Shown here: piece by piece, positions 1 through 64,000 of the stretch
How positions within the stretch are numbered: the first letter of the stretch is position 1
Layout: each line of letters begins with the position of its first letter
Assembly: GCF_032191835.1 (NCBI RefSeq)
Contig: NW_026800120.1
Span: 1-64,000, forward strand
Length of the DNA: 64,000 nt
Direction: 5' to 3'
Source: Heteronotia binoei
Lineage: Eukaryota
Translations under genes and position numbers: made by a program
The notes under the pieces: generated by a model
Seen by the model: only the letters and a program-made list of their open reading frames with translations
The model's database searches: none
What the model was told of the DNA's origin: nothing

Positions 1-3000
1 TCTCCCTCCTCGCCCAGCTCACCGACCACAAGGAGGTCAGGCGCCCCCCCCCCCAGCCTGGGCCCCGCTGGCCTTTGCACACTCTCCGGGGAAGGGAGGA
101 GCCCCCCACCCCAGGCCTCAGCCCCACGGGCCTTTGCACACTCTCCGGGGAAGGGAGGGAGCCCCCCACCCCAGGCCTGGGCCCCACTGACCTTTGCACA
201 CTCTCCAGGGGAGAAGGGAGCCACCCCACCCCAGGCCTGAGCCCCAAGCCCCCCTGGCCTTTGCAGACTCTCCAGTACCTGCAGCAGAACGCCAAGGAAC
301 GAGCAGAGCTGGCAGCAGCCACCACCAACAGCACCACCACCCCTGCCGCCTTCGCCGCCCCCAAGATGACCGTGCAGGAGCTGGAGGAGCTGCGCAAGCA
401 ACTGGGCACCGTCACCACCGCCTCTGCCACCCAGCAGGTACAGCCTCCCCTTGACTCCCGGCCAGCCCTGAAATCAGGGCCCAGTATCCTGGGCGGCTTG
501 CAGAAGATGCAGCCGGAAGGAAGACCGGCCCTGTCGCTTTACTTGCTTTCCATGCAGCTGTTTCAAGGCCATGCCCCATCCCCGCCCCAAATGGCCTCAT
601 CAGACGCAGCTCTCTGTGGGGCTTCTTCTCTGTGCATTCTGCAGGAGGCTCCTTGACTTCCTCTGCCCGGGCAATGGGATATGGGGGGCATTCCAGGGGG
701 CCTGGCCACTCTGCTGCTCAGCCAGCCGCATCTTTTCTGCCCGGGAGAGGCTGGCTAACCAGCGCTCTTCACCGCAGCTGCTGGCTGCTTCTCCCACAGC
801 AGAGCTGGGCCCAAGAACACTACAAGCCTGTTCCTTCAAGAGGAGGGCACCCGCATCCAGAATGGGAGACTCCTTAAATCTTGACGTCCACACACCAGTA
901 GCACTTCTGTCTTGTTAAGTTTGGTGTAGTGGTTAAGTGTGCGGACTCTTATCTGGGAGAACCGAGTTTGATTCCCCACTCTTCCACTTGCACCTGCTGG
1001 AATGGCCTTGGGTCAGCCATAGCTCTCGCAGAGGTTGTCCTTGAAAGGGCAGCTTCTGGGAGAGTCCACTCAGCCCCACCCACCTCACAGGGTGTCTGTC
1101 GTGGGGGGAGAAGATATAGATTGTGAGCCGCTCTGAGTCTCTGCTTCAGAGAGGAGGGCGGGGTATAAATCTGCAGTCTTCTCCTTAAGCTTCCGTTTCT
1201 TAGTGTTCCTCCAGAATTTACTCTCGGTACCAGTGGGAGATCTCTGCAGCCTTCCTGGGAAGAGCTGGAAGTGTGAGAGAGAGCTGAGGAGCATCATCCA
1301 CAGATTGGCGGCAGGTTCTCCTCCCGCCTGGTGACGGGCACCAGTTTCATTGCTGCTTGTCTGACCTGCGGGTTACGAAGCCTGTGCTCTGCACTGGAAT
1401 CAAGTAGACTGTGGCAGAAGGGTTGGGAACCAGCAGGCAAACTCTCCCTGGACTCACCACTGTGACCTGCCTGTCCAAGGTCAGGGGTCACGTCCTGTTC
1501 AGATGGTTCCTCTTAAACAGTGAGGAATAGGCTAGCCAAGTTTACATGGAATTTTAAATAACACAAACTGGGCAACACCATGACGGATGAGATTCTGTGT
1601 GTGAGTACCCGAACCCAGAATGCGAGCAAGGCGGGCACATTCTTCTCTCCGGTGTTTTCTTCTCACCACACCCACCCTGTGAGGTCAGCCAGGCTGAGAG
1701 GCAGGCCCAGGGTGACAAGCAGCCCCCTCCCCCCCCCAGCCTTTGCTGCTGCCCTTTGAAGGCCAGGTGTGTTACCTGTCCTCTCTTCTCTCAGCAGCCT
1801 CTGGAGTTTGTGCGGAAGGCGCTTAGAGAGAAGCAGAACAAGAAGAATCCCGGCCAGCCCGTCCCGTCGTTCCCTGCCTGGGTGTATGAGAGACCAGCAC
1901 TTATTGGGGATTTTCTCACCAGCTCCAGTTTGAGCACAGACACAGCGGTGCCCATAGGTGAGTCCTGCGCAGTCTCCATGGAGCTCTCTGCTGATGTGTT
2001 CACCGCAGCTTCATCTAGATATTTAAAGTTTTCTGTTCTTCCCAGTGGAGATCCAAAGCCAGTATGGTGTAGTGATTAAGAGCAGTTGATTCTGATCGGG
2101 AGGGCCGAGTGCAATTCCCTGCTCCTCCTCTGCATGAAGTCTGCTGGGCGACCTTGGGCAGTCATGGTTCTCTCAGAACTCTCCCAGCCCCTCCTACCTC
2201 ATTAGGTGCCTGTTGTGGGGAGAGGAAGGGAAGGTGATTGGAAGCCACTCTGAGGCTCCTTAAGGTATAAAACCCAAATCTTCTTCAAAGCAGCTGACAA
2301 CATTAATCTTCTCTCCGGTGTTTTCTTCCCACCACACCCACCCTGTGAGGTCAGCCAGGCTGAGAGAGTGATTGGCCTCTTTGGCAGTATCAGAGCTGTA
2401 GTTGCTGGGAGACGACTGCTGGGGATTGTGTGACCAGGCGTCTTGATTGGTAAACTGGAGGGGGGGCTGTTACGACGATAAAGCCACAAATGCAGATAGT
2501 AATCTAAGTAAGGTGAGTTATGAATTCATCCAGCTATGCAGGTGAAATCAAAAGCAAAGCTAACATTCTTGTTTAGATGTCTTCTTTCTAAATTCTCTTG
2601 AAGTGGGTGAGCGGCGTGTCAGGTGCACTGTTCTCTGGGTACATGGAAATTGATGTTGTCAGCTTTTTTTCTCAAAGTAAGAGCAGTACAGGTACAAAGT
2701 ATTTTTTCAGGTATTGTTCCAATAAAACAAATTTATCTGTGTAGTTATAGGGAGTCTTTCTCACTAAGACTCCATGCAGGTCACACACTTTAAGGCAATG
2801 CAGTTGACGGGGTGGGGCACCCAATAAGCAGTCGAAGAGGGTTAGAGTTTCATAACCCAAGCAGGAGTATCCATGTGGCCTGCAAAACGATGCAGAAATT
2901 GCACAGTGAGGTGATGTCTCCAAGAGCAGAGTATGCCCAGTCCTTTGTTCTTCATTGAAGCATCTTCCTGAATCCTCCCAGCACAGTCCTGCCTTGTTAC

Positions 3001-6000
3001 CTTTGTAAAAATGCTCTTCTGAATTGTTCAGTTTTGCACAGTTTGCAGAATGCCAGGAGAGCGGGAGCCTTCTGGACCCCTCAGGCAGCCAGGCAGGCTG
3101 TCCCAGGAGGTGGAGTGGGGGTTGTTTAACTTTCCTGCACCTGCAGAAGGCCCTGCTGGGAGGAGCGAAGCATCATGGAAGTGCACAGCAGGAGAGGCGG
3201 TGCAGCTGATGTGGAGGTTCAAGGCCGGCAAGTGCTCTGTGTGTGCTGGCCATTACCTCAGATCCAGTCTGGAACTCGATGGTTAGCTGCTGCTGTGACT
3301 GTTCCATGTATCCCTGGGAGAGAGGTAGGGGGCTGCCCAGAGCAGAAGTCTTGAAAGGGAGTTTGTGCCTGTGGAGAAGCCTGCCAGGAACTGGCGGCTG
3401 GGCTCGATCCCCCCACAGAGCTACAGTTTCTGCGATTTGGGTGTGTTGCTTGAATGCCAAATTGCACCGGGCTAAGTCCATAAGGCCCAAATGTTCACAT
3501 TTTCAACACGAGAATAAGTTGTGTTTTGAAAATGTATGTTGGACCACTAATGAAAGCAGTATATCCAAATAGACAACTTTAGATAGATTGATGGGTGACT
3601 AAAGGGAACCTCCATGTTTGGAGGGAGTTCACCCGTGAATCCCAGTGCCAGGAGGCAACACTGGGGAAGGCCTCAGCCTCACTGACCTGTTTTGGAACCT
3701 CCACAGGAGTCAGTCAGCCACTGCGTGAGGCAGGAGGCTGGACTAGATGGACTGTTGGACTGGATGGGCCATTGGCCTGATCTAACATGGCTTCTCTTAT
3801 GTTCTTATGACTCTCGCTGGTCGTCTCCATCAGAGCTCTTCTGATGTTCTTAAATGCAGTTGGTAGTTCAGAGGGACAGCTGTTGACTGTTCTGTGAAAC
3901 CTGCTCTTTCTTTGTATACAAATATCTATACTGTTTAAAAATAGTAGGATCAAAGTAATATATTTCCTATATGCTCATCAACCTCTTCACAGTTTGGGGG
4001 AGGGGTTCTGTTGGGAGGGTTTTCCCCCCTCCTCTTTCAACACTCTTTTGAGTTGCCTTTTTATCCAGTCACCTTGCAGGTGGCAGAGATCAAGTCAGAT
4101 GCTTTGGGGGAAAAGCTGACTTTGCACCAATGAGAAGCAACCCTCTGTTCCATCCTTTTGCTTCATTGCCAGGATCATTACCTCTGGCCTCCCAAGAGTC
4201 TGCGGTTGTGGAGGACCTCTTGTACGTGTTGATTGGTGTGGATGGCAGATACATCACTGCACAGCCCCTGGTTGGGAGAGAGAACCGCACTTTCCTTGTG
4301 GACCCTAACTTAGACATGTCCGTCAAAGAACTGGTCACCAGGATTCTTCCCGTTGCTGCAAGTTACTCCCTCGTAACAAGGTACCAGCTGTCACTTGGGG
4401 GCTTCTCAGGCCGCAGGTGGGGAAGTGGCAGTTTGCTCCTGGGGTGCTGTGCGGTGGGCGAGTCCTTGGCATAAATGGCCAGTGAGTGAGTGATGATGTA
4501 GCATATCGGTGCCCTTGGGGGAGGCAGTTAGATAATGGCCACTGGGGTCAAACATCCTGCAAAGCAAAGAAAAGCGTATCGGTTATTAAGTTAAGACAGA
4601 ATTGTTCATTCCTTTTAAGTCAAACAGGCTCTCTGCAGAGGAAGCAGTTCTTCCTGTAAATAAGTAAATGTCACTGTCAGGAGAGGCCTTTCTCCAAAAG
4701 GGCTTTCAGATGCCATTTCTGAGCGAGGGCCGCTTGGCTCCCACAGGCCCTGGGGCAGGCTACTCTCAAGCAGGGATGGGAAGCCAAGCAGTCACCAGTA
4801 GGCAATGCTCCCACTACCATCTCAAGATGTAATGTTCCTGTTTCACAATAACAGTTAAATAGTTTAAAGTAGGAGTCAAGTCGCACCTTTAAGACCAACA
4901 AAGTTTTATTCAGAATGTATGCATTCATGTGTACATGCACACTTCTTCAGACGAGGAATCAGGTACTCGTCTCAACTTGTCATCTCAGACGTCACTCTGC
5001 CCATGCAGCAGTTGGCACCCCTCTACCAGGGCACTGTTGTGCTCACGGCCTGTGAGAGGGCACCTGCTGCTGCTGCCACCGCCGCCCTTGGGGCTTGCCC
5101 AGGAGATGTCTCCTCACTGAGGCAGGGAGGGGGTCTCCTGGTTTTCCTTCTTCCTCGCTTCGCTCCAGCATTCCCTGGTTCCTCTGCTGCTCTGCACTGT
5201 CCCTCAGTGTGGCCATGGGGGGGCCTCTGACTTCTGCTTCTCCCCAGGTTCATAGAGGAGAAGTCCTCCTTTGAGTACGGGCAGGTGAACCACGCTCTGG
5301 CAGCCGCCATGAGGACCCTGGTGAAAGAGTACATGATCCTGATCACCCAGCTGGAGCACCTGCAGCGCCAAGGACTGCTCTCTCTCCAGAAGCTCTGGTT
5401 CTACATCCAGCCCACCATGCGGACCCTGGAGATCCTGGCCTCGCTGGGTGAGGGGGCGCCATTGTCTATCTCTCCCTCTGGCTGGGGGGAGGGCTCTGGC
5501 ACATGTCCTCCTCTGAAACACTCCGTTTTTCCTTCGGCCTCAACGCCAGGGCCCCAGATCACTTAATCCCTGGTGTACTGAGTGAGAATGCAGCCTCTCT
5601 TGCCTAGCCAGATCTTTGGCTTCAGGATGGGGCTGGGCTGATTGGAGCAGACGAGGCACTACTTGCCTGCAGCTTCACAGAGAGTTGCGCACACATACCC
5701 GTAAGGTCAGGGAGCCTGGGTAGCGTGCTTCGGACATTGCTTCAGGAGGACTCCGCTTCCAGGCTCTCAGGAGCATCTTTTCAGGCCACAGTGGGCAAAG
5801 ATGCAATAACGCTGACCCTGGAACCCGTTCGGAATTGAGATGGAGATGAAGATCTTGCCGCACCGAGGCTTGTTTAGAAAAGGGGGTGGTTGATGCTGGT
5901 TGGTGAATCAGGTGTTCTGGCACAGTGGAGAGAGCCGTCTCTCCTGGATGGCCCCTTTGGGGAATGAATGGAACTTGCAGGAGTCCAGGACTTGGGCTCA

Positions 6001-9000
6001 CCTAGATTTCTCTGCAGATCTACCCCCCTCCAGCAGGAGAACTTTGATCCCTCCCCCCAACCCCCCCTATTTCTAGGGGTCCCCCAGGAGCAGCATCTGA
6101 AGGGGGGGGTGGTTTGGGGGCTGTCTTGGCAGGAGGAGTTGGTTAAAATCCCCACAGAAATCTGGGCCAGGTCCAACCCCAAGACAGCAAGGCAGTCGCT
6201 GCAGATGGTTTGTGTTTTTAGGGGAGTAAATGAAGCCCTTTTTCCTTTCCCCCCCAGCTGCTTCTGTGGACAAAGGGGAGTGCCTGGGAGGCTCGACGCT
6301 CAGCTTGCTCCACGACAAGACGTTCAACTACACAGGCGACAGCCAGGCGCAGGAGCTGTGCCTGTACCTCACCAAGGCTGCCAGCGTCCCCTACTTTGAA
6401 ATCCTGGAGAAGTGGATCTACAGAGGGATTATCAACGATCCTTACAGGTATGCTCATCGTGCCTTGCTCTTCCCGGCAGCCGGGGTTAGTAGCAGCAGAA
6501 TTGTGTGGCTGGAAGGGGGTGCTTGCATACGGGAAGCTTTTTCTCATTCAGGTTGGCAGAACTTTTTGTTTTGGTATTATCTGTAATTATAAACTGTAGT
6601 ACGCAGGTTAGAGGGGGGAAACTGGCTTTGCTTGATTGAAAAATCTTGCAGAATTGCACGCCCTGAACAGTCTGGTGTCCTGGCTGTAACCGGAAGAAGG
6701 ACCCTGACAACCTGGTAGACACCCTCCCCCCAGTCTCTGCATTGCAGCCTCCTTCCCGCCAACCTTCTCTGTGCCTTCCTTCAGATACTCACCTGTTTTA
6801 ATTCTGCAGTGAGTTCATGGTAGAAGAACATGAGCTGCAGAAGGAAAAGATCCAGGAGGATTATAATGATAAATACTGGGATCAAAGATACACCATTGTT
6901 CAACAACAGATTCCCTCCTTCCTACAGAAGATCGGAGACAAAATACTTAGCACAGGTAAGGAATGGAGAGCTCACAGAACACAACTCATCTGGATGTCAG
7001 AGAAGTTCCAGGCACCCAAAGCTGTAGCTTTGTGTCTGGGAATTCAAAATACTTTTATAGCTTGTTCATTTTCACAGCTGTTTTTTGGAGTGTGAGAGGG
7101 TGACATACCTAGCATATGTCTTAAGCAGAGATGCTTATCACTTAAGAATCTTCAAGGCAGAATATTAAGAATTTATGAAAAGATCAGACCATAATTTGCT
7201 CCATGGCTTATTCAGAACTGAGCTCCCTGTTGCAGAATTACTTTTGTGTGCCTGGAGATTTTCAGCAGCCTTCAACATTCACCCCCACACTGGTTGATTC
7301 CATTCTGAGGCTGGACTGGTCAGGCCTTCTGCATGCCAACCCCCTGGGCTGCATTCGGGGGGTCACCATCCCCAACCCAGCAACACAGGCCAGTTGGTGT
7401 GCCTGCCTGGCTGGTTCTGCTTGGCCTCCTTTCTGCCTCCCCCACCCAAGCGGGAGGACCGTCCCTCTGCCCCCCTCTGCTGTCTCAGGGTGCTGGAGGA
7501 GGAGGTGGTGCCACGTAACGGAGTGCAGTTCGTGAGCAGTGCCCAGCTGCACTGAAACAACTGGCCAGACCTAATTTGGCACTGACTTCTTTGGCCTGTT
7601 GAGTCATCTGCCTTCAGTGGGAGTTTGTCTGGACCTTATTGAGCTTTCAAGTTCCTGCCTGCCACAGCTGAGGATGACTGGGCTCCCCAGAAGGGTCTTT
7701 CCTCTGGCCAAGGCCAAGGTCGCCTGTTCTCCACCTTCACCAGAGTTTTGCTCCACCCTTCCTTTAGGGAAATATTTAAACGTCGTGCGGGAGTGTGGCC
7801 AGGATGTTACGTGTCCGGTGGCAAAAGAGGTCATCTATACTTTAAAGGAGCGGGAATATGTGGAGCAGATCGAGAAAGCCTATAACTATGCCAGCAAAGT
7901 CCTGCTCGATTTCCTGATGGAAGAAAAAGAGCTGGTGGCCCGCTTAAGGTTTGTTTCCTTCTTCCTCCATCGCAGGAGTTTTTAAGCATTTTGGAGTGTT
8001 CTTTTCATTGCATGTTGGCTTGCTGCGACACGTGTCTGGTGGAGCATTGCAGTTACCCGGGACTTTGGAAAAAGTTTTGCATGAAACGGAAGCCATGATT
8101 GACCTTCCAAATCACCAGAGTGCAGAATGGGGATACCGACAACCTCAGCACCTCTTGTGTTATGCTTATGTTTTAGCTGCAGGGGAAACTTTGGCAAAAG
8201 TTCACAAATGCTGTGTCCCAAAGCCCCCCGCCCCTGCACTTGATGTTCCTTATGCAGGGAGCTTCAGGGGTCTGGCATCCCCCCCCCCCCCAGTGACTGG
8301 AATCCTGAGAGGCCCCTCCACTACTCCCAGAAATAGTGCTATAATTGATGCCCCTCCCCCAGCCCCAAGATTTGCAGCTCGCCCTTTTGGGGCAGGGAAA
8401 AATATGAATCACTATTTTTCATGCTTTCCTATCTCTCTTCTTAACATCAAGTCACAGCTCTATGGTGACTCTAGAGTTTTCAAGGCCAGAAATGTTTTGC
8501 AGTGGTTTTCCATTGCCTGCCTCTATGCATAGCAACCCTGAACTCCTGGGTGGACTCTCATCCAAATGCTAATCAGTTCTGAGTTCTGACAAGAGGCTAT
8601 CCGAGTAGAGACAAAATGGTTTCAGAACTGTACTCTGGAACTGAACTGTCAGGGTGAACTGGAAATCCCTCTGCCTGAATTGTGGGGCTCATTTGCTGCG
8701 TCTCGTCAGTAGAATGTGGCACAGGCTTCCACCCCTTGGCTCTCCGTGCGGCTGGCCTTCCATACGACATTTTGCTTTTGCCTGGGTTGTGTCTTGATTT
8801 CCTGTCTTGGCTCATTAACTGGCCCCATTTGGACTAGCAGGTCGATCAAGCATTACTTCCTGATGGACCAGGGTGACTTCTACGTGCATTTCATGGACCT
8901 CACAGAAGAAGAGCTGAAAAAGCCCGTGGAGGACATCATCCCCACCAGACTGGAGGCTCTGCTGGAATTAGCCTTGAGAATGAGCACAGCAAACACAGAC

Positions 9001-12000
9001 CCATTCAAGGATGACTTAAAGGTGAGCGCCTGAATTTCCTGTCCATTTTCCTGGCACATGGCCTCTCCATTACGAAGGGGGCCTGCAGTGGGCAAGCTCA
9101 GCTGTGGGCTTCGGAGGCTGTGATGGGTAGGTGCCTGGAGCTCAGGTGGCTGCTGGAAGGGGCTGAGGGGCCATTTGGGAAGGGTTGCAGTCTCCCCCCT
9201 CCCAGCCTGTCATTCCCCACACCCAGCAGCTGCTTCGTGCTCCCCTCTGGGATGGGAGTTCTGATGATGGCTTGCAAGAGTAATTAATACCCATTGCTGC
9301 TAAACTCTTAATGTGAAAACAAGAGCATCTTAATCTTGGTCTGAAGTGATTCTCAGAGGCCTTGCCGTAGGGTCTGTTCCTCTGTGAACCGCCAGTGGTG
9401 TCTGGCCATCTGCTGCTGTCTTCCTCAGTAGATCTAAAGCATCACACAAATTGCAAGCACAGGCACGATTCAATAGCAGCTTTTCACTACAAAGCCTCCA
9501 GTGGGGGAAGGAGAGGAGGAGGTTCTGTCTCCAGCTGTCATGTCAGTCTATATTGTAGCGAGAAAATACACAAGAGAGCCAGCTTGGTTTTCCAGCGGTG
9601 AAAAGCTAGTCCAAGTGAGATTAATAAAAGGGAACACAGGCTGTGGCAAATCAAATGCAAGACTGATCAGGCAGGCAAAAAGGGACTATGAGGAGCATAT
9701 TGCAAAAAGCATAAAGACCAACAATAAAAATTTGTGGTGAAGTGCAAAGTAATGCACATTGGGGCCAAGAATCCCAGCTACAAATACAAGTTGATGAGAT
9801 GTGAACTGGCAGAGACTGACCAAGAGAGAGATCTTGGGGTTGTGAGTGGTAGATAACTCACTGAAAATGTCAAGACAGTGTGCAGTTGCAATAAAAAAGG
9901 CCAACACCATGCTGGGAATTATTAGGAAGGGAATTGAAAACAAATCAACCAGTATCATAATGCCCCTGTGTAAATCGATGGTGCGGACTCATTTGGAATA
10001 TTGTGTACAATTTTGGTCACTGCACCTCAAAAAGGATATTATAGCATTGGAGAAAGTCCAGAAAAGGGCAACTAGAATGATTAAAGGTTTGGAACACTTT
10101 CCCTATGAAGAAAGGTTAAAACACTTGGGGCTCTTTAGCTTGGGGAAACGTCGACTGCGGGGTGACATGATAGAGGTTTACAAGAGAAAGTAGAGAAAGA
10201 AGCTATAGCAACAAGAAAGCTTCTCACAGGAAGCATGCAAAATATTCTGCTTAGTATACAAAAATCCTCCATAGCTTAGCAAATATCCAGAAGTAACCTG
10301 TCTCAGTGTGACGCATGTGAGAACATCTTTGTTTTCCAGACACTCAAGGGTCTGGTAGCTGAGCTTGTCTGGGTAACTGAACTTGTGATACTCCCACGCC
10401 TTTTAAGGGTCATAATGTCAAGACAGCTAGATGATACTACAAACCCCGGAAGTCCCCAAAGTGAAAGGGTTTCTAGACCCACTTGTGAACCTCCTGATGG
10501 CACTTGGGTTTTTTTTTTTGCCAGTGTGACACAGAGGGTTGGACTGGATGGGCCATTGGCTGGATCCAACATGGCTTCTCTTATGTTCTTAGTGGTTAAG
10601 GACGTGGACTCTTACCATAGCTCTGGTAGGAGTTGTCCTTGAAAGGGCAGCTGCTTGTAAGAGCGTTCTCAGCCCCACTTACCTCACAGGGTTTCTGTTG
10701 TGGGGGTGGGGGGAAGGTAAAGGAGAGACTCTGAGATTCAGAATATAGGGTGGGATATAAATCCAGTATCTTCTGTCTTCTTCAAGTCCTTGGGACCTGA
10801 TGTGATGCAGGTTTTTATTTTAGTAACCACAGAAAACATTCACAAACCTAGTATTGACAGTGTGGATGTCTTGAACTTTGGGCAATCTTTTTGCACACAT
10901 GTTCCAAGTATTTCCTACTGGATCCTTGGTTGCTATGTTGTGTTTAGTCTGTGTATCTGCTGAGAATGAACTTGATCGTCTGGAAAATCATGGGACTGAG
11001 ATTGCCAGATTGGAGATAACAAACTCGCAGGGTGACACATGCTCTTGTTTCCATGTGATGAGATGTCCTCATTTTCTGCTCAGAGGACAAAAGCCCTAAG
11101 GAGCCGCCACATCCTCCAATCTCCTCGCCCTTCTCCTGGCACCTAGATGCAGCTGACTATTTTGGGGGCGGGGGGTGCTCCTGGCTGTTTGGGTTTGCTT
11201 TTATCCCTGACACCAGGCTTGCATTTCTGTGTCTGGCGTAGCCTCTTGCTTCGTGACATGGTTTTTTTCCTCCTGGTATCTCTTTCCAGATCGATCTAAT
11301 GCCGCATGACCTCATCACGCAGCTCTTGAGAGTCCTCGCCATTGAAACCAAGCAGGAAAAGGCCATTATCCATGCAGAACCCACTGAGCTTTCCCTGAGT
11401 GGCCTGGAAGCTTTCTCTTTTGATTACATTGTCAAATGGCCGCTCTCTCTGATCATCAACAGGTATGTCCTGCTCTCTCCCAGGCAAACTGGCTGTTTTG
11501 GCTCTGGCTAACGGATCTTCATTGGGGTCACCGAGCGACAGTGGGTCCCGGCAGTGATGGAGGTGAGGTTTCGGCTTCCCTGAGGGCCCTGGGGGAAGGG
11601 GGTAGTGGGTGGTCAGGCAGGCTCTGGTGCAGGGACCCTCCGCAGCCCAGCTGACATCGCCTTCTGCCAAGGGGTTTCTCTGCACTGCAGGCCTTGTGTT
11701 GGATTTTCAGGAAGGCCTTGACCCGCTACCAAATGCTCTTCCGGCACATGTTTTACTGCAAGCACGTGGAGCGGCAGCTGTGCAACGTCTGGATCAGCAG
11801 CAAAGCAGCCAAGCAGTATTCGCTGCATTCCTCCAAGTGGTGAGGCTTTTGCTCTCTCTGGTTGCTGGGCTTCTCTTTCCTCAGCCTTGCTTGTGGGGAG
11901 CAGCCACAGCTTTCCATGTGAGACTGTGGAGCTCTTTGCGAGCTGCAGGAAGTTGCCTGATGGTGTTCAGTTGGCCTGTGGTCTGGTACTCCTCCGGCAC

Positions 12001-14171
12001 TGTCCTTCATCTGGCTTCCTCCCAGAAGGAGTTTTGGGGCAGAGGGAGCCTTTGCAGCAGCTGCTGTGGGCAGGAGGTGGAGGCCTTTTGCCTGCCTTGA
12101 TGGGGTGTTCAGAACCACAGCGTCACCTTTTGTTTCTGGAGCCCCAACAGAGCAGAGGCTCATTTGATGCTGTCTGACTCCAACCAGCAGCCCTCCTCAT
12201 GGTGGTGCTCTCTGTGCCCCCTCCACCGCCCCGTTCCCTTCTGAGGAAAGGCAGCTCCGGCCCTCACAGTCCCCTCTTCTCCCTAGGTTTGCAGGTGCCT
12301 TCACTCTGCGCCAACGCATGCTCAACTTTGTGCAGAACATCCAGTACTACATGATGTTTGAAGTGATGGAGCCCACGTGGCACATCCTGGAGAAGAATCT
12401 CAAGTCGGTGAGGCTGAGATGGAATGGATCCTGTTCTTTTCAGGAGATGGGCAGCAGCATGCACTAGAAGCAGAAATCCTGCCCACCTCCGCTGTCTTCT
12501 GTCAGGATGAAATCAGGGACCTTTAAGCTATGTTCTTTCCTTCCTATCCCCCCACTGCCTGGGGATGTTGTGGTTTAAGAAAGCAAGGCTAATTTGAATC
12601 CCTCCTCACCAGCCCAGGAGAGAGAACAGCAAAGTACTGAAGAGCTTTTGGTTCTGCTAGAGAGAGGCTGACGTGCCAGTGTGGGCTGCCTTCTTGTCTG
12701 CAGATTGCCAAGTGGTTCTGTGCAGCCACAGGGAGGGCCGGAAGTGGCTTCAGACCTTCTGTTTTACTGCCTTTGCTGAAGCAGAGCAATGAGAAATGGG
12801 GAGCTGTGTCCCATACCATGCCCAGCCCCTTTCTGGTGCTTGCTGTGGGTGACTTTGTCGAGGAAGAGGTCTCCCGAGGGGGTGCAGTGGCGGCTTCTGC
12901 TGAGCAGGGCTTCTTGCGTACAGAGCCCCTGACTCTGAGGGCTGCTTCATTCTCCCTGGGACATGCCTCAACCCAGTGTGGAGCCCACAGCGGCCCTCCG
13001 TGGGCGAGTGAGTGGAAGGAATGATGGGAAGTGGTCTGTCTGAACACTCCTCCAAGAGGAGGCCTGTGCTGTCATACAGACGACTTTTGCTGCTGTTGTA
13101 GGCTCATCCAGGAACCGCTGGGGAGCTCGACTGGTTTCTTTGCTGTGTCCAACAGGCCTCCAACATAGATGATGTCTTGAGCCATCACACAAGCTTTCTC
13201 GACAACTGCTTGAAGGACTGCATGTTGACCAACCCGGAGCTGCTGAAGATCTTCTCCAAGATGATGTCCGTCTGTGTCATGTTCACCAACTGTATGCAGG
13301 TAGGACTTGGTGCACCGGCGGGAAGCGCAGAAGGCTGGGGGTGGAGCTCTAGGCTCAGGACTCTTTGCCTCCCTCTGCCCCCCCTCCAGAGGTTCTCCCA
13401 CAGCATGAAACTGGATAATGAGCTAGGCCGTCTCACGGTGGAACATGGGACCATGCGGGGCCCACCTACTGAGCAGGAGCGTGTGGAGGAGTCTGCACGG
13501 AAGCAGCTGGCCAACAGGGTAAGAGGAGGGAAGGGGGGGGGGTTAGCTCACAGCCATGGAGCATCCACCTGGCACGTGGAAGGCCACAAAGGTTTGATCC
13601 TCAGTCTCTGCAGCCAGAAGCCTCTGGGGTGGGGGGAGTGATCTGAGACATGGTTGCCAGCATGAGGGGTCAGTGCTGCGGACCTTGTTGGGCCAGGGAT
13701 TTTATTCCATGCGAGGCCATGTTCAGAAGTGGCTGTCACACGGCCTGTAGTCCCTCTGCCTCTGAGAGTTGCTGTGTTTGGCTGCCCTTCAGCTCCTAGC
13801 CGAGCACGCAGACACCTTGCACCTGACTTCGGGCTTCGAAGCCACCATCAACAAGTTTGACAGCAACTTCTCCGCCCACCTCCTGGACCTCCTGGACAAG
13901 CTGAGCCTTTACAGCACCAATGACTGTGAGCACAGCATGATCAACATCATCTACAGGTGAGCCAGCTCTCACCCCCACTTGGGGGGCCCAGAAATGGCTG
14001 GGGTCAGGGCCCCTCTCCAGGGCACTTCCCTCCCCTCCTTTCTTCTCTAGGCTGGACTTCAACGGCTTCTACACAGAGCGCTTGGAGCACCTGTCTGCCG
14101 AGCGGAGCCAGAAGGCAGCCTCCCAAGCAGCACCTCCTCCCCGAGTCGTCCTTGTGGCTGCTGCTCAGTGA
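1..14171 (+). CDS. TUBGCP2: Gamma-tubulin complex component 2, 5'-truncated by the window edge. 16 coding exons: 1-35, 267-437, 1798-1957, 4173-4380, 5248-5447, 6258-6447, 6810-6955, 7768-7948, 8841-9021, 11290-11462, 11711-11839, 12287-12407, 13156-13299, 13390-13518, 13793-13956, 14051-14171 (TGA)
   Basis: Translated exons match recalled GCP2 (TLQYLQQNAKERAELA, LPLASQESAVVEDLLYVL, FEYGQVNHALAAAMRTL, YWDQRYTIVQQQIPSFLQK, IDLMPHDLITQLLRVL, FTLRQRMLNFVQNIQYYM, LDFNGFYTERLE). All introns are GT-AG and the frame is continuous across junctions. Confidence 0.97.
55..275 (+). repeat. ~60-bp GC-rich minisatellite (3 copies plus the real acceptor) in a TUBGCP2 intron
   Basis: cctttgcacactctcc recurs at 72, 131 and 191; the true acceptor cctttgcag|actctcc starts at 258. 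Confidence 0.9.
918..1193 (+). mobile_element. tRNA-derived SINE (Squam3-like), full length
   Basis: A-box-like gtgtagtggttaag, B-box-like gtttgattcc, body cccacctcacagggtgtctg, tail gggtataaat plus CTT-rich end; many related copies in the window. Confidence 0.8.
2062..2290 (+). mobile_element. Diverged tRNA-derived SINE (Squam3 family-like)
   Basis: ggtgtagtgattaag head, ctcagaactctcccagcccc...cctgttgtgggg body, tataaa/ttcttc tail. Confidence 0.55.
3580..3812 (+). mobile_element. CR1 LINE 3' end fragment
   Basis: Ends ggcctgatctaacatggcttctcttatgttcttatg, the same terminus as other CR1 copies here. Confidence 0.7.
4862..4960 (-). mobile_element. Penelope-like element fragment
   Basis: cacctttaagaccaacaaagttttattc...gcacacttcttcag is the reverse complement of the motif at 54890-55145; family name from recalled reptile consensus. 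Confidence 0.45.
9560..10202 (+). mobile_element. CR1 LINE ORF2 remnant with a large internal deletion
   Basis: YEEHIAKSIKTNNKN (pre-RT) is joined at ~9733 to KCKVMHIG...RTHLEYCVQFWS...LEKVQKRATRMIKGLE (post-RT). Confidence 0.9.
10481..10790 (+). mobile_element. CR1 3' end directly fused to an internally deleted Squam3-like SINE
   Basis: ...ggcttctcttatgttctta runs into gtggttaaggacgtggactctta|ccatagctct; the SINE lacks its B-box segment. Confidence 0.7.
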
Positions 14172-14370
14172 CGCCCTCCCACTGAAGAGCATTTCCCCAG
14201 GGGAGGGGCTGAGAGGGCAGATGTGCTCCCGGCGCAGCAGCAGTCGAAGCTTGAAGCGCAAGGCCCAGCGGCTGTTGCTGGAAGGTGGATGTGGAATGGA
14301 TTCTGTTTCTGAGGGGCATCCACACTTTTATACACAAAACTAACTTGTACAGTTGTGTGTTTTACTTGAA

Positions 14371-14376
14371 AATAAA
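14371..14376 (+). terminator. Polyadenylation signal AATAAA of TUBGCP2
   Basis: AATAAA 200 nt after the stop codon in a U-rich context. Confidence 0.7.
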
Positions 14377-14734
14377 AATCTTTAGTGGTATTCTGATGCA
14401 CGCGTCTCCAGCCTCCTTGGAGCAGTCAGGGCAAGACAGTTGCTGCTCCGGGGGTGGGGGGGCATTCACAATTACACTTGCTGAGTTTTGCGTCTTTGCA
14501 GAGCTGGGGTCTAGTGCTGGTGCCTTCTTTCTAAGGTCACAGCACAGACTGCATGCCCAGAGGGGAGGAAGAGCCATCTATACCTTGCTGCTCTGTTTCT
14601 GCCAAAGAATGCCACAGCAAGTTCAACAGACACTAACTGCGTGCAGGGGAGACTGTGGGAAGGCACTCGAAGGACAATCTGTTTTGCTGCGTGGTCTCTT
14701 TACATCACATTGATAGACTATTGTGGGTATAGAC

Positions 14735-14869
14735 CAGGGATGGCCAATGGTAGCTCTCCAGATGTTTTTTGCCTACAACTCCCAGCAGCCCCAGCCATTG
14801 GCCATCCTGGCTGGGGCTGATGGGAGTTGTAGGCAAAAACATCTGGAGAGCTTCCGTTGGCCACCCCTG
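14735..14869. mobile_element. Palindromic hAT-type MITE (135 bp)
   Basis: Termini cagggatggccaa / ttggccacccctg, foldback interior, perfect 8-bp TSD gtatagac at 14727-14734 and 14870-14877. Confidence 0.9.
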
Positions 14870-14884
14870 GTATAGACTATTAAG

Positions 14885-15056
14885 GCAACAGGTGGCCCAG
14901 TGAATGTGGAGGTTCCCTGAAGTCACCATGGCTAATAGCTGCTGACAGACCTTTTCTCCATGAATCGGTCTAATCCCCTTTTCAAATTGTTTATTTCTGT
15001 GGCCATCACCACATCCTCTGGCAGCAGATTTCACATTTTAATCACTTGCTGAAGAA
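14885..15056 (-). mobile_element. CR1 LINE 3' fragment
   Basis: Reverse complement reads ...aaaaggggattagaccgattcatggagaaaaggtc...gctattagccatgg. Confidence 0.65.
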
Positions 15057-15169
15057 AGTAAAGGGCTGGACACTGGTGGTTGTTGTACATGACTCTTGGG
15101 GGGAGGAAATCCCCCAGCGGATGTCCAACGGTGCTTCCATATATCAGGTAAAATAAGAATAATTACTTT

Positions 15170-17395
15170 TTTGCCCAAAGAGTAATTAACATGAATTCAC
15201 TGCTGCAGGAAGTGGCTATAAGCATAGCTTTAAGAGGGGATTGGATAAACCTATGGAGCAGAGGTCCAACAGTGGCTATTAGCTACAGGGGTAGATTGAA
15301 CTTGCTATCTGGGGCTGTGATGCTCTGTCTTGGGCTTTGGCGGAGGGGCAAGAGTGGGACGGCTTCCGGAGTTCTGGCCTCACTGGTGGATTTCCTGATG
15401 GCACTTGGATTTTGGCCATTGTGTGACAGAGAGTATTGGACTGGAGGGGCCATTGGCCTGATCCAACAGGGCTTCTCTTACGTTCTTATGTGACACAGTG
15501 TTGGACTGCAGGGGCCACTGGCCTGATCCAACAGGGCTTCTCTTATGTTCTTATGTGACACAGAGTGTTGGATTGGATGGGCCATTGGCCTGATCCAACA
15601 TGACTTCTCTTATGTCTGGAGCAAGTGATGCTCCGTATTCTAAGTGCTTGGGAGGGGCACAATGGGAGGGCTTTTAGTGTCCTGGCCCCACTGATGGACC
15701 TCCTGATGGCACCTGGGGTTTTTTTGGCCACTGTGTGACAGAGTGTGTTGGACTGGATGGGCCATTGGCCTGATCCAACAGGGCTTCTTTCATGTTCTTA
15801 TGTGACACAGAGTGTTGGACTGGAGGGGCCACTGGCCTGATCCAGCATAGCTTCTCTTATGTTCTTGTGTGATACAGAGTGTTGGACTGGAGGGGCCACT
15901 GGCCTTATCCAACATGGCTTCTCTTATGTGACACAGAGTGTTAGACTGGAGGGGCCACTGGCCTGATCCAACATGGCTTCTCTTATGTGACACAGAGTAT
16001 TGGACTGGAGGGGCCACTGGCCTGATCCAACATGGCTTCTCTTATGTGACACAGAGTGTTGGACTGGAGGGGCCTTTGGCCTGATCCAACAGGGCTTCTC
16101 TTATGTTCTTATGTAACACAGAGTGTTGGACTGGATGGGCCACTGGCCTGATCCAACATGGTTTCTCTTAAGTTCTTATGTGACCCAGAGTGTTGGACTG
16201 GATGGGCCGTTGGCCTGATCCGACATGGCTTCTCTTATGTTCTTATGTGACACAGAGTATTGGACTGGAGGGGCCACTGGCCTGATCCAACATGGCTTCT
16301 CTGATGTTCTTATCTGACACAGAGTGTTGGACTGGATGGGCCATTGGCCTGATCCAACATGACTTCTCTTATGTCTGGAGCAAGTGATGCTCCGTATTCT
16401 AAGTGCTTGGGAGGGGCACAATGGGAGGGCTTTTAGTGTCCTGGCCCCACTGATGGACCTCCTGATGGCACCTGGGGTTTTTTTGGCCACTGTGTGACAG
16501 AGTGTGTTGGACTGGATGGGCCATTGGCCTGATCCAACAGGGCTTCTTTCATGTTCTTATGTGACACAGAGTGTTGGACTGGAGGGGCCACTGGCCTGAT
16601 CCAGCATAGCTTCTCTTATGTTCTTGTGTGATACAGAGTGTTGGACTGGAGGGGCCACTGGCCTTATCCAACATGGCTTCTCTTATGTGACACAGAGTGT
16701 TAGACTGGAGGGGCCACTGGCCTGATCCAACATGGCTTCTCTTATGTGACACAGAGTATTGGACTGGAGGGGCCACTGGCCTGATCCAACATGGCTTCTC
16801 TTATGTGACACAGAGTGTTGGACTGGAGGGGCCTTTGGCCTGATCCAACAGGGCTTCTCTTATGTTCTTATGTAACACAGAGTGTTGGACTGGATGGGCC
16901 ACTGGCCTGATCCAACATGGTTTCTCTTAAGTTCTTATGTGACCCAGAGTGTTGGACTGGATGGGCCGTTGGCCTGATCCGACATGGCTTCTCTTATGTT
17001 CTTATGTGACAGAGTGTTGGACTGGAGGGGCCACTGGCCTGATCCAACATGGCTTCTCTTATGTTCTTATGTGACACAGAGTATTGGACTGGAGGGGCCA
17101 CTGGCCTGATCCAACATGGCTTCTCTGATGTTCTTATCTGACACAGAGTGTTGGACTGGCTGGGCCACTGGCCTGATCCAACATGGTTTCTCTTAAGTTC
17201 TTATGTGACCCATAGTGTTGGACTGGATGGGCCGTTGGCCTGATCCGACATGGCTTCTCTTATGTTCTTATGTGACACAGAGTATTGGACTGGAGGGGCC
17301 ATTGGCCTGATCCAACATGGCTTCTGTTATGTTCTTATGTGACACAGAGTATTGGACTGGAGGGGCCATTGGCCTGATCCAACATGGCTGCTTTT
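15170..17395 (+). repeat. CR1 3' end (from 15170) followed by a ~2-kb minisatellite of its terminal 59/67 bp, containing a 759-bp higher-order duplication
   Basis: Unit gacacagagtgttggactggaggggccactggcctgatccaacatggcttctcttatgt(tcttatgt), roughly 27 copies from ~15420; matching ORFs offset by 759 (15790/16549, and ORF ends 15731/16490). Confidence 0.95.
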
Positions 17396-18285
17396 ATATT
17401 CTTAAGGTATATCTTGTGGATGGGACCTGTCACTGCGTTCTAAATGAGAAAATATGTCATTTCATGTTACAACCTGAGCAGCGGATGAAAAAGGCTGTTA
17501 ACTTTAGCAGAATGCAGCCATTATGTCAAGATATTGGGGGAGGGGCGGGGGGTTAACATTTTAGAAGTGCCAAATGTTGAGAGAAGGGGAAGTGTAGGAT
17601 GTGCATGTAACCGACTTTTGCTGAGGGGACTCAGCTTGCGTTCTGCAAGGTGACCAGTCAGGGGCCCCTGCTGGTTATTGCAGAGCTTTCTCCTTCCCAG
17701 AACAGTGCGGAGTTGTTCAGAGCCCCAGAGGGAGAAGGGCCTCTCCTTTGTGTAGGGGGAAGGGAGGCTACTGTCCCCATGGGGCTTGGTGAGCTGGGCT
17801 TTGGGATACGTCCTGGGTCAGAAGGGATGGAGGATTTCCACTCTGGAGATGCTGAAGGCAGTGCTATGGGCAGCAGAGAGCACAGCAGCCCTCAGCGCGG
17901 ATCAGAACCTGGCAATATGGGGGGCAGAGTGTGATGCAGCCGGAAAGGGCGAGAGTGCAGGAGCACCTTAGGTGGGCCTTTGCATCTCCCTTCCCCCAGT
18001 GCCCGAGTTGCCCCACAGGAGTGTGTCCGTCTTCTCCGCTGCCATGAACTGGAACCGTCCTGGCCTCTACTTAGATGTTGGGGCAGACTTTCACTCAGCA
18101 GCCCCGTGGGGAGGGGGGGACTCACTGGAGGGAAAACACAGGAGCTCTCCTATCTTAGCCGTTAAACCCTTGTTGAAAATGGCTCTTGAGGCAGTTGAAC
18201 TTTCCAGAACAGAATAACGATCTTATCAAACAGGCAGGGAGAGGTCTTGGTTTAGAGACTGCTGAGGCGAACACTTCCTCTAATA

Positions 18286-18822
18286 CAGGGGTTTGTAATG
18301 AGGGCCAAATCTGCCATAAATGAGACCTTGTTGGGCCAGGCCATGTGTGTACCTAGTTAAGATTAGGTAGCAGAGATATAAACTTTATAAAGGACACAAA
18401 CACAATTAAAGGTTTTTTTAACTTAAAACTTGAGCACTTGTTGGTCTTAAAGGTGCTTTCGTTGTATTTTTCCTATGGGATCCAGGGAACTGGGCAGAGG
18501 AAGCTCTGGCTCTTTCCTTGCTTCCCCAGGTGACCAGCCAATAGAAGGAAGAGAGGCCTGACTCAGTAGCTCTGCTGTGTGATTGAGAGAGCCTGGCAAA
18601 GCAAGCTCTTCCTCCCCCCCCCCACGGGGGGGTGAAAGGAGGAAATAGAGGTTTTGCTCTGTAGCTCCTGTGTGATTAAGCAAGTCTTACAAAGCAAGCT
18701 GAAATGCAGAAGGAAGCAAGAGAGAGAGAGAAGGAAGCAGATGACAGCCAGTCACTCAGGGGCCTGGTAGAAGCCCTCCAGGGGCCTAATTTGGCCTCTG
18801 GGCCGCATGTTTGACACCGCTT
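18286..18822. mobile_element. Non-autonomous hAT DNA transposon (537 bp)
   Basis: caggggt... to ...gcatgtttgacaccgctt, flanked by 8-bp TSD ctctaata (18278-18285, 18823-18830). Confidence 0.85.
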
Positions 18823-18954
18823 CTCTAATAGATGCAGATGTGAATGTGGATAACATCCTGGAGGGCGTCATTTCTGTTCTTCAGCTCTGTCTTCTGGAAA
18901 AGCCACATTGGCTTCTAGTTTGTGGGTTTCTCGCCTCACTCAGAAGTCTGGTTC

Positions 18955-20585
18955 CCTTCTTCCTGGGAGGTTTTTCAACAGAGGCTGGATGGCCCTCTGA
19001 CAGTGATGAAGATCCTGTGAATTTAGGGGGAGGTGTTTGTGAGTTTCCTGCATTGTGCAGGTGGTTGGACTAGATGACCCTGGAGGTCACTTCCAGCTCT
19101 AGGATTCTATGACTGTTAGAGCGATTCCTCAGTGGAACAGGCTTTCTCCTCGGGAGGTGGTGGGCTCTCCTTCCTTGGAGGTTTTTCAGCAGAGGCTAGA
19201 TGGCCATCTGACAGCAATGAAGATCCTGTGAATTTAGGGGGAGGTGTTTGTGGGTTTCCTGCATTGTGCAGGGGGCTGGACAAGATGGCCCTGGAGGTCC
19301 CTTCCAACTCTATGAATCTATGACTGTTAGAGCAGTTCCTCAGTGGGACAGGCTTCCTCCTTGGGAGGTGGTGCGCTCTCCTTCCTTGGGGGTTTTTCAA
19401 CAGAGGCTAGATGGCCATCTGACAGCGATGAAGATCCTGTGAATTTAGGGGGAGGTGTTTGTGAGTTTCCTGCATTGTGCAGGGGGTTGGACTAAATGAC
19501 CCTGGAGGTCCCTTCCAACTCTATGATTCTATGAACTGCCTGATTGTTAGAGCGGTTCCTCAGTGGAACAGGCTTCCTCCTTGGAGGTGGTGGGCTCTCC
19601 TTCCTTGGAGGTTTTTCAACAGAGGCTGGATGGCCATCTGACAGCAATGAGGATCCTGTGAATTTAGGGGGAGGTTCCTGCATTGTGCAGGGGGTTGGAC
19701 TAAATGACCCTGGAGGTCCCTTCCAACTCTGTGATTCTATGAACTGCCTGATTGTTAGAGCGGTTCCTCAGTGGAACAGGCTTCTTCCTTGGGAGGTGGT
19801 GGGCTCTCTTTCCTTGGAGGTTTTTTAACAGAGGCTAGATGGCCATCTGACAGCAATGATGATCCTGTGAGTTTAGGGAGAGGTGTTTGTAGGTTTCCTG
19901 CATTGTGCAGGGGGTTGGACTAAATGACCCTGGAGGTTCTTTCCAGCTCTAGGATTCTAAGATTCCATGACTGTTAGAGCAATTCCTTAGTGGAACAGTT
20001 TTCCTCCTCTGGAGGTGGTGGGTTCTCCTTTGGAGGTTTTTCAACAGAGGCTACATGGCCATCTGCCAGCGATGACGATCCTATGAATTTAGGGGGAGGT
20101 GTTCGTGGGTTTCCTGCATTGTGCAGGGGGCTGGACTCGATGACCCTGGAGGTCCCTTCCAGCTCTAGGATTCTAAGATTCCATGACTGTTAGAGCGATT
20201 TCTTAATGGAACAGGCTTCCTCCTCTGGAGGTGGTGGGCTCTCCTTTGGAGGTTTTTCAACAGAGGCTACATGGCCATCTGACAGCGATGAAGATCCTAT
20301 GAATTTAGGGGGAGGTGTTTGTGGATTTCCTGCATTGTGCAGGGGGCTGGACTCGATGACCCTGGAGGTCCCTTCCAGCTCTAGGATTCTAAGATTCCAT
20401 GACTGTTAGAGCGATTCCTTAATGGAACAGGCTTCCTCCTCTGGAGGTGGTGGGCTCTCCTTTGGAGGTTTTTCAACAGAGGCTACATGGCCATCTGACA
20501 GCGATGAAGATCCTGTGAATTTAGGGGGAGGTGTTTGTGGGTTTCCTGCATTGTGCAGGGGGTGGACTCGATGACCCTGGAGGGC
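18955..20585 (+). repeat. Tandem array of ~210-bp CR1 3'-end units (~7.5 copies)
   Basis: gttagagc unit starts near 19115, 19326, 19546, 19754, 19973, 20189 and 20405; each ends ...gaggtcccttcca(a/g)ctcta(t/g)gattcta. Confidence 0.95.
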
Positions 20586-20599
20586 CTTCTGTGGCTCCA

Positions 20600-21030
20600 T
20601 GCTAGAGCTTCTTCGCAGCTTTTCCGAAGCTCCGCCTCTCCCTGGGCTCCAGACGGCTTCCCGCAGAGGGAGGGGCTACTCCCCGTTCCCCACGGGGAGG
20701 AGCAGCCGAACTCCTTTCCCGCCACAAGCCGTGCCTTTGATGGCGCCGCCGGCGGCCAATGCGGGCGCGAGGAGCGCAGCCAGGCAGGTGCGAGGCCCCC
20801 CCCCACGGAGCTGGCCGGAGAGGAGGAGCCAGGGTGGCTGCCAGGCAGAGCGCTGCCCTCCCCAACCCATCACGGCAGGCAGCAGGGGAGTCGTGCGTGG
20901 AGGGGGGGCAAGCAGGAGAGAGGAAGGGCCTGGGCTGGGGGAGGGGGGGAGATTGAAGGGCCCCCCCAGTCACAGCCGTTTCGAGGGCCGCTTGTGGGGC
21001 AGGCTGTTGGCATTCTTGAATCGAACCGCC
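20600..21030. promoter_or_regulatory. Orphan CpG-island-like segment with CCAAT and GATGGCG motifs
   Basis: Dense CpG (gatggcgccgccggcggccaatgcgggcgcg); no recognisable gene attached. Confidence 0.45.
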
Positions 21031-21655
21031 CTCCCTTTCCTGCCTCTTGTGCTGAACCTTCCCTTTCCAGAAAGACATGGGGGGCGTTGGTTTGTACATT
21101 CTTTCTCTGGGGCATTTCTCTCCTGCACAGGGCAGCCTGCAGGCCCACCACATCCCTAGGCGGCCTTCCACCAGGTTTCCACCTCTGCTGCTGGCCTTGT
21201 ACTGTGCTCGAGGGATTTCTCCTCCTCCTCCTCAGCGGGTTAATCCAGGGAGAGCCGGGGTGGGGTCGTGGTTGAGAGAGACAGACTAGTAGCTGGGAGA
21301 CCCCAATGCGAATCCCACGCATGCCATGGAAGCTCCCTAGTGGCTTCCGAACAGTCACCCTCCTCTCCCAGCCTCACCTACCTCCCGGGGTTGTTGTTCA
21401 GGTAAAATGAAGGAGCTGCTGTGTCCCTGCAGGTTGGAAATGAAAACACAAGCCCAAAAGCAGGTGTTCTGAGGAGGTCCCAGGGTGACAGCTGGCAACT
21501 GGCCTGCTTTCAGAGAACCTTCAGTGAAAGAGAATTCCCCAGGAAGGAACGGCCTCTTCCCCCCCCCCCCTTCCTTCACACACAACCTCCCCACCAGGTA
21601 CTGACGGCAAGGAGCTTCCCTCGCAGATACCATAAGGAAGGTTATGAAAAATAGC

Positions 21656-21661
21656 TTTATT
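21656..21661 (-). terminator. Probable polyadenylation signal of ERLIN1 (3' UTR ~1.1 kb)
   Basis: tttatt on + equals AATAAA on -, downstream of the ERLIN1 stop. Confidence 0.55.
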
Positions 21662-22758
21662 TTCCCATTATTCCAAAGTTCAGTATTGCATATACATTTG
21701 ACATAAGCCACCTGGTAAAAAGCCCCATCAGAGATTAAACATTTCCAGTCATTTACAAACACTGTGCCAGTAGCAAAGCAAAGCCTTTCCCAGATAAATC
21801 AGCAATTCTTACCCGGCATTTTTTCCCTGTTTCGTAGCTCATGAGCCCCACCCCACAGAAAGCCCGACTTGAACTCCATTGTACAATCCCTGCATTTGCA
21901 ACTTCACAGTCTGAAGAACAACTGAATCTCAGAGAGGAGAAATTTGGCATCCCAGCAAGGATGAGCTCACCGTGCAGCCGCTTGCTCCTGCTGATGGTGG
22001 CAGAGTGCTATGGCGCACCCCATGCTGACAGCTGCATTGCAAATAACACAAGTGTCCCACTGCAGTGGCAACGGAAGCGCCCCCCTCCCCGCTTTGACCA
22101 GCAGAGAACATTGGCCTTCAGTGTGTCTCCCGGCCAAAACCCAGCATGGCGGGGGAGGGGGAAAGGCCTGGGCAGGCCAGTGATGCTTGCAGCTGTGCAT
22201 GTGACCCCACTTTTGCTGGGGGACTCAGCACCCAGTGCTAACCCCTCCCAGCAGTGCTCTCTCTCTCAGCTCCTCCTCCAGCTTCCTATACATGTAAGAA
22301 GCTTTCCAACAGCATCTTACTCCAAAACGTGAGGGGGCAGCCTGCCAGCTAAAATGCACATGGAAGACTTGTTGGAAAGAAGTCTACGTGGACCACCTTC
22401 GGGTCCTTGCAACTCCAGCACCGTATTTGTTCTCAGGCCTTCAGAGCTGGTTCTTTCATGTGAGCAATGCCATCTCCCCACAAAGGCCAGAGCTAAGCTC
22501 TGCCCAGGGTGGCTTCAGCAGACACCCCTCCTCCTCCGCCCGCCCCACAGGCGATAGATGCACGTGTGAGTGGAACAGTCCAGGAGGTAGACCCAAGACC
22601 CCCAGTGGGCAGATGCCACAGAAAGCACTTGTCTTCTCTATGATCACAACGACATTTCGGATAAGGCAGGTTTGAGGACGAAGATCCAGGCACTGGACAC
22701 ATTTTGAGTTCAGGCCGCTGAGGCCGCACAGTGCAAGGGCCGGGTCTCTGTTGCCCCA

Positions 22759-25700
22759 TCAAAGGGTGCTGCCCCCCCGCACTTTTGAGATGAGCCGGGT
22801 TTCCCCAGCAGTGCTTGCAGCCACGCAGTTGAAGGCACAAGAACCCAGGAACAAGCTGGCGGGCAGGCTGTTTCCAAAATACAGCTTGGTATTGGTTGCA
22901 ATGGCCTGGTATTTGACCAGTTCCAGGTAGGCTGGTGTGAGTTTCACCTGCCGAGAGAGAGGACAAGAGAAGAGGCTTCTGAAGGACCCCAGAGAGCAAG
23001 CTCCCAGGGCCCCCAAAAGGAGAGCTCTCTGTGCCTCCCCACTCCTTCCTCTCCTGGACTGCAGGATGCAAGAGATGGATGCAGCTCACCTTGTTGGAAA
23101 TGGCTGCTTGTTTAGCAGTGTAGTACTTGGCATCTGCTTTGGCCTTCTCTCTTGCTAGAAAAGCAGCATCTAAGAGAACAACATGAAGGCACTGCTAGAC
23201 AAGTCTACAACAGAGCAGTCCAGGCGGCTGGGAATCGTTGGGGGAGGGGTAAGTACAGTGCCCTTGAGCTCCCAGCCATGGCCTCAGCATGACACCATCC
23301 GGGAATCCACTGACCTGGCTACTCTTCAGGCCAAACAAAACCTGAATGAAAGGGGAGGGACGGTGGCTCAGTGGTACAGCATCTGCTTGGGAAGCAGAAG
23401 GTCCCAGGTTCCATCCCCACTGGCATCTCCAACTAAAAAGGGTCCAGGCAAATAGGTGTGAAAAGCCTCAGCTTGAGACCCTGGAGAGCCGCTGCCAGTC
23501 TGAGTAGACAAGACTGACTTTGATGGACCCAGGGGGGTCTGATTCAGTATAAGGCAGCTTCATATGAATAAGCAGATTCAGCAAGCAGAGCCCACACTAG
23601 CTGCTCTGATCTGGTGGCCAGCGGAGGCAAGGGCAGAGCTTTCTGGGGGAGGGGCTTGTGCCAAGTTCTGGAGGGGCCATGGGGGGCTAGAGGAGTCTGC
23701 CACATGTAGAGGCCTTGTTGCCTCAAGCCTCCATCACCCCTCCCACCACATGTTCTAGGTGCTCTCTGCAGGCCTGGGACATGGCCACTCCCAACCCCAG
23801 GCCTTCATAATCCAAAAAAGGCTGCAGCGGAAGCAGCTTCCAGCCACTGTGGGGCCCAAGAGCTGGACCACGAAGGCAGGCCAAGGCCTGGCCAGGAGGA
23901 TCCACTGCAGCAGCAGCAGCGAGATGGGGAGCACTTTCTCTCCCCGCCCCTTTGCTGAATGGCCCACTAAGGCTTCTCTCCTGGTTCACCTGCTTTCTCC
24001 TCCCGAGGCTTCCAGAGCCACCACACCCTGCACTCTTGATCCTGCGTGGCCAGTCTATCCACCTGGGCATCTCAAGCTCAATCAAGGAAGGCAGCGCTTC
24101 CTTCCCTGCCCCCTTCCTCTCTTCTGTTCGCTTTGGGCTGCCCGACTGGAAGCTGCCTTTAAGCAGTATCTGCCACCAGCCCCCTCGACAGGCCTTAGCG
24201 GGTCTTGCTCCCACATTCAGCCACGACCCTCCCTCGGATGCACGGCCAGAGAATCCACTCCAGCCACTGCAAATCACCTCAAGACCTTCCCGGCTCAATG
24301 ACTCCCTGGCCAAAGTGCAGCGTCATCCTTCTGGATAACTGTATTCGCTTTCCAGTCATTGCTTTCAAAAAGCCTCCTGCCCCATCTCTTCTACCCCTCA
24401 CCCTCCAAGGGGCTTCAGTGCAAGGGCCATTTCTCTTCTGCTCTGGAGTATCCTCAGAACCAGGTGAGGTGGCCTTCTGTCCATTCCACAGAGCAGGAGA
24501 TGCTGCTGCGGAAAGAACCTGAGGCCACCCAGCGGCCCTGCCACAGGGGCAGCGAGAAGGCACAGCTCTCAGGGCCAGAGATGCAGCAGAAGCACAGACT
24601 TCCAGCGCTCCCCTGTCGTCTCCCCTGCTTGCCTCGCAGTCCTCCTTTCTCAGTGCCAGTTGCTGCTCCTTGGCCTTCCTTCCCACCCCTTCTCAAAGGG
24701 AGGGTGAGGGCACATCCCCACCTGCTGGGCCCATTTGCCCCTCAACTGGCACTCCCATGTGGCTCACAGAGGATCCCCCAGAGGCCCCACCCCCCACAGC
24801 CACAAGATGCCTTTTAAGAGGTGGGCCCTAGCCTGGCTGTGGAGGCGTCTCTGCACACAGAACACTTGGCAGGCTGAGCAGCAAATCCTCCTTCCTGCGC
24901 AGAAGTGGCACCTGGGGACGAGGAGGAGAGCTGAGGGTCACTTACCTTCAAGCTCAGAAATCCGCTTGCCTGTCAACGTTTCCATGACCTTCTGCTGATA
25001 CTGAATCTTGGCCACCTGAGCCACCTTCTCTGCTTCTGCAATTAGACAGCAGCCTGTCCTGAGCAACTGCACAGCCCGCTGGGGAAACCGCAGCCCTCAC
25101 GGGGGCAGGGCAGAGCTAACCCACAGGGATCTGCTATGCAATTCAAATTCAAATATTCAAGCAATGCCACGTGATGTCCAAGCACTGGGGTTTGTCCACG
25201 TGTCCCTCTGACGTGACAGATTTGCAGCACAACACCACCCTCCCCCCCCCCCCCCCCGACATCTATAAACAGACTGCATCGGCATCTGTGCAGCAGAAAA
25301 ATTCTCCACGGGAAAAAGGACATCCCTCTTCACCCCTCCTGTCCGAAGAAGAGTTCTGGAGCCCTCAGAAGCGCACACACACACACCCCCCCCCCCGGTG
25401 ACATGTCAGTCTGGCCCAGCAAGGCCAGACAGAGGCATCCCGCCCCTCCCACCCACCCCCTCAGCAGGCCGCAGCAAGAAGCCTCATCAGCCCCTGGCCT
25501 CAGCTGCTTCCCTCCCTCTTTGTGGGCATCTGAACAGCCCCAGCCAGGGAACATCCAGCTCAGAGAGCGCCAGAGTGAAGTCAGGCTGGGTCTGCCCGGA
25601 AGGGTGGCCACTTACCTATGATTGCCTTCCTCCTCTCCGTCTCGGCCTCCTTCTCCACTACTTTCTGCTTCTCAGCAGCTATCAAGAGTTTGGTCTTTTC

Positions 25701-28700
25701 CGTTTCCCTGCAGAGCAAAACAGAAGACATTTCTCCAGCTTCCTGCCCCCAACCCCAACCCACTGGCCTAATCCCAGGGCTCCAGCCCCACTGGGCCAGA
25801 GCAGCCCATCCCCCTTTGCCCGCCAGTAGCAGCAGAGGTGGTGCCTGGGGTTGGGGTGGGGAGACAACCATCCCTGCTGCCGTTTACTGCAAGGCTACCG
25901 GCTGTCTCCGGCCTGCACTTTGCGCAGGTTTCATTCCAGTGAAATTGTCCCCTTGAGCTTCCCATGTCCTCAGGAGGCCCCTTGTGGCAAATGCCACAAC
26001 TGCCGGATGAGCTCCAGTTCTGCTGTCTTGTGGTGCAGCGGTTCAGAGCAGTGGCCTCTAATCTGGAGAACCAGCAGGTTTGATCCCCCACTCCTCCTCT
26101 GCATGCTGCCAGCTGGGTGACCTCTCAGCCCCACCCGCCTCACAGGACGTCTACTGCGGGAGAGGAAGGGAAGGAGATTGCAAGCCACTCCTCTGGATGT
26201 ACAAAACCAGCTCCTCCTCTTCTGAATAGGACTGGTCCTCATACTGACCCTGCCACGCTGCTCCCTCTGTTTGCTTCCCTCCCCTCTCCCTTGCAAGAGC
26301 TGCCCATGCATCCCTCACCTCGGCCTCCTTTCCTTTCACCCAGCTGACTCCAAAGACCACCTGTCTTTTTGATCACCTGACTGCTTTCTGACCAGCGCCC
26401 CAGGAGCCCTTGGGGGGGGGGGAACCTTACGGGAAAGCCTGTGGGAAGTCTGTGCCTGTCTCTGGCTCCAGGCCCTCTGGGAGGACCAAGGAAGCTGCTG
26501 TGGTCAGGCTACAACTTCTCACTGCTCATTCAGCAGTTGCAAGAAGCACCCACAATCCCACATTTTCAGGGCTCCAGGAGCAGCCGAACACCTGCACAAG
26601 ATGTAGTTTCACGTGGCCTTTAAGGGCACCAGAGAAGACTATTCAGTGACCCTGGCAAGTGGCCCAGCCCTACAAGGAGCACCCCATTGCAGGCCCCAGG
26701 CCCTGAGGGAGACACACTCCAGCAAGAAATACTTACACAAGTTCAAAATTTCTCCGGATGACTTCAGGGATTTTGGGCTTTGTCACCCGCACAGCCTGCA
26801 TGGAAAAAGACAGACCACTCAACCAGTTGCACCCTTGTGTGGGTGGGGGGCTCTTCTTCCCAGCCATGGGCTATTCACTCTGTTGACAAAGAACCACCCC
26901 CACCCCCAAATTCTGTAGTAGACAAAAGAAAATGTATGTTATACATTTTGAGAAAGAATAATTTTGCTTAAACAGCAGCTCACTGATTGTCATGCACTGA
27001 CCTCCCTTCCTAGAAATCTCCCAGGCTGCCTCCCCACCCTCCCACTCCCAAAGATGCTCCTTGATAACAGGAGCTGATTTCAGCCCTCTCATCTCCTCCC
27101 CCCAGCCACACCCGAGATTTCTGTGCCACAAGTAGCAACAGAAGAAAGAACTCTTGGATGCTGCCTGTCTGGCCTCCTTGCAGAAGCAATGCTCTGAAGC
27201 TAAGATAGCTAAAACCGCCCTTTCCTTTAGGCTACTGCCCTCAGATACCCAGCATTTATCCATGCCAAACTCCTACAGCAGGCAAAGAATACGAGCTGGC
27301 TGGGTACCCACCAGAACGTACGAGGGGTGGAGCTCTCAGCTCCTGCCCAAGGCCTCATTCAAGAACATTCACAGATGCAACTCCAGAAGAAGCCCTCCCT
27401 TTGCTGTCACCTGCCAGACAGAAGGCAGGAGAGAGGTGTGGGAGCAGCGGCCTCACCTGGATGGTGATCCCTGGAGCCAGGGCGTTCAGGTCCTGCTGCA
27501 GTGCTAGCTTCAGGTTGTCATCTATCTGATCTAGGAGCAGCAGACAGGAGGAAAAACAGAGTTACTACCCAGTCACCCAGCTGTGCAGGCAGCCCAGAGC
27601 CATTTCCAGCACCCTGATTTATTTCTGTCCTGCTCTTCTGTACAAAAAGGACACTCAATTCCAAAAACCTTTATTGGAATAACAAGAACACCCAAGACAG
27701 CTGACAAATGCAACCCATCCTAATGGAGTACAGTATCCAAGCAGGGTCAGACTGGCCAGGAAAAGTGAAGAAGGATCCTGCCCCCTCCAGGGAGGGAGGG
27801 AGAAGGAAGGACACAGCACATCTGCCCTCATTCGGTGGTTCAGCACATCCGCCCTCCCCTCAAAACTGTAAATCAAACCAGCTTTCAGGTTATTGTCTGA
27901 AAACTTTTTTGAGGAATTTTCCCTACAAATCAAAGTCAGGCACACAGAGAGAGAGAGAAAAATAACACCTAATATCTTCTGAGAGTTCCATAGAGAAAAG
28001 TCTGATTTGCTTGTCACAGCAATGCATTTTTATAAAAAAAAATATCAGTCTTATCGTACTCTTGGTGATTAGTCCTAAATCAAATATTGGTTCCTTGTTA
28101 TTTATGCGTTAATCATAGAATCCTAGAGTGGGAAGGGACCTCCAGGGTCATCTAGTCCAACCCCCTGCACAATGCAGGAAACTCACAAACACCTCCCCCT
28201 AAATTCACAGGATCTTCAATGCTGTCAGATGGCCATCTAGTCTCTGTTGAAAAACCTCCAAGGAAGGAGAACCCACCACCATCCAAGGAGGAAGCCTGTT
28301 CCACTGAGGAACCACTCTAACAGTCAGGAAATTCTTCCTAATGTTGAGCCGGAAACTCATCCTGAAGCATGCCCATTAACCTTCCTAGTGCAAGATAAAA
28401 AAGCCAAACGGAACTCTTAATCTCTCTTAAAAGACTATAAACAATGTTTCTGCAACTGCTTTACTTAGATGTCAAAGACAAAAGAAAACTTTTATGCAAC
28501 CAGAGTTCACCAACAGCTGAACTCACTATGAGCATTCACTACAAGAAAGAAGACGCAGTCAAGATGCTGCTGCTTACCAAAAAGTTCAATGTACACTTCC
28601 TGGAGGGTGTGGCCACTGCAAAACTGGTTGAGCTCATGGTGGATCTTGTTAAAGATGAGAGCCCTGTCATAATCGGCAGTGAAGTTCCTTACAATGTCAT

Positions 28701-31149
28701 AGACTGGAGTAGAGAGAGACCACAAGGTCAGGGAAACAGAACATGCTCCAAGCAGAACACGCTTTGTTCTGGCCCCTTGCCCCAGGCAATCTCGCCCAGG
28801 AAAGAAGTCTGAGCAGAGCCCCCCTCCAAGGGGCAGCTGAGAGGTCAGGCCATGACCCCCAAAAGTTACCAACAGAGGCCAGATTCTAGGAGACTTCTGC
28901 AAGAAGCTGACTAGGCTTTAAGGGGCAAGCCAGTGCCCTGAGCAACCTGTGCTCTCCTGCAGTCTCTTCACCTGCCCAAGCCCCATCTCCTCTACATGCA
29001 ATCAGAAGCAGGGCCCATGGAAGCCAGAGAAATTTACACTGAAGCCTTTACAAGATAACCATGGGCTCAAAGGGAATATTGAGCAACTGTTTCAATTAAG
29101 GGGCTCTGAAGAGGCCGTACCTGCATGTGGCGCCAACATGTTCACCACTTCAATCCGATCGATGTAGATCACAACACCGCCACTAGGAGGCAATGTCACC
29201 CGTCAGTGGCAGTGGAGAGATGATGTGCTCTCATTCGCTCCCATACGCACACCGCCATCAACCCCAAGTCGGTTCAGGTTGTTTGCCTGGCAGCCACTCT
29301 CCTGCTTGGGGAGGGCTTAAGCCTCACACAGGGGAAGCCCCTCTGAGGGAGCGGCTCCGCTAGTGGGTGGCCTGCCAGAGCCCACAGACAGGTGGGGGAG
29401 CCCAAAGGAGGAGGAACTGGGCAGCACCCAAACCCTGTCACAAGGAGAAGTTCTGCCCAGCAGGAAAAAGAAGAATTAAAGATTTTTATCCCGCCCTTCT
29501 CTCTGAATCAGAGTCTCAGAGCAGCTTACAATCTCCTATATCTTCTCACCCCACAATAGACACTCTGTGAGGTGGGTGGGACTGAGAAGGCTCTCAGCAG
29601 CTGCTCTTTCAAGGACAACTGTGGCAGAGCTATGGCTGACCCAAGGCCATCCCAGCAGGTGCAAGTGGAGGAGTGGGGAATCAAACCCGGTTCTCCCAGA
29701 TAAGAGAGCTCTGGCTGACCCAAGGCCATCCCAGCAGGTGCAAGTGGAGGAGTGGGGAATCCAACCCGGTTCTCCCAGATAAGAGAGCTCTGGCTGACCC
29801 AAGGCCATTCCAGCAGGTGCAAGTGGAGGAGTGGGGAATCAAACCCAGTTCTCCCAGATAAGAGAGCTCTGGCTGACCCAAGGCCATCCCAGCAGGTGCA
29901 AGTGGAGGAGTGGGGAATCAAACCCATGTCTCCCAGATAAGAGTCCACACACTTAACCGCCATTCCAAGCGACACACCTGTGTGGGCGCCCTGCTAGGAA
30001 GCTCAGTGTGACCGTCAGCACAAACAGAGAGTCAGCCTGTGGCTCAGAACACACAGAACGGCACTCAAAACGAGAGAACCCCAAGGTTTTGGGTTTTTTT
30101 TAAAGTAATGCATTGTTTGAACATATCTATTCTTCCCTCGTCCCTAGAGGTTCCAGAAAATGTGCTACAAAACCCACAGTGAACCCCTGCCCCCAGAGCA
30201 CTGTTGAGGGCTCAATGGCCCAAGTGTTTCCTGCCTTTGCACCACTGGCGGGAGGCCCAACGAAAAGGAAGGTCCTTTGGCTCTTCCTAGAGAGCAGGAA
30301 GCCCTGGGAATATGCAAAGGCAGCTCTTGCTGCCCCACAAAAGAGCGGGGTTAGTGCAGGGGCTGCTCAGGCGACAACAGAGAAATGGGCCAGAGGCTGC
30401 ACGTGCGGCACTTCCTTCCAGCAGTGGCTTCCCAGCGAAGTACAGAAAGGAGAAAGGCCGCCCAACCCAACACCGCCCCCCCCCAGGCCGCAGTCCTGTC
30501 TGGCCTCCCCCCACATCCCGGGTACCTGGTCCCGCAAGGCACGTTCTTCACCTCGTCCGTCTGCAGCGTGGTCTGCAAAGGAGGAGGGCGGAAGTCAGCG
30601 CGAGGTTTGCTCAGCCCTGGGGCAGCAAGCAGGAGGCCGGAGGAGGGGAGCCCCGGGCCGGGCCAGGCCGGGCCTGCCTCTCCCCTCCCCTCCCCTCCCC
30701 TCCCCCGCCAAGACCCACCTGCACGGCTCGCTGGGTGGTGACGAAGGGCAGCATCAGGCGGTAGCCCGGCCCGCTCAGCCGCGGCAGCAGCGCCCCGCCC
30801 CTGCCGGAGAGGAACAGACAGACAGGCAGTCAGGCAGGCCCGCCCCCCCCCCACCCCGAGGCCGCCAACCAGCAGCCAGGGACCCCAGGGGGAGGGGGGA
30901 TGAGGGGCGGCCTCGGGCGGGGAGGGCCTCCAGCAGGGCAGGCAGCCAGGCAGCCCCTCACCCCGCCTCTGGGATGGCCGGGAAGGAGGAGGAGGCGGGG
31001 GGTCCCTGCCGCCCTCACCTGTAGTAGACGGCGAGGTGTCCCTCGGGGACCTGGTGGAGGGCGGCGCCCAGCAGCACCACCAGCACCGCCCCCGAGCCCC
31101 CCACCCACCCCCCGACGCCCAGCGCCCACGCCCCCCCGCGCCCAGACAT
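22759..31149 (-). CDS. ERLIN1: ER lipid raft-associated protein 1 (SPFH family), complete, ~343 aa. 11 exons: 31149-31019, 30800-30719, 30572-30526, 29182-29121, 28703-28578, 27530-27457, 26795-26737, 25707-25616, 25035-24946, 23169-23090, 22947-22759
   Basis: [103 protein letters not shown] and IYIDR...VNML favour ERLIN1 over ERLIN2. GT-AG introns; exon lengths sum to 1032 nt. The start ATG is inferred. Confidence 0.93.
23350..23565 (+). mobile_element. tRNA-derived SINE (Squam2-like) in ERLIN1 intron 9
   Basis: A box ggtggctcagtgg, B-box-like ggttccatcc, tail ctgattcagtataaggcagcttcatatg. Confidence 0.65.
28110..28360 (-). mobile_element. CR1 3' end, single copy of the unit amplified at 18955-20585
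   Basis: tcatagaatcctagagtgggaagggacctccagggtcatctagtccaacc is the reverse complement of the array unit end. Confidence 0.85.
29466..29960 (-). mobile_element. Squam3-like SINE with four tandem 79-bp internal units, in ERLIN1 intron 3
   Basis: Units at ~29627, 29706, 29785 and 29864; normal SINE head and tail on either side. Confidence 0.9.
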
Positions 31150-32190
31150 CCTCCCCCGCCCGCCGGGGAAGAAAAGAGGAGAGGGAGGGAGGGAGGGACG
31201 GACACTTCCGGCAGGAGGACCAAGGGACCGGAAGCGACCCGCAGCCCCGCCCCCGAGCAGAGCAGGAGGCGGGGGGGGGAATGGCGGCGCCCAGCAGCAC
31301 CACCAGCACCGCCCCCGAGCCCCGCCCACGCCCTCCCCGCGCCCCGACATCCTCCCCCGCCCACCGGGGGAAGGAAGGGAAGAAAAGGAGGGACGGGCAC
31401 TTCCGGCAGGAGGACCAAGGGACCGGAAGCGACCCGCAGCCCCGCCCCCGAGCACAGCAGGAGGCGGGGGGGGGGAAATGGCGGCGCCCAGCAGCACCGC
31501 CCCCGAGCCCCACCCACACACCGCCCACGCCCTCCCCGCGCCCAGACGTCCTCCCCCGCCCACCGGGGGAAGGAAGGGAAGAAAAGGAGGGACAGGCACT
31601 TCCGGCGAGAGGACCAAGGGACCGGAAGCGACCCGCAGCCCCGCCCCCGAGCGGAGGAGGAGGCGGGGGGAAGATGGCGGCGCCCCCGCCCACCCCCGCG
31701 CCCAGACATCCTCTCCCGCCCGCGCCCGCCGGGGGAAGGAGGGGAGAAAAGAGGAGAGGGACGGACACTTCCGGCGAGAGGACCAAGGGACCGGAAGCGG
31801 AAATGACCCTCAGGAGGAGGAGGCGGGAAGATGGCGGCGCTCAGCAGCACCGCCCTCGAGCCCAGCGGGCCCGCGCCCAGACATCTGCCCACGCCAGCCA
31901 GCCCGCCCGCCGGCCGGGGGAAGAAAGGGAAGAAAAGAGAGAGGGACGGACACTTCCGGCAAGATGACCAAGGAAGCGGAAGTGACCCTCAGGAGGAGGA
32001 GGCGGGAAGATGGCGGCGCTCAGCAGCACCGCCTCCGACCGCCCACGCCAAGCCCCCCACCGCGACCCCCATCGACGCCGGCCCTCCAGCCTGGGGAAGG
32101 AGGAGGAAGGGACACTTCCGGCGGACGGACCTAAGCGGCCGGAAGCGGAAGTGACTCTGAGGAGGAGGAGGCGGGAAGATGGCGGCGCCC
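31060..32190. promoter_or_regulatory. ERLIN1/CWF19L1 bidirectional CpG-island promoter, tandemly repeated ~6 times (160-200-bp units)
   Basis: cacttccgg at 31203, 31398, 31597, 31766, 31951, 32113; atggcggcg at 31281, 31478, 31674, 31831, 32010, 32179; the island extends roughly 30600-32600. Confidence 0.9.
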
Positions 32191-35100
32191 GGCGGCGGGA
32201 GGCCCCTGAGGATGTGAGGAGGGAGGGAAGGAGGGAGGGGGCGGGGGGCCGGAGGGGGGAGCGGCGGCGGCGCCCCCTCCCTCACCCCCCCTCCGCTGTG
32301 CGTGTCCCTGGCAGGCTGGTGAGCGGCGACGCGGAAGGGCGGCTGGACTCCCTCTTCGGGCGGGTGGAGGCCGCGCAGCGCAAGACCGGCCCCTTCGACG
32401 TGAGTGGATTGGAGGGGGGGAGGGGAGGGGGCAGGGACCCCCAGGGCCGCCGCCTCCTCCTCCTCCTCGTGCTGCTTCATGGCCCTCTTTCTCCGTCCCT
32501 CCAGTTGCTCTTGTGCGTTGGGAACTTCTTCGGCTCTGCCCAAGACGCGGAATGGGAGGACTACCGGACAGGCGCCAAGAAAGGTACAGGAAGAAGCACC
32601 TTGAAGGCATCAACAGCAGGTTTAGAAGGCATCAACAGGGGTTTAGAACAGCCTTCAGCACTTGGGACATCAACCGTAACTGCCAACCTCTTGCTTTAGA
32701 CGAGCTGCCTGGAACTCTCCCACCACGTATGGATGGAGGGGCTGGGGTGGTGGTTTCCTGGCTCATTTCTCTCCCACCCTTCCCCCCACACATACACACA
32801 CACTTGTGAGGATACATTTTTCCACAGCAGAGGGAACTTTTTGCACTTCATCAAATCCCACTTGCTCAGCCTGTGCCTTTCTTTCCTTCAGCCCCTGTTC
32901 AGACATATATCTTGGGTGCCAACAATGAAGAAACTGTTCGTCATTTTCCAGATGTCAGTGGATGTGAACTAGCTGAGAACATCACTTATCTGGGTAATTC
33001 TGGAAGCTTCTTGCTGGTTTTTACCATTGTAATGGGCGATACAGCTGCAAAGCTTCCAAGTTATATTGATAGACACATCCTGGAGAAAACTCCAGTTTCC
33101 TGAGAAAATCTTGCTGCTGTGCCATTGCTTGCATTGATAAAGTCTTCCCTTTTGCAAGTAGCCTTCAGCGTTTTTGGAAGAAAGACGGTATATAAATGTT
33201 GGAAGGAAAGAGCTCCTGCAGAAATGTCCTTTTATATGTTTTGAAGAATGTGGAGCGGGGGTGGGGCTTAGGTGGAGCATTAGAGTTACTGGAGGAGTGG
33301 ACCGGCTCCAGCTGAGCCACAGTTTACTGGAGTAGACACTGTGGGTGAGTAGGATTCTGTAGGCTCAGGTCATAGTCCAGCAAACCTGAGTTAGTTTCTC
33401 CTGGGTGCAAGGAATCTTCTGGAAGCTGAAGGCAAAGAGTCCTTTGACCCCTGTGACCATTCTAGTTGGTGAGCTGCTGCCCTGTGAGAGCATTCTGGGG
33501 GAACTCCTGCCAGTGGCTCTGATATCCAGCTGGATTGTTTTATGTGTCTCTCTGCAGCTGAGTCAGAGGCCCTTTGGGGTGTGCAGATGTTGCATCTCTG
33601 TGGAGAGAGACGGCATCATTCGCAACGAGTTCTTGAGTTCAAGCTCTAGCATGAACTCTTAACATTCTGTGTTGTATGAAGGGCGCAAAGGGGTCTTCAG
33701 CGGAGCCTCTGGACTTCAGATTGCATACCTCAGTGGTGTTGAGTCCTTGCAGGAGCCAGCCCCAGCACACTGTTTCAGCTCCAAGGATGTGGCTGACCTC
33801 AAAACCTCGCTGCTGTCTACTCCGAAGTTCAAAGGCGTAGACATCTTGCTGACTTCCTGTTGGCCCAGAGCTGTGGAGAAATTTGGAAACAGTCCTGTAA
33901 GTATTCCATTTGGATCTGAACCTGAAGGGAATTGGGCTTATCCATTTTGTTGCCCTTGGTGCCTCTTGTCCAGCTGCTGGTCATTTTTGCAGCGGGATGC
34001 TTCTGGGTAGCTGGCGGCATGGAGCCTGCCTGTCTTTAAGTGACTGGCCTTGGGGTCTGTTGATCTGCCTTGTGAGAATAAGCCTTGTGTGCTTTGCTAA
34101 CAGCTGGATTCGAGTTCAGCAGCGCCTTAGAAATGAGCAAGGTTTTGGGGTAGAAGCCTTTGACTTTTGTTGCTCTCCCAAGGTCCTGTGGTCTTGAATC
34201 TTGCAGATCAACATGCCTACTCTCTGTCAGTAACTTTAGAATATCAGAGAAGCCAGGTTGGATCAGGCTAGTGGCCCACGCAGTCCGTCTCACACAGTGG
34301 CCAAAACCCAGAGGCCATCAGGAGATCCACCAGCAGGACCAGAACTCCAGAAGTCCTCCCACTGTGTCCCGCAAGCACGAAGAAGACAGAGCATCACTGC
34401 CCCAGACAGAATGTTCCATTTTTACCTTGTGTCTTTACCTCTGCTCCGTATGTTTATCCAGTCTCCTCTTGAAGCTGTCCGTGCTTGTAGCTGTCACTGC
34501 ATCCTGTAGTAAAGAATTCCATATGTTAATTACTCTTTGGGTGAAGAAATACTTCCTTTTATCTGGTCTAAGCCTCCTGCTCATTCATTTCGAGTGCCCA
34601 CAAATTCTTGTATTGTGAGAAAGGGAGAAAAGTACTTCTATCTCTTCTCTATCGCTAAGCAGTTAGCTTTTCAGTGGTTGCTGTTGGTAGGGCTGTGCGC
34701 CCATTACATTGAGAAGCAGTCACTGTGGGATCCTGGCAGCTTACCCTCTTTCATCCCCTTTACATATCACATCCTTGCATTTTCCCCTAACTTGTGCATG
34801 AACAGCAGGGTGACGTGGACACTAAGAAATGTGGTTCGGGGCTCGTGTCTCTGCTGGCTGCCAGTCTAAAGCCAAGATACCATTTCAGCGGCCTACAGAA
34901 GATCTATTATGAAAGACTTCCTTACAGGTACATAGAATTGGGCAGGTTACTTACAGTGAACTCTAAGTTGATAGGCTTCCAGGAAGTATTGTGAAGTTCA
35001 GTTGCTGTAAGTTGATGGTGTGTGCATTTGATAGCTGTTTTCAGTGGGACGTACCAGTTCTCCGTCTCTTGCTGTGGTAAACAAAAGAGTTTTCAGCATA

Positions 35101-38100
35101 AGCTCCTTAAATGAAAGGCGTTGCAGGGGAGGGGGGTGGGGGGAGAGCAAGTTCAGATGAGGAAACGAGAAGAGCCATTGCAATGAGATCCACGGGGATG
35201 TTGAAGCAAGTTGTCTTCTGTTAAAATCTTGCAGTTCTTTGTCAGAAAAGACTCAAGATGAGTCTTCTGCTTCTTTATACCCCAAAACCTGTCCTGCCTT
35301 ACTCTGCTGCACAGATGGGTGGGTTAGCATCCTGCTTCCTGGAGGATGGTTGGTTTTGTTGGAAAGAGTCCGACCAGACCTTTGGCTTGAGGGAGGCTGG
35401 TCTCAATGGAAGCTGTCGCAGAGGAGTTGCCAAAAGAGCACACCGGAGAGCCGGAAGTTTGCGGACTTCGTATTTCACGTGACCTTGTTCCTTGTGCTCA
35501 GAGGCTCCCAGCAGTCCTCCCAGTGAACTATGTGTGTGTCTTTTGCTGTTCCTTGCAGAAACCATGCAGTTCTTCAGGAGTCTGCACAGCACGTGAGCAG
35601 GTTCATAGCCCTGGCGAATGTTGGCAATGTGGATAAGAGAAAGGTGAAGGCACAGAACCCAGATTTGGGGGGTGGGTCTGTGGGAGAGCCTCTGCTTTGC
35701 GCGCAGAAGGTCCCCGGTTCAGTCTCCTGTTCAAAGGATCAAACCAGTGGGTGATGAGAAAGACCCCCCCCCCCCACCCAAGACCCTGGAGAGCTGATTC
35801 AGTGGAAGATTTCTTTCTGCTTCTGGCCCTAGCAAGTTACAGTAGCTGCTGAGATTTACATCCCCAGTATTACCAAAATGCAACGCTTTAGTCGCCTTCT
35901 GATCCCGTGTCTGTCTCTGCTCCTTCCCTCTAGTACCTCTATGCCTTCAACATCCTTCCAATGAGGTCTGTGGATCCTGCAGAACTAGTCAAGCAGCCCC
36001 AGGACGTCACTGAGAATCCGTACCGAGGGCCTGGTGGATGGGACCACAGCACCCAGCAGCAGCTGCCAGGAGCAGAGGTAGGGAGAAGCGTGCTGCATCA
36101 GATGGCCTGGCTCTGCTGATCTGGAGGAAGCGCTCGCTGCCTTCCTATGGTCCCTTGAGGCGAGCTCTCAGTGGTGATTGTTGCCCTCCTCTGAGCCCCT
36201 CCATCTTCCTGCCACCTCCCTCCAGAACTCCATGGAGAGCTGAGAAGTGGCATTTTGTGTTAACACTGGAAGTCTTCACGCCAATGCTGTGGAGTCTTCT
36301 GAGCAGAAATTCTACCTCATGAGCTACTGGCACTAAAGTTGTGAGCGAGTGATTTGGCTACTGCATAGATTAATTTGGTCTGGGACCATCATTCCTGAGC
36401 TAAGACAAAAAATGTGGGAGCTGGAGCTAGCTCACACTGACTAGGCTGCACTCCCCGTTTGCATGGCTTGGAAATACGAATGGAGCAGCGTAGATGTTTC
36501 CTGTATCTTGAGACTGCTGATTCTGCCCCCTTCCTCCGGGGCAGTTTTCCAGATCCTTCACAAAGAGAGAGAGGCCCGGAGTGAAGCCTGTAGGCAGAAC
36601 ATGCCGGAGCTCTGTCCTGTTCAGACAGGCAGTTTCGGTTTTTTCCTCATCTGTAAAAGGGGGTGGTTGTGAAATGAGCATGATGTTGCCTCCATCTGAA
36701 ATACCCTTGGAAGTAACCTTCCATCCTTGGTGTTCTGTATCTGCTTAAGATGACAGGAAGAAAGGAGTCCTTTTTTGCCTCCCCAGGAAGAACCTGCACA
36801 CCAGTTCTTCTTTGATCTGAGCAGCAAGCCCAAAGGGAAGAAGCGGCATTCAGAAGGCCAAGCCAGGCAGCAGCCCCAGACCAAGCGGCCCCCTTGCAGA
36901 CCCCGTGAGTGGGGGGGGGGAGGTGGAGGGGGCACATGCGGATGGTGCTGGGTCTTGGCCAGACGTGGGATGTGGACTGGATTTCCCTAGGCAAGGTGGA
37001 AGCTGGGGCTTTGCTGTTACAGGTGTTGTGGCTTGGCTAGACTGGCGTGAGCCTCCAGCCAGTCTTGGGGGCGGGGGGTGCTCTCTTGCTGCTGCTGCTG
37101 TTTTTTGCCCTCTAATTGCAGCTGACTTGTGGCAGCCCCCTGTGGGGCTTTCGGGGCAAGAGACCTTCAGAGGTGGGCTGCCATTGCCTGCCTCAGCGTC
37201 ACAGCCCCCCTGGCATTTCTTGGTGGTCTCCCATCCATACACAAGCCAGGGCCCACCCTGTGTTGCTTCTGAGGTCTGAGGGGCTGGACAATCCCCCAGG
37301 TCAGGGTTCTTACACCCTACTGAGAGCCAAGGGGAATGAAATAACCTTGCAAGGATGCCTGGTGCTCTGCTAGTGAGAAGTGACCACAAGCCCGATGTTC
37401 TGTCGTCTAGTAAGCCCTGTGTTCCATCAAGGAGTGAAGCCTCGTTCCATGCAGCCAGCCGTGTTCCGTGCTTGAGAGTCAGCCGCTGCCATCTGGGTGG
37501 TGTTTCCCTCTGGCAGTGGGCAAGCCGAGGGGCTTCGAGTGTCGTTCCCTGCCCTGCTCGGGGGAAATGTCTTGGCCAGCAGGGCTCTGCTGAATGTTTC
37601 CAGCTGGGCAGAGTACAGCAGGTGTCTGTAATTTGAGGAAGAGAGTCCTTGACTTGTGTAGTTGCATGTAGCCAGTGCCTAAAATTGCCGGAAGCCAGGG
37701 AAAGAAAGTAGATTCTGCTGCCTCACCTTGTTGACTGCTGCTATTTAACCTGAGCTTTGTTTCCCCTCCACTTTTCAAGCCCTGCCAACAGCCGCTTGCT
37801 GGTTTTGTCTTGCTAGCCCAGAGGTAGAGAAGCACTTGGTGGTGAGCATCGGGACACACGTAAGTATCTCTTGCTACAGGGGTGTCTTTTTAGTATGATT
37901 ATTTATTAATTAAATCGCCCCATCCCCATTAAGAACATAAGAGAAGCCATGTTGGATCAGGCCAACGGCCCATCAAGTCCAACACTCTGTGTCACACAGT
38001 GGCAAAAAATTTTATATACACACATACACTGTGGCTAATAGCCACTGATGGACCTGTGCTCCATATTTTTATCTAAACCCTTCTTGAAGGTGGCTATACT

Positions 38101-41100
38101 TGTGGCCGCCACCACCTCCTGTGGCATTCATAAATACAGTTTTAAAGTGACTCATGTTCTAATGTCCATAGAAATGTAAACAGTCCTGGCTTGCAAGGCG
38201 AGAAGTGCTTGTAGTGTAGTGTAAGCTCCTTACCTGCCAGAAGAATGGACAGCTGAGCAGCACAAGCACTTCCTACTACAAGCACGTTTGGCCTTCCACG
38301 TTTGGCCTTTGGACTCTTTACATTTCTATGGAGATTAGAATTTGAGTCACTTTGAAACTGTATTTATGTTTATGTTTGCTTATGTTTAATTCGATTTATT
38401 CCCTGCCATCCCCACCAAGGCGGGCGGGCTCAGGGCAGCTAATTTATAAATTGTTGGATTGTAATTTTGGTCACAAATAAGTTTGAGACATGGATATATA
38501 GGAGTTCCGTATTTTTGAGTAGGTGGGGGTTTTTGCTTTAGCGTGGTAGTGTATTGTTGCTGGATCTCCTTAGATGGTGTCAGTGCACAGTGAGGGCTAC
38601 TGGTGTTGCCATGGCTTTTGGGTGGGAGGGCGGGCGCGTGTGTGTGTGAGATTTTTTTCCTGGTGGGGGGGACGGGTCTCATCCTTCCCGTGGGTCTGAT
38701 CTTTCATTCCAGTGCTACCTGGCCCTGGCCAAGGGGGGCCTCTCTCCTGACCACGTCCTGGTGCTGCCTGTTGGGCACTGCCAGTCGATGGTGGAGCTGG
38801 CGTCAGAGGTGGTGGCAGAAATGGAGCTGTACAAGTCAGCGCTGAAGAAGTTTTTCAGGAGCAAAGGGAAACGATACGTGGCGTTTGAAAGGAATTACAG
38901 GAGTCAGCACCTCCAGCTGCAGGTGAGGCGGCAGGGAAGCGTGGCCCCCGTTATGTGAGGAAGGGATTCCAAAGGATCCCAGAGGCCATCCAGTCCACCA
39001 CAGGGCCAGCCTGGGGCGGGGTTCCCAACCTTTTTGGCACTGGGGACTGGTTTGGTGGAAGACAAGTTTTGGGGATGATGGTTTAGGGATGATACAGTTG
39101 TGCACTTATTTCTATTATTGCATTGTAATATATAATGAAATCATTCTATAACTCACAGCCCGGTTGCTAAGAGGCCACAGTCCACGGCGCAGGGGTTGGG
39201 CAGGCCTGGCTAGAGCATCCCCACCAAGTGCTTGTCCAGCCTCTGCTTGAAGACTGCCCGGGGGGGGGGGGGGAGCTCACCACCTCCCCAGGGGGCTGAT
39301 TCCACTGCTGAACTGCTCTTACTGTAAAAATGTATTTGTCCTGGGGAGAAAATCGGCCGGATTTAATCTTCTTGTTAAAAGGTGTCAATCCCACATTTCT
39401 CTTTGTCTACACCCCACCCCCCGCACACACACGCGCACCAGCTCCCCAGTGGGAAAACCAGCTGTCCCCCCCCCCCCCCCCGGGTTGTGTTTTCCAGTTC
39501 ATTTGAGCCGTTGCTTCCTTCCATGGGAGCTGGGCTGATGGATGCACTGTGGGAGGCCCTCCTTGGCCAGTCAGAGGAGACGGTTTCTGAGTGGCGTCAG
39601 GCCCCCACAGAGAGGAGCGCCAAGGAGAGAGGAGGCCCGAGAGCTGGCTGAGAGACCCCCCAGCCTCCCAGGCCCCCGCCTCCCGACAGCAAGCAGCAGC
39701 AGGGCTTTCCTTCTGCGTTTGTCATCATAAGTTTAAGCCTGGAGCAGAGGGGGCTGCCCCTCTGGCATGATGAGCAGCTGAGCTGAGGGGTTCCTGCCGG
39801 CCCCTGTGATGGGAGTTGCTGCCGCTGCTGCCACTTGGGGGGTGGGATTCCCGCTCCCCACTGAGAGCCTGCTCTTCCTCCCCCTCCACGTGGCGGACGT
39901 CCCCTTCCAGGTGGTTCCGGTGCCTCAGGACTGCTGCGCCACAGAAGACATCAAAGAGGCCTTCATCGTCCAGGCCGAGGAGCAGCGGCTGGAGCTGCTG
40001 GAGATCCCGGAACATTCCGCTCTCAAGCAAGTACGCAGCCACGACTGGCGCTGCCACCTGCTCCCTCCCCGCCCCCCTCGGCAGGCAGGGTGGGCCACTG
40101 GGAGGGTCTCCCACTCGCCCTGTGTGGAGCTGCCTGCGGGGTCTGCTGCAGAACTCTTCCGGCCAGTGAGGGGGCCAGACAGCCAGGAGACTCAGCCCCA
40201 GCAGCGGGTGACGCCACTGCTTGGGTAACAACCCGCTCCCATAGAGCAAGAGCAGGTTACCACCTCCTCCCCCCATCCCACCTGCATGGGGGGGTAGCCC
40301 CCACTTGAGGAGTGGTTCATCTCGAGCGAGAGCCAGTCGGGTGCAGAGGCCAGGCCGGGATGTGGGAGGTCCAGAGTCCAATCCCAGGCACACTCTCAGA
40401 CCTCACAGGGACAACACGGGGGAAAGAGGGGCAGCCACTTTGGGGGGCGCCTGGGAGCAGGGTACGGTCTCAGTGCAGTAGCTGAATGAACCTGTGTGGC
40501 TGCCCAACCCCAAGGCTCCCAGCTCTGGAGCCCCATGGATGAGCATCCCCCCCCCCACAGGCCTTGTGCGCGTCCCTCTTTCAGATCGTGCAGCCCGGAA
40601 GCCCCTATTTCTACGTGGAGCTGGATACCGGAGAGAAGCTCTTCCACCGCATCGGGAAGCATTTCCCCCTGCAGTTTGGCAGGTGCGTTTGCAGCAGTGG
40701 CCCCAGAGCTGCCATCGGAGGGCAGCAGACCCAAAGTCGCCTGCTGCTGGGGAGGGGGGACTCTGCTTGCCCCCTGGCCTGCCCATGGCTGTGGGCGAGG
40801 AGACCTGGAGCGGAGCGGCTGCCCTCCCTTCCTTTCCCTTCTGTCCAGAGGTGGTGGATGCTGGAGGGCTCTCTTGCCCTGGGGGTTTTGGGTGGGGTGT
40901 GTGGAGAGCAGGACTGAGAGCCTCTTCATGAGCGGAAGGTCAGCTGTTGCTACGGCTTCTCCTCTTCCCCTTTTCCGCCTGCAGGGAAGTTCTGGCCAGC
41001 GAGGCTGTCCTGGGGATGCCTGGCCGGGCGGACTGGAGGAGTTGCCAGCTGGGGAGAGAGGAGGAGGCCGCTGCTGCCCAAGCCTTCCGGCAGGCCTTTG

Positions 41101-41129
41101 CACCCTTTGACATCGCCCAAGAGGACTGA
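32179..41129 (+). CDS. CWF19L1: CWF19-like protein 1 (metallophosphoesterase-like plus CwfJ domains), complete, ~544 aa. 14 exons: 32179-32213, 32315-32399, 32505-32583, 32892-32993, 33682-33896, 34809-34927, 35559-35643, 35934-36077, 36787-36904, 37780-37859, 38713-38922, 39911-40030, 40585-40682, 40985-41129
   Basis: [107 protein letters not shown] introns; total 1635 nt, in frame. Confidence 0.97.
34216..34650 (-). mobile_element. CR1 LINE 3' fragment
   Basis: Reverse complement of the CR1 terminus (gagaagccaggttggatcaggc) and upstream ORF2 end. Confidence 0.75.
37930..38127 (-). mobile_element. CR1 LINE 3' fragment
   Basis: aagaacataagagaagccatgttggatcaggcc... Confidence 0.8.
38129..38368. 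mobile_element. Foldback MITE, possibly Tc1/mariner type
   Basis: ~57-bp imperfect inverted arms (ataaatacagttttaaagtgactca.../...tgagtcactttgaaactgtatttat); ta|cag...ctg|ta suggests a TA target. Confidence 0.7.
39016..39208. mobile_element. hAT-Charlie MITE resembling MER1/Charlie3-type ends
   Basis: ggttcccaacctttttggcactggggactggtttggtggaagacaa and ttatttctattattgcattgtaatatataatgaaat match the recalled consensus. Confidence 0.55.
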
Positions 41130-41413
41130 GCGCCCCGTCCAGGAGCTCTTTCAGCTGCGGGAGGGAGAGCTGGCTCTTTCTAGCCAGGAATCCTGGCAGC
41201 CGGGGCAGGAGAGGGGAGAGAGGGACCTCGGAGGGAGTCTTTGCCAGACTGGAGAGCAAAGCTTCTTGCCTTTGCCCCTTGCCTTTGTCTGGAGCATCTC
41301 AAATGTTACTTGGGTTTATTTATTGTGAAATCTATTCCAGGGGCAGTGTGTGTGTAAATAGGCGTGAATGGAACTTGAAGCGTTGGTGTGCTGTAAACTG
41401 TTTTCTCATTTTA

Positions 41414-41419
41414 AATAAA
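41414..41419 (+). terminator. Polyadenylation signal AATAAA of CWF19L1
   Basis: ~285 nt after the stop codon. Confidence 0.65.
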
Positions 41420-41514
41420 AAGATTTTTAACACTTGGGTCATTCCCCGTTCCTTGGCTGGCTGAGCTGATGGTCTGTCCCCCCAGAGGCTGCTGCTTGGA
41501 TCAGTCTTGGAGCC

Positions 41515-41940
41515 AGATTGGTGGTCTAGCTGGAGAGCCAGGGTTGATCCCCCACTCCTCAGAGCTGTCTCAGCCCCACCTGCCTCACAGGGTGTCTGTG
41601 GTCGGGAGAAGGGAAAGGAGATTGTGACTCCTTTGGGGAGAACTCCAATCTCCTCCTCCATAGAACAATGTCTGCCCCCCTCCCTAAAATCTGTGACCCC
41701 ACAATAGAACAAGCACACATGCTGGCCGTTTGCAGTGAAATTCAGCGGCTAACAAGAGCCAGTTTGTGTCATGGTGAAGAGCAGGGAACTCTAATCCATA
41801 GAAGTGGGTTTGACTCCCCACATGCAGCCAGCTGGGTGACCTTGGGCCAGGCACAGTCCTCTCAGAGGGCTCTCAGCCCCACCTGCCTCACAGGACAGGA
41901 AGGAGACAGGCAGCTGCTACTAGACTGAAAGGCGGGGTGT
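41515..41940 (+). mobile_element. Two diverged Squam3-like SINE copies
   Basis: gggttgatcccc and gggtttgactcccc B-box-like motifs, each followed by cagccccacctgcctcacagg. Confidence 0.6.
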
Positions 41941-41946
41941 AAAACT

Positions 41947-42330
41947 CCATCTGACAGCAATGCGGATCCTGTGGACTTAGGGGGACGTATTTGTGATTTT
42001 CCTGTGTTGTGCAGGGGGTAGACTAGATGGCCCTGGAGTTCCCTCCCCCTCCCAACTCTCCTCAGTGGAACAGGCTTCCTCCTCGGGAGGTGGTGGGCTC
42101 TCCTTCCTTGGAGGTTTTTCATCAGAGGCTAGATGGCCATCTGACAGCAATGCAGATCCTGTGAATTTGGGGGGAGGTGTTTGTGGGTTTCCTGCATTGT
42201 GCAGGGCGCTGGACTAGATGACCCTGGAAGGTCCCTTCCAGCTCTATGATTCCTGACCGTTAGAGCAGTTCCTCAGTGGAACAGGCTTCCTCAGGAGGTG
42301 GTGGGCTCTCCTTCCTTGGAGGTTTTTCAT
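41947..42330 (+). repeat. Two tandem CR1 3'-end units (~190-bp period)
   Basis: ccatctgacagcaatgc at 41947 and 42138; same family as 18955-20585. Confidence 0.85.
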
Positions 42331-44340
42331 CAATAATAATAATAATCTTTATTTATTCCCCGCCGAGGCAGGCTCAGGGCAGCTTACAGGACATGGTACA
42401 TACCATGATACAACAACAATAAAATCAAAACATTAACAATATAAAACTATTCATACATTAGTTAATTACATAAATAGTCTAAAATCCAGTAAAACTTAAC
42501 GGTGCTACAAGCTCAGTATATATAAAGATGGCTTGATGTTAATTCCAGGTTCATCTTAAAAGGCTAGTTGGAAGAGGGCAGTTTTGCAAGCCCTACGGAA
42601 CTGGTTAAGATCCCGCAGGGCCCGCCCCTCCTCTGGCAGCTGGTTCCACCATTGGGATGCCATTATCGAGAAGACCTGCTCCCTGGTTGTTTTTAACTTG
42701 GCCTCCTTTGGCCCAGGGATTTTCAGAAGATTTTGTGAACTAGATCTCAATGCTCTCTGGGGAACATATGGAGAGAGACGGTCCCTAAGGTAGACAGGTC
42801 CTCGGCCATATAGGGTGTGACGGAACGGCCCTGGTTTGCCTACCAGACCCCGTTCCCCTTTTTGGAGGGAACTATTACTCCTCCGGCCGCTTGGGCTCGC
42901 TGCCACCACCTGCTCAGTCTAGGGGTTCGGATTGAGAGGAACAGGACTCCCAATCCCCCTCTCCAGCTCTGAGGCCAGGCCTCAAGGTCCTCTGCCACCC
43001 TGTACTTGGGTATCACAGAGGCCACAGCACTTCTTCGGGGAACCCCTGGAGGACTGGCACCTTATCCAACCACAGGCCTTCCCCCTTTCCCCGGGGCCCC
43101 CTTCATAAAGCGTGGTCTAAAGCGGTTGGGGATCTATGTGGTACAGAGTTTGACTGCCAGCATTCAAAACAGTAAAAATATTAAATTAGAAGAGAAAAAG
43201 AAATGAAAAAAAACAAAAGCAGTTGCATGTAACAGTTTAGCACAGCACCCGAACAGCAACCAGAAGGACAAATAAAAGGTGGATTTACACGCATCCTCCC
43301 GTCCCTGGTCTAAACTTGCCCTGCCTTGTGGATAACTTCCTCGGTCTGACTGCTTGGAGTCCACTCCTCCTGGTCCTCTCCCTCCTGAGAAGGCCTCTCC
43401 CACAGTCAGGAGCCCACAGACTGACAACCTCTCTCCTTGAGGGCCAGCTGAGAACTGGACTTTTCCCGCCTCACTCCAATAAAAAAAAAAGAACTTCCTG
43501 CCCCTCTAGGAGGCTTTCCCCCTAGAGTTGATGGTTTAACTCCGGAAGGGAGGAGGGAATGAAGGGAAGGCTAGGCCACAAAGCCTGCCTTAGCAGTTTC
43601 ATGTTCCCTCCCAACCAAGCACCACCATTAACTCAGATGGCGTTTCTCCACATAGGGCTTTAAAGGTAATAACCAGCACCTTGTAACGGACTCGGTATGC
43701 AATTGGCAGCCAGTGCAGTTCCCGCAGCCTAAGCCATACATGTTCCCACCGAGGTAGTCCCACTAACAGTCTGGCTGCTGCATTCTGCACTAGCTGCAGT
43801 TTCCGAGTTCGGTAAAGGGGCAGCCCCATGTAGAGAGCATTACAGTAGTCTAACCTCGAGGTGACTGTTGCGTGGATCACTGTTGCCAGGTCGCCGCGTT
43901 CCAGGAAGGGAGCCAACTGCCTCGCTCGCCTAAGATGAAAAAAGGTGGATTTAGCAGTGGCTGCTATCTGGGCCTCCATTGTCAGGGAAGACTCCAGTAG
44001 CACTGCCAAGCTCCTGACCCTGTGCACTGGGACCAGTGGCGCACTGTCAAAAGCTGGCAGGGAGATCCCCCCCCCCCCCGCCACAGCCTAGGCAAAGGAC
44101 CTCTGTCTTCGCTGGGTTCAATTTCAGCCCACTCAGCCTGAGCCAATCTGCCACGGCTTGCAACGCCCGGTCCACATTCTCAGGGACATCGTCAGTTCGG
44201 CCGTTCATCAATAGATAGAGCTGGGTGTCATCAGCATACCGCCGATAGGTGTAACAACAGCAACACTGCCACACCACCTCGATCCAGATGTCACCAGAGA
44301 TCATCCATGAGGGTGACCAACACTGTCTCTGTCCCATGGC
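42331..44340 (-). mobile_element. L2 LINE, 5'-truncated with internal deletion, split by a solo LTR
   Basis: YADDTQLYL, SRLDYCNALYMGLP, KLQLVQNAAARLL, and VITFKAL|YGRGPVYLRDRL across the insertion; (aat)n tail at 42331. Confidence 0.9.
42816..43652 (+). mobile_element. Solo LTR, 837 bp
   Basis: TG...CA ends with imperfect inverted termini (tgtgacggaacg / cgtttctccaca), 5-bp TSD taggg (42811-42815, 43653-43657), AATAAA near 43478; removal restores the L2 reading frame. Confidence 0.85.
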
Positions 44341-44384
44341 CCAGGTGGAAACTGGACTGGAATGGATCTAATCTGATGGAATGG

Positions 44385-44705
44385 CCATCGGACAGCAATG
44401 CAGATCCTGTGAATTTGGGGTAGGTGTTTGTGAGTTTCCTGCATTGTGCAGGGGGCTGGACTAGATGACCCTGGAGGTCCCTTCCAACTCTAGGATTCTA
44501 TGACTGTTAGAGCGGTTCCTCAATGGAACAGGTTTCCTCCTTGGGAGGTGGTGGGCTCTCCTTCCTTGGAGGTTGTAAAACAGAGGCTGGATGGCCCCCT
44601 GACAGCAATGGGGATCCTGTGAATTTGGGGTAGGTGTTTGTGAGTTTCCTGCATTGTGCAGGGGGTTGGACTAGATGACCCTGGCGGTCGCTTCCAACGG
44701 TGTGA
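44385..44705 (+). repeat. ~1.7 tandem CR1 3'-end units
   Basis: Same unit as 41947-42330. Confidence 0.8.
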
Positions 44706-44709
44706 TTCT

Positions 44710-45850
44710 AGCTGCAGCCCTTCCCTTTGTCGCCCTCTCCCCTCCCTCCATCTTCAGTCTCACAGGGGAGCCACGCAGGCCAGCCAACTCAAGGGCTCTC
44801 CAAAGGCCATTCCGCGCAGGTGCAAAGTGCCCAGCGCCGCCCCGGCTGGCTCCCTCCCTCCTGTCCTTGTGGCTGTGCCCTTCAGGGGCCACATCCTGGG
44901 CTGCCCCCCCCCCTGGCGGCTCCCCGGACGGCTGCAGGCTGGAGGAGAATGCGCGGGAGCAGGTGGATGCCAGGGGATTCCGGGGGGAGGGGGGTCTCAG
45001 CCCCTCTGATTCCCATGCCCAGCAAACCTGGCAGAGCCCCGCCACAGCCGTCGAGGGGTCCTCCGCCCCGCCCGCCGACCCTTTGGGACCCTTCCCCAGC
45101 CTGCGCGGCCGAGAAGGAAGGAGGCGCGGGGGGGGGGGCAGCGGAGGCGCGCTCAGGCCAGGGACGGGAGGGGGGTTGGTGGTGCCCCGCCCCCTGCCGC
45201 GGAGGAGGAGGAGCCATCTGGCGAGGGGCGGGGCGAGGGCGGGCTGCAGTGCCCTTGGGGGCCCCCGCGAGAGGTGAGGGGCGGGGCGGGCTGCTGGTCG
45301 GAGCGGCGGAGAGCAGGTAGGGGGGCGCCTGGCCCGGGGGGCTCCCGGGGGGGGACCTCCTTCCTTCCTCCCTCCCTCCCTCCCTCCCTCCCTCGGCGCA
45401 GAGAGAGCCCCTCCCGCCGCCTGGCACAGCGGAGTCCCTGCGGGCACCTTCGGGAGCTGCGGCGAGCAGGAGCGCGGAGGTGGCGCCTTCTGCCTTCCCT
45501 GCACCGACCCTGCTGCCGGGCGAACTGGGACTCCTGGGGCAGCCGCCCAACGCTGCCCTCGCCTCGGGGGCCAGACAGGCGGGGCTCCGAGCCTCCCTTG
45601 GTGGAGATGAGCCCTCCACCCCTCCCCTCCCCTCCCCCCGCGCCATCCGGGCTTCCTTCGCAGCGGGGCCCCGGGGCCAGCGGCTGCTGCAGCACCCGTC
45701 CCTTCGCCCTCTTTGGCCGCTGCTGCGTGCTCCCTTTCGGAGCAGCCCTCCGGCCTCGTGGAGGCCGTCTCCTCTTTTGCCCCCCCCCCCCCTCGGTGGC
45801 CTTCTCCTGACTTCTGCCAGCCTCGGGGTCAAGGAGATGGGCATTTGACA
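44710..45850 (+). promoter_or_regulatory. CpG island, probable PNPLA6 promoter with a non-coding first exon ending at 45316
   Basis: Multiple GC boxes (ggggcggggc) at 45225-45290, then gagcag|gtaggg donor; the ATG-bearing PNPLA6 exon has its own acceptor at 56601, so an upstream exon is needed. Confidence 0.55.
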
Positions 45851-45904
45851 TTGTCTGGCAACCGGGATATCCATTCCAGCACCTTCCACCCTGCCCTTGA
45901 AGGT

Positions 45905-46790
45905 TAAGAACACAAAGACATGAGAAGCCATGTTGAATCAGGCCAATGGCCCATCCAGTCCAACACTCTGTGTCACACAGTGGCCAAAAAACCAGGTGCC
46001 ATCAGGAGGTCCACCAGTGGGGCCAGGGCACTAGAACCCCTCCCACTGTGCCCGCCCCCCAAGCACCAAGAAGACAGAGCATCACTGCCCCAGACAGAGA
46101 GTTCCAACAATACACTATGGCTAATAGCCACTGATGGACATCTGCTCCATGTGTTTATCCAATCCCCTCTTGAAGCTGGCTATGCTTGCAACAGCCGCCA
46201 CCACCTCCTGTGGCAATGAATTCCATGTGTTAATCACCCTTTGGGTGAAGAAGGACTTCCTTTTATCCATTCTAATCCGACTGCTCAGCAATTTCATGGA
46301 GTGTCCATGAGTTCTTGTATGGTGAGAAAGCAAGAAAAGTATTTCTTTCTCTACCTTCTCCATCCCATGCATAATCTTGTAAACCTCTATCACGTTACCC
46401 CGCAGTGGACGTTTCTCCAAGCTAAAGAGCTCCAAGTGCTTTAATCTTTCTTCATAGGGAAAGTGTTCCTTCCAACCCTTCAGGATTTTTGGCCCCAACC
46501 TCATCTGCCACGTTGACGCCCACTCGCCCAGCCTCAACAGATCCCTTCAGATCCCTCACAATCCTCTCTGGTTCTCACCACCCTGAACAATTTAGTGTCA
46601 TCCGCAAACTTGGCTACTTCACTGCTCACTCCCAACTCCAAATCATTTAGGAACAAGTTAAAGAGCATGGGACCCAGTACCGAGCCCTGCGGCACCCCAC
46701 TGCTTACCGTCCTCCACTGCAAAGACTGCCCATTTATACTCACTCTCTGCTTCCTATTACTCAGCCAGTTTTTGATCCACAAGAGGGCTT
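45905..46790 (-). mobile_element. CR1 LINE fragment (RT end plus 3' end, internally deleted)
   Basis: WIKNWLSNRKQRV, GVPQGSVLGPMLFNLF, KFADDTKLF; FPYEERLKHLELFSLEKR; terminal aagaacacaaagacatgagaagcc. Confidence 0.92.
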
Positions 46791-46949
46791 ATCCTTTTGC
46801 TTATTTATACTCAGAAAGCATCATCTTTATGGCAGGTGTTTTGAGTGGCTGTAGCCACAGCAATCCCTGTGCTGGTCACCTTCCGAGGAGGCAAGTAGCG
46901 TGCTTCAGGTGAAGACCAGCTGGAGCTTGGGCTGGCTCAGAATGTGGCA

Positions 46950-49500
46950 GCCCCTCTGTGGGCTGGAGAGACTCCTGTGGTGGATGCATCTGCACCTTTG
47001 ACGCCAGGCCCAGTTGGAAGTGCAGGTGTTGACTCCGAACGAAGGTCAGGGGCTGGGGTCGTGGCAGGACGGCCCCTCTCCCACTTGACCCTGTCTGGGC
47101 ACCGAGGTTGTCGTTCATTGGAGGCTGTCCTTGGTGTCCATCTGTCCTCCAGATGAAGCAGGGATCTGGGAGCCTTTTCTGTTTCCACAGCAGCTGAGGA
47201 CGGAGCTCTTGGAACTGGCAGTCAGCCGAGCGCAGGAGCTTCCTTATCAAAGTGTGCTTCGCTCAGTCCTCGTTCTAGAGCAGAATGCGGAAGGGGCCTC
47301 TGCAAGCCCCTTTCTCAGAACAGCCCCAAGACCATGTGGGGAAGCAAGCGGCACGTGTGTTCACTGCAATGGACCAAAGCGCCAGCTCTTCGCACCCCCC
47401 AAAGCCCTGCCTCCAGAAGGCAATTTGGGGGTTCTGCTTCTGTTGCCTTGAGCCGCAGGAAGGGATGATAAGAACTGGAAAGCCCCCCCAAATGCTCAGT
47501 CTGTGGCACTGGGACACCGCAGTTGGCTTGAACCTTGCCTCAGCAGGCTGAATGGCGTCTGCATCAATAAGGCAGCCCAGGAATTCAGTCTGAGGCACAC
47601 CAGATGCACACTTCCCACGCTTAACACGCGGAGCAGCATCCACACAACAATGCCACATCTCACGAACCGTGTTGCAATTTCTCAGTGGATACACCTGCAA
47701 TAAGGGCATCATAAGAATATGTGACCAGGCCAGGAATTCCCTCCAGAATGTTCTCCAAAAAGTACCAGGAGCCACAGAGGCCTCACGCTGGAGGCTCTTG
47801 ACTTTGGAAGCTCCATGATGGGTTGGTTTGGGCATCAGCCGGGTGGCATCATCCCCTGACAACCGCTGAGAGGCCAGTGGAGCAGAACCGCCCCCTCAGG
47901 GAAGCCAGGAGGTGACTCACTCCCAGGAGGGGCTGTGGATGGGAGGGGCCCCTGCCTCCTCCCGTGCCTCCCTTCAGCATGCATCTTTGCTCTAAGCGCC
48001 CAGGGAGGGGACAGAGCACTGAGGCTTCCTCCCAGTGTGCACCACAGGAGGATCCAGGGCCAATGAAGCCAGGGAGGGATGGGGGGGGGCTTCTACTGCC
48101 TGTGTCCCTCAGGGGAAACAGCCTCAGAAATCACATTATTAAAGGGTGAATCAGTAAGTGGATGTATGCCTGGAATTGTAATCCCCAGAGGCTCAAACCA
48201 GTCCAAGCCGAGGAGACTGGTTCAGTGATCATAAACAACCAGTGGCCGTAAAGTCCCACTAAACCTACCGTGCTGCACCTTGACTTCCCAGATGCCTTGT
48301 ACCTTCACCTTATTTCCCTGCTAATCACTCGGCTGGAAAGGAATGATCTCTTGGCAAGAAAAAATAGCGAGCCCTGGCTCAGAGTCCGCTTCCAGAACAG
48401 CACATGAAGCACCGCCCAGGTTCGTGACAGCGGCTGTCAGTCTTTCCTGTACACAAGGCTGAATACGGTTAACAGTATTCTCTGCTTCATCATGTGGCAC
48501 TTCGGCAGCATGTGTGGTAGATGGGATGATGCTGAGGCTTCCCTTCTGCTGCTTTCCGGGGGGGGGGGGAGGCTTGTTTCTCTGCGGCTGGCACACTCCT
48601 CGCCAGCCACCCTTCTGCTGTTTTCCGGGGGGTGGGGGCAGGGAGGCTTGTTTCTCTGCGGCTGGCACACTCCTCGCCAGCCACTCTTGGCCTGGGCTTC
48701 CTGCTGCTGCTGCTGCTGCTTCACAGGCCAGCCCTTCTTCCTCTGGTGCATTCTGAGGATTCTGTGCCTCATGCAGACCACAGGCCAAAGAGCCTCCTGA
48801 AACATCTCTAGACTGGGGAAACGGCAGTGCTGCAGGTAGAAACACTTCCTGCTGGACTCTGGCTTCCCTCACAGCAAGCACTGCGTTGTGCTGTCTCCGG
48901 AGACTGCAGTGCAAAAAGTCCTCCCAAGAGGGTCAGAATGCCCCATCCCCCCCCCCCCCCAGAGTCTGGGCGGAGTCCAGCAGACCTGCTCCCTGGACAG
49001 ACCAGTTCCCTTCCTGGCTCCGTGAGGCTGTCAGCTGCTCGGCCCACTTGCTGGGGCACACGGACTCAGTTCTTCGTGGCAGTCAGCCCAAGGGAAGTGC
49101 GGCTGGCAAGGAGTCCTCCTTGTGCTAAATCCATTGGGCCGGAAATCCTGCTCTGCAGGTGGTGGGTCTTCACAGCCTGTGGTGGGGACCATCTGCGAGG
49201 TGCAGCAGTTGTGGAGAACACCATGGAAAGCAGTCCTGCCAGAACCAGATGGTCTTCTGAAGTCATTTCCACGCCTCAGCCCAACCCTGCACTTTAGACC
49301 ACAAGCAAAGCCCCCTTTCTGCACGCCTCAGGCTTCCTCACCCGTTGTTGCCAGCGTTAAGTTCTCTGAAAGGAGACCGCACCAAGGAGATAAAACCGAC
49401 ACCTTTGCTGAAGTTCCATAAGAAATGTGTAACCGGCCAGATTAAAGGGCTGAGCTCCACCACCACCACCACGTGTGGCAAGCTGGAGAAGCCAATGGAC
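46950..49500 (-). mobile_element. Highly decayed Ty3/Gypsy-like gag-pol remnant
   Basis: Frameshifted motifs in gag-PR-RT-RH order on the minus strand: QRCRFY (gag-like, ~49380), LEADSEPGLAI (protease DSG-like, ~48380), KRGKCASGVPQTEFLGCLIDADAIQP (RT end, ~47590), ASPHGLGAVL (RNase H, ~47330). Confidence 0.55.
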
Positions 49501-50727
49501 GACATTCCCCAGCCCTCCTGAAGCCCTCCATCTTCCCACCTCTAGTAGGGAAAATAGAGACCTGATGCTTCACAAGGGAACATATCTGTGCATCCCCTTG
49601 GCTCAGGCTAAGAAGGGCGGGTTGTACAGTGGTGGGGGGTACGCTGGGCAGTTTTGCTTGAAACTCCAAGTATCCCTCCACTGACCCCCAAGCAGACGTC
49701 TCTCTTCCCTCCCCCTCCCCCCCAGGTCTTAGAAGACAGGGAGGCAGGTGCTCCGTCCCCCGGTGGGTGTAGAAAGGAGAGGTCCCTGCTGCTTCTCTTT
49801 GAGCCCCTACTGGGGGCGGGAACTCTCTGGTGTGCCTCTGGCTGAAGAGAGCTGATTGCATCAGTTCTGTCATCCGGAAGTGCAGAGATGGAGCGGCCAC
49901 TTCCGCCACCCTCCTCCTCCCTGTCCCCTGTGACAGGCAAGTCTAGAGGAAATCCCAGGAAGGAGTGAAGAATCCCTGGCGGTTTGTTCATATCACTGCA
50001 GTCTGCAGCAGAAAAGCGAGATGGGAGGCCAGGAGGAGCTGAAAGACCATCACGGTTTCCAGGGTGGGAGCTTTTGAATCCTGTTCTGAGAAGACAGAGG
50101 GAGCCCCTGGAACAGAGAGGAATAATGCTGGGAAAAGAGGAAGACCCCCCCCCCATGAGATGGAGCGACTCCTCCCAGGAAGCCCCCCAGCCAGAGCTGA
50201 GCCAGGCTGCCCGGGAGAGGATGTTGGGGAGGGGAGGGATTCGCTGAAAGCAACTGGAAAGCACTGCACCCCCCCCCCACTCCCCTTTCGTGAGGTTCCG
50301 GAGGGAGGGAGGAGGCTGCCAAGGAGCCTGAGGGGAGTGTGGGGAGCTCTGCCTCTTGGAAGCTCATTAGCTCCTCTCCTCCCTCCTCTGTGGCGCTGCT
50401 GGGCTGGATTCAGCTGCTGGGAGTGACAGCAGGAACCTTCGGGTGACTTTCCTCGGGTTTCGGGGGGTGGGGGGATCCTTTGGCCGCACAGAGGAGCTCT
50501 CTCCCCTTTGGGGATGTCTTCTGCGGGTGCTTTGAGGGCCCAGGGGAGGTGCCTGTTGCCGGGTGGTGTGCCTCTCGTTGCTTTTTTGTCGTCTTGCTGC
50601 AACAGCTTGTTTCTTTCCCTCGGCACCTGCTCTGTGTGTGTGTGTGCTCCAGTCAGGCACAGCTGCTCTTCTAGAGCATCTAGCTCTGGTCGGAGTGTGG
50701 GAGGAGGCTTGCCTGTGCCTTGCCACC

Positions 50728-50975
50728 AGGGGAAGGAAGGGTCCCCTGCAAAGCACCAGTCGTTTCCAACTCTGGGGTGACGCTGCTTTCACGTTTTCAT
50801 GGCAGAATTTTGACAGGGTGGTTTGCCACTGCCTTCCCCAGTCATCTACACTTTCCCCCCAGCAAGCTGGGTACTCATTTGACCGACCGGTGGAAGGCTG
50901 AGTCAACCATGGGCCGGTTACCTGAACTGGCTTCCGCTGGGATTGAACTCAGGTCATGAGCAAAGAGTTCAGATC
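50728..50975 (-). mobile_element. Sauria SINE (Squam1) fragment
   Basis: ggtcccctgcaaagcaccagtcgtttccaactctggggtgacg and cagcaagctgggtactcatt match the reverse of the recalled Sauria SINE 3' region. Confidence 0.75.
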
Positions 50976-52475
50976 ACAGTCCTGCTGCTTTCCCACTCTG
51001 CGTCACGGGGCCACCAGGAGCAGTTTGCAAATGCTGCAGTCCTGGGTGCGAGTGAGGCAATAGCTACAGCCCTGCCGGCCTGCAATAGGCTTGCTTCCTG
51101 TCGTGCGAAAGCCACAGGAAGGATTGAGTGGCTTGGATCTCGCCCAAGCTGCTGCTGGGTGCTGGGTGCTGGCCTGCTAGAAGCCAGGGAAAGGCAGCGA
51201 GTCTCCGCTTTGAATGCAGGCTGGGGGTTCTGACTCTGAAAGGGGCTGGCTCTTTGGGAGCTCAGAAGCTGTTGCAAAAAGAGTTGCTGAGCAGGTAGGT
51301 CTCTTGGCAGCCTCCTTCAGTGTCCTGTTTGCCTTTCTGCCCCAGGACAGGGCGTGGGCCTGACGGCAAAGGACTGGGAAGCATGGGAGGGAAGGAAGGA
51401 AGGAGTTTAGGGGGGGCCTGCCATGAGCCAGGGGTGCTGGAGGAAAGCCCATGCATGCTGCTGGAGAGTGACTTCTTGTGGGGCAAATCTGTGACTACCT
51501 GTGTGCATGTTGTGTATTCCAGGGGATTTGGGTGGAGTTTGCCTGCCCTGTTCTTAGTCCCAGCACACACACACACACACACGGAGCAAGTCCAAATCCA
51601 TCACCTCAGAAAATGGCACCAGCCACAAAACAGTGTCTCAGAAGCTGGCTGGCTGGACGGGGAGAGAGAGGGGCTGCGGTGGTTAGGAAAAGCCCCTGCC
51701 TTTCATGCACAGCTTGAAGCCACGCTGCCCGGCAGACCAGGGACAGGCTACACTTTGAATAACTGAACCTTTTCATACCTGTCAATTAAGATTTTTTTTA
51801 AAATATAGTTTTTGGAAAGAGAATTATTTGCAGAAGAACTTACAAATATGACACCCAGAACAACTGAAAAGATGTCTTTGGCAGATACTCAACAGCAGGG
51901 GCGCAGACTTTGCAATTTCCGGGGGGGGGGGGGGCTGGGGCCCAGCCAGAGGCATTTGATCCAGTGACATCATAGGGAGGAGCCAGTGACATCACAGGTA
52001 GGGGCCTCCATTATCACTACCTATGGAGAAGCTCCCTCCCCATATATTTAGGAAGCACCCCCCCCAACAATGCCCATGGACTGGGCCAATGCAGGAAAAG
52101 GTGGGAGTTTGCCAGTGGTTATAGTGGTCTATAACCTATAGTGGTCTCAGAGGTCTCTTGCTGTGTCCTGCTTTTGAAACTAACTTTTAGAATAGTCACT
52201 TTAAGATCTGCAAATATATATATCAAGTGCAAAGGAGAAACCGATGGTCACAAATTTGACAGTAAAAGACAATACAGAAAAGCCTTAGGGGAACATTGTA
52301 TAAGTTTCCCTGGACTTTCACTTACAGGTGTTTTGTTTCTGCCTTATTAATAAAGTACGAATGTACTGAAATTGGCAAAATTTTGGCGTCACAGATACCT
52401 TTCTTTGATAAGGTATCTTATCTCTGTCCCAGGGCAGAATACAAAACAGTTTCTGGGTGCTCAATTTCTGAGCAA

Positions 52476-52593
52476 TGTACAAAGTTCAGAGTTAGTTAAT
52501 ACTATAGCAATATGTCTGCAACATAGCAATACAGTGTTATTGTATTAACTAACTCTGAACTTTGTACAATATGTCTGCAACATAGCAATACAG
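52476..52593. repeat. Interleaved perfect 27-bp inverted repeat and 27-bp direct repeat
   Basis: IR 52476-52502 / 52542-52568; DR 52508-52534 / 52567-52593. Confidence 0.9.
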
Positions 52594-53099
52594 AGGACTT
52601 CAAGTTAGGGCTTCAGAGTGGGATCTGCCAGACCCAGGTTCTTGTTGTGGAAGCTGACTGGGTGATTTTGGACCAGGCATAGACTTCCAGCCTAACCTGC
52701 CTCTCAGGGTTGTTGTTCAGATCGCATGGGGGGAGAGGAGAATGATGCAAACTGCTTCAGGGAGGGGGAAGGCAATGAAAAGCTGAAGTCAGAGGGGCAG
52801 ATAAAGGAAAGGAGATAGGATTGCCAACTCCAGGTTAGGGGTGGGGTTTGAGGAGGTGTAGGACCTCAGACAGGTACAATGCCATTTCCCTCCAGGGAGG
52901 CACCGGAGATCACTCAGATTTACACCTGTTCTCTAGATGGCAGACATTAGCTCCCCTTGAGGTGGGGGGGGGGGGGTCAATGCCTTCACTTGGGTGGGTG
53001 GGAAGACAGCAAGGGTGGCAGGCACTCGCCCAGAGCCTCCTCCTACAGCCCGTTGTATGTTTCTCCACAACAGGCCTTACTCCTAGTACAGATAATAAG

Positions 53100-54531
53100 G
53101 CAGACAACAAATGTGAGAACTGAGCTGGAGCCCAGTAGCAACTATTCAAAGTCCTAAAAGACGATGCTGTTAAAGTGATGCACACATTAAGTCAACAAAT
53201 TTGGAAAACACAACAGTGGCCACAAGATTGGAAAAGATCAGTTTATATTCCAATCCCAAAGAAGGGTAATGCCAAGGAATGTTCAAACTATCGCATCATT
53301 GCACTCATTCCACATGCCAGCAAGGTCATGTTAAAGATCCTACAAGCTAGTATGTAGATCGGGAACTACCAGAAGTTCAAGCTGGGTTTCAGAGAGGTAG
53401 AGGAACTAGAGATCAAATTGCCAACATTCGATGGATTATGGAGAAAGCACGGGAGTATCAGAAAAACGTCTATTTCTGTTTCATTGACTACGCTAAAGCC
53501 TTTGATTGTGTGGATCACAACAAACTGCGGCAAGCCCTTAATGAGATGGGAGTACCAGACCACCTCACATGTCTCCTGAGAAACCTGTATAAGGGTCAAG
53601 AAGCAACCGTCAGAACGGGATATGGAATAATGGTTTGATTTAGAATAGGAAAAGGAGTTCGACAAGGATGTATATTGTCACCCTGCTTATTTAATTTAGA
53701 TGCAGAGTATATCATGTGGAATGCTGGCCTGGATAAAGCAGAAGCTGGAATTAAGATTGCCGGGAAAAACATCAACAACCTCAGATATGCAGATGACACC
53801 ACTCTAATGGCAGAAAGTGAGGAGGACCTAAAGAACCTCTTGTTGAGGGTGAAAGAGGAGAGCACAAAAGTAGGCTTGAAACTCAACATAAGAAAGAACT
53901 AAGATCATGGCATCTCCATCACACCTTGGCAAATAGAAGGCGAAGACATGGAAGCAGTGACAGACTTCACGTTTCTGGGATCCAGGATCACTGCAGATGG
54001 TGACTGTAGCCATGAAATTAAGAGATGTTTGCTCCTTGGGAGGACAGTTATGGTGAACCTAGGCAGATAAAAAGTAGAGACATCACCCTGCCCACAAAAG
54101 TCCGTATAGTCAAAGCGATGGTATTTCCAGTAGTCATGTATGGCTGTGAGAGCTGGACCATAAAGAAGGCCGAATGCAGAAGAATAGATGCTTTTGAGCT
54201 GTGGTGCTGGAGAAGACTCTTGAGAGTCCCTTGGACTGCAAATCAGTCAATCCTAAGGGAAATCAACACAGACTGTTCCCTGGAAAGTCAGATGCTGAAG
54301 CTCAAATACTTTGGCCACTAAATGAGCACTCGCTGGAGAAGATCCTGATGCTGGGAAAGACAGAAGGCAAAAGAAGGGGACAGCAAAAGATGAGATGGCT
54401 GGACAGCGTTACTGATGTAACAAACACGAATTTGAGCATACTTCAGAGGATGGTGGAAGACAGGAGAGCCTGGCGTGACTTTGTCCATGGGGTCGCAAAG
54501 AGTCAGACTCGACTGTCCAACTAAACAACAA
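53100..54531 (+). mobile_element. RTE (BovB-like) LINE, 5'-truncated and frameshifted
   Basis: WPQDWKRSVYIPIPKKGNAKECSNYR, FIDYAKAFDCVDHNKL, NNLRYADDTTLMAE, FPVVMYGCESWTIKKAE, RRIDAFELWCWRR; (caa)n tail. Confidence 0.93.
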
Positions 54532-54714
54532 AAGCACCTTTAACACCAACGAAGTGGTGTCTATAGCCTCTTCACAGTGCCTTCTTACCTTTTGATATTG
54601 TTTCAAACACTAGAGTTTCTGGGGTTACACACAGTCACAAATATTTCTCTGACATGAGGCATGGATTTTTTTTGCTAGGGGGCTGGATGGGGTATAAATT
54701 GAGATGAGGAGGAG

Positions 54715-54850
54715 GAGGAAGAAGAAGACAGATTTATAACCCGCCCTTCTCTCTGAATCAGAGTCTCAGAGCGGCTTACAATCTCCTGCCCCCACAACAG
54801 ACACCCTGTGAGGTGAGTGGGGCTGAGAGAGCTCTCCCTGAAGCTGCCCT
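54715..54850 (-). mobile_element. Squam3-like SINE, 5'-truncated
   Basis: gaagaagaagacagatttataacccgccc tail and acaccctgtgagg body. Confidence 0.75.
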
Positions 54851-54889
54851 TTCAAGGACAACTCCTGTACTTATGCACCTTGACTCTCA

Positions 54890-55145
54890 ATTATGTTTCA
54901 GCTGTATCTGATGAAGTGTGCTTGTACACAAAAGCTTATACCTAAAATGAAACTTTGTTGGTCTTAAAGGTTCCACTGGTCAAACTTTATTGCTTCAGAA
55001 CACAGCTACCCACCTGGATCTAAATAAAACAGTGTGCCTGCACATAAAAGCTTATGCCTAGAATTAAACTTGGTTGATCTTAAAGATGCCACGGACTCCA
55101 ACTTTGTTCTGCTGCTTCTGACCGACATGGCCAGCCCACCTGATG
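54890..55145 (+). mobile_element. Penelope-like terminal repeats (two partial tandem copies)
   Basis: aaaagcttatacc...ttggtcttaaagg recurs twice; family name from recalled consensus. Confidence 0.45.
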
Positions 55146-55277
55146 TGTTCTGGATATCAAAACCTTAGTAATTAATTTAGAGAGTCCAAAGGTACAGCAA
55201 AAAAATTCAGAATTACCTTTCAAGCGTTCTCCTTCAACCCCCTAGGCCGGCCAGATAAGTTCTTCCTCCATGGAAGA

Positions 55278-55440
55278 AAAGGAAAGGTCCCCTGTGCAAA
55301 CACCAGTTGTTTCTGACTCTGGAGTGACATTGCTTTCACAACGTTTTCACGGCAGACTTTTTATGGGGTGGTTTGGCATTGTCTTCCCCAGTCCTCTAGA
55401 CATCCCCCCCCCCAGCAAGCTGGGGACTCATTTGACCGAT
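55278..55440 (-). mobile_element. Sauria SINE 3' fragment
   Basis: aaaggaaaggtcccctgtgcaaacaccag is the reverse of the (ACCTTT)n tail region. Confidence 0.75.
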
Positions 55441-55777
55441 AGCAAAAGACCTTTCCTTTCCCCAGACCCCACCCCTTATTTTTCCTGTCTCCAGAGATAG
55501 GGGGGGGAGGATGTTTATCTATATTTCTGCTCAGCTAGCTCGTTAGCATTTGTAAGGAGGTGTAGGAAATCACACCACACCACTGACTGTCTTGTTTTCA
55601 GCCTAGAGAAAAAAAATCAAAGGAATTTGTCAGTATTTGGTTGCTTGCTTGCTGAGCCTTGAAGTCCTGTACTGATTGCCAGCGGGGGCTGAGCCCTGAG
55701 TGGGAAACTCCAGGGGGGGGGGTGCTTGAACCCTCCAGCCCCCATGTAGTTTACGCCTATGCTCAATGGAAAGATCT

Positions 55778-56005
55778 TTAGAAGAAGATATTGGATTTAT
55801 ATCCCGCTCTCCACTCCGAATCTGAGTGGCTCACAATCTCCTTTATCTTCCTCCTGCACAACAGATACCCTGTGAGGTGGGTGGGGCTGAGAGAGCTCTC
55901 CCAGAAGCTGCTCTTTCAAGGATAACCTCTGCAAGAGCTATAGCTGACCCAAGGCCATGCTAGCAGGTGCAAGTGGGGGAGTGAGGAATCAAACCTGGTT
56001 CTCTC
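55778..56005 (-). mobile_element. Squam3-like SINE
   Basis: gaagaagatattggatttatatcccgc tail through ggaatcaaacc B-box complement. Confidence 0.8.
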
Positions 56006-56530
56006 GGTTGTTGGCCCTCCAGAGGAACAGCTTGGCCGCTATATGAGGCAGGAGTCTGGACGAGATGGACCCTCCCAGGTCTGATCCAGCAGAGCTCTTC
56101 TTGTGTCCTTATAAAGAACTTGGTCCCTCTGCCCTGTTGTTGGCCCTCCAGAGGAACTGGTTGGCCCCTGTGTGAGGCAGGAGGCTGGACAAGATGGACC
56201 CTCCCTGGTCTGACCCAGCAGGGCTCTTCTGATGTTCTTCTCAGGGGAAGGCCTCAGCCTCTCTGCTTTGTGGTTGGCCCTCCAGAGAACTGGTTGGCCA
56301 CTGTGTGAGACAGGAGGCTGGACTAGATAGACCCTCACTGGTCTGATCCAGCAGGGCTCTTCTGATGTTCTTCTCAGGGGAAGGCCTCAGCCTCTCTGCC
56401 CTGTTGTTGGCCCTCCAGAGCAACTGGTTGGTCAGTGTGTGAGACAGGAGGCTAGACTAGATGGACCCTCCCTGGTCTGATCCCACGGGGCTTTTCTTAT
56501 AAAGGGAAGGCCTGAGCCCCTCTGCCTTGT
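56006..56530 (+). repeat. Four tandem ~130-bp units from a second CR1-type 3' end
   Basis: gttggccctccagag at ~56010, 56139, 56273 and 56406; each unit has ctgatccagcagggctcttctgatgttctt. Confidence 0.85.
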
Positions 56531-56639
56531 TGTTTTCCTGCTTAGCCACTGTGCTGTAGCATGGGGTGTGGACTAAATCAGTTTCTCCCTCTTGTCTGCA
56601 GAGTCTTTGATGGGCTGAGCCTGGAAGCCAGGCGCTGTC

Positions 56640-59600
56640 ATGGGGCAGAGTGAATCAGAGCCACATGAGGAAGAGCCGGAGGTAGAGTTCTCTTGTACAC
56701 GAGACTGCAGGTCAACCCATCCTGTCCTGCCTTCTGGGCGGGCATCTGACCCTTCTGCTGCTCCTCCCTCATCCTCCTCCAGGCCAAGAGGGGAGGGCAG
56801 GGGAGCGGAGGGGAGGGTGGGCACCGTGGCTTCCCTCTGTCTGGACTCTTGAATGCTTGTCGTTGGGGTGGGTTCCCAGCCAAGTGCAGCGACTTGGTTT
56901 CTGGGTGGTGACGGTAGACTCCTCTCAAGCTTTCCTTGCAGTACGAAAGAGAGCCGGGTAGACTCTCTTGGCACAGGCATGGCGCCCCCTGTCTTGTGCA
57001 TTGTGCTACTGCATCATGAAACCCCCTAACCAGTGTTCCCCCTAAGCTGCATTAGCGTGAGCTAGCTCACAGATTTTTAGCCTCCAGCTTACACATTTTG
57101 TCTTAGCTCAGAGCACAGTAATGTATGCAGCAGCTCACAAAGTGGAATTCTTGCTCACAAGACTCTGCAGCTCAGACGGAACATTGCCCCAACCTGTCTC
57201 CCTCTCTATCCCTTGGCCGCACTTGCTTCGAAGGGCTCTGTCCCGCTGTGGTCCTTCAGGGCATGTTGCGTTTCTCCCCCTGCAGGAATCCCTGTCAGCT
57301 GTGCTGCCCAGCCTCCGGCTCTTTGTGGACGATCAGCTCCACACCAGCAGGGTGAGGAGAAGGGGGGGGCAAGGCTGGGCGAGGCTTCTCCCTCTTGCAG
57401 CGGGGGTGGGGGCAACCTCAGGGAAGAAAAACCACTGGGGAGCAGGACTGCCAGACAGCTCCAATATTCCAAATGTGCATGCAAGAATTCACATATGCAT
57501 CTGTTATATTATTCACAATGGCTCCCAGCAAGAGCCGGACACAACATATATCATTTAAAAAAGTATTTATTCTTTTTAGCAGGGAAATGGGGAAAACAGA
57601 ACAATAAAAGGTCATAGTGAATCAACATGTAACCTGTCCCCAAAATACACCAGAAACACGAAGGAGGAAACTATAAAGATCATATGTCCAAGTCTCTGTG
57701 TTCTAGATAATGTCCCATCTTCTTGTCCCCTGGAACTGTGGTTTTGTTTAATCCAGTCATAAAAAGGAGTCCACATCTCAAAGTAATCACTATCAGAGCA
57801 TCCTTTAAGTAAAAAAAGTCAAGTCTGTTTCTGCACATTCCAAGACTTACTTTAATAAATCTTATTGTTCTGGAATTTCTTGCTTCTTCCATACCTGGGC
57901 TAGAAGAATTCTGCCAGCAGTAACTGTATGTATTATAAGAGGTCTTTGATTAATATTATATTGATCTGGTATACAGTTCAAAAGAAACAATTCAGGTTTA
58001 AGAGGTAATGTTACACCTAAAATCTTTTGCAAGAGTAAATGTACCTTAATCCAGAATTTTGGAACACATTTACAAAGCCACCACATATGGTAAAAGGTAC
58101 CCTCATGTTTAATACTTTTCCAGCATTTGTTTGACATGTTCTGATACATTTTAGATAAACATGCTGATGTTAAGTGCCATCTATAAAACATTTTATACAA
58201 ATTCTCTATAAAAGGAATAGATTTGGTCATCTTACTGTTTGTCTTCCAAAGTTTTTCCCATTGTGTCCATTCAATGTTATGCCCCAGGTTTTGAGCCCAT
58301 CTAATCATACAATCTTTAGCAATCTCAGTTTAGCAATCTCCTTTTTCATCTGCAATAAATAATTATACATTTCTTTGTAAGTATATCATCAGATGTACAT
58401 AGTAATTTTTCAAGTGAACATTGTTTGTTATAAAAGCCCATGGAAGTTTTGTCTTTTCTGTATCCAGATTCTATCTGTGTTCTTGACCACCAGTCCATAC
58501 TAAAACCCTGGGCAGCCAGCTAATTTTTTGTTCTGAGTTCTCCCTGTTCTCCAAGTAGGTCTTGGTATCTTAACATTTTGTTGGAACTAAGCAAGTTATT
58601 AGGTTGAGTAAAGGCCTCCTGAAGTGAGTCCCATCTAGGAATTTCACTATATGCTTTGGGAGAGAGTTTTTTCCCAGGTAGTATTTTAATTTAATGTAAT
58701 TTTTGGATTTATATCCCGCCCTATCCACAATATTTTCTCATGAGATGGTTTTAAAAATATTTATGATCTTTAGCTTTCCCATACCACATAAAAGCATGCT
58801 ATCCCATTTTTAATCATCTCCTTCTAGTGCTAAAAGTCTCTTATCTTCCAATTTAATCCATTCTTTTATCCAAACCAAACCACAAGCTTTGTAGTATAGA
58901 ATCCAGTCTGGTAGGGCAAAACCAGTCTTCTCCTTAAAGTCTTGTAAAGCTTTTAATTTAATCCTGGGTTGCTTGCCTTGCCAAACAAATTTAGAGATAT
59001 TGTTACTCAAGTCTTTAAAGAAGCTGGCACTTAGAAGAAGACGATGACCACAGAATTATACCCTGCCCTTCTCTCTGAATCAGAGTCTCAGAGCAGCTCA
59101 CAATCTCCTTTATCTTCCTCCCCCACAACAGACACCCTGTGAGGTAGGTGGGGTTGAGAGAGCTCTCATAGAAGCTGCCCTCTCAAGGACAACTCTGTGA
59201 GAGCGATGGCTGACCCAAGGCCATTCCAGCAGTTGCAAGCGGAGGAGTGAGGAATCAAACCCCGTTCTCCCAGATAAGAGTCTGCACACTTAACAACTGG
59301 CACTTAGGGATGTTTTGGAAGAGAAAGAGTAGGTGTGGTAGAATATTCATCTTAATGGCTGATGTTCTACCAATGAGGGATAGCTGTAGGTCCTTCCATT
59401 TCTCCAGACTACTTTTAAACCCATGGTATAATTTTATATAAAATTGCACAACATATATCAAAGACCAGGTGCCCTTGGAGAAAATTCATAAGCTGCACAG
59501 TTCTCAATCAGGAGTTCACCAAACCGTTTTCCAAATAACTGAAGGCACCAAACAGTGCAAAAGTCCTTATAATCAGGCTGCAGGTCTTCTGGCTGCCAAG

Positions 59601-61551
59601 TGCCCCCAGCAGAAGGCAAAGAGATGCGTGTCTGGATTCTAAATGTGTTCCATTTCCTCTACCAATCATTTCTTATGATTGGAACCCCATTTTTTTGCAA
59701 CTTATATCAGAGCATCAGCTTCAATCCTCCGGGTACAATGGGCTCTCCCCGGCTGGCATTTACCCTGGGAGACGCCCTCTTTTGGCTGGCATTTACCCTG
59801 GGAGACGCCCTCTTTTGGCGTCCCTCGCTTGTTCCGCCACTCTTCCCACTTAGGCTGGGCTGGCCCCGTTTCCTCCAAGGGACTTGGCCGGCTGCTCCCT
59901 GCTGGAGGGAGGTCAGGATCTCCCAGGTGCAGCTGCAGTGTGGGGGGGGAGAAAGCCTTCTGCAGCCTTTCCATCGTGCCCGCATCCAGCTGAGCTCTGC
60001 CCCACAGGTGTTGGGGGCGATGATTGGAGTCGGGCTGTCTGTGCTGCTGGTGGCTGCCTTGATCCTGCTGCTCATCCGGCGGTTCCGCCATCCAAGTGAG
60101 TTCCCCTTTGGGGGAGGAGGATTGTGTTTCTGGCCAGGTTGGTCCAGCCTGTTGCTGCTGCTCAGGTCTTCTGGAGGCCTCTCTGTTTCCCCTGCAGAAG
60201 TTGAGGCGCAGGAGCAGCCCAAGTACCGATTCCGCAAGCGGGACAAGGTCTTGTTCTACGGGCGCAAAATCATGCGCAAGGTGAGTGAGGCCTGGGGAGC
60301 TGGGGGGATGGATGAGTCAAGGCCCTGCACAAGTGAAGCAGCAGAGCCCCGGCCTTCCTTTTGGGGGTGGGAGGGGCTGCTTTGGACAAGGACTTGTGCT
60401 CCTGAGGGATGTTGCGTTTCCTGCCAGGGGCTTTAGGGAGCCCTCCTGCAACCCTTGAGCTGTGCCGATGGCAGTCAGGGAGGCTGCGCCTTGGGAGGGG
60501 GGAGACTCCCCAGCGGGGGTCCCTCCAGGAGGTTCCTCCCAGTGATGGTTTCTGCTCTACCGGCAGGTTTCCCAGTCCACGTCCTCCCTGGTCGACACCA
60601 CCATCTCCTCTGCTTCTCGGCCCCGGATGAAGAAGAAGCTCAAGATGTTGAATATTGCCAAAAAGTGAGCAGATGGGCCAGAGGGGGAGCTCTGCGGGGG
60701 GCATGTTGGGGCAGTGCCCTTGAAGCAGTGGGGTGCTGTGAAGACGTGGGCAAGGGCAGAAAAGAGGGGGAGGGTGGAACAGCTGCCCTGGGAAGGGGGG
60801 GCTGTGAAGAGGGCTGTATTCCCCCCACACACACACTGGAACCACCCGCTGCAAACTTCTGTGGAAGAGGATTCTCCACGACTTCCTCTTGAGGCAATGT
60901 GCAGACTGGGGAGAAAAAGCGGTATGATTGCTTAATTCCACCTCTCTTCTGTTTTTAAATAAGCCCTCTTGTTTCTTGCCAGTCCTCAGTGGAGGGGGTG
61001 AATTATTATCCACCCCCCTTTAAGCAATCCAAGGTTGCTGCCCATTCATCACAATCAGGTGAGGGGAATCTCTGGAGCCTTCCTAGCTCTGCAGCCAAAT
61101 CTTCTTCCAAAAGAAGGGCGAGAAACGTTTGCATCTTAATCCTTCTGCATCCCTCACTCAGGAAGTGAGTGCAGAGGACTGCTGGAGGAGCCAGCCAAGG
61201 GAGCCAAACCATTCAAAGATGTGGCGGAAGGGGCTGCGTGTCACTTTTAGAACCTGCCAGTCTATTTTGATTTCTGAAGGATGACACCGTGTGGGGGTGG
61301 TGCTTCCTCATGGCCGGAGCCAGTGGGATGGGGAGGGGTGGAGAGCTGCTGGCCCTTTTCCTGCCCTCCCCACCCACTGGTGCTCCAGCTGAGTTTCTCT
61401 CTCGGATCAGGATCCTGCGCATCAAGAAGGAGCTGCCCACCCTCCAGCTGAAGGAGCCCCCTCCCTCGGTCCTGGAGGCGGATCTCACCGAGTTTGACGT
61501 GGCCAACTCTCACCTCCCCTCCGAGGTCCTCTACATGCTGAAGAACGTGCG
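56640..61551 (+). CDS. PNPLA6: Neuropathy target esterase (patatin-like phospholipase 6), 5' part. Coding exons 56640-56681, 60008-60095, 60198-60280, 60567-60664, 61411-61551; the gene continues past the window
   Basis: VLGAMIGVG (TM), [86 protein letters not shown] and [10 protein letters not shown] are PNPLA6-type rather than PNPLA7. The first exon ([14 protein letters not shown]) is less certain. Confidence 0.93.
57031..57186. mobile_element. hAT-type MITE
   Basis: Termini cagtgttccccctaagctgc / gcagctcagacggaacattg; degraded TSD cccctaac / ccccaacc. Confidence 0.7.
57660..59465 (-). mobile_element. L1-clade LINE ORF2 3' fragments (AT-rich), interrupted by a SINE
   Basis: [59 protein letters not shown]...[10 protein letters not shown]. 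Confidence 0.88.
59035..59296 (-). mobile_element. Squam3-like SINE with 11-bp TSD
   Basis: ctggcacttag at 59024-59034 and 59297-59307. Confidence 0.9.
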
Positions 61552-61825
61552 GTGAGCATTGGCTGGGCCTCTGGTGCCTCTCCTGCCTGGGGAACATCAT
61601 GTCACATAAACAGATAACCCTCCCCCCCCCACACACACACACATGAAGCTGCTCTGTACCAAACCAGATCCTCCGCTTGTCATTGTCTCTGAGCCGGCTT
61701 GAGAGGCCTTGGCTCCTGCTTCCTTTGGCCTGTTGAGCAGCAGTGGTCTTCAAGCATTTTTTCCCCAGCACCACCCCCCGGCTGCCATTTGCCCCCAAGG
61801 GTGGAAGGGGGCAGCCATGGTAACT

Positions 61826-61913
61826 CAGAGTAGCCCAATCTCATCAGAGCCTGAAAGCCACGCAGGGTTGGCCACGGAGCCCACCTAGGAAGAGACCGTG
61901 GCTGCTGTGCAGA
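61826..61913 (+). mobile_element. Degenerate 5S rRNA-derived SINE head
   Basis: cccaatctcatcagagcctgaaagccacgcagggttggcc aligns by eye to 5S cccgatctcgtctgatctcggaagctaagcagggtcgggcc. Confidence 0.5.
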
Positions 61914-64000
61914 GGTTTGATTCCCAACTCCTCCACTTGCACCTGTTGGAATGGCCTTGGTCAGCCATAGCTCTCTTATCTGGGACAACCGGGTTTGATT
62001 CCCCACTCCTCCACTTGCACCTGCTGGAATGGCCTTGGGTCAGCCAGAGCTCTCTTATCTGGGAGAACCGAGTTGGATTCCCCACTCCTCCACTCGCAGT
62101 TGCTGGAATGGCCTTGGGTCACCAGAGCTCTCTTATCTGGGACAACCGGGTTTGATTCCCCACTCCTCCACTTGCACCTGCTGGAATGGCCTTGGGTCAG
62201 CCAGAGCTCTCTTATCTGGGAGAACTGGGTTTGATTCCCCACTCCTCCACTTGCACCTGTTGGAATGGCCTTGGGTCAGCCAAAGCTCTCTTATCTGAGA
62301 GAACCAGGTTTGATTCCCCACTCTTCCACTTGCACCTGCTGGAATGGCCTTGGGTCAGCCAGAGCTCTCTTATCTGGGAGAACCGGGTTTGATTCCCCAC
62401 TCCTCCACTTGCACCTGTTGGAATGGCCTTGGGTCAGCCAAAGCTCTCTTATCTGGGAGAACCGGGTTGGATTCCCCACTCCTCCACTTGCACCTGTTGG
62501 AATGGCCTTGGGTCAGCCAGAGCTCTCTTCTCTGGGAGAACCGGGTTGGATTCCCCACTCCTCCACTTGCACCTGTTGGAATGGCCTTGGGTCAGCCAGA
62601 GCTCTCTTCTCTGGGAGAACCGGGTTTGATTCCCCACTCTTCCACTTGCACCTGCTGGAATGGCCTTAGGTCAGCCAGAGCTCTCTTATCTGGGAGAACC
62701 GAGTTGGATTCTCCACTCCTCCACTCGCAGTTGCTGGAATGGCCTTGGGTCACCAGAGCTCTCTTATCTGGGACAACCGGGTTTGATTCCCCACTCCTCC
62801 ACTTGCACCTGCTGGAATGGCCTTGGGTCAGCCAGAGCTCTCTTATCTGGGAGAACTGGGTTTGATTCCCCACTCCTCCACTTGCACCTGTTGGAATGGC
62901 CTTGGGTCAGCCAAAGCTCTCTTATCTGAGAGAACCAGGTTTGATTCCCCACTCTTCCACTTGCACCTGCTGGAATGGCCTTGGGTCAGCCAGAGCTCTC
63001 TTATCTGGGAGAACCGGGTTTGATTCCCCACTCCTCCACTTGCACCTGTTGGAATGGCCTTGGGTCAGCCAAAGCTCTCTTATCTGGGAGAACCGGGTTG
63101 GATTCCCCACTCCTCCACTTGCACCTGTTGGAATGGCCTTGGGTCAGCCAGAGCTCTCTTCTTTGGGAGAACCGGGTTGGATTCCCCACTCCTCCACTTG
63201 CACCTGTTGGAATGGCCTTGGGTCAGCCAGAGCTCTCTTCTCTGGGAGAACCGGGTTTGATTCCCCACTCTTCCACTTGCACCTGCTGGAATGGCCTTAG
63301 GTCAGCCAGAGCTCTCTTATCTGGGAGAACCGAGTTGGATTCCCCACTCCTCCACTCGCAGTTGCTGGAATGGCCTTGGGTCACCAGAGCACTCTTATCT
63401 GGGACAACCGGGTTTGATTCCCCACTCCTCCACTTGCACCTGCTGGAATGGCCTTGGGTCAGCCAGAGCTCTCTTATCTGGGAGAACCGGGTTGGATTCC
63501 CCACTCCTCCACTCGCAGCTGCTGGAATGGCCTTGGGTCACCAGAGCTCTCTTATCTGGAAGAACCGGGTTTGATTCCCCACTCCTCCCCTTGCAGCTGC
63601 TGGAATGGCCTTGGGTCAGCCATAGCTCTCTTATCTGGGAAAACCGGGTTGGATTCCCCACTCCTCCACTTGCACCTGCTGGAATGGCCTTGGGTCAGCC
63701 ATAGCTCTCTTATCTGGGAGAACTGGGTTTGATTCCCCACTCCTCCACTTGCACCTGCTGGAATGGCCTTGGGTCAGCCATGGCTCTCTTATCTGGGAGA
63801 ACTGGGTTTGATTCACCACTCCTCCACTTGCAGCTGCTGGAATGGCCTTGGGTCAACCATAGCTCTTATCTGGGAGAGCTGGTTTTGAGTCCCCACTCCT
63901 CCACTTGCAGCTGCTGGAATGGCCTTGGGTCAGCCATAGCTTTCTTACTGGGAGAACCGGGTTTGATTCCCCACTCCTCCACTTGCACCTGCTGAGATGG
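61914..64000 (+). repeat. 79-bp satellite derived from the Squam3-like SINE head, >=26 units, with a 631-bp (8-unit) higher-order repeat; runs off the window
   Basis: Unit ctcttatctgggagaaccgggtttgattccccactcctccacttgcacctgctggaatggccttgggtcagccagagct; near-identical ORFs at 62029/62660/63291 and 62186/62817. Confidence 0.97.

Follow-up and report, generated by a model that had tools for sequence, protein, structure and literature searches.

The ERLIN1/CWF19L1 locus

The window analyzed is a 64,000-nucleotide stretch of the Heteronotia binoei genome in which a tandem array lies between two head-to-head genes, ERLIN1 on the minus strand and CWF19L1 on the plus strand. The ERLIN1 exons run from 31149 to 22768 on the minus strand and the CWF19L1 exons from 32179 to 41126 on the plus strand, and the same head-to-head gene order is found in Eublepharis macularius and Paroedura picta. 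CWF19L1 was identified by 13 collinear exon matches to a protein with CwfJ_C_1 and CwfJ_C_2 domains (P0007), and ERLIN1 by collinear matches to gecko proteins named erlin-1 by NCBI and UniRef. The exons were mapped with database proteins, where each protein search used a single genomic reference and not a spliced model. The exons closest to the array are the following.

30526 to 30572, minus strand: ERLIN1 exon 3, from protein matches
30719 to 30800, minus strand: ERLIN1 exon 2, from protein matches
31019 to 31149, minus strand: coding part of ERLIN1 exon 1, with the start codon at 31149-31147 and a GT donor at 31018-31017
32179 to 32213, plus strand: coding part of CWF19L1 exon 1, with a GT donor at 32214
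32315 to 32399, plus strand: CWF19L1 exon 2, from sequence reading and protein matches
32505 to 32583, plus strand: CWF19L1 exon 3, from sequence reading and protein matches

ERLIN1 exon 1 was searched within a longer reference without stop codons, which returned erlin-1 matches, and the gecko erlin-1 proteins P0037 and P0038 gave 86-88% identity at 31012-31083 in tblastn. The 5' 90 bp of this exon (31060-31149) make up the left part of the first array unit. On the other side, the CWF19L1 start codon falls within a YY1-type match at 32176-32186, and the N-terminus agrees with that of a Sphaerodactylus protein (P0036, MAAPSGRRPLR), of a squamate contig (L001) and of both gecko loci. P0005, a protein which looks mammalian and is possibly primate, was used solely in one Pfam scan. 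The Rfam search found no snoRNA in CWF19L1, and its sole match was a tRNA-like element at 23357-23418.

Structure of the array

Between the two genes lie six head-to-tail units spanning 31060-32180, with the unit number taken from one Heteronotia binoei assembly.

31060 to 31282: U1, 223 bp, with the functional ERLIN1 start, two ETS sites (inverted at 31203, direct at 31228) and a GC box; its right end lacks the full YY1 match
31283 to 31479: U2, 197 bp, 94% identical to U1
31480 to 31675: U3, 196 bp, with the ERLIN1 start remnant mutated to ACG and a right end that restores AAGATGGCGGC
31676 to 31832: U4, 157 bp, with the ERLIN1 coding remnant mostly deleted and the ancestral-type GGAAGCGGAAATG present
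31833 to 32011: U5, 179 bp, beginning with GGCGGCGCTC and carrying the double ETS site GGAAGCGGAAGTG
32012 to 32180: U6, 169 bp, adjoining CWF19L1, with the ERLIN1 start remnant lost
31060 to 31069 and 32181 to 32190: left-hand and right-hand copies of the 10-bp microhomology arm GGCGGCGCCC

All six units begin with GGCGGCGC, which recurs after the last unit, contain CACTTCCGG and terminate in the start of ATGGCGGCG. The unit alignment (A1) spans every base of 31060-32180, so that no foreign sequence separates the units. Tandem Repeats Finder returned two calls, one at 31108-31685 (period 199, 2.9 copies, 88% matches, score 847) and one at 31723-32188 (period 179, 2.6 copies, 78%, score 434), which are two halves of a single array. 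The motif counts agree with this. CACTTCCGG occurs at 31203, 31398, 31597, 31766, 31951 and 32113 within the array, and eight times in the whole window against 0.41 expected; ATGGCGGCG is found six times against 0.12 expected, always within the array; and AAGATGGCGGC is found four times against 0.04 expected, at the last four junctions. The longer form GGCGGCGCCC lies at 31060, 31283, 31480, 31676 and 32181, and is replaced by GGCGGCGCTC at the starts of U5 and U6.

These data bear out the proposal of an earlier note, made from the sequence alone, that a two-way promoter is tandemly repeated in about six copies, with the YY1-type AAGATGGCGGC in the distal units and with unit boundaries that coincide with a 10-bp microhomology. 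The anatomy of the units was also as claimed, except that their size is 157-223 bp rather than 160-200 bp. The plus-oriented CCGGAAG expected in each unit is present in five of six, U5 having GGAAGCGGAAGTG instead, and U1, U2, U4 and U5 retain an intact remnant of the ERLIN1 start codon, which U3 and U6 do not. A gradual change from one end to the other had been suggested as well, and the identity between neighboring units does fall along the array (0.94, 0.94, 0.84, 0.88 and 0.79), and is 0.73 between the two end units, U1 and U6. The array lies in a CpG island as defined by GC >0.55 and CpG observed/expected >0.6 over >200 bp, with GC of 0.69-0.77 and CpG observed/expected of 0.65-0.83 in each unit, and GC is 0.64-0.77 over about 30400-32600.

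The true locus might have one unit, or a different number of units, inflated by an assembler at a GC-rich repeat (GC about 75%), and an exact look-up of the open reading frame at 32010-32696, which spans U6, found no other assembly; but the units lie 6-27% apart with many indels and a coherent gradient and give a structured tree, whereas near-identical copies are the norm for false duplications, and such an artefact is very improbable.

The ETS and junction motifs show no change across the six units, whereas the coding remnants decay. The invariant columns form four clusters, namely CACTTCCGGC, GGAAGCG, AGGAGGCGGG and the junction, and shuffling the columns 20,000 times reached the longest invariant run in 7 cases. 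The ETS core has a mean pairwise identity of 0.82, the ERLIN1 coding remnant one of 0.46. The predicted GABP/ETS consensus occurs six times inverted and five times direct in the array. The invariance of the motifs could in part stem from gene conversion or from anchoring of the alignment instead of selection.

Single-unit relatives and origin of the array

The orthologous loci compared were those of the squamate contig L001 (Logan), Eublepharis macularius (L002) and Paroedura picta (L003); the Sphaerodactylus sequence, which has no contig on record, was compared as protein only. The prediction that other squamates carry a single unit held in all three loci, where the array is absent. Their start codons are 123, 95 and 72 bp apart, compared to 1,029 bp in Heteronotia binoei, and collapsing the array gives a single-unit spacer of 131 bp, close to the ~130 bp that had been anticipated. 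In the tree, all six units group in a single clade (100/99) separate from the three orthologs, with (U1,U2) supported at 99/98 and the group with U3 added at 100/99. The double ETS site and AAGATGG are common to U4-U6 and the orthologs, and among all units it is U6 whose core most resembles the single unit of other geckos. A derived core, with loss of the second ETS site and gain of CCCCGCCCC, is common to U1-U3. Judged by these sequence relationships, the youngest units are U1-U3, on the ERLIN1 side.

The 9-mer arm GGCGGCGCC occurs exactly twice in each of the three orthologs, 140-197 bp apart. Because both copies sit at the array-boundary positions in all three relatives, the array most likely originated by microhomology-mediated tandem duplication (MTD) followed by expansion, a mechanism published for such repeats (10.64898/2026.02.28.708716; PMC13167724). 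The ancestor very probably had ERLIN1 and CWF19L1 head to head around one CpG-island promoter of the ETS/ETS/YY1 type, with about 70-125 bp between the start codons. By chance, this promoter would have been bracketed by a 9-10-bp direct repeat (GGCGGCGCC[C]), its left arm encoding, in antisense, Gly-Ala-Ala of the ERLIN1 signal anchor and its right arm encoding Ala-Ala-Pro directly after the CWF19L1 start. Misalignment of the arms probably then duplicated the intervening 140-200 bp, and unequal exchange or slippage probably brought the array to six units, the latest rounds probably taking place at the ERLIN1 side (U1-U3). The outgroups show roughly 77-79% identity in one shared CWF19L1 stretch, and since all three seem about equally distant, the age of the first duplication is poorly bounded.

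Upstream start codons and predicted productive copies

The array contains seven upstream start codons on the plus strand and four on the minus strand, while none is found in any single-copy spacer. Those of the inner units have A at -3 and G at +4. Two of the upstream start codons open frames that run across a gene's own start in a different frame, the one at 32010 across that of CWF19L1 and the one at 31709 across that of ERLIN1. The ERLIN1-type start codon of U2 at 31350 shares the frame of the real start and would give a 67-codon extension. Because the array adds these upstream start codons, only the outermost copy would provide each gene with a clean leader. Any transcript initiated in an inner unit would have strong upstream start codons in its leader, and the extra copies are therefore not expected to be equivalent productive start sites. 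From the scanning model of translation we infer that the productive copies are U1 only for ERLIN1 and U6 only for CWF19L1. The inner four copies retain the ETS and junction motifs and appear to stay in an unmethylated-looking CpG island; most likely they serve as spacer and as additional putative sites for ETS factors and YY1, with little or no net effect. Taken together, the locus is likely a lineage-specific promoter minisatellite of MTD origin, with productive outer copies and inner copies of small or no net effect.

It is possible, though unlikely, that the duplication instead split the shared promoter into two gene-specific, diverged ones with the inner copies as spacer. ERLIN1 would then be served by U1, with an inverted ETS site, one ETS site and a GC box and without the full YY1 match, and CWF19L1 by U6, with the ancestral inverted ETS site, the double ETS site and YY1. 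The increase in start-to-start distance from 72-123 bp to 1,029 bp is consistent with such a division of labor, as is the derived core of U1-U3 next to the ancestral core of U4-U6. The proximal promoter copies, now about 1 kb apart and different in predicted sites, fit uncoupling as well as coupling. However, neutral drift may explain the core differences between U1 and U6, and the inverted ETS site, which is thought to act both ways, is kept in both outer copies. That whole-promoter tandem duplication is a route to uncoupling co-regulated head-to-head genes, in which outer copies would diverge and inner copies would become ETS-bound spacer, is a doubtful proposal. If it is true, Heteronotia binoei would be a natural intermediate with the single-unit relatives as controls.

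A coupled expression dial, as envisaged in the earlier note, appears improbable. Unit number would have to vary among individuals, with each unit adding ETS/YY1 and start sites so that ERLIN1 and CWF19L1 expression move together. Every unit has intact ETS and junction motifs, and GABP sites drive the bidirectional activity of human promoters (PMC2077898). On the other hand, inner-unit transcripts would carry the upstream start codons in the A(-3)/G(+4) context described above, and YY1 sites that coincide with translation starts acted mainly as repressive elements in reporter assays (PMC3491394). The 6-27% divergence also speaks against a dial, because an array with such diverged units is not of the fast-turnover type with identical units. 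The array is not accepted as a proven copy-number dial.

Comparison with known systems

The array is real and well explained, and is another case of the promoter minisatellite, an already-known kind of element. As in other MTD-derived tandem repeats, a single-copy segment lies between short direct repeats, the junctions fall exactly at the arm, and one copy would have become two before expansion (10.64898/2026.02.28.708716; PMC13167724). The gecko case differs in that the arm is long (9-10 bp) and kept in place by the coding constraint of two genes, and in that the duplication took in the whole intergenic promoter together with both start codons. Promoters are enriched for tandem arrays, and these frequently show an association with expression (10.1101/2020.12.16.423078; PMC8096271). 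Like promoter minisatellites and VNTRs, the array, with a period of 157-223 bp, sits within a promoter CpG island and multiplies predicted factor sites, but its units are old and diverged, and it is known here from the sequence of one assembly.

The locus also resembles the ETS/GABP and YY1 class of bidirectional CpG-island promoters, with head-to-head genes, the putative site CCGGAAGTG in both orientations (PMC2077898) and a YY1-type AAGATGGCGGC on a start codon (PMC3491394), but the promoter is sixfold and 1,029 bp separate the two start codons. The macrosatellite DXZ4 similarly has a bidirectional promoter in each unit of a tandem array (PMC3218863). However, DXZ4 units are 3 kb, occur in tens of copies, are non-protein-coding and do not serve flanking genes, whereas the gecko units measure about 0.2 kb each and the array they form has a protein-coding gene on either side. 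In the Xenopus rDNA spacer, tandem promoter copies and promoter-derived enhancer repeats lie upstream of the working copy, where they act as enhancers or factor sinks and not as productive start sites. That system is transcribed by Pol I in one direction, while the gecko locus is presumably a bidirectional Pol II promoter. In a non-exhaustive literature search, no report was found in which an entire Pol II bidirectional promoter has been amplified between the two genes that it separates.

The locus provides an unusually legible view of how a minisatellite is born, as the 10-base microhomology that probably seeded it can still be seen in three relatives with one copy, where coding constraint in two genes holds it in place. 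It is also a ready-made test of the number of ETS/YY1 bidirectional promoter copies that can be tolerated or used by the cell, with single-unit geckos as controls. For annotation, caution is advised, as the array holds decoy start codons, five of the CWF19L1 type and three of the ERLIN1 type, and its stop-free open reading frames of up to 513 codons are not genes. Seven further minisatellite arrays are found in the same window.

Structure of the repeated promoter

The six-unit promoter repeat between ERLIN1 and CWF19L1, which lie head to head, was confirmed. In the assembly, window positions 31060-32180 consist of six head-to-tail units (U1 adjoining ERLIN1, U6 adjoining CWF19L1), which Tandem Repeats Finder splits into two halves, one with period 199, 2.9 copies and score 847, the other with period 179, 2.6 copies and score 434.

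Units of the array and coding exons flanking it
ERLIN1 exon 3, 30572-30526, minus strand
ERLIN1 exon 2, 30800-30719, minus strand
ERLIN1 exon 1 coding, 31149-31019, minus strand, reads MSGRGG...EGHLAVYYR, then GT donor
U1, start 31060, 223 bp
U2, start 31283, 197 bp
U3, start 31480, 196 bp
U4, start 31676, 157 bp
U5, start 31833, 179 bp
U6, start 32012, 169 bp
CWF19L1 exon 1 coding, 32179-32213, plus strand, 11 residues, then GT donor

The earlier note described a gradual change along the units and a chimeric anatomy within each. The change is real, since adjacent units are 94, 94, 84, 88 and 79% identical along the array while U1 and U6 share 73%. The anatomy is borne out by the alignment of the units (A1), where the left portion of U2-U6 corresponds to the ERLIN1 coding start of U1 read in antisense, the middle of each unit carries ETS sites in inverted and direct orientation, and the CWF19L1 start forms its right end. 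U2, U4 and U5 still have an intact remnant of the ERLIN1 start codon; in U3 it is mutated, and U6 has lost it. CCGGAAG occurs in plus orientation in five of the six units. Motif counts far exceed the expectation from shuffled sequence over the whole window: CACTTCCGG and ATGGCGGCG each occur six times in the array (expected 0.41 and 0.12), AAGATGGCGGC four times, at the last four junctions (0.04), and GGCGGCGCCC five times, at the starts of units 1-4 and at 32181 (0.04). A sixth copy of GGCGGCGCCC at 32266-32275, in CWF19L1 intron 1 and 85 bp past the array, could serve as an additional misalignment arm.

The columns that do not vary among the units fall into four blocks, namely CACTTCCGGC, GGAAGCG, AGGAGGCGGG and the junction. 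Of 20,000 column shuffles, 7 gave an invariant run at least as long as the longest one observed, and none placed as many as 35 columns in invariant runs of 7 or more. The ETS core has a mean pairwise identity of 0.82, versus 0.46 for the coding remnant. This suggests that the predicted factor sites of the inner copies are kept while the coding remnants decay, with alignment anchoring and gene conversion as caveats. GABP sites confer bidirectional activity (PMC2077898), and YY1 sites on translational start sites are a known class, mostly repressive in reporter tests (PMC3491394).

Every unit has a GC content of 0.69-0.77 and a CpG observed/expected ratio of 0.65-0.83, and one CpG island (about 30400-32600) encloses the array. 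T is scarce (5-12 per unit), and its near absence explains the stop-free ORFs over the array and its flanks at 30351-31892 (minus, 513 codons), 30900-31967 (plus, 355 codons) and 30830-31786 (minus, 318 codons). They are not genes, a search returned no relatives for them, and gene callers that rely on ORFs could be misled by them.

Single-unit orthologs and flanking genes

Orthologous loci
L001, 2.2-kb Logan contig, run SRR13336341
L002, Eublepharis macularius, chromosome record CM053278.1
L003, Paroedura picta, chromosome record CM110977.1

The earlier prediction of a single unit in other squamates held in all three loci: each has ERLIN1 and CWF19L1 in head-to-head order and a single unit, and no tandem array was found. 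The spacer from start codon to start codon is 123 bp in L001, 95 bp in L002 and 72 bp in L003; in the window it is 1,029 bp, or 131 bp with the array collapsed to one unit. All four share a core of inverted ACTTCCGG, then CGGAAGCGGAAG(T/C)G, then AAGATGGCGGCG, and the Paroedura and Eublepharis loci also align with the window over long stretches at intron level.

Protein searches used one genomic reference each, with exons unjoined. The search restricted to ERLIN1 exon 1 returned two full-length proteins named erlin-1 by NCBI and UniRef, P0037 (Eublepharis macularius) and P0038 (Paroedura picta), both with a Band_7 domain and both collinear with window positions 31083 to 22768 (tblastn). We assign the gene to ERLIN1, not ERLIN2, on these source names and the CWF19L1 neighbourhood. 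The read-through of CWF19L1 exon 2, intron and exon 3 found P0007 (553 residues, CwfJ_C_1 and CwfJ_C_2 domains), which maps to 13 collinear exons at 32298-41126. The CWF19L1 start codon is supported by a spliced Sphaerodactylus fragment (P0036), as this opens with MAAPSGRRPLR.

In the window (22768-41126) as in the geckos of L002 and L003, the two genes are direct head-to-head neighbours; in L002 and L003 a gamma-tubulin-complex (GCP) gene lies past the ERLIN1 3' end. CHUK is absent between ERLIN1 and CWF19L1, unlike in the human cluster, whose order is ERLIN1-CHUK-CWF19L1. The working ERLIN1 exon 1 contains an internal 21-23-bp repeat (31087-31145, minus). Due to this repeat, its peptide has 44 residues, versus 35-40 in P0038, P0037 and L001, and the ERLIN1 signal anchor is itself lengthening through slippage.

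Upstream start codons

On the plus strand, the array carries seven start codons upstream of that of CWF19L1, four of them set in AAGATGG. That at 31831 begins an upstream ORF of 107 codons, and that at 32010 lies in a different reading frame and overlaps the true start. Four lie upstream of the ERLIN1 start on the minus strand, including 31709, out of frame and overlapping the true start, and 31350, in frame, which would extend ERLIN1 by 67 residues. No start codons were found on either strand of the single-copy spacers in L001-L003. Under the established scanning model of translation, these upstream start codons would leave a clean leader only to CWF19L1 transcripts that begin in U6 and to ERLIN1 transcripts that begin in U1. 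The proposal that copy number may act as a coupled dial, setting the expression of both genes together, is weakened by the start codons within the array.

Origin of the array

The 9-mer GGCGGCGCC occurs exactly twice in each ortholog, at the two sites that correspond to the array boundaries of the window, with a spacing of 197 bp (L001), 175 bp (L002) or 140 bp (L003). One of these arms encodes, in antisense, Gly-Ala-Ala of the ERLIN1 anchor, and the other Ala-Ala-Pro after the CWF19L1 start. Microhomology-mediated tandem duplication is modelled as one duplication between arms followed by expansion (10.64898/2026.02.28.708716; PMC13167724). The arms that flank the single unit in the orthologs are the substrate that this model needs, and one duplication between them, then expansion, most likely gave rise to the array.

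In a maximum-likelihood tree of the six units and L001-L003, the units form one clade (100/99) separate from the three orthologs. Within it, U1 and U2 group together (99/98) and are joined by U3 (100/99). U1-U3 share a derived core in which the second ETS site is lost and CCCCGCCCC gained, while the double ETS and AAGATGG of the ancestral state persist in U4-U6. This pattern places the latest rounds of duplication on the ERLIN1 side. That the array is an assembly artefact is strongly argued against by the divergence of the units, with their indel pattern and tree structure. The structural and evolutionary reading is supported by a prediction that was able to fail, yet was upheld. The locus is a very clean case of a known kind, a promoter minisatellite that most likely arose through microhomology-mediated duplication, and it is unusual in that each unit comprises an entire bidirectional promoter together with the start codons of the two genes.

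Other features of the window

A second CpG-island-like peak (45001-46000, GC 0.71) lies downstream of CWF19L1, and the repeat search found no tandem array scoring at least 200 in it. In an ERLIN1 intron, a tRNA-like match (23357-23418, plus) scores 35.3 bits, slightly over the gathering score, and probably represents the head of a tRNA-derived SINE, not a tRNA gene. The window is generally prone to minisatellite arrays, with seven further ones of periods 60-266 bp covering about 12% of it (43-246, 15422-17404, 18966-20583, 29626-29943, 48541-48688, 56007-56497 and 61914-63994). A 79-bp family is present at 29626-29943 (4 copies) and, in the opposite orientation, at 61914-63994 (26 copies); part of the Eublepharis locus (L002, 30304-30387) matches it.
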